Below are positions 1-64,000 of a DNA stretch of 64,000 nucleotides, piece by piece. Position 1 is the first letter of the stretch. The number at the start of each line of letters is the position of its first letter. Position numbers and translations under genes: made by a program. Origin of the DNA: an uncultured virus (IMG/VR IMGVR_UViG_3300008050_000035) (Duplodnaviria > Heunggongvirae > Uroviricota > Caudoviricetes); IMG/VR virus record IMGVR_UViG_3300008050_000035, positions 1 through 64,000 of that record, one strand, 5' to 3'. The notes below the pieces were generated by a model. That model was not told the origin of the DNA. It did not search any database and was given only the letters and a program-made list of their open reading frames with translations.

Positions 1-1782
1 TGGCTCCGAATAAGCAAATTCCTCAGGAGATCTGTAAACCATCAATTTGCCAAAATACTGATCTGCCCCTTGGTATATTTCCTCACCAGAGAAGCTATCA
101 GGATACACATAGCCTTCAACAAGATATCTGTGATTGTATGGATAAAGTGGGTCAGCTCGCTCTAAGGCATCAACAGAGGTGAGACCTGCGCTCACCTCTG
201 CCCAGTTGCTATCTGAAGTAGCAAAAACCGTATAGCCAGACGGCAAAAACACAAGCCCACTCACGAGGGAGCCATTAATATGCGCACTGGTGTCACCAAG
301 ATCCAAGTACCTGCCATCAGGATCGTCAACATATAAAGTTGTGCTGTACTGCTGAGTGCTCTCTTCAAAGACCCAGCCAGCCGCAACACCAAGAACCTCT
401 GCGTACCGATCGACAGGTACGTTGCGCTTAATTACAAAGCTGTTAACAGGGACATAGTTGGTCCAGTCAGCTAATACATAGGTATTGAGCACTGCTTCCG
501 TTTGAAAATCTACATCCTCCATACCATCTACTGCTTCAAGAATAGCTCCGCTAGCAATAGAATCGTCTATAAAGCTTAAGCTTTGGTCAGATGTTCCGTC
601 ACCAAAAGAAATAAAATTACCAGAATCGGCATCATGCGAAACGCCTACCCAATCTTCACCATCTTGAGAAAGGTAAAAACTTACAGAAGTGTTATCAGGT
701 TCCGCTACACACGCACTCATAGTTGCCTTAGTGAAAAATACCGGATTGCCTGTATCATCAATGACATCATAAGGACCGCAAACAAGAGTGCTGCGACGAC
801 TAGGTTTAAAACCATCAGCATACATCTTGATAGAATCTAATGAAAAGATATACATGTAGCTGTTCTTGTTAGGACTTGTACTATCGGCAGCATCCTTAGA
901 AAAAGTCAACTGAATTTTCCTAACACCATCAAGTCCAATTTGGTACGACATCTCAGAAGTAGCCTGTTGTTCAACAGGCTCAAGAGCTGACCAGCTACTA
1001 CCATCAAGACTATAAAAACAGCTACTAGTCATTTTCTTATTGACAGACACTGGCAAGCCATTAATTCTTAAATCACCCACATAGGTGGGTTCAGGCAGTT
1101 CGAGCGTTATTACCAACGTTACGCGTGCCTGCTGTTCCTTAGTATAAACGATGTACTCCCAAAGAGTACCATCGTCTTTCTTGAGAGAGCTGATTGGGCT
1201 GCTCGCTCGCACGCCAACTATATTGGCAGTACCAGCACTAGTAGCATTCAGTTTCAATTTGTCCAAATCTACAGGAGTGTAGCCTGTTCGACCTAATGTA
1301 GTGTACCCAGCCTCAACCGTAGCATTGCTTAGACTATGATTGACATAAACTTGAGTATCGAAAGTCTCCTCAACGCCAACTGTGAAAGCATCAGCAGCAC
1401 CATTCAAAAGCAAAAGGTTATCAAGTCTCGACTCTGTTTGATCAAGCAATCGACCAACCCGACGAGCAGTGCCGTAAAAACCCTTATGCGAATCTTCAAG
1501 CTGCTGAATGAGATTATCAAGACGCTCACTAAGAGTTGTGGCGTCATCCCACATAGCAATTCTATTGGTGTTCTCAACACCAGCACTGCTTATGCCTTTA
1601 AACCTGGGTCTTTCTAAATCAAACCCACTTACGCCAACAATGTCTACAGTTGGGTAAGCTTGCTTTTCCTTAAAGAAAAGCTGGTTAAGCTCAGCGTCAG
1701 TGGGGCTGCGTTGGTTTTCGCTTATAAAGCGCTGTACTGCACGACGCCTAAGCGTCTTGCTGTAAGATTCTGAAATTGGCAT
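1..1782 (-). CDS. Virion appendage/baseplate-associated protein, partial (runs off window start, at least 594 aa); paralogue of the 991-aa and 706-aa proteins upstream
   Basis: Absent from the ORF track because it has no stop in the window. ATG at 1782 overlaps the upstream TGA (TGATG). It reads MPISESYSKTLRRRAVQRF... and is still in frame at position 1 (...SPEEFAYSEP). Helical N-terminus followed by a beta-sandwich-like block (VTLVITLELPEPTYVGDLRINGL, RKIQLTFSK, YIFSLD). Confidence 0.8.
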   Translation of the reverse strand, partial: MPISESYSKTLRRRAVQRFISENQRSPTDAELNQLFFKEKQAYPTVDIVGVSGFDLERPRFKGISSAGVENTNRIAMWDDATTLSERLDNLIQQLEDSHKGFYGTARRVGRLLDQTESRLDNLLLLNGAADAFTVGVEETFDTQVYVNHSLSNATVEAGYTTLGRTGYTPVDLDKLKLNATSAGTANIVGVRASSPISSLKKDDGTLWEYIVYTKEQQARVTLVITLELPEPTYVGDLRINGLPVSVNKKMTSSCFYSLDGSSWSALEPVEQQATSEMSYQIGLDGVRKIQLTFSKDAADSTSPNKNSYMYIFSLDSIKMYADGFKPSRRSTLVCGPYDVIDDTGNPVFFTKATMSACVAEPDNTSVSFYLSQDGEDWVGVSHDADSGNFISFGDGTSDQSLSFIDDSIASGAILEAVDGMEDVDFQTEAVLNTYVLADWTNYVPVNSFVIKRNVPVDRYAEVLGVAAGWVFEESTQQYSTTLYVDDPDGRYLDLGDTSAHINGSLVSGLVFLPSGYTVFATSDSNWAEVSAGLTSVDALERADPLYPYNHRYLVEGYVYPDSFSGEEIYQGADQYFGKLMVYRSPEEFAYSEP

Positions 1783-4757
1783 CAAGTAAACCTAAAAGCA
1801 AAAAGGTTGAACAGGGGAGTAAAATAATCTCGAAGGCTTTGCAAACTGGTTTCACCATCTTGTTTTGCCCAAATGACTTTTACTAATCTATTGATCTGCT
1901 TTAAGCCCTCTGTTCGGACTTCCACAGAATTAGTCGAGCGATCATATGAATATCTTTTGATTTCACGACCTATATTATACGCCACTTTATGAGAGCTTGC
2001 TTTGTATTGCACTGTCGCGTTTGACTGAAGATCACTACCACCATAAAAAACTCCATTGCGATAGTCTACAGAATATTTGTTTTGAGGTTCAAATTCGGGA
2101 TCTTGATAATAGTAATAGATACTAATACCTCCATCAAGAACGCCACCAACACCTACCCAGACAGTTACACTACCATCTGAATCGACATGATAGTCGCCGG
2201 TACTAACAACAGCACTGGCCAAAGACTTCTTATTGGAAAAGAATGCAGTATCACTAAACAGTACTTCAAACCCTTCATACCAGAGAGCACCTGCCGCAAG
2301 CTTGAAAGTAACAATGCCAGCAGTGTCCTCGGTTAAAGCCGTAACTTCCTTATCCATAGTGACTAGACCAAGAAACTCAGTTTTCCCATCTTGGAAAACA
2401 ACTTCCTCAGGATCTCCATCAGCATCAAACATACTGTCAGACACAAGCAAACTGCCCTTGACAACGTAATCATAAGACAAAGTTAATGCATCAGAAGCGG
2501 TACCAATACTCGCGTTGCGAGTTTCGAATACGCCAGTCAGCGGATTTATCCGCTTAGATAAACTGCCACCCACAGTGTCGGTAGCTTCTTTGGCTTGAAA
2601 AGCCGATGAAGATATACGAAGCCCCCATGGACGTACGCTTTCTTCAGAATAAACAATATCAAAATTATCCTGAGATAATTCCTGGCCCGCCTGATGTGGA
2701 AAGGTTGCACGCACAGTATCGGAATCAAATTCGCTATTTAACCACAAAATGCCATTCACGCTATCTAACATGTAGCCATTAGAAGTAATAAGCAAGTCCG
2801 TTCTGCTAGTCACTTCAACGTAAGTCACTCCATTAGAACTTGTCAAACTAAAGGAATCGTCCTCAATATTTGTTACGCCAAGGTCAATAACCTTTTTGTC
2901 CCTGGGTAGTAGTTTAGTTATACGCCCACTAGACCGAGGGTGGTAGGTAATATCAATATTGTCCTTGTCAGGATCAAACAGCAATTCCATCCGATGGTAA
3001 AAACCATCAGCCCTCTCCTCAAACAACATACGCTCTTCTTCGAAAACAGCTGCAACCCGAGCGCCATCAGCAAGATCGCTGCTGAAAATCAATTCAGTAA
3101 AATCATCAGAAAAGCTCCACTCATTAGCGCCAACAACACTGTCGTCCTCTTGGTAAGTGTATTCAACTCGATTGACATACACAAACATTTGGTTTGGTCT
3201 CAAACCACTTTCAACCACAGGGAAAGGCAACTCAATTCGACTAGTTGTACCTGTACCAGTACCAAGAAGAACTCTACGTAATTTACCACCACGCCTCGCA
3301 ATGCGTGGCTGCATAACAAAGACATCGCCACGAGCAGGCGTTTCAGGTAAAGCAAATGTAGCAGGACTCTTAAAGCGACTAGCAGGTCTCATGAAATGAT
3401 TCACTTCTCTCAAGCCACTAGCAACGGGAAGAAAGCTAGCAGCATTTGCTAATGCGTCGTCATCCCTAGAAAGCGCAAGACGCCACAACGCAGTAGTCTC
3501 AGTTCCCTCCATAAGGACACTTTGACCAATCCCGTCATCAACATTTTCTAATTGTACCCAACTCTCACCACCATCAAAACTCATTTCTACAAGCGCATCA
3601 AAAAGTTCAGGAGCCGGCGGCCAAACACTGACAACAGGAATCGCTGCATACAGGCCATTGCGAATATCGCGCTCAACAGAATTGATGCCACCCTGACTGC
3701 TATATTTAAACTTATTAACTGCAATGTTCTCTAACCCCACAGCATACCTGCGACGACTAGTAGCACTACCATTGTTGCTAGCAACTTTAATCAAGTAGTT
3801 GTAACTTTGCTTAAGTTTAATAGTAATAGTTTTTGTCTGAACAGGAAGAAAACTCAAACTCCATTCGCTATCGTTTCCTGCAGACTTAACTGCCAAACGA
3901 TCAGGGTCCAAACTACCAGCAAGATCTCTAATGCCAACAGTACTACCCGCACTTGTAAAGATAATGTCCTCAACAGCAAAGCTGTAGGACTGTCCAATAT
4001 TCAGAGGAGTCAATGTGATGTTGTTCACAACATCAACCTTGCTCAACTCAAGAACAAGACTCAATTCAAGCGGACCACTATCTAATCTTTCGTATTCAAA
4101 CCAATTGTTAACATCGCCATTTATTGCATACTCAGGAGAAATGTTGTTCGTAGTCACAGCCTCGTCAGAATTGCCTGACTGACCATTGGACCCACTGCCG
4201 ATAGCAATGCTTTTTACAGACAGACTCTGCCTGCTCGAGACAGGCAGAGTTAGCACCCCCTGAGCAGTGTCAGCATAGCAACTATCAGTGCTGGTGAATT
4301 TAGTGTCTAAATTATCTAAATTCAAGAAGTGCTCGCTCAAAACAAACCTAGCTTCCTCTCCATTCCAGAGAGCGAGAGTTGCTCGCTTCTGTCTAATGCG
4401 TTTCATTTTCCCTAGCAAATCCGTCAAAACGTATTGTTCGCTATTGTAATGATCAACAAAAAGCTGAGTAAGTTTTCGAAGTTTAGAAAGCGACACCTTC
4501 ATCTGGTAAACGTACTGACTGTAAAACTCGTCATAGTTATCATATTCTGGATAATCTCCAGGACGCAGTTCTTGAAGTTTGTAATCAAGATCAAGAAGAC
4601 GCTCAAGCAATACAACTGCCCTAGCCTCAATAAGAAGTTTGTCTTCGTGAGTTTGTGCTGCTCTTCTCAGAACGATAAACTCGCCAAGAAAATCTTTCAA
4701 AGCCTCCACTTCGGCAAGATAGCTTTGACTGACAGTTGAATTAATTGACATGTTCAC
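1782..4757 (-). CDS. Large virion structural protein (helical N-terminus, discoidin/galactose-binding-like beta sandwich, repeated Y-x-V-D-x-x-(x)-G modules)
   Basis: 991-aa ORF downstream of the baseplate genes. Motifs SPEYAINGDVNNWFE, LSFLPVQTKTITIKLKQ and GDYHVDSDG. Confidence 0.65.
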   Translation of the reverse strand: MNMSINSTVSQSYLAEVEALKDFLGEFIVLRRAAQTHEDKLLIEARAVVLLERLLDLDYKLQELRPGDYPEYDNYDEFYSQYVYQMKVSLSKLRKLTQLFVDHYNSEQYVLTDLLGKMKRIRQKRATLALWNGEEARFVLSEHFLNLDNLDTKFTSTDSCYADTAQGVLTLPVSSRQSLSVKSIAIGSGSNGQSGNSDEAVTTNNISPEYAINGDVNNWFEYERLDSGPLELSLVLELSKVDVVNNITLTPLNIGQSYSFAVEDIIFTSAGSTVGIRDLAGSLDPDRLAVKSAGNDSEWSLSFLPVQTKTITIKLKQSYNYLIKVASNNGSATSRRRYAVGLENIAVNKFKYSSQGGINSVERDIRNGLYAAIPVVSVWPPAPELFDALVEMSFDGGESWVQLENVDDGIGQSVLMEGTETTALWRLALSRDDDALANAASFLPVASGLREVNHFMRPASRFKSPATFALPETPARGDVFVMQPRIARRGGKLRRVLLGTGTGTTSRIELPFPVVESGLRPNQMFVYVNRVEYTYQEDDSVVGANEWSFSDDFTELIFSSDLADGARVAAVFEEERMLFEERADGFYHRMELLFDPDKDNIDITYHPRSSGRITKLLPRDKKVIDLGVTNIEDDSFSLTSSNGVTYVEVTSRTDLLITSNGYMLDSVNGILWLNSEFDSDTVRATFPHQAGQELSQDNFDIVYSEESVRPWGLRISSSAFQAKEATDTVGGSLSKRINPLTGVFETRNASIGTASDALTLSYDYVVKGSLLVSDSMFDADGDPEEVVFQDGKTEFLGLVTMDKEVTALTEDTAGIVTFKLAAGALWYEGFEVLFSDTAFFSNKKSLASAVVSTGDYHVDSDGSVTVWVGVGGVLDGGISIYYYYQDPEFEPQNKYSVDYRNGVFYGGSDLQSNATVQYKASSHKVAYNIGREIKRYSYDRSTNSVEVRTEGLKQINRLVKVIWAKQDGETSLQSLRDYFTPLFNLFAFRFT

Positions 4758-6861
4758 GAACCTTTAGGAAGTAAGACAGCAGAACGGGTGTCAGATACGG
4801 ATTTACACTGTCTGCACGGCTAACAATCACTGTCTGAATCGTACCAGAAGCAGCCTTAAGCCTTCTGCCAAACACTACTCTGCCACGCTTCAAATTCACC
4901 CCAGGCCTTCTGCTGAGTTGCTGATTCCTTAACACCCTGTAGTCTACATAGTAGATTTTTGTACTATCAAGATTCGTAAAGCGAATCTTAAAGAGACCAG
5001 CTTTGGCCTTAGTATACAATGTATTCCATTGTCGATCACGCGGCCACTCTGTTAGCCAAGTCGCACCACGATTAAGAGAAACTTCATAATCAATACCAAG
5101 GGTAAGTAAGTCAGATTCTTTGTAGACACTGAGAGGCGCATCCTGTTCTGCCTCTAAGTACACATATGGGGCAACCTTAAAATCATTAGAGTGTAGAAGC
5201 GAATAGCCATCTACATCCAAAGGCTTAAGAATCAAATTCTGACTGTCAGCGACATACCACTCTTCTGAAGAAAAGCTATTAAGCATCCCGTCCTTGCCTG
5301 GACCAGCAATGCTAACAATCCTATCAGTATTCTTGACGGCCACACCTCTGTCGTCAAACCCATGACCGTCTTCAAAATACATAAAATGCCAATAACCAAT
5401 CCAGTTTCCTGCTGTCCAGTTGGTTTTGTTCTTGACATTCCATCGCAAATCCGGAAACAGTTTAACTTTGGCTTCATTGTCAAAGAGAGGTAAAAACTCT
5501 CTTTGTGTTCGTCTGGCGTCAGGAATGGGAATCAAATCATAAAGCGCCCGGCCACCTTCAGGGGTTGTTAAATTAATACCAAGGTATCGTTCCAACAAAA
5601 CCTCTCCCTCATTTAAGAAGAAAGTAGTACCATAGGTTTTGCGCTCATTAGAAATCTGAATAGTTTCAACCTGATCACTAAAACTACAGCCAACAGGTCC
5701 TGTAGTTTTGACAGGCTGACTGCGAAAAACTCCAAGATTCTCATACTGGCGCAAAGCGCAACGCACACTCTCCAAAGAAAAGTCATATACTCTGCCTTGA
5801 ATTTCAGAATTGTTTTCAGTTAGTAACTGACTCCATCCGGCACCACGTAAAATCTTATTTAACTCACGAACACGAAGGTCGCCAGTATCGTAGTGGGTTC
5901 GTGTCACAGGGGCATACTGCGTAAACTTCACCTTCATATATTTAGTTCGAATAGGCTCAAACAGCACAGTAAGCTCAACTTCATTAGCAAGCTCAACTTC
6001 AGTGAGCTCAACTTCTTCGCCGGCTTCGTTAAGGTAAGTAATAGCCTGAATGTACACAGTGCTGTGTCCCAGCGGACGTACATTCAGCATATTAACAAGC
6101 TGCATGCTTGCAAATTCTAACAACAAAGTGCAGTAGCTAGAAGTGTGATTGTATTTACGACTAGTCTTATCATAATCAGTCCTCACAACCACATGACGAA
6201 AAACCCTGTCTTCTCGAAGAAGATTGTTTGGAGAGTTACTAACAACAGGTTTTGTGGTGTCACCCACATCAGTTTCTTCTCCAACGAGAACAACATTAAT
6301 AATTGGAACCTGAACCTCAGTTCTTAATGGCAGAGTTACACCAGTGCCAGAAATTACATCTGCAATGTTATCTGCCTGAAATGGCAAGCCGGTTTTGTAA
6401 TCAACAAGCCAGTCTTGATTGTCATATGCCAAACCAGCGTCTTGAACACGCACAAATGAATTGTAATGAACCTGACTGTACCTACCATTAATCTTAACTT
6501 CCTCTTCTGTTGTGTAGGCGTCAAGCGCCAGTGCCTCGCGTTGCAAATCATCTAGAATAGCAAAATTCTTTCTACTGCTGAGCTTGATCTCTGCTTCAAG
6601 TCCTTCACCAGTACTAGCCGCAGCACTAATCTGCATTTTTGTATCACGAATGTAATCCGCCCAAATTCTAGCATCAAGAGGAGAGCCAGGGTTAACAGGC
6701 GGGAAAGCAGGCTCAAGTCCACGCAAAGCCAGCACCGCTTTAGTGCGACGCTGAGCTTCAGCTTGGCTAAATTGAACATGTTGCTCATCAAGAGCGCGGC
6801 GTTCAGCCGCAGCACGTACATACTTACCAGAATCAAATGCTTCTTTTACTTGGATGGGCAT
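4741..6861 (-). CDS. Virion structural protein, paralogous in its N-terminal half to the two downstream genes
   Basis: 706-aa ORF with GGAG ribosome-binding site. Motifs CTLLLEFASMQLVNMLNVRPL, VLFEPIRTKYMKVKFTQ and YDFSLESV. Confidence 0.65.
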   Translation of the reverse strand: MPIQVKEAFDSGKYVRAAAERRALDEQHVQFSQAEAQRRTKAVLALRGLEPAFPPVNPGSPLDARIWADYIRDTKMQISAAASTGEGLEAEIKLSSRKNFAILDDLQREALALDAYTTEEEVKINGRYSQVHYNSFVRVQDAGLAYDNQDWLVDYKTGLPFQADNIADVISGTGVTLPLRTEVQVPIINVVLVGEETDVGDTTKPVVSNSPNNLLREDRVFRHVVVRTDYDKTSRKYNHTSSYCTLLLEFASMQLVNMLNVRPLGHSTVYIQAITYLNEAGEEVELTEVELANEVELTVLFEPIRTKYMKVKFTQYAPVTRTHYDTGDLRVRELNKILRGAGWSQLLTENNSEIQGRVYDFSLESVRCALRQYENLGVFRSQPVKTTGPVGCSFSDQVETIQISNERKTYGTTFFLNEGEVLLERYLGINLTTPEGGRALYDLIPIPDARRTQREFLPLFDNEAKVKLFPDLRWNVKNKTNWTAGNWIGYWHFMYFEDGHGFDDRGVAVKNTDRIVSIAGPGKDGMLNSFSSEEWYVADSQNLILKPLDVDGYSLLHSNDFKVAPYVYLEAEQDAPLSVYKESDLLTLGIDYEVSLNRGATWLTEWPRDRQWNTLYTKAKAGLFKIRFTNLDSTKIYYVDYRVLRNQQLSRRPGVNLKRGRVVFGRRLKAASGTIQTVIVSRADSVNPYLTPVLLSYFLKVREHVN

Positions 6862-6863
6862 AC

Positions 6864-7316
6864 TTACTCCAATTTAAGATCAATAAAAAACCTACGAGCA
6901 AGCGCACCGGGTGGAGTCTCGAACTCCACAGTAAACGTAGCACTATCACCAGCATTAAGATCAATAAATGGAATCTTGGTTCTGTAAGTACCACCAGCGC
7001 TTCTAGTAACATATCCAATAAAGGTACTATCGTTTTGGGGAAGAGTTAATTTTAGCCCACCCTGAGCAACAAGACCCAGATCAGTTTTACTACCCCAAGT
7101 CATAAGATCTTGATAATCAGTATGAGGTGGATAATCTGCAGGATTATCTACATCTCCGACACTAGTTGCCGGAACAATATACATCCCAAGACCAGTGAGA
7201 TCACTATCGCCTAGATTAGTGACAGTGATCTGGACCACAGTTCCATTTAGAACCTCTGGATCATAAATAGTTTCACCATCAGAGGTGCGAACGAAAATCA
7301 AATCTTGAGCACTCAT
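6864..7316 (-). CDS. Small beta-sandwich (Ig-like) virion protein
   Basis: 150-aa ORF with an ATGA overlap. ITVTNLGDSDLTGL and DLNAGDSATFTVEF are typical of CARDB/Ig-like strands. Confidence 0.55.
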   Translation of the reverse strand: MSAQDLIFVRTSDGETIYDPEVLNGTVVQITVTNLGDSDLTGLGMYIVPATSVGDVDNPADYPPHTDYQDLMTWGSKTDLGLVAQGGLKLTLPQNDSTFIGYVTRSAGGTYRTKIPFIDLNAGDSATFTVEFETPPGALARRFFIDLKLE

Positions 7317-9433
7317 GATGCCACCTTTACTGCAATACTGTGAGTTCGAGGGTACAGGATAGTTTGACCTCGAACTTGTTCTTCAACTCGTACGGTGTAG
7401 TATACCACTTCACCAGCAACAATGTCTTGATCAGCGTAGCTCATGGTAGCTGGCGTTGAAGAGCCAGCTACGCTGTAGACCTCCACCCACTCACCTACAG
7501 GATTGGTGCGTTTATAAAGCCTGTAGGTGAGGTTCCTTCCTTCCCAGGTCCACTCAAGGTCTACGCGTTGCGTTACCGTACTCCACCCACTCAGGTCCAC
7601 TTTAGGACACTGCCACTCAATGACAGGAAGACAACTACTGTCTAAGTGTTGGACAAGTAGTTTTTCTGCTTTTGATTTTGGCAATACTCCTCCGTAGTCA
7701 TTTCGAAGGCTCAGGGGAGCCTTCAGCACAACGACTTTGTTTTTTGGAACCTCTTGCCCTTCCTCTCCGTACATGACTGCGCTTTGTAAAATGCGCGGGT
7801 TCGCCAGTAAAGCTTCTTTAAGTGTGTCTGGGCGCAAAGAACCACCTTTAGCTCTTACGTCATAGAGGGTCATGTCTTCCTTATCGTCTAGATTCAAAAG
7901 AACTACTTCAGCCAAGATTCCATATGCTTTGCTATTGCTGTAGCCAGCAACATAATTATCCACAAATGTCTCAGTTTCAACATCAGAAATATATTTAGAA
8001 CCAATTATACTATTTGCATTATAATTACCATCAGCATCTAAAAGTTGTAAATTTTCATGACCAAACCCTAGGGCTTGACTGCATTCTAAAATCACACCGT
8101 TCTGATCTACTACAAGATGATGAATTGCCTGATCGTCTGGATCGACATCGGGAACCATATAGAAAACGACCATCTTGCCTAACACACTCTTGTTAAAGAG
8201 AGGATTGAGATTGTACCCAACGTATTCGTAATCGTCTGCTTTGTAATAGTATTGAGCAGCAAGCTGATAGCTTGGGTGCATTTTTGTAGATAGGGCTACA
8301 AATCCACCCTCATTATCCCAGCTTCGAATCTGGTCTGATTCATAAAATACATCAGTGTCACTATAGCGTGTGCCACCAAGAGCACTGTCAGTAGTAAGCA
8401 CGCGCAGCAAATTGTTTTCAAAGTCACTAATAAACAACACAAGATGCAGTCCAGTGTCAGGGTCAATTGCAAGACCTCGACGCGTACTCGAAAGCACACG
8501 TTCATTTACCCAAAGCATCCTTTCGTAAGGACTGTATATATATGGCTTATAAGGAGCATAGTTCTGTTGGTCATACTCAGGCACATAGTATCTTCGTACC
8601 GCGCCATTGGTGACAGTAGTAATGTCACCTGCACTAAATCTTAAATACCATGGATCTTCAGGGTCTCGGCCGCTAGGCAGACGAGGCTGAATCAACGAAT
8701 GTTCAGTTGGGCGGCTATACCAAGTACTACCGCTATTCAAATAGAAAGTGTAGCCGCTGGTGTTTCTCTCTTTGCTATACACAGGATAGTCAAGAGTAAG
8801 GCGACCAGTGTCAAGATCAATATCTTGCCAGTCGGCCTCTTTGGTTACCACAACGGGTCCAAGTAAATTATGACTACTGTTGCCATCACTGTCAGTACAG
8901 GTGATGAAAAACAATGTGTACGCTCCAGTATCAGGGTCAAAGAAATTCCTAAAATTGGTATACAAGTTACCACTTTCTAAATCTAACAAATACCCACTAT
9001 CAACTTTTTGCAAGTTGCCACGACTAACGACTTCTACCTGACAGCTAACAACACCTGCAGGTAATATATGCCGCCAAAACAATGGTCGCTTTTTTCCTCG
9101 AACATCAACACCAAGCTTATTAGTAATAAGAATCTCAGAGTATTCGCTGGCCACAGCCGTAGCTGTCGTGGCAGCCCACTCTTTTCGAACCTCAGCGTTC
9201 TTGTCACTGTTTGCGACAATGCCATAGGTGCGGTTGGCGACCTGCAAGTGCCGCCAACTATCTAATTCAGGATTCTCAAGATAGTCAAGAGCAACTGCCA
9301 CTGGCTTGATGTCATCCAAGTACCGGAAACGTTCGACACGCTGGTGGACATGGCTAACCAATTCAAGAACAATGGTCTGAGCCTGATCGTAAGAACCGCC
9401 ACTTGCAATCAACTCAAGTGTAATCTCAGCCAT
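7313..9433 (-). CDS. Virion structural protein with a C-terminal FN3/Ig-like domain
   Basis: 706-aa ORF with AAGGAG ribosome-binding site. The C-terminus VDLEWTWE...YRLYKR...SYADQDIVAGEVVYYTVRV follows the fibronectin type III pattern. Confidence 0.6.
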   Translation of the reverse strand: MAEITLELIASGGSYDQAQTIVLELVSHVHQRVERFRYLDDIKPVAVALDYLENPELDSWRHLQVANRTYGIVANSDKNAEVRKEWAATTATAVASEYSEILITNKLGVDVRGKKRPLFWRHILPAGVVSCQVEVVSRGNLQKVDSGYLLDLESGNLYTNFRNFFDPDTGAYTLFFITCTDSDGNSSHNLLGPVVVTKEADWQDIDLDTGRLTLDYPVYSKERNTSGYTFYLNSGSTWYSRPTEHSLIQPRLPSGRDPEDPWYLRFSAGDITTVTNGAVRRYYVPEYDQQNYAPYKPYIYSPYERMLWVNERVLSSTRRGLAIDPDTGLHLVLFISDFENNLLRVLTTDSALGGTRYSDTDVFYESDQIRSWDNEGGFVALSTKMHPSYQLAAQYYYKADDYEYVGYNLNPLFNKSVLGKMVVFYMVPDVDPDDQAIHHLVVDQNGVILECSQALGFGHENLQLLDADGNYNANSIIGSKYISDVETETFVDNYVAGYSNSKAYGILAEVVLLNLDDKEDMTLYDVRAKGGSLRPDTLKEALLANPRILQSAVMYGEEGQEVPKNKVVVLKAPLSLRNDYGGVLPKSKAEKLLVQHLDSSCLPVIEWQCPKVDLSGWSTVTQRVDLEWTWEGRNLTYRLYKRTNPVGEWVEVYSVAGSSTPATMSYADQDIVAGEVVYYTVRVEEQVRGQTILYPRTHSIAVKVAS

Positions 9434-9443
9434 TTAAAACTCC

Positions 9444-11675
9444 TTAAGGATTAATATCATATCCAGCAGTGCCAGCCGAAGCCACAATAAGCAAGATCTT
9501 GACATCAACAGCTATGCTGTCGACAGGGTCACCACTAGTAAAGAACCTTTCCCAATGGAACGCTTGTGATGCATTGCCTTCTGCAGAAATACAAATATGA
9601 ATCTGATTGCCACTAGTAGTTCCGTCATCTCTTTGCAGGTAAGCTATAATTTTCTCACCTCCGCCATCTTCAGTACCAAAGCGCCCGGCGCCGCAAGTAT
9701 ACCACTTGTTAAGAAAACTAGCATGACTGCTTTTAACCTGAATCGTATAGCCTAGAATTGCATTCACTCCTTTCTCGTCAACGTACTGATTGACTAAATA
9801 AGAAGGAATATCAATGTTTTGTTGCCAATGTTGCACATCGTCAATTTGAGACATTGCTGCATCAGCAGTAGCCTCAAAGGTCACGTCTTGTTGTGAAAAG
9901 TACAGGAACTGAACATTTGGACAAACCCAAGCATCGTTATCAACAGATCCGGTTGAAGTAGTTGTAGCATAAGCATAAGAATGACTACCATCAGTATCGC
10001 CATTTTGATGAGAACCATTCTCTTCAATAGACCAAATTGGAAGCTGATCAGTGCTATAGGCACTCGCAAGAGGGCCAGCTATGACACTGTCTTGAGCAAT
10101 AGCACTATTAATAGCATCAACATGTCCAGCAAGAGCCTCAATCGACACAGCCGGCTTATTAATAACCCCAGTGCCAGCAGCATGTGGATCACCAGTACTA
10201 TACTCAACAAGTAAGCCGCCACGAATGGTTACATCTCCACCATCTGCGTCCAAGACAATGTCATCAGCAGCGACAATGTTAACAGAACCTCCAGTAGACT
10301 CGAGGTTTAGCGAACCGGGAGCCTTGAGGTATCCGGCAGTACTTTGGTTGTAGAGTCTTGGACCAAGCAAATCACCAAAATAAAGACTATAGCTAAGCCC
10401 ACTACTGTCATAATATCCACCTGGACTAGCGCCAGACTTGCCAATTACCAAATGACCTCGTAAGACGTTCTCATCATTCCAGTCGTTTTCACTAGCATGA
10501 TAACCATACCTGTGCAGATACTGAGGAGCATAGTTGCCTTCGATGTTAGATTTGGTAAAACCGCCCTGACTTCCCCAAGGGCCAACAGTCCAGTCAGTAA
10601 TACTAGTTGCAGGAACCATTGGTTCTCCAAAGTTCCTATCATGTGCATGACGACTCTTTCTGCGAAGATCGTCAATAGCGGTTGTGATGTCAGTACCTAC
10701 AGTAATAATACAAAAGATATCACCGCGATCAACTTCGGTAGTGATATCAACACTACCGATAGTTAAACTTGTCGGACTATCATAAATGTATTCTGCACTG
10801 TCATAAACCTCACCAGTAGTCCAATTCTTCAGAAGAACAAACCCTTCCGGGATGAGCTCTCCAGAAGTATAAGTTGTAGTGATTACTTGAGGAAGTGTAA
10901 GCTGTTCACCATAATTAGGGTCTGCGTCACTCAAAGATGTAGAACTCATATCAACATCAAACTGCGCATGAGTAACTGTAGGAAGACTGATAGTTCTTCG
11001 ACCTTGAGCATCTGGCGGAGAACTTATGGTACAGCCAGTCCCACCAGCAGATAGCTGATTGGGACCAGGAATGACATTAAAACGCCCCCCTTCGTAATTT
11101 GGCCCACCAAACCAGCTGTCGCGACTAATGGCATATGTGACAGTGCCAGGATCAATAGTATCAGTAGCTTGAGTAGTGTAAACACGCCCAAGACCATCTA
11201 CGTAATAGTCACCCACAGTAATCATAGCGCCAACAGCCTTGAGGTTCTCAAAGGCTTCTCCAGTACCGCTTTTAGTAAAGCTCACACTTGCAGTACTCCT
11301 CGGAGGGTATCTAAGAGAAAATTCAGTAACATTTGAAGGTACCGGTTCGGTAATTTCCAAATCATTACCAACAATCATTGGGTTAAGCGCACTAGCAGGT
11401 CCAACAAGCCTTGCTAAATTCACAATATCTAGAGAGCGCGTTTCAGCATTGCTGAGAACACTGCCACCAGAACGACCGTACGCCATAGACAGCCGTGCAC
11501 TTGTTGCACTGCTGTAAGGATAGGATTGACCATGAATATCGCCAACAGCTCTTTCAAGCTGTTGGCTTGCATTCTTTAATTGAGCAACAATACTATTTAG
11601 TTTTGCTGCTGAAGGAGTTTCACCTTCAACGAAGGTCGTAAATACGTTGACCCCTTGCTGTAATTTGTCAGCCAT
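9444..11675 (-). CDS. Putative tail fibre / receptor-binding protein
   Basis: About 743 aa, ATG at 11675 overlapping the upstream TGA. The N-terminal FVEGETPSAAKLNSI motif is typical of fibre/baseplate anchors. G/S/T/D-rich, with a short beta-repeat stretch (SLNLESTGGSVNIVAADDIVLDADGGDVTIRGG). Confidence 0.5.
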   Translation of the reverse strand: MADKLQQGVNVFTTFVEGETPSAAKLNSIVAQLKNASQQLERAVGDIHGQSYPYSSATSARLSMAYGRSGGSVLSNAETRSLDIVNLARLVGPASALNPMIVGNDLEITEPVPSNVTEFSLRYPPRSTASVSFTKSGTGEAFENLKAVGAMITVGDYYVDGLGRVYTTQATDTIDPGTVTYAISRDSWFGGPNYEGGRFNVIPGPNQLSAGGTGCTISSPPDAQGRRTISLPTVTHAQFDVDMSSTSLSDADPNYGEQLTLPQVITTTYTSGELIPEGFVLLKNWTTGEVYDSAEYIYDSPTSLTIGSVDITTEVDRGDIFCIITVGTDITTAIDDLRRKSRHAHDRNFGEPMVPATSITDWTVGPWGSQGGFTKSNIEGNYAPQYLHRYGYHASENDWNDENVLRGHLVIGKSGASPGGYYDSSGLSYSLYFGDLLGPRLYNQSTAGYLKAPGSLNLESTGGSVNIVAADDIVLDADGGDVTIRGGLLVEYSTGDPHAAGTGVINKPAVSIEALAGHVDAINSAIAQDSVIAGPLASAYSTDQLPIWSIEENGSHQNGDTDGSHSYAYATTTSTGSVDNDAWVCPNVQFLYFSQQDVTFEATADAAMSQIDDVQHWQQNIDIPSYLVNQYVDEKGVNAILGYTIQVKSSHASFLNKWYTCGAGRFGTEDGGGEKIIAYLQRDDGTTSGNQIHICISAEGNASQAFHWERFFTSGDPVDSIAVDVKILLIVASAGTAGYDINP

Positions 11676-14125
11676 CAAACGGCTCCTTGTAAGCTAAACT
11701 GGTTAATTCCAGATGCTGCGGGATTAATTGTAATGAAATTTGCACCATCAAGCCCAGCACCTATATTGAAATCTTCAGTAATAAAAGTCCATCCATACGG
11801 AATTGGCAAAGCACCACTGCTGTCTACGCCAGTCAGAGTGTTTGGTAATTGCAAACGCAAACGCACATCATTTGACGTGATGAGTCTACCCGTATATGGA
11901 TCACGACCGTAAGCACCACAACGTACCTCGCTTGGTGCAATGATAACATAAGCACCTAGATTTGTTTCATCATCCGCTGGATCTGGAACTCCCAACAGCC
12001 TGTTTTCAAAAACAAGGGTGTTGCCTTGCACAGCAGTGGGCCGCACAGGCATATAAGCTCCAGCATTACCAGTAATAGGATGCTGAGCATCAAGTGTATA
12101 TTCATAAAGAATTACACGAGCACCTCTCTTAAGAGCACTATCCCACTCTACGGCTTCTTGCTGAAACAACCAAGCAGGTTGAGTGCCAGAAATCCAACTA
12201 GCACTAGGGTTAACCTCAAGAAAGAAACGCACGTAAGGTTCACTATTGCCATCGTACTGTAGTTCTGCCCACCTGACAGGAAGGCTTCTACGAACTCCAG
12301 AAGAATCCTGCAAAAGCAAAGTCCCTTTATTGTAGTCATCAGTATGCTTCATGTACACATCAGCATAACCCAAGCCATGAGGTTCTGTTGCGCTTCCAAG
12401 CGCAACCACATCAACCCTATTGCCAACAGTTCCCAGCACAGGATCATGCTTCAGAATTTGAAACACCCACACTTCGCTTGGCACAACAGTAGTAGTAAAG
12501 TTCACAGTCATATGCGTGTCTGCACCGACATGTTCTGTTTTCGTAACTTCCATAATGGCGTCATCATTGCTATATGGAGCATTGTAAAAACAACTAACTT
12601 GTCCAGCAGTATTACTTTCGGCAGTATAGCTGCTTAAGCTTCCATTCAGCTGTCCAGTCCCACTCTTGATGTAAATAGTCAAATCAACATCTTCTACAGG
12701 GTTTCCAGCAGCATCGAAACCAGTGGCAGTCAGTTTGCTAACATCTGTTCCATAATAAACAGGTCCAAATAGATTTGCGCCAATAAGCGGACTATCACTG
12801 GTAAGAATAACTTCAGCTAAATTCGAATCTTGACTAACTATCTGTACGATATTATTGGCTTTAGTATTGCGTAGAGCACGAACATCAAGCCAAGTACTAT
12901 GATTAGCTGTGCGCAAATTATAGTCGGTGACCTCGTAGTCAACACGGGGGACTGCTTTGTATTTTACATACCAGGCATCAGTAGTGTGCAGACCATGCTG
13001 TCTGTCACTAACAATAGTACCCTTGGTGTGGTCTTGAGCAATTGTGTTATTGAACCCACGCACACAATTAGTAAAAGCATCGCGTGTTTTGCCAAGGTAA
13101 TAAATTTCTTCACTACCAATAACAACAACACCCTGCTCGGGGTAACTGTCTAAATTTTCACTAATGGTAATTCGAATTTCAACATCATAAGCTTCTACCG
13201 TTTCCGCAAGCACAAGCGAAGGAGCTTGGTATCCTCCGGTGTTTATAGTACCTAAATCATAGTTGACGCTAAAATGCTTATCAACAGGAGAGCTAAAGTT
13301 CAAAGAAGGCTGCTCTTCCCATGTGGTTATGTTTCCAGACGAATCGATAGAAACCAATTCAACAGAGCCTTGAGATAAAGGGAAATACTGAAGAAAAAGC
13401 GGACGACCCTCACGAAGACCATCATATTGATGCTCCCAGCTTTCCAAAATATCATCCACGGTACTATATTCTGCCCCCACCTGAATGCTCATGTCTTGGT
13501 TAAAATACAAGACTCCATCTTCAACAAGCATCTCTCGTTTACGTATTTCGACCTGACTCCAATCAGCAGGCAAGCCGTCATTTAATTCAAGTCGGGCACC
13601 ATTGGTAAGAGCACCGGTAAAAGCAGACACAAGTCTGGCTTCTCTAATACTAGAGATTTCATAAGTATCTAAGCGTTTGTAAAGTGCTGCACTGACGCTG
13701 TTGTGTACAGCGTCAGTGCGCAAGCGCAATGCAGTTCTACCATTCACGTCCCAATCTGCTGATTCTGAATAGGAGTAGTCTGAATAGAGATTTCGATAAT
13801 CCCAATAGACACTAAAACCACCAACCGAATATCGAGGCGTCCAGCTAAGATCGTCGCCTAGAGGCATATGAACAATGCTGTCATACTGAATGCCATCAAG
13901 CACGCCGCTTTGCCAATGCGTCAATTTAGTACCATCAAGAAGACCAACTGCGTGACCTCCTACGTGCGTCAAGTATCTGGTGTTGTTGCGAGTGCTAGAT
14001 GAACTTGTTCTTCTGTTCCATACCCAGCCTTCAATATTTTCTGACTGAATGCCAGTCAGAGGGACTGCTTTGTCAGAAGTAGACACATAGTTGTCAACCT
14101 CAAGCACAATCTCTTGATAATCCAT
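11675..14125 (-). CDS. Baseplate/fibre-associated structural protein with an invasin/Big_1-type Ig domain
   Basis: 816-aa ORF. KLTATGFDAAGNPVEDVDLTIY...SNTAGQVSCFYNAP matches the Big_1 pattern. It also has an IGSEEIYY...CVRGFNNT.A..H..G..V module common in phage tail proteins. Confidence 0.6.
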   Translation of the reverse strand: MDYQEIVLEVDNYVSTSDKAVPLTGIQSENIEGWVWNRRTSSSSTRNNTRYLTHVGGHAVGLLDGTKLTHWQSGVLDGIQYDSIVHMPLGDDLSWTPRYSVGGFSVYWDYRNLYSDYSYSESADWDVNGRTALRLRTDAVHNSVSAALYKRLDTYEISSIREARLVSAFTGALTNGARLELNDGLPADWSQVEIRKREMLVEDGVLYFNQDMSIQVGAEYSTVDDILESWEHQYDGLREGRPLFLQYFPLSQGSVELVSIDSSGNITTWEEQPSLNFSSPVDKHFSVNYDLGTINTGGYQAPSLVLAETVEAYDVEIRITISENLDSYPEQGVVVIGSEEIYYLGKTRDAFTNCVRGFNNTIAQDHTKGTIVSDRQHGLHTTDAWYVKYKAVPRVDYEVTDYNLRTANHSTWLDVRALRNTKANNIVQIVSQDSNLAEVILTSDSPLIGANLFGPVYYGTDVSKLTATGFDAAGNPVEDVDLTIYIKSGTGQLNGSLSSYTAESNTAGQVSCFYNAPYSNDDAIMEVTKTEHVGADTHMTVNFTTTVVPSEVWVFQILKHDPVLGTVGNRVDVVALGSATEPHGLGYADVYMKHTDDYNKGTLLLQDSSGVRRSLPVRWAELQYDGNSEPYVRFFLEVNPSASWISGTQPAWLFQQEAVEWDSALKRGARVILYEYTLDAQHPITGNAGAYMPVRPTAVQGNTLVFENRLLGVPDPADDETNLGAYVIIAPSEVRCGAYGRDPYTGRLITSNDVRLRLQLPNTLTGVDSSGALPIPYGWTFITEDFNIGAGLDGANFITINPAASGINQFSLQGAV

Positions 14126-14997
14126 TACTCACCCCAGCCAAGCGGGTGTGCAGCAAGAACTTGATTCCACAGCAACCCCCCATTGCTATTTAGCAGCAAA
14201 GGCTCGAGCTCGCCAGTTTCATCAGAAACTAAAAAGTTTTTGGTTTCGTAATCCAAATCAACATCATTAGCAAACTGCACACGTATTGGTTGCCAATAAA
14301 CTCTATGCGGAAACTCACCATAACGATAATATGCAGTGCCAGCTTGAACATCGTAGCTAATGACAACGCCTTCGTCATAGTCAATCCAATAGTCACCAGA
14401 TTCAGTAACCTGACCTTTAGTATCCTTCAAATCTTGGAATACAGAAAGGTTACTAAACCACATCTCCTTAATGTGTTTATCAGGCATAGCGTTTTGAAAG
14501 CTACCAAAAAGCTGCCTCGCGCTATGCATTTTAGTTGTGTTTCCAATTCTAAGATGATTCGATTTCAAATATTCATCATAGTCATCAAGCAAAGTTAAAC
14601 TAAAATACAGGCTGCCAGTAAAGGCAGCCACTATATCCTCAAGCCACTTGTTTTCTAAAAGAGAGACCTCGAAATCAAGCGCTTCGCTCTCATGATCATG
14701 ATAGGCTCGCAGCCAGGTGCTAGTAACCTCCACATGCGGATCTAGAGCCACGGGTAAGTCTTCTGAATCAAGCACAAGTTCGATATCAAAAACAGGAAGT
14801 TCAAACTCTCCTGCCTTTCTGTTCGTATGTCTAATTAAGCTCTGCCCAGAAGGATCAGAGGGGTCTCGCGCCTCAAGCAACAAGCGTCGTCTATAATCAG
14901 ACAAAAGTTCCTCGGGGAACCTCTCCAAACCATGCCTGAGGCCCAGCTCATCAAGACCCACAGGCATCAAAGTCTCTTCAGGTGTATATGTACCCAT
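14125..14997 (-). CDS. Baseplate wedge protein (P2 gpI / T4 gp7-like N-terminus)
   Basis: GLDELGLRHGLERFPEELLSDYRRRLL matches the LD..G...GL.R..E....YR.RL wedge motif; it lies downstream of baseplate J. Confidence 0.6.
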   Translation of the reverse strand: MGTYTPEETLMPVGLDELGLRHGLERFPEELLSDYRRRLLLEARDPSDPSGQSLIRHTNRKAGEFELPVFDIELVLDSEDLPVALDPHVEVTSTWLRAYHDHESEALDFEVSLLENKWLEDIVAAFTGSLYFSLTLLDDYDEYLKSNHLRIGNTTKMHSARQLFGSFQNAMPDKHIKEMWFSNLSVFQDLKDTKGQVTESGDYWIDYDEGVVISYDVQAGTAYYRYGEFPHRVYWQPIRVQFANDVDLDYETKNFLVSDETGELEPLLLNSNGGLLWNQVLAAHPLGWGE

Positions 14998-16595
14998 CAG
15001 TAACTAACCTCCACTTGGCTATACTGAGAACGCAACAGCACTTGACCAAGCCGTACATCTGCAAGCCAGACATCTGCCACTTCTTCAAATAAATATACCT
15101 TGGTTGCGTCAGCTACTGCAACATATCCTTCTTTACTGAAAGACATACCTATTGGGTTCAACACAGTCGTATCAATTGTTCTTTGAGCAACCAAACGACT
15201 AGCCAGTACGGCAGTCGTACTTGTAGTAGTGTCTCTGGAAGTGACGGTTGTGCAACTGTACTCCCATTGACCCACCTGATCGTACTCAGTACTAAATCTA
15301 AAATCATTCCAGGTATTCTCAGCACGCTGAGCGTCTGGGTTGGGTGCAACGATCCAGGCTGCAGTTGTGCCCCAAGTGGTCTTATCTGTCTGCAAGTATT
15401 CAATCGTTGCGTCAGGTGCTAGACGCTTGATCTGGATCTTGACAATACCATTCCTATTGCGAACAAAATCAGTATAAACGAATTCAGCATCTCCGAACTT
15501 TACTCGATGACGAAGAGGTACCAGCTCCAAATGGGTTCTCGGCGTTTCAACATCAGCGCTCTCTACATAGTCAAACGTCGAGAGCTCATGATCATAAACG
15601 TGCAACCTCCCCTGGGCATCCAAGACATACAGCTTGGATGTCTCATGATTGATCGCCAAATCAATTGCTGTGTACGGGTCTCCAGAAGAGTCCAAAAGGA
15701 CTACTTCAGCCAGGATCTCAGTGTTGTCCGGAGCTACAATCGACGGCCGACGGTATTCTTCGCCAAGCTTCAACCGCTCTGAACTATATTCGACGTAAGA
15801 ATACGTAATGCTATCAACTACCTGAGTAGATAGTGACAGTCTGAGCTGACCCTCAAAATCATCAAAAACAGCAGATCTGTAAGGATCTGTTTCAAAAGCG
15901 TTTTGCTGAGCAAACCAACTAACTATAGTGTCACCATCGAAACCTTCAAGAACAATCTCGGTAACAGTTTTAAAAATATTACGTGTATAAAACACGCCAT
16001 CATCAAGTATCCGAATGTACTCTCTGCACTTCCTGTCGTTTTCGTCAGTGCCAGCAACCTGTACAACATGCCTGCCAGTGTACTCTCTGTCTTGAGTAGC
16101 ATTAGATCGGCTATAAAAAGTACTGTTTTCTACTACAATGCAAAGCCTTTCTGGCTTTGGTGGATCAGTTGTGACGTGCGGAGAATTGCTGTTCCAAACT
16201 TGAAAAGTTGAGTAAGAGAAATCTGTCACCTCAAGAAGACGATCTGGTGGCGCATGCAGAAATTCAACAACTTCTGCAACTCGACTACAAGTATAATCAA
16301 CATTACTATCGGTCCCAACTACAGTTGGATACGAATATTTAGACACGCCAGGACTTGTGCTGGTTTTCGGATATAAATCTTCATCACTCAAACCAAAAGC
16401 CCAAATTCTACCTACACCCAGATATTTCTTAAGGAGTCTAAAGTCTTGAGAAACATTAACACTGGTAATGGTTTGCTCTTCAAGCATCTCTGAGAAAGTA
16501 CCAAAAAACCTTTGAGCTACGCTACTGGGGTCTCGTCTAGCCTTAGTCCAGAGAGGAAAGCTATTGGCAATTTGCTGTGTTCTAAAACCACTCAC
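14997..16595 (-). CDS. Baseplate-associated structural protein
   Basis: 532-aa ORF with a GTG start and GAGGT ribosome-binding site, directly after baseplate J; the N-terminal FPLWT motif is wedge-like. Confidence 0.5.
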   Translation of the reverse strand: MSGFRTQQIANSFPLWTKARRDPSSVAQRFFGTFSEMLEEQTITSVNVSQDFRLLKKYLGVGRIWAFGLSDEDLYPKTSTSPGVSKYSYPTVVGTDSNVDYTCSRVAEVVEFLHAPPDRLLEVTDFSYSTFQVWNSNSPHVTTDPPKPERLCIVVENSTFYSRSNATQDREYTGRHVVQVAGTDENDRKCREYIRILDDGVFYTRNIFKTVTEIVLEGFDGDTIVSWFAQQNAFETDPYRSAVFDDFEGQLRLSLSTQVVDSITYSYVEYSSERLKLGEEYRRPSIVAPDNTEILAEVVLLDSSGDPYTAIDLAINHETSKLYVLDAQGRLHVYDHELSTFDYVESADVETPRTHLELVPLRHRVKFGDAEFVYTDFVRNRNGIVKIQIKRLAPDATIEYLQTDKTTWGTTAAWIVAPNPDAQRAENTWNDFRFSTEYDQVGQWEYSCTTVTSRDTTTSTTAVLASRLVAQRTIDTTVLNPIGMSFSKEGYVAVADATKVYLFEEVADVWLADVRLGQVLLRSQYSQVEVSY

Positions 16596-16602
16596 TTAAA
16601 CC

Positions 16603-17826
16603 TCACGTATAACGAATACTAAGAGTTCCTAAATCAGCATACTCATCTTCATCCATTGAGTAATACGAATTCTCTAAGATATCTCTCTCTGTAGTAAGCC
16701 CACTGCTAGGACCTTTTCGAATATAAACAGTTTCAAAAACCTGCTCAGGCTTGCCAAGATTAGTAAACCTAATGGTTCCACCAGCATAAACACTGAGTTC
16801 ACGAGTGGCAGCTTTCAAATCTATAGTTCCGCCAATACCTTGACTGCGAAAATGGTTTCTAAGACCACGACGTACGCTAAGCTCAAACTGACGTTTTTGA
16901 GAAGTAGTAAGAGAACTAGTGGTCGCGACTTCCATCTCGATATCTAAAAATACACTAGTTGGTGCAACTGCACGAAGCAGTGCACCTGGACCTTGAATCT
17001 CATTCAAACGAGCCTGCACACCTCTAATCGTATTGTTATTACTTTGATTCTCAGGACCAACAACAACAACACCTACAGTGCCAACACCAAAATAACCATT
17101 TATAATTCTTGTATCCAGCACCCCTGGTACACGTAAACTTTGTAAATGTAGTTTAGAATTGTTAGAACTAGCCAAAGTATCATATCTTCGGCTTAGTCTA
17201 AAACGATAATTTCTGTCATGCTCTCTTGGGCGTCCATTCAAGATAGAATAAAAATTGGTCACCAAAAGGCCAGTGCCAGCACTATAGCTAGAAAAGCTAT
17301 GGTTGATTAGCATGCCACCACCAAGATTGCTATTGTTACCAGAAGCAACGGCTCGCACAGGTACAAAGCCTACAGACCTGCTAGCAAAGAGGGTAACATC
17401 TGCAGTGGTTCTGTATCTGATAGAAGCACCAAGGTCATTTTCATTCTCATTGGAAAAGATTTCAGTACCAGCAGGAATCGAAATATCAGCACTAGCGTTC
17501 ACACTGCCAAAATCACCACTACTAACGTAGAAAGCTACATTCTGATCTCTTTTCTCCGAAAAAGAATAGGTTTCTGCAAATCTAGGCAACCCCATATCTT
17601 GTCCAAGCTGATCAAGTTGCTGGCCTTTTGCAGTACTGATCTGATTAGCATAAAAAGCTTTGTTTGCATCATTCCGTGCAGCAAGAACTTGATCAACAAA
17701 TACGCTAATAAGCGTATCTGTTTTGCTGTCAGCATCAAAATCAGTAATGCCAGTACGACGAGTAAGCTTGTCTCGGAAATCTCTAGCCAGCACTAAGCTG
17801 TTGGTTCTCTCAGGTAATATTGCCAT
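16603..17826 (-). CDS. Baseplate J / gp6-like wedge protein
   Basis: Motifs ITDFDADSKTDTL, AKGQQLDQLGQDMGLPR, IPAGT, VRAVASGNNSN, REHDRNYRFRL and VPGV...GVGTVGVVV are the Baseplate_J signatures. Confidence 0.88.
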   Translation of the reverse strand: MAILPERTNSLVLARDFRDKLTRRTGITDFDADSKTDTLISVFVDQVLAARNDANKAFYANQISTAKGQQLDQLGQDMGLPRFAETYSFSEKRDQNVAFYVSSGDFGSVNASADISIPAGTEIFSNENENDLGASIRYRTTADVTLFASRSVGFVPVRAVASGNNSNLGGGMLINHSFSSYSAGTGLLVTNFYSILNGRPREHDRNYRFRLSRRYDTLASSNNSKLHLQSLRVPGVLDTRIINGYFGVGTVGVVVVGPENQSNNNTIRGVQARLNEIQGPGALLRAVAPTSVFLDIEMEVATTSSLTTSQKRQFELSVRRGLRNHFRSQGIGGTIDLKAATRELSVYAGGTIRFTNLGKPEQVFETVYIRKGPSSGLTTERDILENSYYSMDEDEYADLGTLSIRYT

Positions 17827-18257
17827 CAGTTTCTCAAACTCACTTTGTTGTCTGTAAGGCTGTAACTGATAACCAGTTGAGTTGCCTCTCTAGTACCCGT
17901 GGGTTGGACTTGTACAAATGCCGCAAGTTGCGTTTTGCTAATTGGAAACACTTGAACTGTAAGCTCGTTAGGAGAAAACAACCCTCCTCGGACGAGCTCG
18001 TTAATAATAACAGTCTCCATTTCAGCTCCAACTTCAGGAGTGTTTGGACGTCCAGCAAATTGTTTTAAATCTGCCCCTAACTGAGAATTATTTTTCCAAT
18101 CGCCTTTCGTGCTTTGTAATTTGGCTTCAATCTTCTGCAAGGCAGACTGCAAATTCTCTTCAGAAGTATCTTTAAGATCTGTGTCACGAGAATCAAGCAT
18201 AAAATCACCAGAATCAATCCAGCGAAAATCATTCATACGCCGTAGTTTAGTACTCAT
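17826..18257 (-). CDS. Baseplate wedge / sheath initiator (gp25/gpW-like)
   Basis: 143 aa. GDF..D, LQSTKGDWKNNSQLGADLKQFAGRPN match the gp25-like pattern; it lies immediately upstream of J. Confidence 0.8.
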   Translation of the reverse strand: MSTKLRRMNDFRWIDSGDFMLDSRDTDLKDTSEENLQSALQKIEAKLQSTKGDWKNNSQLGADLKQFAGRPNTPEVGAEMETVIINELVRGGLFSPNELTVQVFPISKTQLAAFVQVQPTGTREATQLVISYSLTDNKVSLRN

Positions 18258-18625
18258 TAGAAACCTGCCATGCTGGTAGCAATAGCGGCTACCTGCTGAA
18301 TGGTAGGGAGCTGCTCAAGGAGCGGAGGGACAATGATTTGATTTGGAAATGGTGTAGCCACAGTGCTTGGAATCATAGTCAGAGGCCAAGGAAGGTCTTG
18401 AATCATGCCGGCGTATTTCATATTATGACTTAAGCCTTGAATATTTATTCTAGAAGGAGTGCCGCCAGACAGGGTTAAGCTATCTTCCTTAACTCCAATA
18501 AAGCTTTTACCACCTACACCAATGCGCACTTCACCAGGGTCCCCAAGCAAACTGATGTGAGCTTCCACATCCCCAGTTTCGCTCCAATAACTCATGCGCC
18601 ATGTTTTTTGCGGTCTCGTACTCAT
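18257..18625 (-). CDS. Putative central spike component (short beta-repeat protein)
   Basis: 122 aa between the hub and the gp25-like gene, with beta-strand repeats (EVRIGVGGKSFIGVKEDSLTLSGG). Confidence 0.4.
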   Translation of the reverse strand: MSTRPQKTWRMSYWSETGDVEAHISLLGDPGEVRIGVGGKSFIGVKEDSLTLSGGTPSRINIQGLSHNMKYAGMIQDLPWPLTMIPSTVATPFPNQIIVPPLLEQLPTIQQVAAIATSMAGF

Positions 18626-19050
18626 ATAAAACTCACTACGTCAAAGACACCAGTACCACTGCTATTTCGCAGCGGCTTAGTAGGCTCACCTAACAGCACA
18701 AGGCGTCCCTCTTCCGGTCGAAGTCCATTATACATGATTGTACCTCGAACACCTTCTAAAAGAACAGCATTTCCATGAGTCTTTAAAATCTCAGCTTCAC
18801 TAGCCATAAAGGGGACATAGAATTTCCTTTTAGATCTTAAAGCTTGGACCTTAGCCACCATAGTGCCAGGCTCTCTTTTGACAAGATGTGCAATTTCTGC
18901 AGGAACTCCATCCTTATCAAGTGCATCTGCATCATAAACCTGCAGTACCACTACCTCAATAACAGTACGCCCAAGTGCTTGAGGGCGCTTGGATAGCAAT
19001 CTGTTTTGTCGAATTCGCTCCTGTAAGGCATTCCCTGGAATAACTGACAT
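18622..19050 (-). CDS. Putative spike N-terminal (OB-fold-like) baseplate protein
   Basis: 142 aa directly after the hub gene, where the gp5/gpV OB domain normally sits; the assignment is mostly positional. Confidence 0.35.
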   Translation of the reverse strand: MSVIPGNALQERIRQNRLLSKRPQALGRTVIEVVVLQVYDADALDKDGVPAEIAHLVKREPGTMVAKVQALRSKRKFYVPFMASEAEILKTHGNAVLLEGVRGTIMYNGLRPEEGRLVLLGEPTKPLRNSSGTGVFDVVSFI

Positions 19051-22000
19051 TAGCTCTCCCCTGTTAATTCAGCATAAAGCTGTTTGTTTTGATTCCAGAC
19101 ATCACTGTTTGCATCAAAAGTTCTTTTCAAATGTTCGTTTCTGCGCCAAGCGTGCTTGCCGTAGAGTCTCCAAATATCTGTAAGATCTCTAGTGCCGTCT
19201 AAAGTATCTTCAACCCAGCGACCAAGATCGCCCTTGAAGTTATTCCAAATCATACTAGGGTCAGTTAAATTCACACCACTAACAATTGGATTCCCATTCT
19301 TCATAAGAGGGACAAGCATAATGGAGTCACCACGAAGAGCCTGCAAGAAGAGAATTGGACTGCCTAAAAGCCAAGTGAGTGATGGAGTAAGCCTGTTTCC
19401 AGCGAAAACAGCTCCACCGGCACCCAATATACCCATGACCCCCATGGCTGTGCCACTTTGCATGCGCAAGAACTTAGGAACAGTTTTCCCAGCAGCTCCA
19501 AATACCCAAGGAATACCCTTGAGAGCAAGAGCACCTGTAGCAACACCGAGAGCGCCGCCAGTAAACTGGGTCAAGCCCCTTTTGACACTTCCAAGCTCAT
19601 CCTCAATCTCCCGAATCTCTTCTAAATCACTTTTTCCAGTCTTCGGATTAGCAAATGGATCAAATGGTCGCAATTCAGCAGCTCTTTCTTCCAGATATTT
19701 GCGATATTCTGTAGCTGCATGTGGGGTTCCTAAATCTAAGGCTCCTTGCAAGCTACTTGAATCGTTTCCAGCACCAAATCCAAGAACCCAGTCCAAGAAC
19801 CGAAAGCGTGCACCTGGATCTGTAGCACCAAGACCTTCATACTGATCCTCAACATCTCTAACAGCCAGTGCAGCAACCTTGATGGCTTCTAGAACTGGCC
19901 ACGAACTAGTTTCATTAGCTATTACCATTGCAGATGGTTTTATCTCACTGATAAAACCAGTCTCATGACTGAACTGATGTACAATCTGTTCGACTTCGAA
20001 AGGTCCTACCATGTCATTGTAACTATCAGACAAGATTCCAACATCCCAAGGACGAATTCTTGGATTACCAAGAATTACAATCTCACCTCGATACATTTCT
20101 CGCATGGTGTGAAGCAAGGAACCAACACCATAACGCATAGCCATTTGGTATCCTCGCACATTGTAGCTTGGCTGTAATGGAAGGACCCTTAAGTCATGCT
20201 CCGGTATGAAAGCATGTGCTTTAAACATGGCGCTAGACGCCGGCGAATCTCCAAACTTTGCGTTTTCTTCAAAGTAAGTGACATCAACAGCATTATGCAC
20301 AGCATTTTCGCTACTCATTAAGCCATTCCAAACAATATCATGCTCACTAGTTACGCTATGGTAGCGTCTAAAAGGTTTGAAACGCAGGTTCAATGCTCTT
20401 AGATACTCCTTCATCGCTCTAGGTGTATATGTCAGCTGAGACAAGCTGCTTTTTATTTTGTCAACATCAACAGGATCTGTCTCGTAAACTGTTCCCGTTG
20501 TGATTTCAACGGGAACAGACTGCTGTGTGGCAGGATCATTTACATAAACGGTATTTGTTACCATATCATTAGCGCTGTTGCGATCAACACTAGCAGCAAC
20601 AATAGCCTCTTCATCTAGGTTCGCATCAAAATCTTCAAGAAGCAGACTTGTATAACCATCGTCAACAACATCACCATACAGTCTGCGATATTCATTCATG
20701 TCAACAGAGCTATTTCCAAGAACCTCATTTAAATCATTTGCTCTGCGAACAAACTCATTATCTCCTGGCTGACTCCAGTAGCGCTGACTTGGAACTCCAA
20801 AGAACATCGTATACCTAAACGCATGACCATAAGGTCTTGCAGCGTAAATCCAGCCTGGGTGCCGTAAGCTCATTTCATGAAAAACGTCCCAAATGGTTGT
20901 ACTAATCAATCGAAAACTACAGGAAGCTGGCGCAACTCGCTTATCCAGTGCAGGTTTGTTGCCAAACCAACGTGCAGCTTGGTAGCCAAGTTCGTCATCT
21001 GTGACAAATGCACTAACACCAGTTTTTACCACCCACATCTTCATATCTTCCCAGACTTTTGTCCAAGACTTATCATAAATTTCCATATAGTCTTTTGGGT
21101 GTGGGGGAAACAGATTGTCATCTTGAGGACTGAGAAATAGCGAAACTTGCTTTTGTCGAAAATAAGCTTTAATCCTACCAACAGAGGCATCGTAAAGCTC
21201 ACTAAATGCCCAATCAAGACCAGCAAGAGGCAGGGCTGAAATAGAAACGCCACCAACCAGCAAAGGCGCGCGATACCAAATACCACCCCAGACTCTAGAG
21301 ATAGGTTTGATACCAACAGAACGCAACAATCCAACGCTTTGGCCAGCAATTTGTTGCATTGGGTGACTCATCCACTGACCTTTAAGTACTAAGTTCGCTA
21401 TTTCAGCATCTGCTTTAGCAAGAGCACGAGCTGCATCGTCAATAGAACCTACTGCAGCTCTTCGAATCGCATTTGCCTGAATTCGCTGACTCTCTCTAAC
21501 TAGCGCTCGACCGGCAGTGCCACCAGCATCACGCAAAGCCATTCCGCGTAAAGCCTGCTGGTTCTTAACAAGTCGACTAACAGCCCTAATGTCTGCTTGC
21601 ACAACTTTGTTTGCAACAGTAGTAGCAACACCAATACGCTTGCCAACAATATTGGTAAGGGCACTGCGATAAAACGCAGTGCCAGGCCCATTGACCCCAA
21701 GCGTACCAAGCCACTTGGATACCCAGCTGAAATTTTTCACACCTCTGGTAGCAACAGCTCCAGTTCTTGCCAGACCTGCAGCAGGACGCAGAAGGCGACC
21801 AACACCTGGAATCCTACCAAGAACTGCAGCACCACCAATAGCAAGAGTCGCCGTGATGATCGGATTGTTTAACATCCAGTCAGTGACCCTGTTCGTCGCT
21901 TTGAATGCGCCTAAGAAACCTTTGCGACTGTAATCAACGAAATCCAATCGAGCATCCTGACCCTCACCAACTTGATACAGTTGGCCAAACTCCCATCGCC

Positions 22001-25000
22001 CAAAATGCTGAAGTTCTGGCTCCAACATCATGGCTCCTAGGAGCTGGTGAGTAGTCGCAAATGCACGACTGTCGTTAGCCGCACTGGTTCCCTTTATGGC
22101 TTGCTGCAATTCGGTACCAAAGCTTTGAACAAGAATTTCTGCTCTATCTCCACCCTGATTCCAAGTGACGTCTACGACACGGCCGTTAATCAAAACTTCT
22201 AGCAGATCAGGATCATTGCTATAGCCAACTCTTAGCTGTACATTTAGTCCTGGTCGAAGAACCAAAGCGCCAAAAGGTTGGTCAAGAGCACTTCCCTCAT
22301 TGACAGAATCTCCACTAAGCTTACTAGCTTCCCCTGGAATATTAATTTTGCTGGAATCTGAAAAATAGTCCAAATCTACAACAGCATCACGCTTGGTGCC
22401 ATCCAGAGTGCCAGCTACGTTTAGTAAACTAACGACAGCATGATCAGCAGGACTTTTTCTATTCTGCTCAACAGTAAAACTAGTTACGCCATTATAGCTG
22501 AAGAAATCATCAAAGTTGAGAAGCCGACTCTCAAACTCATCTTCTTCAACAAAGAAAAGCTTAAAGGTAGGATAAGCCCGAGACATTCTGCGCTTGCGAC
22601 CGAAAATATCATTAGCACTATTCAAAGCCAGCTTGTTTAGCGACTCTTTATTGAACCTATGAGAAGGGTCGGATTCTCGCTCAACAAGTGTACCCCTTAA
22701 CCTGTCTGCTAAATTCTCAGGAATTTCTTTCTGGTCAAGATAGCCACTACGACTACCAAACATCTGATCTACAGATGCTACTGCATCCTGAAGCTCATTA
22801 TATTGAGCCGCAGTAACACGACGCGGATACTGTACCCCGCCACCCTGACCAAAAGCACCTTCAAAATTACTTAAACGTACATCTTCTACATGGACACTGG
22901 ACAGAGCTTTGGCTTCTTCTATTGAGATTGACAATTCTGGTTTGGTTGAATCCTTCTCAGTCCCCATGCGTGCTTCTTCAGCTTCACTCTGCAATGCATC
23001 AACAGCATTAGTGATATTGCCAATATGCTCTGAAATCGCTTCGGTACTTTCAGGATTGGGATAAAACGGAAACCCTGTTGCGCCTTTTTTTCCAGTGTCC
23101 GTAGCCTCAGCATTGTAATACTGAGGTAAACTAATGCGATCGTCCGTAGCTGGCTCCTGTACGTACCTGTCACCACTAGGCTCATAGGAACCACCGCTCT
23201 CAATCTTCTTCATGGAGTTGTAGCAATTGCTAACAATATCACCCATAACATCTTGAATAGCAGTAATTACAGTTCTGTTGTGCGCATCTCCATCTTCATA
23301 CATGTTCCACATATAAAAATCAGGAGGGCAAGCAGCAATATCTCCGTAATACGGATGATGCGGTAAGTCCATATCAGGTAATGCGGGAGAGCCCTGAATG
23401 CGCGCTCGCTTGTTCACACGACTGAGCCCCTGAAGGCCAAACGCCTTCAGGACGTCATAATCATTAAGCAGATCACGAGCGTAGCGTGCAAACAAGCTTT
23501 TGAAATATTCAATCTTTTTACTTTCTAAACTGGCTTCTGCGTGCCAAATAAATGGTCCTCCAGGAGGCCAAATGCCCTCCTGCTTATTAAAAAAGAACCA
23601 ATCCCAAGACGCTCCATCTGGTAGTAAGATAGGAACAGCAATCTGCCCTTTGGGAATGTCAGATGGCTGAGCAATACCGATATCTTGGTTTTCCTTACTA
23701 GCCTCACGAATATTGTCGCTTGTAGTACCACGCTCAGTCATAACGTACTTTGGCATATCGAAAAATCTATCAAACTGAAAATCACCACAACTTGCAGCTG
23801 TTTTCTTAAGCTGCTCAGTCGTACTTGCAAAGACTGGAGAGCCACCCTCTCCAGCAACAGTACCAAGTATATCGCCAAAGATAGTGCTACTCACATAGGA
23901 CTTGAAACGCTCTTCTACAAGATCTCTAACTGGCAATTGCCACATATAATTGTTAGCAATATCAGTTAGAACGTCATCATGCATCTCAGCCCAAAAATCA
24001 GCGTAGATACCACGATCACTATCATTCCATTGGCCAAACTTAGTTTTTAACGCCTTGTCACCACCATTGACAACAGTTGCCCATATAAAACTTACAGGGC
24101 GCTCGACAATAGTGCCAAGAGCACCCCAGCCAACCAAACCACCAGCATAGCCTGCTCCAAAACCTGTCTGTAGTTTTTTCAAATCAACAGATGTCAAACC
24201 GTTCTGCGGATGCCACTGTAGCCAATTTTGATTTTCTACCAAGTGTTCTACAACAGCACCAGTCGCAAGCGACTCTTCTAGAGGTTTTGTTTGATTAGAA
24301 GAACTGGGTCCAGGATATGGATTAACAGCAGCAACAGTAGCTAAGTAGAGCTGATAGCCCTTGAAAAGATTTGGCTGCACAGGTAGCTCGTAGAGTTCGT
24401 CCTGCACAAAATCAATAGTATTCCCGCCTGCCTGCACTGTGCCATAAGCAAGTTGGTCGTCAGACTCAGCAAGAATAGCACTAGCAGTCTGAATTGTCTT
24501 ATGAATCATTGTCCAATAGTCAAGAATCTTCTCCATCGGAACTTTACCAAGAACTTGCGTATCTTGGCTTGCCTGAAGAAGAGCACTAATGTCAAATTCC
24601 TTAGGGGTAATGTTTTCATCCGGAACTGAAGAAGCTGTAGGGGCAGCTACAGGTCTGCCCTCCTTGGCCACTTGGGCGTAAGCTGCTCTCCAAGCATCGC
24701 CTTGATGCCCACCGGCACCACCGCTTTGCGGAACACCACCAAACACCTGGTCTAAGGGAACTGCGTTCAAATTAGAAAAGATAGAGGATTCTGGCAAAGA
24801 TGTGCCAGCACCAACAATATTGCCAATACTGTCTGGGCCATTAGCCAAAGAACTGAAGTCATCGCCAAAAATAATCCAGTCATTATCACTCTTGTCTCTG
24901 TAAAGAGCCACATTATCATCTTCTACCAAGAGTGGCGATGTGACGTACGACAATTCGAACTGACCAAATTCATCCGACTCTTGGCGATATGTGTTAGCAC

Positions 25001-28000
25001 CAGCAAGCTGAGCAATGAGTACTTGCTGAAGTAACTCAGCTGCCTCATCTTTGAAAGCTAATTTGTAAACTGCATTTAAAACTTTAGAATATGCAACTTC
25101 TAAATCCTCTACTGCAGGAGCTGTACCATTAATAGCCTCACCAACGTAAGGGTTAGTTTCAGACAGTTCAATAGTATGACAACTCATGCCAGGATGTCCT
25201 TGCACAGTCATACTGTTACTACGAGTAACCATAGCACGCCTAAGGACTTCGATATCTGCAATTACTGGCTCTTCACCAGCTTCCGTGACGTTGTTGTACG
25301 TAGCAATCTGAATGTCATCAGGAGAGAAAGTACCCAAGAGCCTAGTAACAAAACTATCCACAGCGACACACCAACTATCCGTAATGCCACGAAAGTTACG
25401 TGCATTCGCATGCAGCAACCCTCGCATCGCAAGCAGCACTTCAGTCTGCTTGCTGACACCTGCAAGTCTTTGTGTGCCACTACCCTCGAAATCCACAGAG
25501 CAAAATTCGAAACTGTAAAACGGCTCAATGCTACCCAAATGCTGTTGGGTAGGAAACTCATACCCAAGAATAGGAATATTTGCCACTATGTGACGAAGAC
25601 CGCCAGCAACAGCAGTGAGAACAGTAGGGTCAGAATAAAAGCCTTTTTCAAGTTGTTCTTCGTTTCCAGGCCCAACTAAAAGCTTGTGGTGCTTCCACCA
25701 CACATTAGTAATCTTGCTGTCACGATCATAATACAGCCAACCGTCTCTCCAAAGATTGTCTAAGATCTGACCAACAGACTGAAGCTCTTCGTTGCTGATA
25801 TTGCCTTCTTTTGCTTCTTCTGCAATGTCTTCCTTGACAGTTGTTTGAGTAGGAGTTGTGAAAGAAGGGCTGGCAGTTAGTTCATAACTTCCAGCAACAC
25901 TGGTCTCCAAAGGACCACTTAAGTCCACGGGGACCATGCGACTAGAACGTTTCCAATCCTCTTTTAAAGCTGGAGTACCAGTCCATGGCGGATCAATACC
26001 TACTCCAAGATCTTCACTTTCCCAATATTCAAAATGAAGATGAGTTTGGTAATGCCAAACACTACTTCTCTCTCCACTTGGATTGTCCCAGAAATTCTGA
26101 TTAGAAGTTCTGGATATGTACTGATATCCATTAGAGCCAGAGGTCAGATATTCTTTTCTAGCTTCTACTATAGCATTGGCTTTAAATGCTTCATTCATAG
26201 GGCCACTACCACTCATCCAGCCAATGAGTGTTCCGGCAGGAATCTCCTCTGTGGCGTTAAGTGAATTCATTGCGGCTTCAGAAACACCACCAAGATGCAT
26301 ATACATACTCAGGTTGTTCCCATGAGACATTTGTATATAATTGCCCGCACTAGGAGCTTCGACATAATACCAAGCATTACGATACTTGATAGATTTAACA
26401 AACGAGCCAACGGGGAACGTTTCCCCAAATTCTCTAGTGACATTCGCTCCTCGAAAATTAACTTCTGGAACGATAGCCTTGATGCTGACTTCAAAATCTT
26501 CCTGATCGAAAGGCAACGAAGTAAGCTCTGTGTCATTCAAGTACGCAAGTTTCCAACTCCCACCACTAGAAGAATCCGTCAATTGAATATGACTGACAGT
26601 ACCTGCCTCAACAGCATAAATAGGCACTAAGACGTCTGGCTTATTTCGATCACGATCACCTGCACCAATGTCAGTACCCCAGTGCATACTTCCACCAGTT
26701 GGGCGGCCTGCCAAACGAGATCGAGTAGCTGCAGAACGCCAATGGACAGTATCTGTAACGCGCACTTCATCAACAGGCATGGGTACATCTTCGTTAGAGT
26801 AGCCTACTGGTGACACACGAGGACTGCCGTCTTTGCCGAGAGCACTACTGAAACGTCTACGTACTTTAACTCTGTCTACATGAAAAGTGTCAGTGGGATC
26901 AAAACGCAATTCCCAACCATCTACCTCAGTACCACCTGCGGACGGTAGCTTGTCCTTGGCAACACGTAACGTCTCTTTGTGCGCATCACTAATCATACCG
27001 GTCCACTCCGCTGGAAGCCTAACTTCCTTGTACGCAAAGAAGTGAAACAGTGCACCACCATGAACACTGTTCATCTTTGCAACAATGCCATTTCTAAGGA
27101 ACTTCCATTCACGATACAACTCTTCAGTACTTGCTGGAGGTCCAGAATGCAAACCAAAGGTATGTCTGTCATTGCGATACAAAACGGCACTAAACAGCGC
27201 TCCCCAAAGAGTGCTGGTTAGAATCTCTTTCTCAACATCAATAGAGAAAGCTTTCATAAGGGCATCTCGTTGCAACAGGTTGATATACCTAGTATAGATG
27301 CGTGATTGCGCTGGACGTTGAACAAATTCTGATTGAGCCATTTTGTCAGGCAAGGGGAGAAGATCAAAAATCTCCCCTTGGTGAAACTCTTCCATCTGTT
27401 CAATAGTCAATTCTTGACGATCTTGATACTGACCTTGAACAGCACTCCAAGAACGGATCTCATTATCAGAATTACCAAGCTTCGGCAGAATAGTGTGTTT
27501 TTGTTTTTTTTGACCAGCCTTCGCATCCCATCCAATAGTGGTTTCAATACCACTGCCTTTTGTATGCGAAGTCTCACCTGTAACTGGAAGCGTATGCCAA
27601 TCTTTACGATAGAGCCAATTGTGAACATATGGGAAATAATTAAACCAAGTAAGATCTAATTGCATAATCCATGTGTCGCTGCTGCCCTGCATGGGCGCAA
27701 CATTCAAACCAGTCATAGTAAACGCCATGGCCTGGCTGTAGGGCCAGTGTGGCACAATCGTTTCTCTAAGGAAACGATTTTCAACATAACAGAAAGGACT
27801 GTGTCTAAATTCAACAACCAGTCTATGCATATCTAAAACCATAGGACCTGTGAAGGGAATGGTGATGCTTACAGCCACCTGCCCATGTCCGCTTGGAACT
27901 TTGGTTGTCGCGCGCTGACGCAGTGCTCTCCACTGCCAAACCAAATCTTCAATCTGAATATCAATGTTCGTTGGCGGAACTACGAGGTCAATGTCATTGA

Positions 28001-28064
28001 TAACAAAAACATTCTTACGGTATCCGTAAGTCGGCTCGAATTGGTCCATGGTCTTGGTTGGCAT
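19050..28064 (-). CDS. Giant baseplate hub / tail-associated lysin: M23 metallopeptidase domain plus gp27/VgrG-like hub segments and hydrophobic helices
   Basis: About 3004 aa (ATG 28064, TGATG overlap). M23 motifs HWGTD (26670-26684), YMHL and HLHFE (26028-26042). Hub-type motifs LRPGLNVQLRVGYSND...INGRV and YRGEIVILGNPRIRPWD...FEVEQIVHQFS..TGFISEI. Confidence 0.75.
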   Translation of the reverse strand: MPTKTMDQFEPTYGYRKNVFVINDIDLVVPPTNIDIQIEDLVWQWRALRQRATTKVPSGHGQVAVSITIPFTGPMVLDMHRLVVEFRHSPFCYVENRFLRETIVPHWPYSQAMAFTMTGLNVAPMQGSSDTWIMQLDLTWFNYFPYVHNWLYRKDWHTLPVTGETSHTKGSGIETTIGWDAKAGQKKQKHTILPKLGNSDNEIRSWSAVQGQYQDRQELTIEQMEEFHQGEIFDLLPLPDKMAQSEFVQRPAQSRIYTRYINLLQRDALMKAFSIDVEKEILTSTLWGALFSAVLYRNDRHTFGLHSGPPASTEELYREWKFLRNGIVAKMNSVHGGALFHFFAYKEVRLPAEWTGMISDAHKETLRVAKDKLPSAGGTEVDGWELRFDPTDTFHVDRVKVRRRFSSALGKDGSPRVSPVGYSNEDVPMPVDEVRVTDTVHWRSAATRSRLAGRPTGGSMHWGTDIGAGDRDRNKPDVLVPIYAVEAGTVSHIQLTDSSSGGSWKLAYLNDTELTSLPFDQEDFEVSIKAIVPEVNFRGANVTREFGETFPVGSFVKSIKYRNAWYYVEAPSAGNYIQMSHGNNLSMYMHLGGVSEAAMNSLNATEEIPAGTLIGWMSGSGPMNEAFKANAIVEARKEYLTSGSNGYQYISRTSNQNFWDNPSGERSSVWHYQTHLHFEYWESEDLGVGIDPPWTGTPALKEDWKRSSRMVPVDLSGPLETSVAGSYELTASPSFTTPTQTTVKEDIAEEAKEGNISNEELQSVGQILDNLWRDGWLYYDRDSKITNVWWKHHKLLVGPGNEEQLEKGFYSDPTVLTAVAGGLRHIVANIPILGYEFPTQQHLGSIEPFYSFEFCSVDFEGSGTQRLAGVSKQTEVLLAMRGLLHANARNFRGITDSWCVAVDSFVTRLLGTFSPDDIQIATYNNVTEAGEEPVIADIEVLRRAMVTRSNSMTVQGHPGMSCHTIELSETNPYVGEAINGTAPAVEDLEVAYSKVLNAVYKLAFKDEAAELLQQVLIAQLAGANTYRQESDEFGQFELSYVTSPLLVEDDNVALYRDKSDNDWIIFGDDFSSLANGPDSIGNIVGAGTSLPESSIFSNLNAVPLDQVFGGVPQSGGAGGHQGDAWRAAYAQVAKEGRPVAAPTASSVPDENITPKEFDISALLQASQDTQVLGKVPMEKILDYWTMIHKTIQTASAILAESDDQLAYGTVQAGGNTIDFVQDELYELPVQPNLFKGYQLYLATVAAVNPYPGPSSSNQTKPLEESLATGAVVEHLVENQNWLQWHPQNGLTSVDLKKLQTGFGAGYAGGLVGWGALGTIVERPVSFIWATVVNGGDKALKTKFGQWNDSDRGIYADFWAEMHDDVLTDIANNYMWQLPVRDLVEERFKSYVSSTIFGDILGTVAGEGGSPVFASTTEQLKKTAASCGDFQFDRFFDMPKYVMTERGTTSDNIREASKENQDIGIAQPSDIPKGQIAVPILLPDGASWDWFFFNKQEGIWPPGGPFIWHAEASLESKKIEYFKSLFARYARDLLNDYDVLKAFGLQGLSRVNKRARIQGSPALPDMDLPHHPYYGDIAACPPDFYMWNMYEDGDAHNRTVITAIQDVMGDIVSNCYNSMKKIESGGSYEPSGDRYVQEPATDDRISLPQYYNAEATDTGKKGATGFPFYPNPESTEAISEHIGNITNAVDALQSEAEEARMGTEKDSTKPELSISIEEAKALSSVHVEDVRLSNFEGAFGQGGGVQYPRRVTAAQYNELQDAVASVDQMFGSRSGYLDQKEIPENLADRLRGTLVERESDPSHRFNKESLNKLALNSANDIFGRKRRMSRAYPTFKLFFVEEDEFESRLLNFDDFFSYNGVTSFTVEQNRKSPADHAVVSLLNVAGTLDGTKRDAVVDLDYFSDSSKINIPGEASKLSGDSVNEGSALDQPFGALVLRPGLNVQLRVGYSNDPDLLEVLINGRVVDVTWNQGGDRAEILVQSFGTELQQAIKGTSAANDSRAFATTHQLLGAMMLEPELQHFGRWEFGQLYQVGEGQDARLDFVDYSRKGFLGAFKATNRVTDWMLNNPIITATLAIGGAAVLGRIPGVGRLLRPAAGLARTGAVATRGVKNFSWVSKWLGTLGVNGPGTAFYRSALTNIVGKRIGVATTVANKVVQADIRAVSRLVKNQQALRGMALRDAGGTAGRALVRESQRIQANAIRRAAVGSIDDAARALAKADAEIANLVLKGQWMSHPMQQIAGQSVGLLRSVGIKPISRVWGGIWYRAPLLVGGVSISALPLAGLDWAFSELYDASVGRIKAYFRQKQVSLFLSPQDDNLFPPHPKDYMEIYDKSWTKVWEDMKMWVVKTGVSAFVTDDELGYQAARWFGNKPALDKRVAPASCSFRLISTTIWDVFHEMSLRHPGWIYAARPYGHAFRYTMFFGVPSQRYWSQPGDNEFVRRANDLNEVLGNSSVDMNEYRRLYGDVVDDGYTSLLLEDFDANLDEEAIVAASVDRNSANDMVTNTVYVNDPATQQSVPVEITTGTVYETDPVDVDKIKSSLSQLTYTPRAMKEYLRALNLRFKPFRRYHSVTSEHDIVWNGLMSSENAVHNAVDVTYFEENAKFGDSPASSAMFKAHAFIPEHDLRVLPLQPSYNVRGYQMAMRYGVGSLLHTMREMYRGEIVILGNPRIRPWDVGILSDSYNDMVGPFEVEQIVHQFSHETGFISEIKPSAMVIANETSSWPVLEAIKVAALAVRDVEDQYEGLGATDPGARFRFLDWVLGFGAGNDSSSLQGALDLGTPHAATEYRKYLEERAAELRPFDPFANPKTGKSDLEEIREIEDELGSVKRGLTQFTGGALGVATGALALKGIPWVFGAAGKTVPKFLRMQSGTAMGVMGILGAGGAVFAGNRLTPSLTWLLGSPILFLQALRGDSIMLVPLMKNGNPIVSGVNLTDPSMIWNNFKGDLGRWVEDTLDGTRDLTDIWRLYGKHAWRRNEHLKRTFDANSDVWNQNKQLYAELTGES

Positions 28065-31000
28065 CAATACTCTCCCATTAGTCGATCAGTATAAGATCTC
28101 GTGATTGGACGTCTAGTGTCATTAATTCTAACTGACCCAGCAGCATTACCTCCAGTCATCGCCCCTACGTACTTCATAGCTCCGTTGAGCCCGAATCCGT
28201 TTGGCAACACACCTTTGATTTGATAACTGCTTGGGCGCGACATATACGCACCACCACTATTGATTGGCCTGTCTATCATACCATAATCACTTGACGGCCT
28301 GCCAAGACTTTCTGGCGCTATGTGACCTCCACTGTTTTTAAATAAACTTCCTTGAGCAATAGCATTGCTAACTTGAGGAGAGGTGTACTCTCCGGGTGCT
28401 GAAAGAGGAGTGGCAGCATAGCCTGGCGTGCCAATCGCACCCATTGCAAACATACTTGCAGCTGCACCCATTGCGATGGGCGCAGCCATCCTTTTGTCAA
28501 GCTTGTCTATGAGGTTGGTGATTTGCCCAAGCCCTTTAGAAAAACCAGCCATACCATGTTGAGGAGAATCACTAAACGCAGCCATACCAGCAGTTTCCAT
28601 ATTGGAGCCTGCTAGAGCTTGGATAAACATATTGGGACCAGCAGAAAAAGCATGCGACATAGCCTTAGCAGTGCCAGGCATATTGGTTCCGGCAGCTACA
28701 GCAGAGTTGGCCACCTTCAGAGACGCATCTACAAAATTGTCAATATTGACGCTAAGCGTCCTACCCTTCGTAATTTCAGCAGCCCACTGGCCGGTCCTGC
28801 CCTCCCCTACAATATCACCAACTTTAAAGCTGGTGTTCTGGTTATGAAAAATCTTATTCTTTAGAACATTGCGAAGCTCCTCAGCAGAATCTTGAGAAGG
28901 ACTGGACATTAGCCGCTCAACGGCTCCACCCACCTCTTCGGCAAGAGGTACAAATACTTTCAGCTTCTTAGCCTTGAGAAGTACGTTCTCCTCAAGGGCA
29001 CCAAGGATATCTCGATGCGCACGAATCTGATCAATATTGGCTCCATAGTTGCCAAGAGCCTCGTGCAACCCACGAAGACGAACGTCCATCGCACCAGTTT
29101 GCTGCGAAATACCCATCTCCTTCATCATGTCTTGCACAATTTTATCATCTAGGCCCCCACCAAGAGTATCTCCATAAGAAACCATACCCTTCTTGATAGC
29201 AGTACCCACACCGCCTTTAAGCACACGACTTTGAAGCTCCATAGCTAAACGCGCAGGATCCCCGACTTGTGCAGCAAGTCTCCTTCTCACTATTGCGCTA
29301 GTCTTGGGATCAAGCATCATGCTAAGTGCTGTATCACCATCCATATCCATGAATGCTTGAGGCGCAAGTCCAATGTCACCAGCTGCAGTAAGTACACGAG
29401 GCACAATCATGCGACCACCACCCTGCCCACCGGTAAATTGATCAATATTGTCAATCAGAGTGCGAAAAAACTTGCGATTAGCATCATTGCCTTTGTCACC
29501 AGTAGCTGCTGCAATATCGGCGAAGCTTTTAATATCTTTGCGAAAGATACTTTTCATGAACTCTTCACCTCGCATCTGCTTAAACTGCTGATCGCCAGCA
29601 GCATCCAAACCACTAAAAACCTGGAGTTGCGCTCCTTTGATTTTATTAAAAAAAGCATCAGTACCTTGAAGAGCACTAACTTCTCGTAGATCACGGAACA
29701 CTTGGGACATAAAAACATTACCTGCAGAAATAAGAGGATGTCGTCCACTCACGCGAATAAGACCGCTGCCAAGCCTTTTGTTTCCTGCTTTATGTTCCAT
29801 TCCTGTAAAGAACATGCGAGCACTCTCAGCCAATTGCTTACTGCTAGTGCCACCAGCTTTCTGACCATGAAGTTCGCTTAGCATCATGGTCGCGTCAGCA
29901 AATACAGCAGTGCCACCAGTACTTCTAAAAAGTTGGTTAGCTACACGACCCTGCTGGCGGCTAGTAAAGCCAGCGCCAGTAGTAAGGTTATAAGAACTAA
30001 CTCTAGGAGAACTACTGCCCCGAACCTTGCCACGAGCAAGGTTCGCAATACTGGTACTCATAAGATCCAAAGCATTACTGCGCCAAGTCTTGAGACTTTC
30101 ACGCAGAGGGTCACCACCTGTAGTAGCATGATCGGCCAAACGCTTTTGCAAACCACTCACAAGCTGACCATACGCAGCACTGACCTCTTTGCTTTGCCCT
30201 CCAGCAATTCGCACACTAGTCCCACTGCCAGCCTCATAGGCTTCCATGCCTGGCATATACATACTGCTAGATCCAAAAACATCCTGAACGGCTCTGCCAA
30301 TGTGCGCAGGAGCGTCACTAAAATCTAAAATGGCTCCTTGCTTCTGAGTACGCAACCAATCTGTCATCTGTCCAGTTGACCTGCCACCCTCAGTGAAAGC
30401 GTCACCAAACTGACTGTACTTGAGGCGCGTAGCACCTCTTTCGGTGAAAGCGTCTACAGCATTACGATGCCCAGTGACACTGCGCCCCATACCCATCATT
30501 TGCTCAGCGAGAGCATAGTGACGACCAAAGCCAATTTTATTAGTATAGATGCCAGCAACTGCGTCAACAGACTGCTCTTTGCTCATACCTAGCTGAAGCA
30601 TGCGTTCGTATGCTGTCTGAGCGAATCTGCGTTCAAGACCAACACGCGCAGCACCCCAGTCTCCGGCGGATGGGCCAACTTGAACCGTGTCAATAAAACT
30701 AACAAGTCCGCGTCTCATCGCCGCAAGAGCATCAGCGCTTCCAGCACCAAGTCCACGAACCATCTTCTGAAGTTTCGCCTGGTCAATTCCGCCTTTACCA
30801 ACACCTCCGCCCTCTGCCCCATGGTATACGCCAGCAAGCATCATTCCAATATTCTTAGCACCAACACCACGCTGCTGCATTAATTCAAATGCAGCTTGAG
30901 CGTAAATCTGATGTCCCTGCTTGCCTAGCATACCTCCACCAGCATCTGAAAGAGCCTGCGCTCGAGCACGCAATGTTTTGTGGTTTACGCCAAACATTTT

Positions 31001-33187
31001 TGCGGTTCCCGCTATTTGGTGTGTAAAACCAAAAGTACCTTTGCTAAACATGTCACTACTAATGTACGCAGCACCATACTTCATGTCTCCCAATCCAGAA
31101 AGTTCTGAAGCAAGCTCACCCAGCCTTTTGTCTTGTCTGTACAGACGGTCAATACCTGCTTGCCCGATATTCTCCATGTTGCCTTTAAAGCTAGCGCTAA
31201 ACATTTTAAGAAAATCCATCTTTCTAATCTGTTGGCCACGAAAATAAATCATGTCTTTCTTGTAACTGATGCCAGTACGATCTAAAGCAATATCAAGAGC
31301 TTCAGTAGCTGGATCCCGAGGTAAGTACTTTCTGCCGGAACCAGTCTCTCCAACATACAAATTCTGAGCCAATTCTTCTGGAGTGAATTTACCATTGCCT
31401 GCAAGAATGCGTGTCAATGTTTCACTAGCCGCATAAGCGTGTTTCTCTGGATTGAGAACAGAGAATTGAATAGGCTTACTTACTCTGTGAGACACTCCAG
31501 TGACCCCCATGCCAGAATCACCATAAGACTTACTTAAATGACCAGCATTAGAAAAATCAACAACCATCATCTTGTTTAAACCACCAGACGCATGAGAACC
31601 CCAACCCTGAGACACTTCACTAATGGCACGGTGTCGAAGCACTCCCGGACTGAGTTTACTCTCTCCAGGGCGAGTAAACTTATTTCGAAGACGATCTAAA
31701 GAAACATCAGAAGCCTGCCCAACACCACCTAGGTAAGCACCCCCAAACGTACGAAGAGAATCAAGAGAGTAGCTACTTCGACCAAGGACTTGCGCTTCAC
31801 GCGCAGTGATAGGAAGCTGGTGTCTGTCGACAGCAAACTTGCCATACGCACTCTGAAGAGCGCTAAAGCCACTTTTCGCTCTAAGGCCTAGTACAGATCT
31901 ACGCTCCTGCCCAAAGCCAGTAACAAGGCGCTTAGCGCCTACAGCACCACCCTCAAAATCACCTCCAGAACCAAGCTGAGCAATAAAACGCATCGCCTCA
32001 CCAGAGTCCATTGCTCCAAAAGTATGCCCAAACACTGCATTCGCACCAAGTGCTATTTGTCGACGTATATGTCTTCCGATATACCCAGAAGTCATAGCTG
32101 CACGATCAACGTGTTGAGTAGCCATGCCCATATTTTCCCTAAACGCCTTCCAGTCAACGCGTCCTTTCGCTGCACGAGAACCAATGTCTTGAATAAGATA
32201 ATCAGAAAAACTAGTCAATGCTCCGCCAGCCCTAAGCTGTCCAACCGTCATGTTTGCAGCATCAAGTCCTTGTTGCCTAACAAGCTGGTGTGCGTTTTGA
32301 ACATTCATGGCATGTTTTGGAGTCGAGTAAAGAGTGTTGAAACTCTGACCACTGCGAAACAATCCATGCTCGTGTAAGGGTACGCTAGCTACCCATTGTC
32401 CACGATTCAAAATTTGTGCTTGCCTAAACTGCCTGCCGCCTTCAGTAAAAGAGGCAACACGCATTTTGTAATCACCTTGAGACAGGTGGGCATTCAGACG
32501 CAAAGCCCTTCGTTCCCAAGGTTTGAGAGCTTCTTTAGCTTGCCTCCTGCTAAGTAAGGTTCCAACATCAATAGAATTGTAAGCAACACCGCCTTTTGGG
32601 ATTGAAAAATTAGGAGACTGAAGCTGACCGCTGATGTTTCTAAATTCACTTAAATTCTCTTCCCATTTTAAAAGAGTCTCGGCAGAACCACTATCAAGAA
32701 GAGATCTAGTAACTTTCTCGGCAAACTCTTCTACAGAGTTTGGACTAGCCTCACTAAGCAAACGGCTAATCTCTCCTTTCAGAGAGCTAACGGCAGAAGC
32801 ATTAAGACCACTAGCAGGATCTTCAAGTGTTACGGAAAGTGTCTGAAGAAGTGCATTGTGTTGCTCTACGGTGCCAATGATTTTGCGTAACTCATCAGAA
32901 TCACCAAGCCCTCTTTTAATTTTATCAACAACTTTGGCTGCACGCTCACTTCTGGCTTGTTGAGACTTTCGAGCTGCAAGGCCTTTGGCCTTGCCAATAG
33001 CCTGAGAAGGCGTAGCTTTAGAAAGAGGGTTGTTTAACGCCTCGTTTCTTTTAAGGTGTCTTTGCCCATGCCAAATACCAACAGCTACAGGGCTTAACCC
33101 TACGGCAGTCTTAAGTAGCGAAACACCACTTTGAACAGTGGTGTCAGCATCTTCGTGAAACTGGTTAAAGCGATCATTAGTAGCCAC
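28064..33187 (-). CDS. Putative single-chain two-barrel (double-psi beta-barrel) virion RNA polymerase
   Basis: 1707 aa, GTG start. Ordered motifs: YGDSG (D557), KMFSASFKG (K661/K668), AAYISSDMFSKG, GAARVGLE, NLARGKVRGS (K1054), SGRHPLI (R1149), AFMDMDGDT (D1281/D1283/D1285 at 29333-29347), QTGAMDVRL and EENVLLKAK. Confidence 0.72.
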   Translation of the reverse strand: MATNDRFNQFHEDADTTVQSGVSLLKTAVGLSPVAVGIWHGQRHLKRNEALNNPLSKATPSQAIGKAKGLAARKSQQARSERAAKVVDKIKRGLGDSDELRKIIGTVEQHNALLQTLSVTLEDPASGLNASAVSSLKGEISRLLSEASPNSVEEFAEKVTRSLLDSGSAETLLKWEENLSEFRNISGQLQSPNFSIPKGGVAYNSIDVGTLLSRRQAKEALKPWERRALRLNAHLSQGDYKMRVASFTEGGRQFRQAQILNRGQWVASVPLHEHGLFRSGQSFNTLYSTPKHAMNVQNAHQLVRQQGLDAANMTVGQLRAGGALTSFSDYLIQDIGSRAAKGRVDWKAFRENMGMATQHVDRAAMTSGYIGRHIRRQIALGANAVFGHTFGAMDSGEAMRFIAQLGSGGDFEGGAVGAKRLVTGFGQERRSVLGLRAKSGFSALQSAYGKFAVDRHQLPITAREAQVLGRSSYSLDSLRTFGGAYLGGVGQASDVSLDRLRNKFTRPGESKLSPGVLRHRAISEVSQGWGSHASGGLNKMMVVDFSNAGHLSKSYGDSGMGVTGVSHRVSKPIQFSVLNPEKHAYAASETLTRILAGNGKFTPEELAQNLYVGETGSGRKYLPRDPATEALDIALDRTGISYKKDMIYFRGQQIRKMDFLKMFSASFKGNMENIGQAGIDRLYRQDKRLGELASELSGLGDMKYGAAYISSDMFSKGTFGFTHQIAGTAKMFGVNHKTLRARAQALSDAGGGMLGKQGHQIYAQAAFELMQQRGVGAKNIGMMLAGVYHGAEGGGVGKGGIDQAKLQKMVRGLGAGSADALAAMRRGLVSFIDTVQVGPSAGDWGAARVGLERRFAQTAYERMLQLGMSKEQSVDAVAGIYTNKIGFGRHYALAEQMMGMGRSVTGHRNAVDAFTERGATRLKYSQFGDAFTEGGRSTGQMTDWLRTQKQGAILDFSDAPAHIGRAVQDVFGSSSMYMPGMEAYEAGSGTSVRIAGGQSKEVSAAYGQLVSGLQKRLADHATTGGDPLRESLKTWRSNALDLMSTSIANLARGKVRGSSSPRVSSYNLTTGAGFTSRQQGRVANQLFRSTGGTAVFADATMMLSELHGQKAGGTSSKQLAESARMFFTGMEHKAGNKRLGSGLIRVSGRHPLISAGNVFMSQVFRDLREVSALQGTDAFFNKIKGAQLQVFSGLDAAGDQQFKQMRGEEFMKSIFRKDIKSFADIAAATGDKGNDANRKFFRTLIDNIDQFTGGQGGGRMIVPRVLTAAGDIGLAPQAFMDMDGDTALSMMLDPKTSAIVRRRLAAQVGDPARLAMELQSRVLKGGVGTAIKKGMVSYGDTLGGGLDDKIVQDMMKEMGISQQTGAMDVRLRGLHEALGNYGANIDQIRAHRDILGALEENVLLKAKKLKVFVPLAEEVGGAVERLMSSPSQDSAEELRNVLKNKIFHNQNTSFKVGDIVGEGRTGQWAAEITKGRTLSVNIDNFVDASLKVANSAVAAGTNMPGTAKAMSHAFSAGPNMFIQALAGSNMETAGMAAFSDSPQHGMAGFSKGLGQITNLIDKLDKRMAAPIAMGAAASMFAMGAIGTPGYAATPLSAPGEYTSPQVSNAIAQGSLFKNSGGHIAPESLGRPSSDYGMIDRPINSGGAYMSRPSSYQIKGVLPNGFGLNGAMKYVGAMTGGNAAGSVRINDTRRPITRSYTDRLMGEY

Positions 33188-36100
33188 TTAAGTATCTCTC
33201 CATTGCTGTGCCAATATCAATGGCACGGTTATCATTGTAATCAACTTGTACAGTACTCATCATACCTTTCCATGGTGCTACATGCCAACTGCCACGACTT
33301 CCTGCAGTGCCAGTCATTTGAGTAAGTCCTCTACTCATAGCAGAACCTATCGGAACCCCAGGTTTGTTTTGTTGTAAGAAATCTGTACTCCCGTCTAGCA
33401 TAGGTTGTTGCATGCTTTTCTTGAGCTGTTTTTCCCATAAGCCGTAATCCGACAGCTCTGCACCCATCCTGTCGACATATCTAACCTGAATATCACTCAT
33501 GTCGACATCCTCATGCCAACCCACCCAATCTTCGGAAGGCATTGGCCCTTCTAGAGATCCAGCAACACGTGCTTCTTGAGCAGCTAAATGCGAATCGCTA
33601 ATAGCGTTATCAGCACCAGCCCAAAGATTCTCATCTCCAGAATCCATTCGGCTCCAAATTGCCTTGTAAAGGTGTTGTTGGTCGGCGGGAACCATCTCCA
33701 TAATACGATGACGATCTTTACCAGAAGCATGAGCGAAAGCATTGAAGAATTTTCTTTCACTATCAGGAAGTGTCCAGTACATACTTAGAGAGCTCCCTTG
33801 AGGATTCACACCAGCACGAGTATTGGCTTGAGCCCAGCGGTACTGTGCTGCTGCACGAGAATCTCCAGAAAGTTCTGCCTGTTCGCGCAACCTTGCCCAT
33901 TTTAGAAATTCTAATTTATCAAAGTACTCGTTTGCACTATCAGCCTTGTGTCTCCACAGAGGCTTACCTTCCCATCCCATCATATTTAAAGTGCTGTTCA
34001 TGGCTGGTCGAAACCAATCGCGCCATGGCTTATCCCAAAAAGCCATAGGTGTACCATATAGACGCTCGTACTCATACTGCTCAATAGCATCTCTGTCACT
34101 CATGAGTTTTTGCACGGGACGAAAGCCCATAGGTACGAGATATTCTCCTGGTGCTGTTACCCGACGTGCTGCTCGCTGTCCCGCAGCCCAAGCAGCTCGG
34201 GTTAATCCCGAGCCTGGTAGCCTGATAGCATTCTTGTGTAGTCTGTCATCACTAAATCCACTAACTTGCTCTGAGTGATTGCGATCCACTGCCTCCATGA
34301 AAGCAATTTGCTTCTCATTGTAAGCTCCCTCCATGCGCTGCTTGTACACAGCTTGCTTGTAAAGAGTGTATTCCTGAGAAAGTGGCGCTACGTCACTAAG
34401 GATGGCAAATCTAAATAAGGCGGGGTAAGCCTCTGGATCTACCCCTCGTAGTTCAGGGTGTAAGCCTGCATAGCCTGCACCTGGCAAGCGTCCTTCTCCC
34501 CATTCTATTGAGCGATATGGGTCTCCCCATTTGAACTTGTCTGGCAGCCAGCTAGGCATATTGTTGGCAAGCGGATTGCGACGATCTATCTCGCTACGCA
34601 TTCTAGGAAAGACGCGACGCAAAAATTCATTTGAAAACAATGCACCACCCATGTTCATCTCCCAGAAACGAACACGGCTGCTAGTCATCAAACTAGCATC
34701 TGCCAGCTGTTGGCTGTCAGCCGCCCAAACATCATCTCCAGTTAAGCCCTGCTGGATAACATTCTTAGCCCAGCCAGTCATACCTTCCAGCTCTCTGAAT
34801 TGGTAAGACAAAAAACTCAATTGATTGGTAGCACTGTAAGGACTTGTCGGCACACCGTGATGAGCTCCCAAAGCTGTGGCTGGCTCAAAGCGCGACCCTT
34901 TGTACACATTTCCATACTCAAGCCCACCATCTTGTCCAGGACGAATCCATTCGCCTGCATGCATAACTCTTGCAGGCTTGATTAGCCTGCCAATAGTACT
35001 TGAGAGCACACCGCCAATTATTGGCACGTCTGAAAACGCAGCATTACTTATGGGATAAGGTCTATCCCAATACTGCTGTGTTTCTAATTCATAAGTAAAG
35101 TTTTGACGAATCCACTTGCCTAGGGGACTTATCTTGTCCTCATCTGCACCCCAAACACCTTTCTCGCGCACTCTGTTCATCATGAGAGAATACTGATGTG
35201 GTCTGTAATAGTCTGTTTCACCACCCTCGAATGGAGTGCCACCTGCTTCCCACCACCTACTTGATTTAACGGCAACCATTTTTCTGCCAGAATAGATGTC
35301 ACGCAGATCGTCTGCAGTTTCCTTACTGCCTAACAGGCCACCAGTGAGAAGCTGATGTGTGCCAAAAATAGCAGCTCCGACACTTGCCCACTTGCCCAGC
35401 CGGCCTGCTGAACTGAATCCCATATCGCCAATTCGACGACGCAAAGCTTTGTCTGCACCGACATCTGCACCAAAGAAACTATAGTAGGCTTGAGTACCAA
35501 AACCTTTGGCTTCCTTCTTAAGGCGAGCAACCAGGTTGGGGGTGTCTCCATACTTGGCGCTAATGTCGCGCAACCTACGCTCTAGCGCTTCGTTCATAGG
35601 GTTGCCTTGCCTGTAGGTGTCCAGCTGCTCTTCAGCCCTGTAGAATGCAGTATTGAGGTCTTGCATCATCTCTAAACGCTTGTTGTCATACACACTGGTG
35701 CGCAAGTGTTTCATCAAATCGCGTCGTTGCCGAAACCCTTCATGAGGTAGGTTGTTAGCCAAACCGCTAACATTTTTATAATAGAGATCTCGCACATTGC
35801 TGTTTGCCAATTGTACCTGACGGACTTTGTCTGCCTGTAAATCTAATTTCAAGCGCCTAGGTCCAGCAGACTCAAGCATCGTCTGGGCTAGACTCATATT
35901 GCGACCAGGCAAACTAACACTGGTGGCCATAATGCCACCAGTTGCTAACAGCGCACCAGTTTCCCAATCGGTACTTCCAGGAGCGAAACCCTCAAGGGTC
36001 CGACGCAAATAATTGAAAGGGTTCAGTGCATTGGCACGAGCGACATCCATGCTGACAGCACCGGTTGCAACCCCTTGCATAACGCCTTGATCAAACCCAG

Positions 36101-37277
36101 GAAGAATCATTTGGCCAAAGAAACTTGCAGCTGCAGCAAACATAGCCGTGCGCGGCTGCTTGGCCATCTTGCCAACAGCATACCCGACACCGGCGCTTAC
36201 CGCCCCACTAGCAAGAATTTGCCCAGGCATTCCATATTGTCTTCGTACCCAATCTGCTTGGCTTGCCGCAAGTACAGTACTTCCAGCAAGTGCAGCCCTG
36301 CCTCCAAAACGCATAAACATTGAGGAAGCTGGACCTGGACGAACGCCAGGAGATACACCCAAAATACTTTTGAATGCCTTTCCACCAGACTCACCAAGGA
36401 ACTGATCTGCCACACCTGAGACAAGACGATTAAATCTACCCATTTCAAATGCAGCCACACCTCGAATCATCGTAGTACGTCGAGCCAAATCACTTAAGTC
36501 TTTAAGGTCTCCAACCGAACTAGGAACTGGCATGAAGCTAGCTTGTTTTCTAACCCACTTTCCAGCAGCATCTTGCTTTGAGCCGAGAAGTACTTCTTTT
36601 TCATTGAAAGCATCATCAGCATACATATCTGCAGCAGCAAACATGCCAGTAGCAATTCTATTGACACCGCGCTCTTTAGTGAGTGGGTTGACAACTTCAT
36701 GACTCATAGCCTGCAAAGATATGCTGTCACTTAATAATTTTCTATTGCCTCCAAGCCAATGCCCAGTACTTTCGTCTAGTCTTCCACCTAGCACGCTGTA
36801 CAAGTTCCCACTGGAGCCACGTGGCTCAAACACCATGGCGTCAGCCAAGTGCTGAGAAGCTCCAAGCATGCCTTCAGTGATTCCAGCTGCTGTCATGCCG
36901 GCACGATCAAGCCCAGTGGCGTACTTAAGCCAATTGTAAGTACTACTAGACTCAAGAGCTTCACGTCCCCAGACAGTAACGCCTTCCGTGCTGCCAGAAC
37001 CAACCTTATACCCCATGGATGTAAATGGACTTAAGATCTCAGGAACACGAAAAGTATTTAAAATTTGGAACGGGCTCAGATTCCCGCTAAGCCGAGAACG
37101 AGCCGCAATGTAGTCAATTGGACGCCGGCCATTCGACATAGGCTTAGTAGCTGCATACATAGCACCCGCACCAGCTGCAACCGCAACCGCAAGCTTTGTC
37201 ATCTGACTGCCAGCACTATTGTAAGGTTCTGTGGAGTCACCATTCCAGGTGACCCCACCATAAGACTTAAGGGCCAT
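33177..37277 (-). CDS. Tape-measure-like / ejected virion protein
   Basis: 1366 aa immediately after two tail-chaperone-like genes. The N-terminal half is G/A-rich with several hydrophobic helices; the C-terminal half is rich in W/Y/P motifs (RWWEAGGTPFEGG, YWDRPYP, GDPY...GEGRLPGAGY). Confidence 0.65.
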   Translation of the reverse strand: MALKSYGGVTWNGDSTEPYNSAGSQMTKLAVAVAAGAGAMYAATKPMSNGRRPIDYIAARSRLSGNLSPFQILNTFRVPEILSPFTSMGYKVGSGSTEGVTVWGREALESSSTYNWLKYATGLDRAGMTAAGITEGMLGASQHLADAMVFEPRGSSGNLYSVLGGRLDESTGHWLGGNRKLLSDSISLQAMSHEVVNPLTKERGVNRIATGMFAAADMYADDAFNEKEVLLGSKQDAAGKWVRKQASFMPVPSSVGDLKDLSDLARRTTMIRGVAAFEMGRFNRLVSGVADQFLGESGGKAFKSILGVSPGVRPGPASSMFMRFGGRAALAGSTVLAASQADWVRRQYGMPGQILASGAVSAGVGYAVGKMAKQPRTAMFAAAASFFGQMILPGFDQGVMQGVATGAVSMDVARANALNPFNYLRRTLEGFAPGSTDWETGALLATGGIMATSVSLPGRNMSLAQTMLESAGPRRLKLDLQADKVRQVQLANSNVRDLYYKNVSGLANNLPHEGFRQRRDLMKHLRTSVYDNKRLEMMQDLNTAFYRAEEQLDTYRQGNPMNEALERRLRDISAKYGDTPNLVARLKKEAKGFGTQAYYSFFGADVGADKALRRRIGDMGFSSAGRLGKWASVGAAIFGTHQLLTGGLLGSKETADDLRDIYSGRKMVAVKSSRWWEAGGTPFEGGETDYYRPHQYSLMMNRVREKGVWGADEDKISPLGKWIRQNFTYELETQQYWDRPYPISNAAFSDVPIIGGVLSSTIGRLIKPARVMHAGEWIRPGQDGGLEYGNVYKGSRFEPATALGAHHGVPTSPYSATNQLSFLSYQFRELEGMTGWAKNVIQQGLTGDDVWAADSQQLADASLMTSSRVRFWEMNMGGALFSNEFLRRVFPRMRSEIDRRNPLANNMPSWLPDKFKWGDPYRSIEWGEGRLPGAGYAGLHPELRGVDPEAYPALFRFAILSDVAPLSQEYTLYKQAVYKQRMEGAYNEKQIAFMEAVDRNHSEQVSGFSDDRLHKNAIRLPGSGLTRAAWAAGQRAARRVTAPGEYLVPMGFRPVQKLMSDRDAIEQYEYERLYGTPMAFWDKPWRDWFRPAMNSTLNMMGWEGKPLWRHKADSANEYFDKLEFLKWARLREQAELSGDSRAAAQYRWAQANTRAGVNPQGSSLSMYWTLPDSERKFFNAFAHASGKDRHRIMEMVPADQQHLYKAIWSRMDSGDENLWAGADNAISDSHLAAQEARVAGSLEGPMPSEDWVGWHEDVDMSDIQVRYVDRMGAELSDYGLWEKQLKKSMQQPMLDGSTDFLQQNKPGVPIGSAMSRGLTQMTGTAGSRGSWHVAPWKGMMSTVQVDYNDNRAIDIGTAMERYLSGY

Positions 37278-38005
37278 TAGCGCCGCCTGTGTGGTCTTCT
37301 ATTTGATTTGGCCTCGCTATCCATACTTTTCTGAATTTGTCTTAATTGAATATCTTTCAACTTCTTAGTTTGACGAGACTTCTTTTCCAACTCTGCGGGA
37401 TGCATATCTAGCGCATGCTTTCTATCACCAAATTCATCTCGAAGTTCCATATTCTCGCGCTTCATCGCATCCACACTAGTAGACTTCTTCGTTTGAGCTG
37501 CTGCTTCTTCTGCGCTCATAATCTTACTGGTGTCAAGAGGTTGATACTCTCCTCTGTTTTGAAGGACAGCTTCAGCCTCTACAAAGGTTCTCATTAGCTT
37601 TCTACGTGTCCAGCGCTCCAGTTCGTCAGGCTTGTAAGAAAAAGCCATAAGAACTACACGTTTAACAACCTCAAGAACCCCTGACTGATTGTATTGCGAC
37701 CTAGCTGCCTCGATTTCATCACGCTCCTCTCCAGAACAATCTCCTGACAAGTACATAATCAAACGACCAATACTCATAAAGATACCTGCAGGAAGATTGC
37801 CATTGATGGCACGAGAATCACCTACATAGCAACGGTCAAACACCTTGTCCCACAATTGATACTCATGCCATACACCTTGGTCGCGAAGCGTGCTGAACAC
37901 TCGGTATTCTTTCATCGTGAGTAAACGCCACGTGAATGACTGTCCCTCTGGAAGGGACGTCATGTACATGTCATCGCTGTCAACAAGAAGGTCAATGTCC
38001 AGCAT
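37277..38005 (-). CDS. Tail assembly chaperone (long, GT-like form)
   Basis: 242 aa with its own AAGGAGG ribosome-binding site. FTWRLLTMKEY is chaperone-like, followed by a YKPDELERWT helical extension; it lies immediately upstream of the tape-measure-like gene. Confidence 0.65.
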   Translation of the reverse strand: MLDIDLLVDSDDMYMTSLPEGQSFTWRLLTMKEYRVFSTLRDQGVWHEYQLWDKVFDRCYVGDSRAINGNLPAGIFMSIGRLIMYLSGDCSGEERDEIEAARSQYNQSGVLEVVKRVVLMAFSYKPDELERWTRRKLMRTFVEAEAVLQNRGEYQPLDTSKIMSAEEAAAQTKKSTSVDAMKRENMELRDEFGDRKHALDMHPAELEKKSRQTKKLKDIQLRQIQKSMDSEAKSNRRPHRRR

Positions 38006-38014
38006 ACAACCTCC

Positions 38015-38746
38015 TTAGAGCTGAGCAGTAATTACCATAGCTTGTTGTGGGGTGAGATGATAGCTGTGCAACATGACACTACCGTAAAGAGTTGGGATCA
38101 CACCACTGCGACTATTATAAAAGAATTCAATTTTCAGTTTGGGCCACAGTATGCATTGTTTGAGCACCTGCTCCATCATAAATTCTTCAGGATCTTTGTT
38201 CATGCCCTCTAGCTGTGCTTGCTTTGCCATAGCTTGTTGGATTTTCTGGAATGCAGCACGACGGAGATAGGTGAAAACATAAACATCACCACGACCCAGA
38301 GCCACAACTTGTACTCCATCCTGACCAAAGTCTCGTTTCCATCGAGCAATAGCAGCTTCAGATGGGGCACCCTTCTGATCAAAAAGCATTTGCCGAACAT
38401 GATCTTCAATAGCTATTTCTTCAGCAGGCGGGTCTTGTTCAGGAGCACGCTCAGCTTCTTGAGCAGCACGTTCAGCGGCAGCTGCACGCTGAATTGCAAG
38501 TTTCTCATCCATCTCTCTGTTAATACGATCGATTTCGTCTTCCACTTCTTGCTCCTCCATCTCGGTTCTTTCAGGAACCTCGCCTGCAAGCTTAATGCCC
38601 TTGGCTTCGGCTTGCTCAACGATTTCTTCGTTAAGGTCATCTATGTTTGCCAGAATCTGATCTGGAGTTGGTCCTGCTGTCTTTAAGCGACTAATCGCTC
38701 TAGCGTCTAGAGAAGGGGGATTTCCCCTAATGCGTCTACCTGCCAT
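38015..38746 (-). CDS. Tail assembly chaperone (G-like form) with an acidic N-terminal extension
   Basis: 243 aa. IARWKRDFG...YVFTYLRRAAF...VLKQCILWP...SGVIPTL; lies between the tube genes and the tape measure. Confidence 0.65.
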   Translation of the reverse strand: MAGRRIRGNPPSLDARAISRLKTAGPTPDQILANIDDLNEEIVEQAEAKGIKLAGEVPERTEMEEQEVEDEIDRINREMDEKLAIQRAAAAERAAQEAERAPEQDPPAEEIAIEDHVRQMLFDQKGAPSEAAIARWKRDFGQDGVQVVALGRGDVYVFTYLRRAAFQKIQQAMAKQAQLEGMNKDPEEFMMEQVLKQCILWPKLKIEFFYNSRSGVIPTLYGSVMLHSYHLTPQQAMVITAQL

Positions 38747-38758
38747 ATTGTTTGCTCC

Positions 38759-39427
38759 TTAAAAGCTAATTGGTGAATTTGGGTCCTCGGGGTCAACGGG
38801 AAGACCCGAAGGACGGTTTCTAAGCGAGAATACATCTCGCGCAAAGAAGTCGTAAGCTTCTACGACAACATCTTCGTCAATTCTAATCGCCTTTGACCTT
38901 CCTGTGAAGTGCACATCTACAAGAAGTACTGCAGTTTTACCCGCAGGACGCCCTGCGCTTTGCTGACCAAAAGCAATAGTTAAATCTACACCACCTGAAA
39001 TATCAAATGGATTATGTGAATTAACAATCGGACTGAAAGTATTTTGTGTAAGTCCTGAGTTCCAATATTGAGATTTCATACTCTCTACGAATGCTTGAGA
39101 CTGTGCATAGTCACTCACCATTCCGGTTAAATCTGCACCAACTCCTGAAACGGGATCAGAGGCAACATCATCTGCTGCAGAACCGCCAGTGCTCAATTCA
39201 ATAGCTCTGAAAAGGTAATCTTGATGAACGTAATTAACCAGAAGGGTTCCAGATACAATTACCTGACCAGCAGCTACAGCATCGTAATGCCTACTACTGT
39301 AGCCATAGATTGGCATCTTGCTATCTCTTGCTTCGTAGCTAATACCAGCAGCTTCTAAAATTGGCATACTATTAACAGAAACAATAACATTTGCTCCACA
39401 AAAATATTCAAAACCAAATGCTGCCAT
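38759..39427 (-). CDS. Tail-tube-fold protein (tube paralogue 3, probable tube initiator)
   Basis: YFCGANV, ISYEARDSKMPIYGYS, GQVIVSGTL and VVEAYDFFARD align with the tube protein. Confidence 0.7.
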   Translation of the reverse strand: MAAFGFEYFCGANVIVSVNSMPILEAAGISYEARDSKMPIYGYSSRHYDAVAAGQVIVSGTLLVNYVHQDYLFRAIELSTGGSAADDVASDPVSGVGADLTGMVSDYAQSQAFVESMKSQYWNSGLTQNTFSPIVNSHNPFDISGGVDLTIAFGQQSAGRPAGKTAVLLVDVHFTGRSKAIRIDEDVVVEAYDFFARDVFSLRNRPSGLPVDPEDPNSPISF

Positions 39428-40218
39428 CAGAATCCTCTCCCAGTGCCAGAATTAATTTGCGCTTGTGACGCTGGCACCCAAGCGTCACCAGCCTGAACGT
39501 GAAATCGATCTTCTTTGGGAATTAAAGCTTCATAAAGCTTCCTTTCTGATCGAAGATTGTCAAGGTAGGCCATCTCCTCTGCAGAAATGCCTCGATTTGT
39601 ATATAAGCTGAAAGGCTTAAAATCACAAGCGATAAAACTGAAAGTCATTTCAGTCACAATATCATTAACACTAGTGACTTGACCTTCATCAATAAATTCC
39701 ACACCTTGAAGCATCCATCCTGCACCATCAGGAGTTTCCCCTTTGCTCTCATCATACAAAGGAGATACCTCACTAACATACTGAATGGCTAAATTAAAAG
39801 GCCGAAGAAGAACGGCAAGACGATTTGTATAATCATAGTTGTTAAGGAAGCTGCCAGTGCCAACCATATGTCGATCAATAGACCAGCCAAGTGGGTCTTG
39901 AGTTCCGTATATCGACGCATAAGCATTCATCAACTCTCGAAGAGGGTGATCGTTTATAACTGTCATAATAATACTTCCAGCAATAGTGCGAACGCCACGC
40001 GCAAGACCTTTTATGCCTCTGTGCCCAAGAGCTCTTACCTGACCTTTGGCTTCATGAACAGAAACACTTACAGTGTGCACAGATTGAAGATGAATCAACT
40101 CTTCGGGTGCGTCAGGGAACCAAGCAAACGTATCTGCATCTGCACCAGAGTAACTGTACAGATATTTACTGTTCCGTCCTGGAGGATTGTAGCTAGGCAA
40201 TGGACTAGAAAGGGACAT
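39427..40218 (-). CDS. Tail-tube-fold protein (tube paralogue 2)
   Basis: YSYSGAD, VSVSVHEAKGQVRALG, RGVRTIAGSII and GVEFIDEG...TFSFIACD align with the tube protein. Confidence 0.7.
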   Translation of the reverse strand: MSLSSPLPSYNPPGRNSKYLYSYSGADADTFAWFPDAPEELIHLQSVHTVSVSVHEAKGQVRALGHRGIKGLARGVRTIAGSIIMTVINDHPLRELMNAYASIYGTQDPLGWSIDRHMVGTGSFLNNYDYTNRLAVLLRPFNLAIQYVSEVSPLYDESKGETPDGAGWMLQGVEFIDEGQVTSVNDIVTEMTFSFIACDFKPFSLYTNRGISAEEMAYLDNLRSERKLYEALIPKEDRFHVQAGDAWVPASQAQINSGTGRGF

Positions 40219-40232
40219 ATAGTGATCTCCTT

Positions 40233-40273
40233 AAAAAGAAAGTGGCCAGGCCTCCCCGATGAGACCTGACCAC
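40233..40273 (-). terminator. Intrinsic terminator after the tail tube gene
   Basis: Minus strand GTGGTCAGGTCTC-ATCGGG-GAGGCCTGGCCAC forms a 13-bp stem with two G-U pairs, followed by TTTCTTTTT. Confidence 0.8.
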
Positions 40274-40303
40274 AGTATAGCAGGTAGGTGCTATATTGAG
40301 CTA

Positions 40304-40978
40304 TCAAGTACCATCGGCACTTGAGAAAGCATTACTAAGGTGACCGTCAGAACCAATGTCCCAGCTGCCCATTCTCTGCCAAGGCAGAATAGTACGACAG
40401 ACATAAGTCATTTGGTTCTCGATTACCATATCATCAATACTGAAACCGGAACCTTCGTTCAGAATCTCAACGCCATAAATGCGCATTTGAGCAGCATTTC
40501 CATACTCGTTTGCTGCCACAATCACCACATCGAATGGAGGTAGTTGATCAACATACCAGGCTTGATTAGCCGTGTATGAAGCAGAAACATCACTTGCGCT
40601 AAACGCAGTGGAGTCTAGTTCGTCAAGATTTAAATCAGTGATATTGTCATTCAAAGCGCCGCCATTGGCGACGTTGCTAACGCTTGGGTAGATCTCATCA
40701 TTATCTAGAATGACGCGCATAGCCGAAAACGGTCCATCCGTATCAAAAAGAATATGTTGGTCTAGCATGAGGGTGATTATGGTACCTGCGATACCGCGCT
40801 TGCCACGGGAAAACGAGAGAGGGTCAACTCGGCCCATCACGTAGATGGGCGCCTTCTCACGCTGAACAGCGTAAGAAATTGCCTGAAGCTGACCTATCGA
40901 CACGCCTCCGATAACTGCACGGATATCCACTCCAGAAAAACTGGTGTAGGTACGACTAAGCTCTAGTGATGTAGCCAT
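40304..40978 (-). CDS. Major tail tube protein
   Basis: 224 aa directly after the sheath with an AGGAG ribosome-binding site and followed by a terminator. Motifs YTSFSGVDI, REKAPIYVMG, RGKRGIAGT and IYGVEILNEG. Confidence 0.85.
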   Translation of the reverse strand: MATSLELSRTYTSFSGVDIRAVIGGVSIGQLQAISYAVQREKAPIYVMGRVDPLSFSRGKRGIAGTIITLMLDQHILFDTDGPFSAMRVILDNDEIYPSVSNVANGGALNDNITDLNLDELDSTAFSASDVSASYTANQAWYVDQLPPFDVVIVAANEYGNAAQMRIYGVEILNEGSGFSIDDMVIENQMTYVCRTILPWQRMGSWDIGSDGHLSNAFSSADGT

Positions 40979-40997
40979 TATTGTCTCCTAATTGGAA

Positions 40998-43385
40998 TCA
41001 GAGTTCGCTCTCATCCGCCGCGAGAGAAGTCTCTACGGTAATGGATTCGATGCTGAACGGTGGAACCATGCGCAGCTTGATAGTCAAGCGACCCATGATT
41101 CTATCTTCTCTGGTGTACTCAATCCTACTAGTAGCACCTTGATGCATGCCAGCTGTACGTTCCGAAACAATAAACCCATCAATCGCCGCCTGAAGAGAAG
41201 CAAGATTTTGCGCACTGAATGCCTTGCCAATATAAGGCCTTGCAAGCGCACGAATGCCAGTAAGCATTCGGTTTACAGATCGAATAGTACTAAGACGAGT
41301 ATAGTCAGAGTCTGGATGAGCAACGTTCTTCGCAGTAGTGAAGATCAGAGTCCCAGAAGTATCACGACGAATGCCAATGATACGTACTTGTGCCAGATCA
41401 TTAATCTGGGTGCTGTGAACACGAGTAGGTTTCTGAACTTTTACAACCGTACCGTTCAAGCCAATTGGCTCTTCGTTTTCCGGCATGCCAGCAACTTTAC
41501 CCAAAAAGGTAGCTGCGACAGAACCACGGTAAGAAGTTCCACCATCATATCCGTTAGTCAAAATAGGCCAGTCGTAAGTAACAAAGAGGTGACGACCGAT
41601 ATCAACTACCGCTCCACCACTATCTTCGCGCTCATCAGCATCATTGATGCCATATGGCCAGTCGTTGCCATTCGGAAGGCTCGCGCCTTCAGTAAGGATG
41701 AAACCACCATATGCGTAACCGTCAGTAGTGTTGCCATTGTCTACCTGACCAGAACGATAACCATCACTAGTTACGCTCTCGCCAGAAATTAGGCGATGAC
41801 CTAAAACACCAGAACCATTCTCTGAAGGGCTGTCAATGTAGACATCTGTGCCGTCATCAGTAAATTCAGGAAGAACGCCAATCCAGTTCGCAATCTTTGC
41901 ACGGGAATAGCCACTTGATGGCTCCTTAAAAGAAATTGCGCTGATGATTTGTGCCCAGTTGGTGCTAGCCACATGACAGAAAGTTGCAAGCTGATGTCCA
42001 AAGTTATCTTCACGAAGTTCAGAATCTTCACCTGCGGTAAATGCGGTGCTAACTGCAGTTGGAATACTGTCACCAGTAAGGTCCGCATGAGTCAAAATCG
42101 CACCACCTGTGCCACTAGCAAGATTGGCCTTTGCAACAGTAACGATCGCAGTAGCTGCATCACCACCAGAAGCTAAAAGCAGTGTGCTTGCAAGCACACC
42201 AGAACGAAGAGTTTTCAGTGCTAGCGCTGCATTGATTTGAATGACTGCTTCATCAGTAAACTCAGTACCATCATCGGTAACAAGAATATCAATTCCAAAG
42301 TCAGTCTCAGTAATTGTGACGGTCGGCCCAGCCGAACCAGTAGCATCAATCTCAACAGTTACACCATTGCCACCCTTGCCAGTCTTAAGAGCAGTAACGA
42401 CAAGATCGGTATTCAGGGTTAAAGTTGCCGCAACTGGTGTTGCTGTAACACCAGTGAAGTAATCTTCACAATCAGACATGTAGGTGTAGATGCTGCCTTT
42501 GTGGCGCAATTGCCAAACATAACCAAGTGCATCTTCAGCAGATCCTGCCTCGGGAATACCTTTCCAGTAGTAACCATACTTTTCAGCATCAGTACTACCA
42601 GTGCCCGCATAGGTTTTGTTAGTGTCATCACGAATATTATCATCGTCAACGAATACGTCAGTAGGAATAATCATATCCCCATCGCGATAATCAAGAAGAT
42701 GATAAGTGCTAGAAAGAGCAGCATAGCGTTCAGCGCGACTAACGGTCTGACCATCAGTGCCTTCAGTTGCAACAGCAGTGCTTGCAGTGGCAGTTCCGTC
42801 TTCAGACAGATCACCATCAGTGATTAAGCCGGCAAGATCAGCAGTTTCAACAGAGTCAAGTGTGCTAGCGTTTGTAAGATCATCCTTGTCAAACAAAGTG
42901 AATAGATCGATACCAGAATCTTCAACAGTAACAACACCCTCGTCAAGGACAAGGATTTCGCTAGAGTCATAGACCCAAGCTTCATCAGTTGAATCGTAAA
43001 CCATATATCGATTGTTAGAACTGTCATTCTCAATGAACAGCTTATAGCGACCAAGAATATCGTCATCACGATATTCAGGTGTAATGGTCAGCGTGGCAGA
43101 ATTGGAATCAGTAAAGACCCAAACTCCTTGCTGTCCACCACTGCGAATAATAGCCAGGTTGTCAGCGCCCTGGGCAACAGCCTCGTGTACAAACTTCAGA
43201 ACTTCAGTACTAGTACCAAATTCTGCTTCTGCAAGAGCTACATTGGTAATAGTAAATACTTCGTTGGTGAGACCAGACTCGGCTGGACCAACAACTAAAA
43301 TTCTGGGCTGCGAAGATGCATTCGGAATCTTGAACGCACCGTCGAGGTATGTCGCCTTGACGCCAGGAATACTCTCGTAAGGCAT
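40998..43385 (-). CDS. Contractile tail sheath protein
   Basis: 795 aa. N-terminal IPGVKATYLDG...ILVVGPAESG...AEAEFG; C-terminal SDYTRLSTIR...YIGK...LTIKLRMVPPFSIESITVETSL. Confidence 0.92.
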   Translation of the reverse strand: MPYESIPGVKATYLDGAFKIPNASSQPRILVVGPAESGLTNEVFTITNVALAEAEFGTSTEVLKFVHEAVAQGADNLAIIRSGGQQGVWVFTDSNSATLTITPEYRDDDILGRYKLFIENDSSNNRYMVYDSTDEAWVYDSSEILVLDEGVVTVEDSGIDLFTLFDKDDLTNASTLDSVETADLAGLITDGDLSEDGTATASTAVATEGTDGQTVSRAERYAALSSTYHLLDYRDGDMIIPTDVFVDDDNIRDDTNKTYAGTGSTDAEKYGYYWKGIPEAGSAEDALGYVWQLRHKGSIYTYMSDCEDYFTGVTATPVAATLTLNTDLVVTALKTGKGGNGVTVEIDATGSAGPTVTITETDFGIDILVTDDGTEFTDEAVIQINAALALKTLRSGVLASTLLLASGGDAATAIVTVAKANLASGTGGAILTHADLTGDSIPTAVSTAFTAGEDSELREDNFGHQLATFCHVASTNWAQIISAISFKEPSSGYSRAKIANWIGVLPEFTDDGTDVYIDSPSENGSGVLGHRLISGESVTSDGYRSGQVDNGNTTDGYAYGGFILTEGASLPNGNDWPYGINDADEREDSGGAVVDIGRHLFVTYDWPILTNGYDGGTSYRGSVAATFLGKVAGMPENEEPIGLNGTVVKVQKPTRVHSTQINDLAQVRIIGIRRDTSGTLIFTTAKNVAHPDSDYTRLSTIRSVNRMLTGIRALARPYIGKAFSAQNLASLQAAIDGFIVSERTAGMHQGATSRIEYTREDRIMGRLTIKLRMVPPFSIESITVETSLAADESEL

Positions 43386-43391
43386 TGGAAA

Positions 43392-43398
43392 ACCTCCT
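43392..43398 (-). promoter_or_regulatory. Strong Shine-Dalgarno (AGGAGGT) of the sheath gene
   Basis: AGGAGGT lies 6 nt upstream of the ATG at 43385. Similar GGAG(G) sites precede most genes that do not overlap their neighbour. Confidence 0.8.
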
Positions 43399-43406
43399 GT
43401 TAGGGT

Positions 43407-44183
43407 TTAGTAGTTATTCAATTGGCTGGAAGATACACTTCCAGCATTAAGGGTAATGTGTTTAATCACAGATTCTGCCTTTACTCTGAACTCGTAAGTT
43501 CTGACAAAGACTCTAATTGGTCGAACATAAAGATGCTGTCCACTCGGGTTAGTGTACCAGTCAGACATGCGTTCTTGAAAGCGGAAACGGTCGGTTCCCT
43601 GCGCCAAAAAAGCCCAACTGTGGTTTACAAAAAGCCTTTCCAGCCAGATGGCTCTGCGATTTGCAAGCCGTGCACTCTTAGACCAGCATTGAAATTCAAC
43701 AACATGATCAAGAGGGCGTGACTCTACTTCTAAAAATTTATTTGGATGTTTTGGAGAGCGGATCTGGTAGTAGTGAGTAAAACCTTGCTGTTGTCGACCA
43801 GTAGCCTTAGCATTCATGGAACCTGGTTTTCGACTAATCAACTTCCAAGCAACGACCTCTTCACCAAATCTATCTATTCTCTCAGCTGGATAGTCTTCGA
43901 TAAGAGCGACTTGCTGAGTAGATATAACACCTTCTCTATGCTGTGCGTCTTCAATTAGTTCTGCGGCAATTCTAATGAATTTATCTAAATCCATTAGAGA
44001 GTTGTTAGGCAGGAACCTGCGCACATCAAAGCCAAACGGGTTGTCAAGCTTGGTGGGAGTTTCGTAACCATCAGGATCGCTAGATCCATAATCCAATGAC
44101 ACAACGGTACTGAACCCACTCTCTTCCAAAAGAGCAGAACTCACTTCTTCTACGATTCTACTGGTAGTGCTACTAAGGCTCAT
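43407..44183 (-). CDS. Tail terminator / tail completion protein
   Basis: 258 aa immediately upstream of the sheath. DHVVEFQCWSKSARLANRRAIWLE resembles the tail-terminator strand-helix motif. Confidence 0.6.
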   Translation of the reverse strand: MSLSSTTSRIVEEVSSALLEESGFSTVVSLDYGSSDPDGYETPTKLDNPFGFDVRRFLPNNSLMDLDKFIRIAAELIEDAQHREGVISTQQVALIEDYPAERIDRFGEEVVAWKLISRKPGSMNAKATGRQQQGFTHYYQIRSPKHPNKFLEVESRPLDHVVEFQCWSKSARLANRRAIWLERLFVNHSWAFLAQGTDRFRFQERMSDWYTNPSGQHLYVRPIRVFVRTYEFRVKAESVIKHITLNAGSVSSSQLNNY

Positions 44184-44779
44184 TGTGGGTTGTCCGTTCT
44201 GATCGCATCGGCTTCTTTACAAAAAGCAGCAATAAACTCTACGCGACCATTATCAGATCGACGCTTAGCAAGCGTTTGCGGTTTGTAAATTGCTTCTCGA
44301 ACATATGGTAGCTCAACCTCACCTTCTGTATCAAGTACAACTTCTACAATCTTGTCTCCATACTGTATGTTTGTGTCATACCGAAAGAAAAAGATTTTGT
44401 AATCTGTTCTCATCTCACCTGGCGGCATGCGGAGAAATCTTTTTACAAATCCTCCATCAGAGCCAGCGTACATCCAGAAGGCCCAAGCCCAGCTTTCATC
44501 CCAAAGATAGCCTTCACCATAACAGTAGCTGCAATCAGGGTCAGCTTCAACAGTTGTTTGATTGTCAGAACATTTGCAGCGAGTTGGATATCCATCGCTA
44601 TTTCGGCGCATATTGCGAATAAGTAAAAGATTCCCATGACGTGGGCCACCATCCTCCCCATAGAGGATGGCATCCATCTCTTCTCGAAGGTCAACCTCAG
44701 TACCAAGAGTGCTGAGGCTATGCACTGAACGCACAGTAGTGTTTCTGGTGTTACCAAACATTGAAGGTCGTCTACTCAT
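44180..44779 (-). CDS. Neck / head-closure protein with a CxC...CxxCxGxG zinc-finger-like insert
   Basis: 199 aa. RCKC...DCSYCYGEGY, and C-terminal YGDKIVE...RSDNGRVEF; lies between the adaptor and the terminator. Confidence 0.6.
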   Translation of the reverse strand: MSRRPSMFGNTRNTTVRSVHSLSTLGTEVDLREEMDAILYGEDGGPRHGNLLLIRNMRRNSDGYPTRCKCSDNQTTVEADPDCSYCYGEGYLWDESWAWAFWMYAGSDGGFVKRFLRMPPGEMRTDYKIFFFRYDTNIQYGDKIVEVVLDTEGEVELPYVREAIYKPQTLAKRRSDNGRVEFIAAFCKEADAIRTDNPQ

Positions 44780-45849
44780 GTATTGCCTCTGAATGGCTGC
44801 CTATATCCAAGGCCGCGAAGTCGACCTGTATGAAAACCAAAACGGCCTCGTCGCCTACTAGAGCTTCTGACTTTCTTATTCGCACCTGGTTGTGGATACG
44901 AGTAACAATCGGGATTTTCCCACAGGCGACCAGTAATTCGTCTATCCGGATCATATGTGCCCTTTACAGCCATCGTAGGAGCAAAGCCTTGTCCAGGGAC
45001 AATATTGCCACCAGCATTTACGACCCTCCACCACTCTTCTCTTTTTTCTCGAACATAATCGTAAATTCCATCTGGAATTTCATCATTGCTTTTACCATCA
45101 GTTATTTTCAGGTCACCAAGAGCTTTTTTCTTTCCAGTAGTTGCACCAGCCTGAGATCCGTGACCTGGAATGTTGATGCAACGCCAAACCGTATCAAAGA
45201 CCACAAACTTAGTACGAGCAAGCTGAATGTTGCCCCAACTGCGAGTGTCAGCGCCATGAACAAAATCAGCTTCTTTGCTGCTGATGTGTGCCATCAGCGC
45301 CAAGGTACTATCTGGAATGTAATCAATCCATCGCCCCATCTCTAGTCGAATCAAATCTGGAGAAGCATAAAGCGGAGCATACGTAGTTGCATACCCTAGT
45401 GTTGTGGCAGCAAGATACTCATCGCCATCCAAATTAGTAATACTGTCATCAAGCTGGATAACAACAAGCTGGTTGTTACTTAAATTCTGAGCAGTAGCGT
45501 TAAATCCTCGAGTAACATCAAATTCAAAAACTTCATAATCATCAGCACTGTTGATGGCACCTACCCAAAGATCATGCCATCTACCAGCGTCTGCAGCGTC
45601 GGGAACAGTGTAAGTGTAGGTGTAATAGCCTGTGGACAACTGTGTGGCCGTTAGAGGCCCAGCTAGAGCGCTTGTGTACACCTGCGCGTCAGCTTCTTCT
45701 TCAATATCTGAAGATTCCACATCTTCATCATAGATGTAAATTACAGGAGTGCTATCTGGGTTAACCAAGCACCCTGCATCATCAGTAAAAACGGCGCGCA
45801 GAATAATCTGACTGCCAGCTACAACTGCGCCTCTATGTTGATAAGACAT
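44776..45849 (-). CDS. Head-tail adaptor-like protein with N-terminal Ig-like domain and Arg-rich tail
   Basis: 357 aa. N-terminal beta sandwich (STGYYTYTYTVP...GRWHDLW); C-terminal LYASPDLIR...KKALGDLKI resembles gp15/gp6-type adaptors. Confidence 0.55.
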   Translation of the reverse strand: MSYQHRGAVVAGSQIILRAVFTDDAGCLVNPDSTPVIYIYDEDVESSDIEEEADAQVYTSALAGPLTATQLSTGYYTYTYTVPDAADAGRWHDLWVGAINSADDYEVFEFDVTRGFNATAQNLSNNQLVVIQLDDSITNLDGDEYLAATTLGYATTYAPLYASPDLIRLEMGRWIDYIPDSTLALMAHISSKEADFVHGADTRSWGNIQLARTKFVVFDTVWRCINIPGHGSQAGATTGKKKALGDLKITDGKSNDEIPDGIYDYVREKREEWWRVVNAGGNIVPGQGFAPTMAVKGTYDPDRRITGRLWENPDCYSYPQPGANKKVRSSSRRRGRFGFHTGRLRGLGYRQPFRGNT

Positions 45850-45856
45850 CTATACC

Positions 45857-46975
45857 TCAGTATCTAATAGTCAATGTATCACCTGAAACCGTCAGGCTTT
45901 TCTCAAGCTCTAGCGGCTCAAACGTGCCGCCGTAGTAGCCTTCTACAGGATACTTCCATATGGTAACAGAATCATCGGTTATTGTAGCTGGATCCAAATC
46001 ATCAGTAAAAACAACTGTAATGACTCTTTTGTCTGGATTTACATTGTACGATCCATCCAGCGGTGTCATGTAATCAACTTGGAAAGGAGTGCTCACGCTA
46101 GGCAGAACAGTAGAGGGAGGGCTGCTACTGGCTGGTGTACTAGGGCTGTCCGGTGCCTCTGTATAGCTACCATCATTCGTAGTAAAAGTTACAGAAGTGC
46201 TGGTAGCCATCCTTTCAATAGGCTCTACATTGACTGTCCAGCTATCACCAACCTGGAAATCAGATCCAGTAAACCGAACCTGAAGGCCTTCATCTAGAGT
46301 TCTGTATCTACGATTAGTAATGCGACCAGTAACAGCACTACCAGAGCCGGCGCTATCCCAATACCACTTGTACTCTGCAGTGCCAATATTGCCTGCAGTA
46401 GTGATCTCAACAACCATAATGTCAGCAGAAACACCTTCGTAGGTCCCGTACAGTGCAACAGCACCAGAGCCGACATTGCCTACATCCGCTTCCACATCGA
46501 AAAGCGTTCGAGCACTGACTCCAGTGTCAGTACTATCAGGGTCTCCATTGACATAAAGAATGTACTCTGTGTCAGCAGCTAAAGTAGCTGCAAATTTTGG
46601 ATCAACAGTTATCTTAACTTTATGTCCGTAACTGCCAGAAGTTTCGTCAGTTTCAGATGTAACGGTTCCGGCGTCAACTTCTGCATACGTGACAGTGTCG
46701 GTAGTATCCCAGTAAACTAATTCAAACTTGACGGGCACCAAGCCTTTGAAGCCTGGAGAACTAAGAAAATATTTGTTATTGCCGGTATCCTCATCAATCC
46801 AGATAGCGTTATCAGGACCGCTGGTTTGGTCACTGTCACTTCCGAAAAGAACAATAGAATCAGAAACAGATTTCAGGTCAACACCCCGGTCGAAATAAAC
46901 CTCAAGGGTTTCACCAACAGGAATTCCAGAATCTCCATCAGCAGGATAAACCCGCACAATAGAAGGGGTAGACAT
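45857..46975 (-). CDS. Ig-like (Big_5/SbsA-type) domain virion protein
   Basis: PSIVRVYPADGDSGIPVGETLEVYFDRGVD and FQVDYMTPLDGSYNVNPDKRVITVVFTDDLDPATI are two Big_5-type domain starts, separated by a P/S linker. Confidence 0.75.
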   Translation of the reverse strand: MSTPSIVRVYPADGDSGIPVGETLEVYFDRGVDLKSVSDSIVLFGSDSDQTSGPDNAIWIDEDTGNNKYFLSSPGFKGLVPVKFELVYWDTTDTVTYAEVDAGTVTSETDETSGSYGHKVKITVDPKFAATLAADTEYILYVNGDPDSTDTGVSARTLFDVEADVGNVGSGAVALYGTYEGVSADIMVVEITTAGNIGTAEYKWYWDSAGSGSAVTGRITNRRYRTLDEGLQVRFTGSDFQVGDSWTVNVEPIERMATSTSVTFTTNDGSYTEAPDSPSTPASSSPPSTVLPSVSTPFQVDYMTPLDGSYNVNPDKRVITVVFTDDLDPATITDDSVTIWKYPVEGYYGGTFEPLELEKSLTVSGDTLTIRY

Positions 46976-46978
46976 GTA

Positions 46979-47200
46979 TCACTCTCCAGACAGTATTAGT
47001 GCAGTTTCTGCTTTTAGCTTCTCTAGCTGCATGACATTTGGATCACGGCTAGCTGCAAGATCTATATATCCTAAAGAAACAGCAACCTGCTCCTCTCCTT
47101 CTTCGTCTTTTGCATTTGCCCACTCTGCTGAAGGTGGCATAGGCGCAACGGTTCTGCCCACCATATCCCAATCTTCAACAACATCCTTAAACCAACTCAT
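46979..47200 (-). CDS. Hypothetical acidic protein (73 aa)
   Basis: Has an AAGGAG ribosome-binding site and fills the gap between the capsid hairpin and the Ig protein. Confidence 0.6.
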   Translation of the reverse strand: MSWFKDVVEDWDMVGRTVAPMPPSAEWANAKDEEGEEQVAVSLGYIDLAASRDPNVMQLEKLKAETALILSGE

Positions 47201-47244
47201 AGAAAATCTCCTTTGAGTCTATTGTACACGACTATACGAACGAA

Positions 47245-47270
47245 GGGGAGTCCTCATAAGAGGACTCCCC
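47245..47270 (-). terminator. Perfect hairpin after the major capsid gene (terminator or mRNA-stabilising structure)
   Basis: Minus strand GGGGAGTCCTC-TTAT-GAGGACTCCCC forms an 11-bp perfect stem, followed by an imperfect T tract (TTCGTTCGTAT). Confidence 0.7.
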
Positions 47271-47302
47271 AAATTTAGTCGTTTAGAACTCTAAGCAGTC
47301 GC

Positions 47303-48607
47303 TCAGAGTACGTCTGCGGTTGGAGAGATCTCGCTATCTACATCCATAGAATGTACAGATACGGTTCCATCCCAATAGTTGCGTGCAAGTTTGACGTTCT
47401 TCATTACGCCTACACCCTGACCTTCATGAGCAACAGCAAAGCCATAACGTTCACGAAGCTTGATCTTCACCACATCTACATTTTCATCACGCCATTCCAC
47501 TTGAGTGAGTTCTTCATCAACAAGATGGAAACCAATGTTGCCACTGCTAAGAAGATAAATATCACCAAGTTGGGTAGCTGCATCAAACGGTACAAGTGGG
47601 CTGACGATAACACGGAACGGCCATGGGAAATACCCTGGAACACTCATTGCGGAAGTCATACCATGTTCGCGACCGGAAATACCGGTTGCAGTAGCGCCAG
47701 CAGCATTTCCACTAGCATTGATCTTGTTGCCAAGAGATGGGCCTTGAGCACCCATGGAGCCATTAGACCATGGGTCTAGTGGGCCAGGATTACCAGAGAA
47801 CTTCTCAAAGTAACTTCCACCACCATGCGCAAGCATCATGTTGCGCATAACTGGATCTTGTAAGAATTGATAGAAGAAGAGTGGGTTAACTAGAAGTATG
47901 TCAGGCTGGAATCCCTCTTCAGCCATGTGTGCCAGAGCCTTAAAGAGGTCATCTACAGCAAGCGAACCGTTAGGTTGCATATCTAGACCGCGACCGGTAC
48001 AAACACCAAACATGCTGGTAGTAGGCGAACTGTTGTTGAACAGTTCGGTGCCAAGCTCCCGAAGGAAACTCATGGCTTTTTGTTCTTTGTGTCGCACGAG
48101 TGCAGCACCCATCAGACGAAGATTCATCGCCATGATGTCCCAGGTGCTGTAGCGAAGCGCTTCGTCAGTAAACGAAGCTGCAAGACCGGACTTGCCGATC
48201 CATGCAGTTTGCAGTGCGCCACCGAGCTGGAACATATTTTCTGGGTACGTACCGTGCTCTGCGATATCACCAGCGGTGATTGCGCCAACGGCACCAGCAA
48301 GAACTTGAGTGCTAAGGCCTTTGGCCATTACTCGGGTAAATAACCCGGTAATAACCATAAGCGGCTCAACAGGCTCGCGAATCAGCACTTCCATAGAAGA
48401 CTGAAGTATTGGTCGAATATTAGGAGTGCCCACAGCATCATTTTGATGACGCGGTGAAAGCATCTTGTACATATCTTCCCACTCCATCTCAACGCCTTCG
48501 TCTTCTACGCGACCTTGAGTACGAAACAGATCAGCAACAAAGCGAGTCTGAGCCTTCTTGCTAGAAGGAAGATCAATGCTACGGCCGTCTTTGAGTTCGA
48601 ATTTCAT
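47303..48607 (-). CDS. Major capsid protein (HK97 fold)
   Basis: 434 aa. IGKSGLAASFTDEALRYSTWDIM...MGAALVRHKEQKA, PDILLVNP and IKLRERYGFAV; position after the protease and decoration genes. Confidence 0.92.
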   Translation of the reverse strand: MKFELKDGRSIDLPSSKKAQTRFVADLFRTQGRVEDEGVEMEWEDMYKMLSPRHQNDAVGTPNIRPILQSSMEVLIREPVEPLMVITGLFTRVMAKGLSTQVLAGAVGAITAGDIAEHGTYPENMFQLGGALQTAWIGKSGLAASFTDEALRYSTWDIMAMNLRLMGAALVRHKEQKAMSFLRELGTELFNNSSPTTSMFGVCTGRGLDMQPNGSLAVDDLFKALAHMAEEGFQPDILLVNPLFFYQFLQDPVMRNMMLAHGGGSYFEKFSGNPGPLDPWSNGSMGAQGPSLGNKINASGNAAGATATGISGREHGMTSAMSVPGYFPWPFRVIVSPLVPFDAATQLGDIYLLSSGNIGFHLVDEELTQVEWRDENVDVVKIKLRERYGFAVAHEGQGVGVMKNVKLARNYWDGTVSVHSMDVDSEISPTADVL

Positions 48608-48621
48608 CGTTGACTCCTTTT

Positions 48622-50013
48622 TCAGTTGACCTTGAGATTGATGATCGCGAGCTGATCTGCAACTTGTTCAGAAGTTGCAAGAGTAATTGCATCGCTATAA
48701 CCGGCAGTTGCAGAACCGGGCATCTGAGAAACTGCACTCATGCCAGTAAGCTGGAATGCGGTTTTGACTTGCGCCAACAGATCTTTTGGTTCCACATCGA
48801 CGTCAATAAGACGACCAATGCTGCGGGTGTTACTAGTACCAAGTGCATCCTGGCTAGATGCCATTGCAACAAAGTTGGAATGCTCATCATAGGAGAGGAA
48901 ACTGCCTGGGTTTGGTTCGCCATCTAAGAAGACGTAACGGTCAGAAGCTGCGCCACCGGAAGCTGCTACTGCGTAGTAGTAGTATGTGACAATAAAGTCA
49001 CCAGCGCCAGCCGATGCAGTTTCAAGAGCATCTTGGGTATCCCAAGCATCACCATGGATGAAAAGAGTACCAGTGCGAGTATCTACATAGAAATCACCAG
49101 CAGAACTAATGAGACCAATGCTAGACTTTTCGGTTTCTAGAATGCCACTGACATCACAGCTAATTACAGTGCGTGTAGTGTTTTTCGCGATAAAGTCGTT
49201 GTCAAGCTGAATTGCATAAACATCCTTACCGTTTACAGCACTTGCCCAACGAGTTACATCGTCGAGTGCAGTCTCATGCCATACTTGACCAGCTGTCGGC
49301 ATCAGACCATCATTTGCCTGTGCGGTCACAACAGTGATTGCACTAAGGTCAAAAGTAGTAGTGTCAGAGCCAAGAGTACGGTGCGGAACTTTCATCTGAA
49401 GTTCAGTAAGGAACTGAATGAGATGCTGCTTGCTGTAGTTAGTGAATACTTGGTCGCCATCTTCAGGACGACCAGACCATACGAATACATCGTATGCAGT
49501 AACACCCACTGCCTCAGAAATGAAGTACTCAATGACTTCACTGACGTCACCATCAGTTTGAGGATAGGTATTGCTGCTTGTAACCATGGCAGAAGCAGGC
49601 ACAAGTCCACGATCGCAAAGAGCGATGGCAATCTCAGAAGCTTCATAAGCTGCACCAGCGCTACTGGCAACTGGTGCACCAGTAACAAGGTCTGTAACAC
49701 CATAATCGTAATCGGTTGAAGTGTAAGTTAATACGTTCGTAGCAGAAGCAAAAGTATCAACAAGTGCAGCACGCAGACCAGCAGGAACAACCCTGTTCTG
49801 GCTATCAAGTGCAACAACTTTGCCAGAGCTGATGACAAAACCATCTTCGCCGGCATGCATATCAGTCTTAGTAAAAATAATAGGGAGCCAAGCCGCAGGC
49901 TTCCACTCACCATATGGTGCGCTGACATCTCGTTGAACAACATTGTTTGGCGTAATACTGCCAAACACGTCCTCTCTGGTACGGAACGAAGCGGAATGTC
50001 TATTGACAGTCAT
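48622..50013 (-). CDS. Head decoration / minor capsid protein
   Basis: 463 aa between scaffold and capsid. VISSGKVVALDSQNRVVPAG and AVGV resemble lambda gpD-like decoration proteins, here with a large insertion. Confidence 0.55.
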   Translation of the reverse strand: MTVNRHSASFRTREDVFGSITPNNVVQRDVSAPYGEWKPAAWLPIIFTKTDMHAGEDGFVISSGKVVALDSQNRVVPAGLRAALVDTFASATNVLTYTSTDYDYGVTDLVTGAPVASSAGAAYEASEIAIALCDRGLVPASAMVTSSNTYPQTDGDVSEVIEYFISEAVGVTAYDVFVWSGRPEDGDQVFTNYSKQHLIQFLTELQMKVPHRTLGSDTTTFDLSAITVVTAQANDGLMPTAGQVWHETALDDVTRWASAVNGKDVYAIQLDNDFIAKNTTRTVISCDVSGILETEKSSIGLISSAGDFYVDTRTGTLFIHGDAWDTQDALETASAGAGDFIVTYYYYAVAASGGAASDRYVFLDGEPNPGSFLSYDEHSNFVAMASSQDALGTSNTRSIGRLIDVDVEPKDLLAQVKTAFQLTGMSAVSQMPGSATAGYSDAITLATSEQVADQLAIINLKVN

Positions 50014-52073
50014 TATTCATTCTCCTGAATGTGTGGGGTAATATCGAAGGTTCTTGGAACGTGTCCTCGTGCAATCTTTCCATGAAGGAAGCGTATTGCA
50101 GCAAGTTCACCTTCTTCGTCTCGCAGTTTCTTGAAACAGGCGACAATCTTCTTTTCGTAGGCACCAAGCGTTTTGACAGAATCTGCAATAGATTGAGAAC
50201 TGCTTGCGCTCTCATCTTCCACAGGTTTGATATCTTCTATCGAAGGTGCTTTATTAGTATTATCTTGACCTATCTTTTCAGACGTGTCAAGTGCGGTTAG
50301 CTTTTCTTTTAGCGAATCTACTTCAGCTTGCAAATTACTTGCAACTTCAAGAGACTGTAAGTAATCAGCTTTGAGCGCAGTTAGCTCAGATTTAAGTTTA
50401 TCATTTTGCAAGTCTTCTGCAGACTGCTGACTGATACTAAAAATGTCAATGCGCTTAGCAAGTTCAGATTCAAATTCAGTTTTTTGATCTTCAGTAAGCC
50501 GTGCACGTTCTAAAACGTGACGTGCTGCCGTGAGATGATCTAAATCTGCAACCGGAAATGTTCGATCAGGACCAACAAATGCTTTTTCATCAAGTGCATC
50601 GGTTGCCTCAGAACTTAATGCCAAGTCGCCAAGTTCATGAGCAAAAGCTAATGTAAGCAAATACCAATCGAAATGTTGCAAACTGTCAGCTTCCTCAGAA
50701 TCGTCTTGAGTTCCTGGATCTGGGACATCTGCATCTTCAGCCTCTTCAACAACCTCTTCTTTATCACTTGTGAGTGCGGTTTTAAGAGCTGTCAAAGCAT
50801 CTGTATCTGAAAGCAAATGCTGAATAAGTTCTGCAGAAGTAAGTGCTTGAACTTTAGCATCTGGTTCCATGTTGTCTTGACTGCGCATGGCTTTGAATTC
50901 TTCAGAAGCCTCGCCTTTTTTGTCAAAACCATCTAGTGCACCGTTCACTATAGAGTCACGGAAACCTTTACTAGTAGAGAGATCGTGAAGATCTCCATGA
51001 AAAGCAAAAACAGCTTCTGGAATCTTACTGTCGTCACCATAGCGAATGCTCCAATCGTATTCACTATGAAGTGCATCATGAACGCGAATTAGCCAAGTAG
51101 TCTCAAAATGAGATTTAGCAGCAATCGCATCATTCTGCTCTGCGGTAAGGGTATTATTCCAAAGGCCGCGCGCAATATCGCGCGCATCCATTGACTTTAG
51201 AGATTCGATGGTTTTTTGCAGATCAATAGTCTGTGTTGCCATAAGGTCTCCTATATCTACACTGGCATCAGTGAATGTAACTTGTGATTTGCTATAACGT
51301 GCTGCGTCCTTAACAGGCGCAGCAAGCTCAACACAATCCCCAAACTCCATATTTGTTAACTGACTTAAATCATTTCCAGGCGTAGTTACAACAGAGGCTT
51401 CGCGTCCAGCGAAAACTCCAGTAAACATTACAACCGGTCGACCTTCGTCGTCAATAGAGCCGGGCAAATGGTCGCAAACATCGCCAGTAGCCCAATCGCT
51501 ACCGCAAAGTCCACAACAATATTTATCAGTATGAGATCCAGCGGAAAAAGTTAAATATCTACCATCCAAGAACTTCTCAATAGCATCATTGTCACTAATG
51601 CGAGCCTTGGCGACCAGTTTGCCCATGCCGGGCCAACGATCGTTAGTAAGGAGATTGCGTTTGTACATCTCCTTGTAAATCTTTTGCACATTCCCACTGT
51701 CGAGAGTGCGTTTAAACGCCATGAAGTCCTGAGTACTATCGAAAAACTTCATAGCTTCTTGGTCATTGCTGACCCATTCGACAGAAAAGATACGACCGAG
51801 GGGATCGCTGCTTGTGTCATGGTTGCGCAAAATGGGTTTTGGATAAGGGACAGTCCATGTAGGAAGCCCAGCCACTTGTCCCTTCATACTGTAAAGACGA
51901 TTATTAGTAAGACGATAAGAGCTACTGAGATCAAATGTAATGATCAGCCCCTTTTTCTTGCCGGTCTTAGTAGAGGTGGCAGCATCAAGCAGTTCTGTTT
52001 TTTGGACAGCAGACATATCTGTAATCTGCTGTCCAGGACGAATTTCATAAATGTCAGTAAGTTTTGTATGCAT
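50013..52073 (-). CDS. Prohead protease fused to scaffold
   Basis: Likely ATG at 52073 (TAATG overlap with the portal stop). PILRNHD (catalytic His), GRYLTFSAGS (catalytic Ser), CGLCG...CDH and EASVVTTPG, followed by an acidic coiled-coil C-terminus. Confidence 0.85.
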   Translation of the reverse strand: MHTKLTDIYEIRPGQQITDMSAVQKTELLDAATSTKTGKKKGLIITFDLSSSYRLTNNRLYSMKGQVAGLPTWTVPYPKPILRNHDTSSDPLGRIFSVEWVSNDQEAMKFFDSTQDFMAFKRTLDSGNVQKIYKEMYKRNLLTNDRWPGMGKLVAKARISDNDAIEKFLDGRYLTFSAGSHTDKYCCGLCGSDWATGDVCDHLPGSIDDEGRPVVMFTGVFAGREASVVTTPGNDLSQLTNMEFGDCVELAAPVKDAARYSKSQVTFTDASVDIGDLMATQTIDLQKTIESLKSMDARDIARGLWNNTLTAEQNDAIAAKSHFETTWLIRVHDALHSEYDWSIRYGDDSKIPEAVFAFHGDLHDLSTSKGFRDSIVNGALDGFDKKGEASEEFKAMRSQDNMEPDAKVQALTSAELIQHLLSDTDALTALKTALTSDKEEVVEEAEDADVPDPGTQDDSEEADSLQHFDWYLLTLAFAHELGDLALSSEATDALDEKAFVGPDRTFPVADLDHLTAARHVLERARLTEDQKTEFESELAKRIDIFSISQQSAEDLQNDKLKSELTALKADYLQSLEVASNLQAEVDSLKEKLTALDTSEKIGQDNTNKAPSIEDIKPVEDESASSSQSIADSVKTLGAYEKKIVACFKKLRDEEGELAAIRFLHGKIARGHVPRTFDITPHIQENE

Positions 52074-53833
52074 TATTTTCCTGTTAAGCGCCATGCCATC
52101 GTTTGGGCTAATGTTCCAAAATTAATTGCGTCATTGTTCAATTCGTCATAACGAGCCAAGACTTTGTCTTTCCATATCTGAACTGTAGCAGGGTCTACTT
52201 CAGAACCGCAAGCAATAGTATAGGCAACTCCATTCAAATCTTCAATTAAAACATCTCTGTTAGTTTTAGTAGCTGATCTTGTTCCATGCTGATTGCTTGG
52301 TCTGCTTTTACTAGCGCTCGCCTTGCTAGCGCTCTTGCTTTTCGACTTAGTGCTTGGCGCACCTTTTTGAACTTTAGAAGTTTCTTTAGCTTGCTTTTCT
52401 TGATATTGCTGTTCCTTGCGAACAGCCTCTGGAGAAACATTGCTTGCTGGATGACTTGCGAGAGTCTGCCCTGCAGCAGAACCAGGACTCATAGCCTTAA
52501 CTAAAGCTGTAGGCTCTTCAAACCTTTTGTAAAAAGTATCTTCGTAATCTGCTTCGGTAAATGGCCTGTCGCCCAAGGCATTGCGCGCCTCACCAAGAGT
52601 GCGCAAGTTGCCATGAAGCATTTGCAACTGTTGATTTTCATCAGCCCGACGCTCTTCCTTGTCGATAATGCCAAACTTAACATGAACCATCTGGTCTAGA
52701 TCAAGGGGGTTAAATCCACCTTCAAGAAGCAATTCAGTAACAACATGAAATTCAAGGAATTGCTTAACTGCGCAGGTCATAGCTTCAACATCCATCATCA
52801 TACCTTTAGACATGGTGCTAGCAGTGCTTCTATTGGCGCTGCCACCTTCTCCCATGTCTACAGCACTGGTACCCAGCGCAGCTAGTGCGCGATTCTTAAA
52901 GTGACCTACGTAAAAATCAATTCGAAGTGCACGACCTTCAGAGCCAACAGCAGTAATCTCATGCCTGTGGTCCGAAACATAAATACCACCTGCAGGCATG
53001 TATTCAATGGTTTGTTTCACGATGTCAGATTCTTTAACGCCATCAGGACCATAACGCTCTGGAAATGCGTCATTCCCAACCTTGTAGTGGAAAACAGGAA
53101 AGAGGTTTGCCTCAATTAAATCTTCAACATTCTCTTCAATGCGGCGCAACAATGCAATGTCATCAAGAGCGGGAAATAACTCTGGAGTACCAACAGTAAA
53201 GCCCGGTTTCTTGTTGTGATAAAAATGAACTACGTCGCGAGGTTGAAATTCCTTTTTGTTTCCATCTGGCATTTTCTGCATGACTTTCTTAAATTCACCA
53301 TTTGCCTTGGTTCTAAACTCTAAAGTTTCGAACGGGAGAATAAAGTATCCAGCAACAGGTTGAACTTCAGTGCCATTAGTATCAATTCTAATCTTGCCCA
53401 TACTGCGTTTAAGATCACGTTTCTTTACCCACATGCAGTTACTAAATCTAAAGAGATCGTGAAATGTATCCCAAATTAGTTGTTGATATGGTTTGCCGGT
53501 CGCAATACTTTGAAACAGCATACGCTGTTCAATATAGCGAACAGCGTCTTCGTTAGCTCCAACAAAACTCATGCCAGCACACATTACGCGATGAACTTTT
53601 TTCTGAATTGACCTAAACATATACGAGTCAGTGTCTTGAGCAATTTGAATTTCGTCAAAATCATACTCAGGCCTAAACCACTGGCCCCTATGTCGCTGAG
53701 AATATGAGTAGGTGCGATCAGTCACACGCTTAGGAGCAGGTGGAGTCATAGCTGCTTTCGCATCACTAATAGCTTTTGCATTAGGCTTCTTGTCAATGCG
53801 ACCAAGGAGCCCATCAATTAGTTGTGAGTACAT
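52073..53833 (-). CDS. Portal protein
   Basis: About 586 aa. DLFRFSNCMWVK, PRDVVHF...GTPEL.PALDDI, VKFG..D and TLGEARNALG, with a basic low-complexity tail; immediately upstream of the protease. Confidence 0.88.
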   Translation of the reverse strand: MYSQLIDGLLGRIDKKPNAKAISDAKAAMTPPAPKRVTDRTYSYSQRHRGQWFRPEYDFDEIQIAQDTDSYMFRSIQKKVHRVMCAGMSFVGANEDAVRYIEQRMLFQSIATGKPYQQLIWDTFHDLFRFSNCMWVKKRDLKRSMGKIRIDTNGTEVQPVAGYFILPFETLEFRTKANGEFKKVMQKMPDGNKKEFQPRDVVHFYHNKKPGFTVGTPELFPALDDIALLRRIEENVEDLIEANLFPVFHYKVGNDAFPERYGPDGVKESDIVKQTIEYMPAGGIYVSDHRHEITAVGSEGRALRIDFYVGHFKNRALAALGTSAVDMGEGGSANRSTASTMSKGMMMDVEAMTCAVKQFLEFHVVTELLLEGGFNPLDLDQMVHVKFGIIDKEERRADENQQLQMLHGNLRTLGEARNALGDRPFTEADYEDTFYKRFEEPTALVKAMSPGSAAGQTLASHPASNVSPEAVRKEQQYQEKQAKETSKVQKGAPSTKSKSKSASKASASKSRPSNQHGTRSATKTNRDVLIEDLNGVAYTIACGSEVDPATVQIWKDKVLARYDELNNDAINFGTLAQTMAWRLTGK

Positions 53834-55587
53834 CAAACATTCCCTGATCTTTTAAGATCTGTAATCCATTTTTTCATGAGTGTTGATTGTGCATTTGTTC
53901 GCCCGGTGGCGCAAGTGTTGATTTCAGCTACTACCTCAGGCCCACGAGTAAGAACGATCTTATCTCTGTCACTATCGTATTCACTTTTTGTGTCTGGCAC
54001 TAGTCCTTCTAAAATCTCTGGGTTATTTGCAAGATGCTCACACCAGTCTTCAACTGAGCCACCATACTGTGTGAAGAGCTTAATAATCATAATTACAAGA
54101 GTAATCATATCCTTGACGAATAAAATTAAACCCAAATTACTTAACGACAACCCTAAACTACCAGAAACCAACCCTTCTAAAGAACGCAAGGCAATGATAA
54201 TTTTTCGCACAAGATCCATAATATAATTCTTGGCTTCCAAAACAGAAAGTGCCATTTTTCTAAATGGATTTACCAAATGGAAGTTTGGCATCTTAAGTGC
54301 ATCCGGCAATTTAGTGTTTGATGTGATCTCGAAACCAGTAGGAAAGCTAAAGCTAGATTCTGCCGCCTGAGCTTCGCTGCCATCACGCTCTGATGTCGCG
54401 AGTGCTGGAATAGTCACACTGCCAATACCACTCTCCCCAACACCATCTACTTCAAGAGAAGTGACGCTTACGTCTTTAAATCTGCTGTTTGTATTGGTTT
54501 TGACATCAGTGAATCCTGGGAACCCTTCACCAGTTGCTACACTCTTGACTGCTTTTGCTCGATCGGCAGTGCGCGCACCTACAGCCGCAGCCATAGCGGC
54601 TGTCTTAGCAAGCTCGTCTTGCAGGTTGGCGATACTGATCAACGCAGCATACGCGCAGTCCAGCGGGGCAACAATGATACCGGCAATTTGTTGAAGTAAG
54701 GTTACAATTGCATCAAGAATCAACTTAAGTAGAGGCCCCAAAAGCACTGTCCAATCCAGCCTAATACTCAATTGAAAAGTTAAGTAGCTTTTAAGAAGCA
54801 TCTTCAAGGCCATCAATATGGCCATTAAATCAGGAATGCATAAGAAGTTGAGCCCATTCAAGAGATCGCACAAATTTTCCATAAGAGCATTGGGGTTAAA
54901 CCAATGCTCAAACTGATCCAAGGCTGCATTGATGTCACCCAAGAGTCCTGCTAGCGGACTGAGCAAATCAATTGGCTGTAATTGCCAGTCAAAGTTAATG
55001 CGCAAGTCACAGCCAAGACAGTCTTTCAGCCAATCGCCTATTTGAGCATTTCCAGGATCCCCATTAAGCAGTTCATTAAAGTCAGCATCGAACCCAACAC
55101 TCCCCTCAGTTCCAACTTTAAAACTAGGTTGCGAAATATCAGGAATCTCCCCCTGCTCTGTGTCAGGACGATCTGGACGATCTTCACCACTAGCAATCCA
55201 TGCGAGGTCATTGTGACTGTCACTCCATGATTCTTGCTCATCGCTAGAATCATCAGACAGACCACTACCCTCCAGTCGAAAACCAGGAGCTTCCCAACCG
55301 TCTGCGGTACCGCCCTGTCCGCTGGCACTACGTTGATTGCTCGCAGGAGCAGAAACACGCTTAGCGTTAGCTGTTCTACCCATAGTTAGTGCTTTGTCAG
55401 AACTGCTAAGGATTTGATCCATAGCATTTAATGGACTTTGTGCGGTCGCTAGTATTGCTTGACGATCTGTAGACCTGAGTGCAGCCTTTTCGAATTGATC
55501 AATAATGAGTGTTAGATGCTCATACAGATGGGGGTTGTCATAGTTAATGGGCGGCAGACCTGGTAAGCTAGGCATCGTCGTCATCAT
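53833..55587 (-). CDS. Hypothetical helical protein with long hydrophobic segments
   Basis: 584-aa ORF coupled to the portal gene (TGATG). The exact start is uncertain (55587, 55584 or 55575). Confidence 0.7.
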   Translation of the reverse strand: MMTTMPSLPGLPPINYDNPHLYEHLTLIIDQFEKAALRSTDRQAILATAQSPLNAMDQILSSSDKALTMGRTANAKRVSAPASNQRSASGQGGTADGWEAPGFRLEGSGLSDDSSDEQESWSDSHNDLAWIASGEDRPDRPDTEQGEIPDISQPSFKVGTEGSVGFDADFNELLNGDPGNAQIGDWLKDCLGCDLRINFDWQLQPIDLLSPLAGLLGDINAALDQFEHWFNPNALMENLCDLLNGLNFLCIPDLMAILMALKMLLKSYLTFQLSIRLDWTVLLGPLLKLILDAIVTLLQQIAGIIVAPLDCAYAALISIANLQDELAKTAAMAAAVGARTADRAKAVKSVATGEGFPGFTDVKTNTNSRFKDVSVTSLEVDGVGESGIGSVTIPALATSERDGSEAQAAESSFSFPTGFEITSNTKLPDALKMPNFHLVNPFRKMALSVLEAKNYIMDLVRKIIIALRSLEGLVSGSLGLSLSNLGLILFVKDMITLVIMIIKLFTQYGGSVEDWCEHLANNPEILEGLVPDTKSEYDSDRDKIVLTRGPEVVAEINTCATGRTNAQSTLMKKWITDLKRSGNV

Positions 55588-55879
55588 CCTCTTCTAATTT
55601 AATCAAGTCTTTATAAACCTTAGACCCATCTTTAGTTTGATCGGAAAAAGCTTTGTACTCTTTGGCTCGCTGTCGTGCTTCGCTATCGTCTTCAAGGTTG
55701 ATAGGATTGAAACCGTCAGGATCCACAAGATCCATAATTTGCTGAAGAATTGCAATAAAATCCTCTTTATGTACAAAGTCACGACCAATCTTAGCAAACA
55801 TTTTCAGATACTGTTGCTCTAGTTGAGCACCATCATCAGAAGAATCTTCTTCACGAGCAGCTCGAATTAAGAACCCCAT
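55568..55879 (-). CDS. Hypothetical acidic protein (103 aa)
   Basis: TAATG overlap with the upstream gene; in line with the operon. Confidence 0.7.
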   Translation of the reverse strand: MGFLIRAAREEDSSDDGAQLEQQYLKMFAKIGRDFVHKEDFIAILQQIMDLVDPDGFNPINLEDDSEARQRAKEYKAFSDQTKDGSKVYKDLIKLEEDDDDDA

Positions 55880-56379
55880 TAATCATCTCCCCAATTCCCA
55901 TTCGTGTAGTCGCTGGCTTCTTGGTCTTCGATTTGACGCTTAGCTTCCAAGCAGGTCTTGTACATAGAGTATGTTAGTGCGCTTGGCTTAATGCCGAACA
56001 CAGCTTTGACTGCTCTTCGTAAAGCTTGTTTTTTTCTCAGGTCTACCTTAAATGCAATCTCAGCCTGCCCATCTGGGGCAGCCTGCTTGTCTATCCTGGC
56101 TCTAACAGATGCAATCCTGCTGCGTGTAGCAGCAATAGCATCTCTGGTTTCGTCAACTTTCTGTTCTATAACAGCTGCTTCTTCTGCTGTGATAGGTTTT
56201 GGCGCATCAGATTGAAAGAGTCTCTCCTCTACTTCTTTAATGCGCTCTTCAACAATTTTCAAATCATCTTCATCAAGCTTAAGTGCCTCGGCAACTTTGA
56301 GATCCTCGGGGGCGTAATCGGGACGATAGAGTGATTGTAAAATAGGCTCTAATTCCTTTGGAAGTCTCTTGCTCATCAA
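55879..56379 (-). CDS. Hypothetical coiled-coil protein (166 aa)
   Basis: Heptad-like charged helices; overlaps both neighbours. Confidence 0.7.
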   Translation of the reverse strand: MMSKRLPKELEPILQSLYRPDYAPEDLKVAEALKLDEDDLKIVEERIKEVEERLFQSDAPKPITAEEAAVIEQKVDETRDAIAATRSRIASVRARIDKQAAPDGQAEIAFKVDLRKKQALRRAVKAVFGIKPSALTYSMYKTCLEAKRQIEDQEASDYTNGNWGDD

Positions 56380-56840
56380 GCACCAACTTTCTTTTCATAA
56401 AAACTAAGACGTACACGTTGGTTTTCACGTAACTGAGCTGCCTGACCTCCAGGACAATACACTCGCATCCAGATAGGGTGAAATGTATAAGTGTCTGCAG
56501 CCAGGGTGCTTCCGATATCAGGAAGTACTAAAGGCTCTCCAGATCTAATCTCATCCCATTCTGCTTCAGTGGGTCTGCGCTCACCATAAAGATACTTGAT
56601 GCCCCAGCCAGTATCACCGAATTCACCTGAATCATTGTAGATATCCTGCTCATAGGAAAGCGTAAGATCAGTATAGTATGTGCTTGGATTGTCATTGCGC
56701 AGGTACACAAGTTGCTCATGAGCACCACCTAAACGCCCATCGGAAAAGGTCCTATGTGGACCTTGCCTGTTGGCCTCAGTGCCAACAATTGCTAAAGAGG
56801 CATAGGCCTCCTTATCGTCGTTAAAAAATCGCAATGCCAT
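56376..56840 (-). CDS. Small beta-sandwich virion protein (154 aa)
   Basis: GAGGT ribosome-binding site; QLVYLRND...PIWMRVYCPGG strand pattern. Confidence 0.6.
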   Translation of the reverse strand: MALRFFNDDKEAYASLAIVGTEANRQGPHRTFSDGRLGGAHEQLVYLRNDNPSTYYTDLTLSYEQDIYNDSGEFGDTGWGIKYLYGERRPTEAEWDEIRSGEPLVLPDIGSTLAADTYTFHPIWMRVYCPGGQAAQLRENQRVRLSFYEKKVGA

Positions 56841-56842
56841 AC

Positions 56843-57517
56843 TTACCTCGAAAAACTGTTGCCGCGACGGCTATTGAATCCACGCTTGTGCGAGCGTCCA
56901 TTACTTGCAAACATGGCACCGAAGCCAGCACCACCAAGCATTGCTCCGCTACGAAACATGTTGTGACGACCTTCAGTGCTGTGAAAGCCCCTAAGCCCCT
57001 TATGAACAACACCCTTGTGCTTGTTCCAAGCTCGACTCATTGGGCCCCATTGGGCGTTAGCCCCGATCTTGCTATCAATACCAGCATAAACGCTATTGCT
57101 TATGTTCGCACCCTTCCTGCTAAAAGACCTGAAAGCCTTGCCAGCCACCATGCCTCCACCTGCACCCAAAGCAGCACCTTTGAGACGCTGACCTGGGTCA
57201 GCAGTCATGGCGCCAAGCATGCCACCGACAGCAGCGGCAGAACCATACCCCGCACTCCAAGAGGCAGCAGGGTTGACTCCAGATGTTATGCTTGGGGTTG
57301 CAGGCGCACGAGCACTCAACCCCCTAGGTGCTACTGCACTGATCCCTCGTGGAGTTCCAGTAACTCTTGGACGAGAGGGTGCACGAGCCGCTCTTCCGGG
57401 AACTGCTCTCATTCCGTAATCAGGAACACCTGTCCCTCTGGCAGCTTGAGCGCCTCTCATGCCGCGCATGACGCGACCTTCTTTAAGTGCAGCTTTTAAC
57501 ATTGGGTTAATTGCCAT
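56843..57517 (-). CDS. Very basic Gly/Ala/Arg-rich protein with glycine-zipper-like segments (possible internal or ejected protein)
   Basis: 224 aa, TAATG-coupled to terminase. Segments AAAVGGMLGAM, GAALGAGGGMVAG and GAMLGGAGFGAMF; very few acidic residues. Confidence 0.6.
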   Translation of the reverse strand: MAINPMLKAALKEGRVMRGMRGAQAARGTGVPDYGMRAVPGRAARAPSRPRVTGTPRGISAVAPRGLSARAPATPSITSGVNPAASWSAGYGSAAAVGGMLGAMTADPGQRLKGAALGAGGGMVAGKAFRSFSRKGANISNSVYAGIDSKIGANAQWGPMSRAWNKHKGVVHKGLRGFHSTEGRHNMFRSGAMLGGAGFGAMFASNGRSHKRGFNSRRGNSFSR

Positions 57518-59796
57518 TACTTTCTCCTTCTCCGAATAGAGCGTCGTCTTTCTTTGCGTCTACTCACTACATGGGAGCTCACACTTGAATCTCCCTCGTA
57601 CAAGTGCTCAGTGTCATCACCGTATCCACGATAATCCTTCGCCTTATTCTTAAGCCATTCTCCTACAGAAAAGCCTTTTTTGTCCACTCTGTCTCGACCT
57701 CGTTGCTGTACTCTACCTTTTTGCTGCTGGTTGCGTTTTGCAGCATCAGCAGCAGTCTCACCCTCTCTCATTGTCTGAAGGAGTTCGATAGCTCCTGGAA
57801 AAGTAGTTTGCTGACGTTTAATTAAACCCAGAACTTCAGAACCAGGACTATCTTTACCACGCTCAGACTTGGCAGCACGTTCATCTAAATATTCTCTACT
57901 CATAGCCTTCGGTCGGCTGTGGGCCATGTTCCTTCCACTATAAAGACCATTTTCAAGTTGAATGCCAGCCAGTGCAAGCATTAGTGCATCTAGTCTGTGA
58001 TCGCCAACCCGATCGGACTCAGCCCCATACACCGGCTTGTTGGTAATATGAGACCTTCGCAAAACAACATAATTCAGCATCTGTTTGCGTAAATGGTCCT
58101 CGGTGCTTGGCATCCAAAAGATGCCATCTTCCATAACGCGCACAGCAAACTCAACCAAAAATTCCTTTCCTGTCTTGTGAATCTTTGCGCCGTCAATGGG
58201 ACTGCGCAACTCAACTTTAGAACTAAAGTTAAAAGACACAAGTCTATCTTTAATTTTAGCTGTCTCTACGTCACGGCGAGTAACCTTGGGTTGCATAGCT
58301 ACCTGAGCGCTAAGGACTTTGAGATCTTCAATGATCGTATGCCCATAACCTTCATCAGCATAGATGTAGTCGGGTTTCCATTTGTAATTTAAACGAACAA
58401 CCTCTTCTTTCCATTTCATACTGCTAAATTCACTTGCCTGTACATTCACAATGTCCAAAGCTATGAACCGATGGGTCATTGGATCATACCCAACGACAAC
58501 GAACTCGGTGCCAGCATTTTTGTTCCAGTCAATTCCAATACATTTAAACATCTTGCCGGGATCAAGTACACCAAGTTTCTTTCGCATGTATGCTTCGTCA
58601 ATACAGCGTTTTATATCATAATCTTTCATCGCAGCATAGACATATGATGGTTTGAAAACACCATAGCTGGTATCAACGAACAGAGCCATATACTCTTTAT
58701 TAAAGTCCTCTTTGGAACCCTCTTTCTCATAAAGCTTTTTATTCTTATCCCACTGAGGAAGGACAGTTGAAGGAAGATGATCTTCTTTAAAAGAGTCATC
58801 TTCTAGACACCATTCGTAAAATTTGGCACGCTTACCAATTGGAGTGCTGGTAGCAATAAGCATAACTTCACCGAGCGCATCGGTCAGAAGGATAGGAAGG
58901 ACAACTTTATTCAAAGTCTCTTCCGGAATCATGTCCATTTCATCAAGATAAATAATATTAGCGTTACGCCCACGCATGGTACCACCACCAGAACCATCGG
59001 CTTTGGTGGCAACACCAGAGACGAAGCCGTTAATTACAGCTCCATTATCCATATCCATATGAAAGTACGGGGTCTTAACATAATAAGACCCACCTGACGC
59101 GGTCTTGATTCGTTTACTCAATTCGTAAGCTTCTTTGCGCTTAAGTAGTTTCTCCATCTCGTCAAAAATATTAAGCAGCTGAGACTGAAATGGAGTAACA
59201 ACCATAATCTCTGGACCGGTCATAATCTTCTCGCCAGTCTTTTTATCGGTGCCGCGCTGTACCTCTCGATTGTACGCCAGGTACAGTAGCTTCAATGCAA
59301 TAATAAAAGTTTTACCACTACGACGACCTTCCCTGATGACTAATTTTTCACTAGTGCACCGAAGCTGTTCTTTCTGATATGAACGCAAATTCCATGTAGG
59401 GTCCGCATCGTCAAAACCGAACATCAAGGTCGCCCAAGCAACTGGGTCTATGGTACTTTTAAGCAGCAACTGGGCCCGTTCTGGGTCCATGTTGTTTTCT
59501 ACAATCATTTTTCGCAGAGTGCCAGCACTGCCAGGAGGTAGGCTTTTTGCAATACCTTTGCAGGGCACTTTGAATTCGTTGATAATGTTACCATCATCAT
59601 CTCGTCTTCCTGCGTACTTTATCATTTGTCTTGCTTGGCAGTTGATGCAAGACCTGTGGACATCTGTACGAATTCCATACTTGTTAGATAGCCAGTCTAT
59701 GTCTTGGATATCTAATCGAGCGTCAGGATTTTGATATTCAACCCCATACTCATTTTTAACATAAAGTTTCTTCTTGATTTCAGTTAGATTCGGCAT
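57517..59796 (-). CDS. terL: Terminase large subunit
   Basis: LRSYQ adenine-binding motif, Walker A EGRRSGKT, Walker B IIYLDEMD, coupling motif ATSTP, and RNase H-like nuclease residues IGIDWN, YADEGYG and DHRLDAL. Confidence 0.95.
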   Translation of the reverse strand: MPNLTEIKKKLYVKNEYGVEYQNPDARLDIQDIDWLSNKYGIRTDVHRSCINCQARQMIKYAGRRDDDGNIINEFKVPCKGIAKSLPPGSAGTLRKMIVENNMDPERAQLLLKSTIDPVAWATLMFGFDDADPTWNLRSYQKEQLRCTSEKLVIREGRRSGKTFIIALKLLYLAYNREVQRGTDKKTGEKIMTGPEIMVVTPFQSQLLNIFDEMEKLLKRKEAYELSKRIKTASGGSYYVKTPYFHMDMDNGAVINGFVSGVATKADGSGGGTMRGRNANIIYLDEMDMIPEETLNKVVLPILLTDALGEVMLIATSTPIGKRAKFYEWCLEDDSFKEDHLPSTVLPQWDKNKKLYEKEGSKEDFNKEYMALFVDTSYGVFKPSYVYAAMKDYDIKRCIDEAYMRKKLGVLDPGKMFKCIGIDWNKNAGTEFVVVGYDPMTHRFIALDIVNVQASEFSSMKWKEEVVRLNYKWKPDYIYADEGYGHTIIEDLKVLSAQVAMQPKVTRRDVETAKIKDRLVSFNFSSKVELRSPIDGAKIHKTGKEFLVEFAVRVMEDGIFWMPSTEDHLRKQMLNYVVLRRSHITNKPVYGAESDRVGDHRLDALMLALAGIQLENGLYSGRNMAHSRPKAMSREYLDERAAKSERGKDSPGSEVLGLIKRQQTTFPGAIELLQTMREGETAADAAKRNQQQKGRVQQRGRDRVDKKGFSVGEWLKNKAKDYRGYGDDTEHLYEGDSSVSSHVVSRRKERRRSIRRRRK

Positions 59797-60196
59797 CCTG
59801 TGCGTTCCCCAAATAGACCACTGTGCAATTGCCTAGCTTCAAGAACGGGCGCACATGTGTCTTCCAAGCTTTAGCATTCACACCATGGGCGTCTTCGACA
59901 AGGTAAGCCTTTGAAGGAACTCTGTTTTTCGACCCACTTACTACATGCAAGTTTTGTCCAGTTTCTAAATTAACACACTGCAAAGAGCCACCATTTTCAA
60001 ACGAAACACGAACAAGTGGATTCGTTTGGGAAACTGAGACCTTGTCAAGATGATACGCGAGCTCCCTGACTAAAGCTCTGTCTAGCGCATCGAACCAAAC
60101 ACCAGAGCCAAACAAAATTAAATCTTGTTTCTCTTTGGCAGCTTCGTTGAGAAGCTGTGTTGCAAGCCTAAGTCTGCTCTCGTATAGCATAGCCAC
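59780..60196 (-). CDS. Small protein resembling a degenerate terminase ATPase half-domain
   Basis: VSFENGGSLQCV...AYLVEDAHGV...WKTHVRPFL...TVVYLGN parallels TerL MDMDNGAVINGF...IIYLDEMDMI...VVLPIL...VMLIATS; there is no Walker A. Confidence 0.5.
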   Translation of the reverse strand: MAMLYESRLRLATQLLNEAAKEKQDLILFGSGVWFDALDRALVRELAYHLDKVSVSQTNPLVRVSFENGGSLQCVNLETGQNLHVVSGSKNRVPSKAYLVEDAHGVNAKAWKTHVRPFLKLGNCTVVYLGNAQDAESN

Positions 60197-60197
60197 C

Positions 60198-60521
60198 TCA
60201 AAACATACTAAAAATCAATCCTGCAATCCCGCTGGCGATAAGAGACGCAACAGCTGAAGCAATTCCAATGTAAATTTTGGTACTCTGTTGCAGACTTATC
60301 ATCTGTTTATCAAGATCGGCAGTACGAACTTCCAGAGCCTCACGTTTTCTTCTCTCAGCTTCCAGAGCATTTTCAAAATCTTGACGCATAACAGTCTCCC
60401 CCCTGAGATGAGATATCTCAAGACGAATATCATTCATGCTGTCTTTGACTTCGCTAAGCTCTGTTTGTAATAACAATTTGATCTCCGCAATAAGCTGGGC
60501 AGGTTGAATTTGATTACTCAT
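60198..60521 (-). CDS. Coiled-coil protein with C-terminal transmembrane helix (holin/XhlA-like)
   Basis: Start at ATG 60521 with a GGAGGT ribosome-binding site; C-terminal IYIGIASAVASLIASGIAGLIFSMF. Confidence 0.6.
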   Translation of the reverse strand: MSNQIQPAQLIAEIKLLLQTELSEVKDSMNDIRLEISHLRGETVMRQDFENALEAERRKREALEVRTADLDKQMISLQQSTKIYIGIASAVASLIASGIAGLIFSMF

Positions 60522-60702
60522 CTTCCACCTCCTTTTCACAAACCGTATGACAAGTGTACTCTATCATTATATTTTTCACAGCTCCGTTTTTAATAGAGTT
60601 TGTTTTGGGTTCTTGTATTACAAGAAGCTGAGAGGGTTTTTGCTCTGTGACCAACTCGTTAAGTTGGTCAAGAAGGAAGATCAACCTGCCTAATCTATTC
60701 AT
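60514..60702 (-). CDS. Hypothetical protein (62 aa)
   Basis: ATGA overlap with the upstream gene; fills the gap exactly. Confidence 0.5.
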   Translation of the reverse strand: MNRLGRLIFLLDQLNELVTEQKPSQLLVIQEPKTNSIKNGAVKNIMIEYTCHTVCEKEVEDE

Positions 60703-61607
60703 CTGTACCTACTGTGATAATTTTTACTGGGCATGTGCATAAAACCTGCCTCTTGCCCTAAGGCACTTCGTGCGTTTAAGTGTGATTTGTGCATTGCTTG
60801 CACAGCTCTGGAGCGCATAGTCATCGCATTCTGAGTCATAAAAGCTGCCATGCTACCACTGGTGTCAATACCACGCTGTCGTTGGCGATGCTGATACCCT
60901 TGTCGAAGAATGGCTGTGCTGCCTTTAACAACGGCAGCACTAGCAGCTGCCGTGACTCCAACAGCAGCCATGCCACCTGCAATTAGCGGATTGGTAGCTG
61001 CAAAACGCAAAGGCGCAGCTCCAATAAAACCACCAATAAAAGCACCAGGAGTACCTAAAGCTGCTTGACCAATGGAAGCTCCAATGCCAGCTCCAGCGAA
61101 CCTAGCCATGCCGCCAATTATGCCTGCCCCACCACCAAATGCAATCCTAGCACCAGCAGTTTTTACTCCAGTTTGAGCAATCCTAGACATAAATCCAATG
61201 TTTGCGCTAGGACCACTTGTGCCTAACGCCCCATATGCAAACCGTGCTACAGCACTAGCTGTTGCCACTTCCCAAACCGCTGCATCCTTGGCACCAGTCC
61301 ATCCACCTTCCTGACCGGCCGAGTAAACATTATAAAAACTAAAAGCCCCACCTGCTGCGCTTCCAAGCATGCGTCTTCCCACGCCTTTAGGAAACATCCT
61401 TCGGGCAATATCTGGCATAACTGTTGTAGGAGAAGCATCCAGAAGTGCATTGTACCCGTGCCACCTAACACCATTAGGTAAACCCTTTACAGGCTCAAAA
61501 CCTCCAGCAAGCATACCTCCTGCCTGAGCGTAATTCCGAAACCCACTTGCGTATGGATTGTTCCAGGTCTTTCCGATAGTATTTTTAAGTCCTTCCCACA
61601 TTCTCAC
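60699..61607 (-). CDS. Gly/Ala-rich hydrophobic protein (possible membrane-inserting ejected/pilot protein)
   Basis: 302 aa with extended glycine-zipper segments (FGGGAGIIGGMARFAGAGIGASIGQAALGTPGAFIGGFIGA) and a basic C-terminus. Confidence 0.6.
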   Translation of the reverse strand: MRMWEGLKNTIGKTWNNPYASGFRNYAQAGGMLAGGFEPVKGLPNGVRWHGYNALLDASPTTVMPDIARRMFPKGVGRRMLGSAAGGAFSFYNVYSAGQEGGWTGAKDAAVWEVATASAVARFAYGALGTSGPSANIGFMSRIAQTGVKTAGARIAFGGGAGIIGGMARFAGAGIGASIGQAALGTPGAFIGGFIGAAPLRFAATNPLIAGGMAAVGVTAAASAAVVKGSTAILRQGYQHRQRQRGIDTSGSMAAFMTQNAMTMRSRAVQAMHKSHLNARSALGQEAGFMHMPSKNYHSRYR

Positions 61608-64000
61608 ATCCTATGGTGGCCAATTGGGCTACTGCTACTTAGAGCCTGTAATGTTTTTCTTTGGTGAAGGGCCATCCGGGCCTTTCTTGCCCTAGAAAGA
61701 GCCTTTCCCGAACCATACTGTTTAAAAGCAGCTGATCGACGTTTGCTGTGAATCTGGTTGCTGGTACCAACAGTGTCAAGAGCCATAACGGCATCAAGAC
61801 GACCGTATCCGTTTCTATGGCTAAGTTTATTACTGTTTTCATTACGTCCTTTTGTTCTGATGAAGCCAGCAAGATCTTGAAGCTGTTCCTGCATATAACT
61901 TGTGCTCGGGGTACTTGCAGCCGACATAATTTGTGGGCCAACATGGTCTGCCCCCACATTGTAACGACTACCTAGATCCGCAGCAAGTGCAGCCGAAGCT
62001 GGTGTAAACTGCCCTGATGTTTGGGCAGCATTCATTGCGCTTACCATCATCATTGTTCCGGCGTTCTTCACAACAGATTCAGGATTGGCCAACTGGTTAA
62101 ATGTCACTCTGTTTCCAGAAGCAGCTGTATGCTCATAAAAACTACGAGCCCATGGCTGGCTCCACATACCCCTGTTAGTCTGATAGGCTCTTGTTTCAGC
62201 TTCTTTTAGCGCAGCATAATTAATACTTGCGTATTGTGCCTTTCCAAAAGGCAAATGGCTAGCTATTCCTCTTTTCACAAGTTCGTAGTTAAGGTTTCGC
62301 CCATCAGCGTAAACAGCACCCAGTGCACGACCATATGTTATTTCGTTTGGGTTGAAGATTAAATCAATATCACTGGCGCCAGCAAGCATAGCTTGGAAAG
62401 CCTGCGTTGCTTGATTGGCAAATGGTTGTGCCGGTCTATCTCCGTGTGCAACTTCCGGAGAGTCAAGGCCAGCCAGTCGGAAACTATAAGACTTATTTAA
62501 ACCAAAGAAATCTTGCAATGCACCTGTGAGCCCACCTCTGCGAATTGTTACAGTATCAGCATCGTCTGCCGTAAGTTTCCAGTTCCCATCTTTAATATTG
62601 ATCTTTTTCAGATCTCCTCTCATGCCGTAATCAGCACCCGCAACTGTTTGTCCACTTTTTACAAAATCATAGCCACCACCAATAAATGGACTCCAGGTAG
62701 GCAGCGAAGGCACCTTGTTTTGATAGTGTTGTGCTCCGTACTGGACACGCAACCACTTCTCTCGCTCGCGGAGCATTTCTTGGTCGATGAAAACTTGCTG
62801 AACCCCAACAGGTCCACGGTATGGTGAACCAAAGTCAGTCATGCTATGGCGTTGCTGTTTCGCAACGGCTCCCTCGGACATTCCCTCGATTTGCTGCCTG
62901 CTAACCCATTCGTCATAACCATAATGCAGAATGGATTCTGGGCGTGCAGGCTGTTGTTGAAACACGCTTGCCGTCGCTCCAATAGCTGACAATGCAGCAG
63001 CAGCGCCTGCAAATACGCCTGCACGCCCTCGTGCGGCCCTAACACCCATCTCCATAAGCTCAAGGCCAACACCAGCCTTCGGTCGCTGCAGGACCTTGCT
63101 TAAGCGTGCACTTGCACCGCCAACTTGAATTTGAGAATACTGGTTGCGCAACTGAGAAAGACGATCGTGTACATATCGATTAAGACCTTGCTCGTCCTGA
63201 GAGTGCTGACTCATGCGTTGCCAAAGCGCATCTAAATCAACCTGGTCGTAACGTCCCTCTGCACGCACGTGCCCAAGGACCTGATCCATTGTACTGTAAT
63301 TTGTACGCGTACTTCTTGTGCGCCAAACCTGAGTAAACTGCCCTTTGGGTGTAAGTTGGCTTTGAGCGAAAGGCAAACCGCCTTGTCGCTGCTGAGTAAA
63401 CCCTTGTTTTAAGATATCCTGCTGAGCGCGTTGCAGTCGTTTCAGAGCCTGCTCTTCCTGCAGGATCGGTGAGTGTTCTTCCAGAGCCTGGAAATACATA
63501 CTGACTTGCCCTAAGACACCATCGCTACCTTCTTTCAAATATCTCTTACCTAGCTCAGTACCCTCTGCTACGTGTTGAAGAGCACTAGTAAGCTTTACCC
63601 CTCTTTCGAGAACATAGCTTTCATGAATAGCTACATCTTCTGCTGCACGGTGAACTTCCCTCATTCCGATACGCTCGGTATTGCCCTCTGCAAGAGCGTG
63701 GAGCCTGTGAGAGATATCTACACCTGTACCAAGGTAGTTTAAGTCCTTCTCTGTGAAGCCAAGTTTCTTTCCGTACGAATGGAGTGCGCGCGTCACATCC
63801 TGAATATCACGAACTGCCGTCTCCCCCGCCTTGGGTTGGTTTTGCAGGTAAGCTTTCCAAACACCAGTCCAATCTCCATTTGCTTGAGCACGAGTGCGTG
63901 CACGAGTAACTTCTGAACCAGTTACGTAGAACGGGTCGGGGCTTTGCGGATTCCATGTCTCTAATCCGGACTTGAACTGCTCAGCAGCTTCGGGACCCAG
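61604..64000 (-). CDS. Multidomain nuclease, partial (start lies outside the window): DEDDh-exonuclease-like C-terminal motifs plus a staphylococcal nuclease (SNase) domain
   Basis: The frame stays open from 63796 to 64000 (LGPEAAEQF...RDIQDVTRAL), so the tracked GTG start is probably internal. SNase motifs DADT, FRLAGLDSPE, QPFA, YGRALG.VY.DG.NLNYELVKRGIA and AETRA...RGMW lie at about 62160-62580; EVHRAAED lies at 63635-63658. Confidence 0.8.
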   Translation of the reverse strand: MGPEAAEQFKSGLETWNPQSPDPFYVTGSEVTRARTRAQANGDWTGVWKAYLQNQPKAGETAVRDIQDVTRALHSYGKKLGFTEKDLNYLGTGVDISHRLHALAEGNTERIGMREVHRAAEDVAIHESYVLERGVKLTSALQHVAEGTELGKRYLKEGSDGVLGQVSMYFQALEEHSPILQEEQALKRLQRAQQDILKQGFTQQRQGGLPFAQSQLTPKGQFTQVWRTRSTRTNYSTMDQVLGHVRAEGRYDQVDLDALWQRMSQHSQDEQGLNRYVHDRLSQLRNQYSQIQVGGASARLSKVLQRPKAGVGLELMEMGVRAARGRAGVFAGAAAALSAIGATASVFQQQPARPESILHYGYDEWVSRQQIEGMSEGAVAKQQRHSMTDFGSPYRGPVGVQQVFIDQEMLREREKWLRVQYGAQHYQNKVPSLPTWSPFIGGGYDFVKSGQTVAGADYGMRGDLKKINIKDGNWKLTADDADTVTIRRGGLTGALQDFFGLNKSYSFRLAGLDSPEVAHGDRPAQPFANQATQAFQAMLAGASDIDLIFNPNEITYGRALGAVYADGRNLNYELVKRGIASHLPFGKAQYASINYAALKEAETRAYQTNRGMWSQPWARSFYEHTAASGNRVTFNQLANPESVVKNAGTMMMVSAMNAAQTSGQFTPASAALAADLGSRYNVGADHVGPQIMSAASTPSTSYMQEQLQDLAGFIRTKGRNENSNKLSHRNGYGRLDAVMALDTVGTSNQIHSKRRSAAFKQYGSGKALSRARKARMALHQRKTLQALSSSSPIGHHRM

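Follow-up and report, generated by a model that had tools for sequence, protein, structure and literature searches.

Why do two neighbouring giant proteins of a phage tail module share the same kind of C-terminal end? The locus lies in a 64,000-nt stretch of the uncultured virus IMGVR_UViG_3300008050_000035, hereafter the window, to whose positions all coordinates refer (Table 1). The phage has a contractile tail and a genome of 192.5 kb, and is a jumbo myovirus of the 0305phi8-36/ME3 lineage. A first-pass annotation had reported that the adjacent proteins of 1366 aa (P0001) and 1707 aa (P0002) end alike, and the open reading frames, their lengths and both C-terminal strings were confirmed. 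It had also read them as a tape-measure-like protein and a putative virion RNA polymerase (vRNAP), respectively, which could be threaded together into the tail tube as a heteromeric tape.

Table 1. Features of the locus encoding the two giant proteins, in window positions
Feature	Position	Strand	Remark
P0001 gene, 1366 aa	33177..37277	-	homologue of the gp145 / ME3_35 'virion structural protein' family
P0001 N-terminal Ala/Gly-rich hydrophobic segment, residues 26-43	37149..37202	-	
P0001 C-terminal 28-residue tag (strand, Asn-Asp-x-Arg, helix-like stretch, terminal Tyr)	33180..33263	-	
P0001 end / P0002 GTG start, 11-base overlap	33177..33187	-	possible translational coupling
P0002 gene, 1707 aa	28064..33187	-	gp146 / ME3_36 slot; candidate single-chain two-barrel RNA polymerase
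P0002 N-terminal hydrophobic segment, residues 22-41	33065..33124	-	
P0002 Lys661...Phe663...Lys668-Gly669	31181..31207	-	candidate beta-type barrel lysine pair
P0002 Arg1149-x-Pro1151	29735..29743	-	candidate beta-prime-type barrel motif
P0002 Asp1281-x-Asp-Gly-Asp1285	29333..29347	-	candidate metal-binding loop
P0002 Ala/Gly/Met-rich hydrophobic segment, residues 1567-1585	28433..28489	-	
P0002 C-terminal 28-residue tag	28067..28150	-	
P0003 gene, 3005-aa hub/lysin protein	19050..28067	-	proposed docking partner; start overlaps P0002 stop
142-aa protein gene	18622..19050	-	position of 0305phi8-36 P2 gpV-like spike gene
Two tail chaperone-position genes, 243 and 242 aa	37277..38746	-	upstream of P0001

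The tail block runs in the order sheath, tube, two tube paralogues, two chaperone-position genes, 1366-type gene, 1707-type gene, giant hub gene and 142-aa spike-position gene, and this order held in 10 of 10 related loci. At 44 of the 48 loci with a member of the 1366 family, the start of a large gene lies between -16 and +16 nt from its stop; in the remaining four, a contig end cuts the locus or there is no such gene. Complete pairs of 1366- and 1707-type genes numbered 39, and the two genes were always adjacent, overlapping or abutting. Fused 1366+1707 forms, which the first-pass annotation had suggested looking for among relatives, were absent from the 129 + 5 + 12 long forms examined. Both giants are encoded between the tail chaperone-position genes and the baseplate hub gene, where a long-tailed phage has its tape measure gene, and on gene order this setting fits a tail-lumen role for both. 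Neither P0001 nor P0002 matched a described tape-measure family in Pfam, PHROGs or NCBIfam; a TMP_3 cluster match in the ESM Atlas (rank 17, score 0.89) is a lead only. Large parts of both giants are well conserved and look globular, not tape-like.

Homologues of P0001 numbered 117. By tblastn it matched ME3 over residues 654-1212, its conserved C-terminal half (E 4e-46), as well as 0305phi8-36 (E 2e-12) and the Moorella, Edson, WH1 and KLEB27-3 phages. Three colinear segments of P0003 were homologous to the ME3_37 'baseplate hub' (E 8e-15, 9e-14 and 1e-6), and a Pfam Peptidase_M23 match was below threshold. The 142-aa spike-position protein, for which eight relatives were aligned, had no Pfam match and is a possible co-partner of the tags. 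The 243- and 242-aa chaperone-position proteins matched no family and had no domain in common by BLASTP. Gene order is the same in 0305phi8-36 and ME3 (gp145-147, with gp147 as the hub; ME3 gp35-37), in which gp145 and ME3_35 are sequence homologues of P0001 and the ME3 hub is a homologue of P0003, whereas no homology of P0002 to gp146 or ME3_36 was detectable by HMM. Unlike P0002, gp146 is without an Asp-x-Asp-x-Asp motif, and the polymerase of 0305phi8-36 is the separate orf99. By eye, variant forms of the tag can be seen on tails of the gp145 and gp146 types. Record annotation places gp145 and gp146 of 0305phi8-36 in virions by mass spectrometry, and the WH1 and KLEB27-3 counterparts are annotated as structural. 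Hardies et al. (2007, PMC2147016) assigned gp146 as the hypothetical tape measure from tail length and found that no more than its last 60 residues aligned with its prophage counterpart; the available part of their text makes no mention of a tag shared by gp145 and gp146, and '145' does not occur in it. The two labels of the first-pass annotation are partly swapped: the tape-measure label of this lineage belongs to the counterpart of P0002 (gp146), and P0001 is a gp145-type virion protein.

In P0001 and P0002 alike, the last 28 or so residues consist of an alternating strand, then Asn-Asp-x-Arg, then a short stretch that looks helical and usually Tyr as the final residue; the tag Asp stands 18 residues from the C-terminus in each. 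Tag and N-terminal segment were conserved in both families (123 relatives of the 1366-aa and 138 of the 1707-aa protein); the motif, whose lack of conservation in either family had been named as counting against the earlier reading, is kept in both. In the 1366 family, 106 of 123 members have the conserved Asp 15-19 residues from the end (mode 18, n=57), Asn precedes it in 81 of 112, and the final residue is Tyr in 60/123 and Phe in 16/123; 11 of 123 were without the motif. The corresponding Asp of the 1707 family lies 17-18 residues from the end in 129/138 and is preceded by Asn in 123/131, with a final Tyr in 81/138; seven of 138, including fragments without a C-terminus, had no motif. Asp1690 and Arg1692 of the P0002 tag were kept in 91 of 92 full-length relatives, a family in which just 30 of 1707 positions reach 95%, and are two of only 16 invariant columns among 40 diverse relatives, others being Lys661, Lys668, Pro1151 and Asp-x-Asp-Gly-Asp. 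In these alignments the P0002 tag is under as much constraint as the putative catalytic residues. Periodicity pointed to the strand in each family; support for the helix came mainly from the 1366 family. The two families also use different dialects, the 1707 family having a near-fixed Arg-Arg-Pro-Ile after the Asp that the 1366 family is without. The two tags have diverged further from each other in Firmicute phages, and in Edson, KLEB27-3 and the Moorella phage the Arg is retained in the first-protein tag and absent from the second-protein tag.

A profile-profile comparison of the tails alone (112 versus 132), as the first-pass annotation had proposed, aligned 28 columns in register in local mode (probability 89%, E 2.1e-6; global mode, probability 18%, E 2.9e-4), with a modest identity of 21% over these columns. 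When full-length family profiles were compared, the sole match was the same 28 terminal columns (E 0.22). The 1366-family tail HMM, scanned against the C-terminal 40 residues of each of the 1449 six-frame ORFs in the 192.5-kb genome, scored its own tail at 51.9 bits; the P0002 tail came second with 12.6 bits (E 0.0084), ahead of the next at 5.3 bits. Of 14 tails from the 1707 family, 11 outscored all 2800 composition-preserving shuffles. The similarity was asymmetric between search directions: with the reverse HMM, built from 1707-family tails, the P0001 tail ranked sixth, which was not significant (3.4 bits, E 5.8). In a search of whole ORFs of a 75-kb contig, P0002 was fourth of 378 (E 2.1), and BLASTP of full-length P0001 against P0002 gave no C-terminal match. 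On these comparisons the tag is real and common to just these two proteins of the genome, which are by sequence otherwise unrelated. Since they share nothing but the tag, shared function explains its retention better than whole-gene duplication.

The hydrophobic segment near residues 25-45 that had been noted in both proteins is also present; it is Ala/Gly-rich, and near residues 20-45 in each. Within the first 90 residues, the best 17-residue Kyte-Doolittle window was at least 1.0 in 92% of the full-length members of each family (118 of the 1366 and 88 of the 1707 family), with a median start at residue 27 and 21, respectively. A weak profile alignment pairs the second hydrophobic segment of P0002 (residues 1567-1585) with a comparable one in the Bacillus phage Edson counterpart.

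Among 33 distinct pairs, the motif Arg was present in both tags in 25, in the first only in none, in the second only in three and in neither in five. The naive Fisher p of 2.4e-4 for joint loss did not withstand control for relatedness: with only 3-4 independent contrasts left, change ran in the same direction in 1.9, in opposite directions in 0 and was absent in 1.1 (median p of the sign test, 0.5). Tag cross-similarity within the close clade gave p 0.11, and a tally by eye of the terminal aromatic residue in 13 pairs gave 8/1/2/2 (p ~0.2). The first protein ranged from 1249 to 2111 aa and the second from 1423 to 2480 aa, with a ratio of 0.59-1.36, or 0.59-0.95 once likely intein carriers were left out. 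The Spearman correlation of lengths was 0.23 (p 0.20) over all pairs and 0.58 (p 9e-4, uncorrected for relatedness) over the 29 pairs with a first protein below 1550 aa, a set free of likely intein carriers. Taken as a proxy for scaling with tail length, the two lengths thus correlate only loosely. Such loose scaling argues against both proteins acting as one ruler, and a strict two-part ruler is doubtful. Of the heteromeric tape, the setting in the tube lumen is what the position, the overlap and the constant pairing speak for, and it is the common ruler that the lengths speak against.

On its motifs, P0002 is a candidate single-chain two-barrel (double-psi beta-barrel) RNA polymerase, with the polymerase-type region in its C-terminal two thirds. 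The three Asp of Asp-x-Asp-Gly-Asp were found in 92 of 92 full-length relatives and in the downstream genes of all 39 complete pairs, where Asp-x-Asp-(Gly/Ala...)-Asp lies 350-560 residues before the protein end. Pro1151 was conserved in 92/92 and Arg1149 in 91/92. Lys661 was kept in 90/92, Phe663 in 89/92 and Lys668 in 90/92, and the motif from Lys661 to Lys668-Gly669 did not vary among 40 diverse relatives. By analogy with eight invariant residues listed in PMC2919709, Lys661 and Lys668 are candidates for the beta-type barrel, of which the candidate Asp544 is conserved in just 77 of 92. The gap from Arg-x-Pro to the metal loop is unusually long in P0002 (about 130 residues), compared with 38-55 residues in Edson, KLEB27-3, ME3 and a second, stand-alone candidate polymerase encoded elsewhere in the phage genome. 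In the Edson and KLEB27-3 counterparts Arg-x-Pro-Thr lies about 38 residues ahead of Asp-x-Asp-Gly-Asp, and RNA_pol_Rpb1_2 was the top, sub-threshold Pfam match exactly at these motifs (E 0.12 and 0.0053). Pfam gave no polymerase match for P0002 or for 28 diverse family members (0/28), profile searches did not find PF00623 or PF05183 in the phage genome, PDB sequence profiles gave no polymerase for P0002, and hhalign of P0002 against P23-45 gp96 gave a probability of 0.9%. As a calibration, the proven polymerase domain of gp96 likewise received no polymerase Pfam match. Conserved polymerase-type motifs speak for the vRNAP label of the first-pass annotation; the profile tests were all negative.

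The reading that we favour, with roughly even chances of being right, is that a shared C-terminal docking tag fixes both giants at the hub/spike end of the tail lumen; its lumen location, hub/spike docking, ejection and polymerase activity are each steps that we infer. Both giants would reside in the lumen, each held by the same kind of tag, with an amphipathic stretch and an aromatic last residue. This tag would lodge in the hub/spike complex at the far end of the tube as tail assembly starts, much as the terminal 17-30 residues of known tape measures do. The N-terminal Ala/Gly-rich hydrophobic segments would face the head end and may later insert in the host membrane. On tail contraction both giants would be expelled ahead of the DNA, and P0002 would then start transcribing the entering genome, with the stand-alone candidate polymerase gene as one target, as in Thermus phage P23-45. 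If so, the tag would anchor both giants in the tail and secure their joint delivery into the host. Against docking, two like-tagged giants would either compete for the sites of a trimeric hub or need additional sites on the giant hub.

Chance resemblance between two short termini is disfavoured and, in our judgement, very improbable. The motif is indeed short, and the whole-ORF, full-length-profile and reverse-HMM tests were not significant, but the tails-only profile, the second place among 1449 tails and the shuffle test all speak against coincidence, and the residues common to both tags are exactly those conserved within each family. The tags might instead be the relic of an ancient duplication or exchange of terminal segments between neighbours, now serving different partners and kept for separate reasons, in which case their likeness would carry no information on a common site. 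The low identity, the different dialects and the further divergence of the Firmicute tags would suit such a history, which we nevertheless consider unlikely in view of the equal C-terminal spacing, the same Asn-Asp-x-Arg and terminal aromatic residue in both families, conservation of the tag across more than 30 distinct lineages, and the loss of the Arg jointly in five lineages and never in the second protein alone.

Virion RNA polymerases of N4, phiKZ-like and crAss-like phages travel in the capsid, and both giants might likewise be capsid-packaged ejection proteins, the tag being a signal for head targeting or ejection order and the tail-module position being historical. The globular look of their large conserved regions would agree with such cargo. 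The invariant chaperone-to-hub position and the overlapping reading frames argue against it, as do the tape measure assignment of the counterpart gp146 (PMC2147016) and the fusion, in the one proven case of a two-barrel virion polymerase in a long-tailed phage, of that polymerase to the tape measure (PMC10770324), and we regard capsid cargo as rather less likely than a relic. About on a par with a relic stands the possibility that an assembly factor, for example a chaperone-position protein, reads the tag as a loading signal rather than an anchor, keeping both giants unfolded and passing them on to the tube as it grows. Binding of tape measure proteins is established for tail chaperones of the lambda G/GT type (PMC2147016), but known structures put tape measure C-termini in the hub and not on chaperones (PMC11915804, PMC11972413), and the chaperone-position proteins here have neither a family match nor a common domain.

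The locus and its preferred reading, docking of both giants by a common tag, can be compared with several known systems. In P23-45, gp96 is a tape measure with an N-terminal two-barrel virion RNA polymerase, the one proven case in a long-tailed phage, and gp64 is a stand-alone non-virion polymerase (Chaban et al., 2024, PMC10770324); the same paper also mentions fusions in phages related to N4 and in crAss-like phages. As in P23-45, an Asp-x-Asp-Gly-Asp polymerase-type protein occupies the tape-measure slot here and a second stand-alone candidate lies elsewhere in the genome, and P0002, like gp96, is unrecognised by Pfam. In contrast, the present phage is a myovirus, the polymerase-type region of P0002 is C-terminal, and P0002 is a separate gene beside a second giant with the same tag, with no fusion in the relatives examined; P0002 has no detectable sequence similarity to gp96, whose tail fails to match the tag. 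In Mu gp42, residues 674-690 alone are ordered, gripped by hub and spike (PMC11915804), and in phiTE, whose tube is filled by six strands, a C-terminal fragment is buried between the hub and the puncturing protein through Phe/Tyr/Leu contacts (PMC11972413), with three tape-measure ends per trimeric hub in both phages (PMC11915804, PMC11972413). Tag models scored the tails of Mu gp42, P2 gpT and P23-45 gp96 at 0.7 bits or less, and the parallel to known tape measure ends is one of principle, not of sequence. Like the Mu and phiTE tape measures, both giants are encoded between chaperones and hub; the short C-terminal end with hydrophobic and aromatic residues, ordered and buried between hub and spike in those phages, would have its counterpart here in the tag, which is borne by two unrelated proteins where Mu and phiTE have one tape measure. 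Payloads of the extracellular contractile injection systems PVC/Afp carry a disordered N-terminal region that directs them into the tube lumen. The tag would similarly be a short portable terminal signal that places large cargo in the lumen of a contractile tube, with the difference that the PVC/Afp signals are N-terminal, on toxin-type payloads of non-phage particles, whereas those described here are C-terminal, on phage proteins.

The two adjacent giant proteins, P0001 and P0002 (the latter a candidate virion RNA polymerase), were compared at their termini together with 122 further relatives of P0001 and 137 of P0002. ORF translations confirmed the C-terminal strings of the first-pass annotation, and both N-terminal hydrophobic segments were present as it had described them. 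In the C-terminal tag of about 28 residues, the spacing between a conserved Asp and the chain end is fixed, with a mode of 18 residues for each family; this Asp is located 15–19 residues from the end in 106/123 members of the P0001 family and 17–18 residues from the end in 129/138 of the P0002 family. The residue just before it was Asn in 81/112 and 123/131 sequences, respectively, an Arg followed two residues after the Asp in both families, and a terminal Tyr was found in 60/123 and 81/138. Beta-strand-like alternation of the eight residues preceding the Asp was seen in 98% (P0001 family) and 97% (P0002 family); the stretch after the Arg was helically amphipathic in 90% of the P0001 family but only 72% of the P0002 family. 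The best hydrophobic 17-mer within the first 90 residues had a median start at residue 27 (P0001 family) or 21 (P0002 family) and scored at least 1.0 in 92% of each family. In 92 full-length P0002 relatives, only 30 of 1707 positions were at least 95% conserved; these included the tag residues Asp1690 and Arg1692 (91/92 each) as well as Lys661, Lys668, Arg1149, Pro1151 and Asp1281/1283/1285. Among 40 diverse relatives (19–62% identity) only 16 columns were invariant, both tag residues among them.

As judged from sequence comparison, the likeness of the two tags appears real but short, P0001 and P0002 being otherwise unrelated. Profile–profile comparison of the tails only aligned 28 columns in register (probability 89%, E 2.1e-6); the same 28 columns were the sole match between the full-length family profiles, but with E 0.22. 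When the C-terminal 40 residues of all 1449 six-frame ORFs in the genome were searched with the P0001-family tail model, P0002 ranked second after P0001 (12.6 bits, E 0.0084; next ORF 5.3 bits), and in a shuffle test 11 of 14 P0002-family tails scored above all 2800 shuffles. The reverse scan, with the P0002-family tail model against the P0001 tail, was not significant, and P0002 was just fourth of 378 in a whole-ORF test. BLASTP of both giants gave no match at the termini, a tblastn search of cultured phages with the 50-residue tail yielded chance matches only, the tag models did not match the tape measure tails of Mu, P2 and P23-45, and the ESM Atlas offered no usable lead.

The window covers bases 1–64,000 of a 74,973-base phage contig. 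A second record of the same virus has 192,537 bases and is estimated as complete; it and the contig are circular permutations of one another. Homologs of P0001 are encoded ahead of the presumed tape measure in Acinetobacter phage ME3, Bacillus phage 0305phi8-36 and further jumbo myoviruses, whose gene order is the same as here. The last 11 bases of the P0001 gene are shared with the beginning of the P0002 gene, which starts with GTG, and the P0002 stop overlaps the start of the gene encoding the hub protein P0003. The C-terminal 1326 residues of P0003 contain three colinear segments homologous to the ME3 'baseplate hub', and a sub-threshold M23-type peptidase match was found; whole-protein Pfam and NCBIfam scans of P0003 gave no match. 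Its N-terminal region is conserved with the start of the ME3 hub; P0003 also contains a gp27-like hub part (residues about 1680–2790) interrupted by a long insert with many Ala/Gly hydrophobic stretches, and further hydrophobic segments occur in the C-terminal part. The tube-type paralogues match a PHROG family labelled 'major head protein', annotated as tail tube in 0305phi8-36. The last ~30 residues of the first chaperone-position protein are almost unchanged in all 10 related loci (L022–L031), and in the nearest relatives the second protein terminates in consecutive Arg residues; a G/GT-like domain common to both was looked for and not found. A screen of the 192.5-kb genome for repeated 12-mers that might be promoters yielded only tRNA-type motifs. 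The five copies of a T-arm-type 12-mer suggest at least five tRNA genes, and no other 12-mer was present at least five times, hence there was no sign of a strongly repeated promoter word.

Features of the phage and of related loci (window coordinates unless a locus, contig or genome record is named)
Feature	Size (aa)	Coordinates	Strand	Remarks
Terminase, portal, major capsid protein, sheath, tube, two tube paralogues			-	Ahead of chaperone-position genes
Three tube-type paralogues in a row	224, 263, 222	38759-40978	-	After sheath gene
Two chaperone-position genes	about 242 each	First: 38015-38746	-	Between tube paralogues and P0001
P0001	1366	33177-37277	-	Homolog of 'virion structural protein' of jumbo myoviruses
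P0002	1707	28064-33187	-	
P0003	3005	19050-28067	-	
Small proteins, then baseplate J	142, 122, 143		-	After P0003
Stand-alone candidate two-barrel RNA polymerase	1090	Contig 70903-74172 = G001 11957-15226 (L005)	+	Outside window
tRNA T-arm-type 12-mer		G001 30997, 46405, 62866, 67237, 70808		Outside window
Edson tape-measure-slot protein		L019 16275-23822		Unannotated or 'structural'; beta-prime-type motif pair
KLEB27-3 tape-measure-slot protein		L020 16100-23404		As Edson
ME3_36 tape-measure-slot protein		L001 17349-22160		As Edson
Transposase gene, Moorella phage MTATph1		L018 19311-20798		Within apparent second giant gene

Gene order was identical in 10/10 related viral loci. Extending the search with the P0001 family yielded 48 loci. 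A large gene begins between -16 and +16 nt from the stop of the first gene in 44 of them; the remaining four are cut by a contig end or have no such large gene visible. In all 39 complete pairs the second protein carries the acidic loop (Asp-x-Asp-[Gly/Ala...]-Asp), 350–560 residues from its end. A search for relatives with the two genes fused had been proposed in the first-pass annotation, and none was seen among the long forms examined: all 129 representatives of the P0002 family have at most 2197 aa, four of the five 'longer' relatives of P0001 (2403–2965 aa) contain inteins, and the P0002-family model matched none of 12 long or divergent P0001-family relatives (1262–2965 aa). Inteins of 359–438 residues (Cys start, His-Asn end; Pfam intein and LAGLIDADG matches) occurred in 8 of the 14 P0001 homologs of at least 1650 aa examined (P0044, P0051, P0061, P0066, P0071, P0072, P0078 and P0112), two homologs having two each, at four different, highly conserved sites equivalent to about P0001 residues 677, 833, 881 and 1254. 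In MTATph1 the transposase gene interrupts the apparent second giant gene, leaving parts of 1309, 252 and 313 aa, and a tag-like end is kept in the last part.

Conserved residues of P0002 occur in the order Lys...Lys, Arg-x-Pro, Asp-x-Asp-Gly-Asp, which the available part of one source gives as the signature of all two-barrel polymerases (PMC2919709). Genes in the same slot of the Bacillus phages Edson and KLEB27-3 encode an Arg-x-Pro-Thr motif about 38 residues ahead of the acidic loop, where RNA_pol_Rpb1_2 was the top Pfam match, below threshold (E 0.12 and 0.0053, respectively). In ME3_36 the Arg-x-Pro ... Asp-x-Asp-Gly-Asp pair is a variant with Gln. Profile tests for a polymerase on the P0002 family itself were all negative, but these weigh little because the proven P23-45 polymerase domain is likewise not recognized by Pfam. 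Taken on its motifs, P0002 is probably a two-barrel RNA polymerase. The P0002 profile gave no significant match to ME3_36/gp146, to P23-45 gp96, to Edson and KLEB27-3 (E 0.08 and 0.25) or to the stand-alone candidate polymerase (E 0.34); in the non-significant alignment with Edson and KLEB27-3 the Arg-x-Pro, metal loop, hydrophobic segment and tag stand in the same order. The stand-alone candidate has Arg-x-Pro followed 46–55 residues on by Gly-Asp-Asp-Asp-Gly-Asp, conserved in 4/4 sequences. Its homologs were found in 3/5 related complete phage genomes (E 9e-85 to 7e-37), and it had no match in Pfam, NCBIfam, PDB sequences or cultured phages.

Because of its size, its place at the extreme C-terminus, the position of the two genes just before that of the hub and the tape measure precedents, the tag most likely acts as a hub/spike docking element common to two residents of the tail lumen. 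According to the accessible parts of the respective reports, known tape measures are held in the hub/spike cavity by their last 17–30 residues (Mu, PMC11915804; phiTE, PMC11972413), and gp146, the 0305phi8-36 counterpart of the second giant, is conserved with its prophage counterpart only over the last 60 residues (Hardies et al., PMC2147016). Scored by pair, the motif Arg was present in both tags in 25 cases, in the first only in none, in the second only in three and in neither in five. This joint loss fits one reader for both tags; only three to four independent contrasts lie behind it, and three cultured Firmicute phages are exceptions to it. Tests of co-evolution between the tags went in the expected direction and were not significant once relatedness was controlled. 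The first-pass annotation had read the two chains as a two-part tape. Its shared end-tag stands, and the lengths fit the rest less well: a constant length ratio (0.76–0.83 in this phage, ME3, 0305phi8-36, Edson and KLEB27-3) was ruled out as a general rule by the wider sample of pairs (0.59–1.36), in which the two lengths are only loosely tied. At most one giant is therefore likely to be a ruler, and we prefer two cargo proteins with one anchor.

Tentatively, and with the odds against it, the tag and N-terminal hydrophobic segment might together form a portable address for the contractile tail lumen, its carriers hub-anchored and tube-threaded, used here to load an enzyme, a virion RNA polymerase, together with the other giant, in what may be a three-plus-three bundle. 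Such a bundle would also give a different explanation of why phiTE shows six strands in the lumen but three ends bound to the hub. If this holds, tail lumens would act as cargo holds that can be programmed, and in many large myoviruses the tape-measure slot would code for injected enzymes rather than mere rulers. The 28-residue element with its two invariant residues (Asp, Arg) provides a mutable handle on recruitment, numbers and exit order of lumen proteins. Among cultured jumbo phages, ME3, Edson/WH1 and KLEB27-3 have unannotated 'virion structural proteins' that become candidates for injected polymerases. Most members of this widespread lineage are uncultured; for the second protein there are 129 representative clusters, and the first has over 120 relatives.

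Neither the tag nor polymerase-type proteins in the myovirus tape-measure slot are described in the literature consulted on 0305phi8-36, the P23-45 virion RNA polymerase, and two-barrel/double-psi polymerases and tape measures; no paper on KLEB27-3 was found. To our knowledge, passage of large phage enzymes through a tail a few nanometres wide is understood for one case, P23-45. There, polymerase and tape measure form one fused protein, and ME3, 0305phi8-36, KLEB27 and WH1 are not mentioned in the available portion of the supplementary two-polymerase survey (PMC10770324). Separate proteins with a common end-tag, encoded beside the hub gene, suggest a second solution in the present lineage. Unlike P0002, gp146 of 0305phi8-36 is without the acidic loop, and in the accessible text the polymerase of that phage is the separate orf99 (PMC2147016; PMC7824862). 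P0002 and the stand-alone candidate polymerase together recall the two-polymerase scheme of P23-45, as far as it is set out in the available part of its description (PMC10770324).

Follow-up and report, generated by a model that had tools for sequence, protein, structure and literature searches.

The window analysed here, 64,000 nucleotides of DNA from an uncultured virus, carries in the tape-measure slot of a myovirus tail module a gene whose 1707-residue product is, at a probability that we put at about 0.7, a highly diverged single-chain two-barrel RNA polymerase, built into the virion, expelled through the tail and transcribing the first phage genes. A single-chain two-barrel polymerase in this slot had been proposed in an earlier note made from the sequence alone, and the proposal is supported by invariant catalytic residues, a confident globular AlphaFold2 model and fold searches. 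An RNA polymerase fold with intact catalytic residues in the tape-measure slot makes it probable that a transcription enzyme of the phage's own is injected. Fold class and conservation are seen in the model and the alignment; the chemistry and the template are predicted from them. The open reading frame, which we judge to be real, runs on the minus strand from 33187 to 28064, overlaps the upstream gene of a 1366-aa protein by 11 nt and adjoins the gene of a 3005-aa protein; the G+A content of its product is 23.7%. The coordinates in the earlier note are correct, and the DMDGD, RHP and KMFSASFK motifs lie where Table 1 lists them.

AlphaFold2 predicts residues 441-1470 (model residue 1 being residue 441) as a compact, globular, mixed alpha/beta structure with a pLDDT of 92.6 and a pTM of 0.91, 857 of the 1030 residues scoring at least 90. 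In an unbiased VIA-align scan of 48,161 PDB representative chains the best 21 matches are all two-barrel RNA polymerases, beta-type chains falling on the N-terminal half and beta'-type chains on the C-terminal half; matches at Z 7-11.6 cover only 250-380 of the 1030 residues, at 7-12% identity. The N-terminal half superposes on vaccinia Rpo132 (6rfl_B; Z 11.6, rmsd 4.2, 255 aa), Pol I (4c2m_B, Z 10.3) and AR9 (7s00_C, Z 9.0), and in pdb_via the best 50 matches are all second-largest subunits (Z 10.3-11.6). The C-terminal half matches human Pol I A190 (7ob9_A) and Pol II Rpb1 (9mu7_A), both at Z 8.3. Both halves are covered in one superposition by RDR2 (Z 9.6), QDE-1 (Z 9.5), P74 gp62 (Z 8.8) and P23-45 gp96, the gp96 matches ranking under the cellular-type and RDR/QDE-1 ones. 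Such alignment across the two halves favours their correct placement relative to each other, the aspartates and lysines then possibly lining one active-site cleft. M. tuberculosis beta' on the C-terminal half (6edt_D, Z 7.4) and gp96 (8h2m_A, Z 7.2, 304 aa, rmsd 4.9; 8h2n_A, Z 7.0, 313 aa, rmsd 4.5) stand at Z 7-8, a range that, by the tool's own warning, models without a counterpart commonly reach as their best. The second barrel by itself matches a designed double-psi barrel (7dww_A, Z 6.2), CDC48A-N (9uw1_A, Z 6.3) and VAT-N (1cz5_A, Z 5.6). When the 1707-aa model was compared with the PDB by Foldseek, RNA polymerase large subunits made up 46 of the 47 matches listed, none of them at E<=1e-3 (best 0.026); crAss gp66 (6vr4) and PolD were absent among the VIA-align and pdb_via matches listed for this model. 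The arrangement expected in the earlier note, a beta-like half followed by a beta'-like half, is what the fold searches return, with two-barrel RNA polymerases on top.

Table 1. Features of the polymerase candidate and of the surrounding tail module (window positions; conservation as counts among 70 full-length family members)
Feature	Position	Strand	Details
P0001, whole gene	28064..33187	-	1707 aa, GTG start; single-chain two-barrel RNA polymerase candidate
N-terminal Gly/Ala-rich hydrophobic stretch	33071..33130	-	residues 20-39; Kyte-Doolittle window 1.39
beta/Rpb2-like half, including first barrel	30647..31867	-	residues 441-847 (model 1-407)
K661-x6-K668 (KMFSASFK), beta-type barrel lysines	31184..31207	-	70/70 each; spacing of 6 in 70/70
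beta'/Rpb1-like half	28823..30469	-	residues 907-1455 (model 467-1015)
G1053-K1054-x-x-G1057, start of second barrel	30017..30031	-	68/70, 66/70, 68/70
Second double-psi beta-barrel, large insertions	29297..30025	-	residues about 1055-1297; barrel-only matches at model 615-857
R1149-H-P1151 (R-x-P motif)	29735..29743	-	R 69/70, P 70/70; directly after strand model E703-708
D1281-M-D1283-G-D1285, presumed Mg-binding triad	29333..29347	-	D/D/D 70/70, G 66/70; loop just before last barrel strand, model E848-851
Bridge-helix-like 36-residue helix	29045..29152	-	residues 1346-1381, model H906-941; carries T-G-x-[LM]-D-V
E1400...K1405-x-K1407, conserved charged cluster	28967..28990	-	next long helix; E 70/70, K 69/70 each
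C-terminal Gly/Ala-rich hydrophobic, membrane-span-like stretch	28427..28489	-	residues 1567-1587; Kyte-Doolittle window 1.61
C-terminal 67 residues (...RINDxRRPITxxYxDRLxGEY-COOH)	28067..28267	-	best conserved stretch of the protein
Tail sheath	40998..43385	-	795 aa; phrog_16991 (tail sheath) E 2.4e-32; tblastn to ME3, MTATph1 and 0305phi8-36 sheaths
Three tail-tube paralogues	38759..40978	-	222, 263, 224 aa; phrog_9206; BLASTP to ME3 gp030-032, 0305phi8-36 gp140/141
Tail-chaperonin-like gene	38015..38746	-	243 aa; BLASTP ME3 gp033 'putative tail chaperonin' E 1e-10; 0305phi8-36 gp143 E 0.007
Upstream giant P0014, virion-protein orthologue	33177..37277	-	1366 aa; BLASTP ME3 gp035 E 7e-53; 0305phi8-36 gp145 E 5e-18
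Downstream giant, hub- or tape-measure-like	19050..28067	-	3005 aa; lysin-like region, phrog_20474 'endolysin' E 5e-47; BLASTP ME3 gp037 E 2e-13
Baseplate wedge	16603..17826		contractile-tail component

With this protein as founder, the family comprises 79 clusters (cut at 50% identity), mostly of about 1650-1830 aa. These are 79 representatives found at E<=1e-3 among 1.84 billion proteins with no length filter, and none of the 79 is longer than 1826 aa; a related-locus search with an 11-row alignment led to three loci. Seventy full-length members, at 21-82% identity, align end to end; left out of the conservation count were 17 of the 79 matches (179-1332 aa, mostly contig-end fragments), P0002, which is the same as the query, and P0005 (1123 aa). 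No more than nine columns are without variation in the 70 (Q466, G559, K661, K668, P1151, D1281, D1283, D1285 and E1400), and six of these are the lysine pair, the proline of R-x-P and the aspartate triad. Near-invariant are R1149, K716 and R854 (69/70 each) and G1284 and E852 (66/70 each). Across these homologues the DxDGD, RxP and two-lysine motifs picked out beforehand are conserved; among the six residues singled out in the earlier note (D557, K661, K668, D1281, D1283, D1285), five fall within the nine invariant columns of 1707 (hypergeometric P = 6e-12). The sixth does not: the match of SYGDSGM around D557 to NFEDSIL is unsupported, because this column is Gly in 49 of the 70 members. The residues of AAYISSDMFSKG and GAARVGLE are conserved in the family and may correspond to the beta motifs named for them in the earlier note. 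The DMDGD loop, which had been thought unusual, is one variant among many (8/70, as is DADGD, besides others), the canonical DFDGD being the commonest (21/70). That the catalytic residues stay invariant down to 21% identity argues for retained chemistry.

The model places these residues in the expected halves. K661 sits inside one strand (model E219-223) and K668 opens the neighbouring one (E228-233); both belong to a beta-type barrel within the half that matches Rpb2/beta. The conserved glycines and lysine opening the second barrel presumably resemble the beta' sequence 'LLGKRVDYS'. R-x-P stands upstream of the aspartate triad within one barrel, at a spacing of 107-148 residues in all 70 members, longer than in described enzymes. 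The DxDxD loop belongs to a beta'-type barrel, its region matching isolated double-psi barrels as well as Rpb1/beta' chains (Z 7.4-8.3). The 36-residue helix that follows, with G1365 in 68/70 and D1368 in 63/70, may be equivalent to the bridge helix, and we take its motif to resemble the 'G-L-x-D-T' of bridge helices.

At the level of primary sequence, no method that we used ties this family to known polymerases. The protein matches 0 families of Pfam and PHROGs, and curated two-barrel RNA polymerase sequence models do not recognise it; phmmer and family-profile searches of PDB sequences returned nothing, or designed helical repeats only, and tblastn against 50,697 GenBank phage records gave no match. 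PF00623 (RNA_pol_Rpb1_2) and PF00562 (RNA_pol_Rpb2_6) were not found in the complete 192.5-kb genome at E<=10, whereas the control genomes matched 14/14; PF00940 had no match in this genome and none in the controls, and is uninformative. The failure of Pfam limits sequence-family membership rather than fold class, since several accepted viral members also go without Pfam recognition. ESM Atlas relates the protein to unnamed viral clusters at 0.91 and to a TMP_3 tape-measure cluster at 0.89, the tool's line for more than a lead being 0.9.

The contractile-tail context holds, as both a sheath and a baseplate wedge are found in the window. The myovirus tail module runs from the sheath through three tube paralogues and a chaperonin-like gene to the giants of 1366, 1707 and 3005 aa, and two relatives at ~40% identity keep this synteny, as do, each gene in turn, Acinetobacter phage vB_AbaM_ME3 and Bacillus phage 0305phi8-36. 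In the latter, the records of gp140/141 read 'tail tube' and 'tail tube paralog', and the slot-1 (gp145) and slot-2 giants carry GenBank notes of virion detection by mass spectrometry. ESM Atlas returned nothing for the 1366-aa protein; the 3005-aa giant has many hydrophobic segments (windows 2065-2093, 2266-2288 and 2838-2922). To place the gene 'between tape measure and hub' is tentative, as the 1366-aa neighbour is without a tape-measure signature and the slot-2 protein of 0305phi8-36 is annotated in GenBank as 'hypothetical tape measure'. Over its modelled residues 441-1470 the 1707-aa protein itself is unlike a classical tape measure, a long and mostly extended helical protein that fills the tail tube and belongs to Pfam and PHROG families.

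In the same slot, between orthologous giants, ME3 carries gp036 (1603 aa, 'hypothetical protein'), which is a distant counterpart of the 1707-aa protein. The family profile barely detects it (E 0.009), yet K632-x6-K639, R1175-x-P1177 and D1217-H-D-Q-D stand at matching positions; it differs in the 39-residue R-x-P spacing, in the DHDQD loop without Gly and in its C-terminus. A BFVD search found ME3 A0A172Q021 (E 3.7e-5, probability 1.0), equated with gp036 by length only. The gp145 and gp146 proteins of 0305phi8-36 have no DxDxD and no match to the family profile; given that gp146 is the positional counterpart, the slot is not always polymerase-bearing.

The 192.5-kb genome also codes, at the head of a plus-strand gene block, for a 1090-aa QDE-1/gp64-like single-chain polymerase, and the two enzymes therefore look like a virion and non-virion pair. 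R500-x-P502, D546/D548/D550 and K312/K320 are invariant in the 1090-aa family. The model (pLDDT 84) finds QDE-1 in Foldseek at E 7e-12, with 27 matches at E<=1e-3, all of them single-chain two-barrel enzymes, and its VIA Z values are 15.9 for RDR2, 14.2 for gp62, 14.1 for QDE-1 and 8.1 for 6vr4; it is far nearer to the QDE-1/YonO/gp64 group than the 1707-aa protein is. The strand layout is common to both enzymes: R-x-P comes after a strand, and the Asp loop stands ahead of the final strand of the barrel. By contrast in sequence, hhalign of the two families gives a probability of 0.13%. The 1090-aa family profile found nothing in ME3 and 0305phi8-36, in a search without positive control, and nothing in the two relatives, whose genomes are 41-44% complete, making that result uninformative. 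When 92 intergenic stretches of the 192.5-kb genome were searched by k-mers for a promoter-like motif, only tRNA T-arm and ribosome-binding-site words came up.

From the coupling to virion-protein genes, tail chaperonin to lysin-bearing giant, together with the mass spectrometry of neighbour orthologues in 0305phi8-36 and the second, early-region polymerase, we infer that the enzyme is carried in the particle and delivered through the tail. Residues of about 441-847 would form the beta/Rpb2-type half, carrying K661 and K668, and residues of about 907-1455 the beta'/Rpb1-type half, with R1149-x-P1151 and D1281/D1283/D1285 in its barrel and bridge-helix-like helices thereafter. Together the halves would coordinate two Mg ions, take up NTPs and synthesise RNA on a DNA template. 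Built into the particle via its termini, the enzyme would leave it through the contractile tail when infection begins and transcribe the first phage genes, that of the second polymerase included; the 1090-aa enzyme would then take over, a division of labour as in P23-45 gp96/gp64.

The catalytic core is flanked by an N-terminal region of 440 residues and a C-terminal one of 250, with one Gly/Ala-rich hydrophobic stretch apiece. A comparable window occurs within the first ~100 aa of 39/70 members and within the last ~280 aa of 67/70. The C-terminal 67 residues have a mean top-residue frequency of 0.56, against 0.34-0.38 elsewhere. The C-terminus resembles that of the 1366-aa neighbour; BLASTP of the two proteins found no meaningful similarity.

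A question remains, could the enzyme be a genuine two-barrel RNA polymerase that is not carried by the virion? It would then act in the cell, perhaps by transcribing late genes, and the 1090-aa or the host polymerase would start infection. We consider this unlikely: a late-looking structural operon and the presence of another phage polymerase would suit it, but the gene is translationally coupled between virion-protein orthologues, and the hydrophobic flanks and conserved C-terminal tail, shared in outline with the virion giant next door, would be unexplained in a soluble cytoplasmic enzyme. Moreover, in two-enzyme phages as described for P23-45, the polymerase of the structural module is the virion enzyme (PMC10770324).

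Since the fold does not reveal template or product, and since the best single-chain matches are RDR2 (Z 9.6) and QDE-1 (Z 9.5), a two-barrel nucleotidyl transferase with another job can also be envisaged, be it a QDE-1/RDR2-like RNA-dependent RNA polymerase, a primase-like enzyme or a DNA polymerase of the PolD kind. Against this stand the best half-matches, which are DNA-dependent enzymes (vaccinia, Pol I/III, plastid, AR9, phiKZ), the report that QDE-1 itself also accepts DNA templates (PMC9508822), and the Pol III alpha and primase-helicase that the genome has of its own, and we regard such a job as quite improbable. A tape measure or purely structural tail protein, with an old polymerase fold devoid of activity or with chance motifs, seems very improbable. 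The slot-2 position with its 'hypothetical tape measure' counterpart, the G/A-rich composition and the weak feature-based TMP_3 match, under the tool's line, speak for it; a 1030-residue globular model of such confidence does not look like a ruler of extended helix, it is precisely the catalytic residues that never vary in members so far diverged, and no tape-measure family of Pfam or PHROGs matches.

Particle-borne delivery of a polymerase has precedents. P23-45 gp96 (also P74-26, G20c and TSP4) joins a virion two-barrel RNA polymerase to the tape measure and has gp64 as its non-virion partner (Chaban et al. 2024, PMC10770324). Like gp96, the 1707-aa protein would be a single two-barrel chain encoded in a tail tape-measure region, with a DxDGD loop and segments of hydrophobic or membrane type on one polypeptide, and like P23-45 its genome has a second gp64/QDE-1-like polymerase (PMC10770324). 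P23-45, however, is a siphovirus with an 800-nm non-contractile tail, as opposed to a ~192-kb myovirus, and the gp96 polymerase occupies the N-terminal ~1100 residues of a tape measure that is 5002 aa long and has a metallopeptidase domain (PMC10770324). In the 1707-aa protein the core lies mid-protein, with no peptidase and no detectable sequence similarity to gp96, and nothing is seen of the gp96-type fusion to a long tape measure that includes peptidase and membrane domains. The virion-packaged single-chain two-barrel enzyme of crAss-like phage phi14:2, gp66, is likewise hidden at sequence level save for its Asp motif and set inside a larger protein, of 2180 residues and in a podovirus (bioRxiv 10.1101/2020.03.07.982082; PDB 6vr4); for the 1707-aa protein, virion delivery would be the shared trait. 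QDE-1, plant RDR2 and YonO/gp64-type enzymes, the best whole-core matches of the model, also hold both barrels in one chain, beta then beta', but are cytoplasmic, without tail-module context, and have a short R-x-P to DxDxD spacing. The phiKZ/AR9 virion RNA polymerases and coliphage N4 vRNAP follow the same strategy, a particle-carried enzyme for host-independent early transcription and then a second phage polymerase (PMC13282480); the phiKZ-type enzymes consist of 4-5 polypeptides and are head-packed, N4 vRNAP has a T7-like fold, and neither sits in a tape-measure slot.

We found no earlier description of the family in the literature searched, which may be explained by its invisibility to Pfam, PHROGs and profile searches and by its R-x-P to Asp spacing, which lies outside the 20-100 filter of the survey in Supplementary Data 4 of PMC10770324. 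ME3, Ma-LMM01, MaMV-DC and 0305phi8-36 are absent from the supplementary files of that paper that we examined. The family would add a distinct, well-populated group of proteins of about 1700 aa, in contractile-tailed phages of roughly 140-190 kb, where each is encoded by a gene of its own in the slot of the tape measure and has a second single-chain polymerase as its partner. Virion two-barrel RNA polymerases are known from crAss-like podoviruses, the P23-45 tape measure and the split multisubunit phiKZ-like enzymes. The new family would explain a possible host-independent early transcription in such phages, and its members, as a new and very diverged branch, would lend themselves to study of the minimal catalytic core of two-barrel enzymes.

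How a 110-kDa globular enzyme is stored in, or passes through, a tail becomes a sharper question. It is possible, though we hold this as a tentative and rather doubtful extension of the virion-borne reading, that the polymerase and the 1366-aa giant are tail-lumen cargo or co-tape-measures, anchored at the baseplate hub by a C-terminal peptide common to both, kept unfolded inside the tube of the contractile tail and expelled before the DNA. At a membrane pore formed from the hydrophobic stretches the polymerase would then refold, transcribe, and help to draw the leading genome end into the cell. In that case tails loaded with polymerase would be widespread and overlooked in large myoviruses, culturable ones such as ME3 included and perhaps Microcystis phages, instead of an oddity of Thermus siphoviruses. 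For experiments, ME3 gp036 provides a culturable handle.

The 28064-33187 reading frame proposed in the earlier note is real, and the DMDGD, RHP and KMFSASFK motifs of its GTG-initiated, 1707-aa product lie where they had been placed; the G/A-rich look of the protein also holds (G/A = 23.7%). The product has no match in Pfam, PHROGs, PDB sequences or GenBank phages. We regard that observation as confirmed, and the reading of the protein as a single-chain two-barrel RNA polymerase is supported, in that its catalytic-type residues are the most strictly conserved and fold searches are topped by two-barrel polymerases. We put at roughly 0.9 the probability that the protein has the core of a two-barrel polymerase and that its catalytic residues are intact; the full statement, which includes delivery with the virion, is likely, at a lower level of confidence.

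A word-indexed search recovers 12 proteins of 41-100% identity, and exhaustive phmmer with residues 501-1456 among 1.84 billion representatives yields 79 matches (74 at E<=1e-10, 55 at E<=1e-30), mostly of 1644-1826 aa, the latter being the maximum. The alignment consists of the target and 69 full-length members, 21-82% identical to it; 17 phmmer matches of 179-1332 aa, the identical P0002 and the 1123-aa P0005 were left out. Only nine columns are invariant among the 70 members, namely Q466, G559, K661, K668, P1151, D1281, D1283, D1285 and E1400, with R1149 (69/70) and G1284 (66/70) nearly so; the alignment shows the putative catalytic residues to be under the strictest conservation. Five of the six residues singled out in the earlier note are among these nine (P = 6e-12), and the sixth, D557, fails as a conserved motif residue, its column being G in 49 of the 70. 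The canonical DFDGD is the commonest form of the Asp loop (21/70), DMDGD occurring in eight of the 70. The distance from P1151 to D1281 is 107-148 residues in every member, and this R-x-P-to-Asp spacing falls outside the 20-100 residues of the survey filter for viral two-barrel enzymes, '[RK]xPx{20,100}DxDxD', as given in Supplementary Data 4 of PMC10770324.

The fold was predicted with AlphaFold2 from residues 441-1470 and the 70-row alignment. The resulting model (mean pLDDT 92.6, pTM 0.91, pLDDT >=90 at 857 of 1030 residues) is a compact mixed alpha/beta protein and no extended ruler. Foldseek against the PDB returns nothing at E<=1e-3, the best match being 8hyj_B at 0.026; among the matches listed, 46 of 47 are RNA polymerase large subunits, almost all second-largest. 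A scan independent of Foldseek, with VIA-align 2 against 48,161 PDB representatives, has exclusively two-barrel polymerases in rows 1-21. Model residues 1-407 (model residue 1 is residue 441) resemble beta/Rpb2-type chains, with vaccinia 6rfl_B at Z 11.6 (rmsd 4.2, 255 residues), Pol I at 10.3, AR9 at 9.0 and phiKZ at 8.2, and model residues 467-1015 resemble beta'/Rpb1-type chains at Z 7.4-8.3. Single-chain enzymes match across both halves: maize RDR2 (Z 9.6), QDE-1 (Z 9.5), P74 gp62 (Z 8.8) and P23-45 gp96 (Z 7.2 and 7.0). Lower rows hold isolated double-psi barrels (designed DPBB, CDC48-N, VAT-N) on model residues 615-857, the segment that contains R-x-P and the Asp loop. Upon VIA re-scoring of Foldseek's best 998 chains, 267 reach a Z of at least 8, and the best 50 are second-largest subunits throughout (Z 10.3-11.6). 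In the model R-x-P comes right after a strand, and the last strand of the barrel begins right behind the Asp loop; K661 lies within one strand and K668 opens the strand adjacent to it. The prediction shows that the core belongs to the two-barrel polymerase fold class.

The genes of the region, all on the minus strand, together form a myovirus structural module, and the claim of a contractile-tail operon holds, sheath and baseplate wedge being present; these structural genes are open under the standard code. The 74,973-base contig of the window and a 192,537-base IMG/VR record, 100% complete by CheckV, are the same phage, circularly permuted relative to each other. The order from sheath to giants is fully kept in two relatives, where the 1707-aa counterpart is only 39-40% identical and the genes neighbouring it are 45-78% identical. 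By BLASTP the module is matched gene by gene, tube genes included, to Acinetobacter phage ME3, a culturable jumbo myovirus, and Bacillus phage 0305phi8-36; the 243-aa chaperonin gene matches ME3 gp033 and 0305phi8-36 gp143, the 1366-aa giant ME3 gp035 (E 7e-53) and 0305phi8-36 gp145 (E 5e-18), and the 3005-aa giant ME3 gp037 (E 2e-13), its orthologue, annotated 'peptidase'. The position of the 1707-aa gene in the tail module is conserved. The words 'tape-measure slot' used for this place are fair as a positional description, since the slot-2 protein of 0305phi8-36, gp146, is labelled 'hypothetical tape measure protein' in its GenBank note. The 3005-aa giant, which has clusters of hydrophobic segments at residues 2065-2093, 2266-2288 and 2838-2922, may be the true tape measure or the hub, or may fill both roles.

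Positions of the features discussed (window coordinates unless stated; L005-L010 are loci of the complete 192.5-kb record)
Feature	Coordinates	Strand	Remarks
983-aa ORF	61604-63796, on to contig 64555		beside terminase region; staphylococcal-nuclease domain PF00565, E 1e-16
Terminase	57517-59796	-	
Portal	52073-53836	-	
Major capsid protein	47303-48607	-	
Sheath	40998-43385	-	
Three tube paralogues	38759-40978	-	
Genes of 243 aa and 242 aa		-	between tube paralogues and giants
1366-aa giant		-	slot 1
C-terminal motif, 1366-aa	33180-33251	-	
1707-aa giant	28064-33187	-	slot 2
KMFSASFK	31184-31207	-	
RHP	29735-29743	-	
DMDGD	29333-29347	-	
C-terminal motif, 1707-aa	28067-28138	-	
3005-aa giant	19050-28067	-	slot 3; lysin-like region ~residues 2550-2720, phrog_20474 E 5e-47
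Two small genes		-	follow the giants
Baseplate wedge	16603-17826	-	
1090-aa ORF (P0091)	contig 70903-74175 = L005:11957-15226	+	outside window; unannotated, no known family
ME3 gp036, 1603-aa 'hypothetical protein'	NC_041884.1 13173-17984	+	same slot as 1707-aa gene
24 tRNA genes (ARAGORN)	complete record ~30.9-75.4 kb (L006-L008)		outside window; one with anticodon CTA (reads TAG)
EF-Tu gene	L006:11366-12565		
DNA polymerase III alpha gene, split	complete record 102008-105907 (L010:2008-5904)		two parts, separated by a LAGLIDADG/HTH homing-endonuclease-like ORF

GenBank notes record that gp145 and gp146 of 0305phi8-36 were detected in virions by mass spectrometry. The last 67 residues are the best-conserved part of the 1707-aa protein (0.56 vs 0.34-0.38 elsewhere), and the 1707-aa protein ends like its 1366-aa neighbour, with identical residues at equal distances from the end in the form N-D-x-R-(9 aa)-[DE]-R-x-[LM]-x-x-Y-COOH (more broadly N-D-x-R...[DE]-R-x-[LIM]-x-x-[YF]-COOH), which is kept in the orthologues of the two relatives; ME3 gp035 and gp036 both lack it. 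Because the C-terminus of the 1707-aa protein resembles that of the orthologue of a virion protein, the common end may serve both giants as a peptide for docking or assembly. Near residue 20-45 each of the two giants has a hydrophobic stretch rich in Gly and Ala; in the 1707-aa flanks hydrophobic stretches lie at residues 20-39 and 1567-1587, the latter type being found in 67 of the 70 members. We infer that the 1707-aa enzyme is incorporated into the particle.

The complete genome holds one copy only of the 1707-aa family and no Pfam-recognisable RNA polymerase. Near the head of a plus-strand gene block we find a 1090-aa ORF, whose product carries W-R-F-P-T and, 43 residues on, Q-G-D-D-D-G-D (DDDGD at 546-550); R500, P502, D546, D547, D548, G549, D550, K312 and K320 are invariant in its 17-member family. 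Its model (pLDDT 84, pTM 0.77) matches QDE-1 at a Foldseek E of 7e-12, all 27 matches at E<=1e-3 are QDE-1, RDR2, gp64/gp62 or gp96, and VIA gives Z 15.9 for RDR2, 14.2 for gp62 (P74), 14.1 for QDE-1, 9.9 for gp96 and 8.1 for crAss gp66. The 1090-aa protein is a predicted second single-chain two-barrel RNA polymerase, and probably the non-virion polymerase of the phage. Contigs of 192,095 and 142,066 bases, sizes common to the homologue entries of both proteins, suggest that the two families co-occur in genomes. By analogy with P23-45 (PMC10770324), the 1707-aa enzyme would, after ejection, transcribe the earliest genes, that of the 1090-aa polymerase among them; k-mer enrichment in 92 intergenic stretches of the 192.5-kb genome gives no promoter-like motif.

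In logic, the closest system to this pair is gp96/gp64 of P23-45. That phage is a siphovirus whose polymerase makes up the N-terminal region of a tape measure of 5002 aa, whereas in the myovirus described here the polymerase has a gene of its own (1707 aa) and a long insertion in its beta' barrel. A YonO-like single-chain polymerase is reported for 0305phi8-36 in sections of PMC7824862; within the literature searched, which includes parts of that jumbo-phage review, of a second one, PMC13282480, and of PMC12390700, we find no description of such an enzyme in the tail module of a contractile-tailed phage. In BFVD, six viral proteins match the 1707-aa core model at E<=1e-3. They are a 'minor tail protein' of 1423 aa from an uncultured phage (E 6.8e-8), an unnamed protein (E 1.9e-6), two proteins of ME3, one of them A0A172Q0S6 (798 aa, E 4.8e-5), and, more weakly, proteins of Microcystis phages MaMV-DC and Ma-LMM01. 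We identify BFVD entry A0A172Q021 with ME3 gp036 on protein length alone; gp036 has K632-x6-K639, R1175-x-P1177 and D1217-H-D-Q-D at the matching positions. The 192.5-kb genome also encodes a PTH2-like peptidyl-tRNA hydrolase, a Ro60/TROVE-like protein, rIIA/rIIB, RecA, ThyX, two Clp proteases, a Lon-like ATPase and a TerF-like vWA protein.
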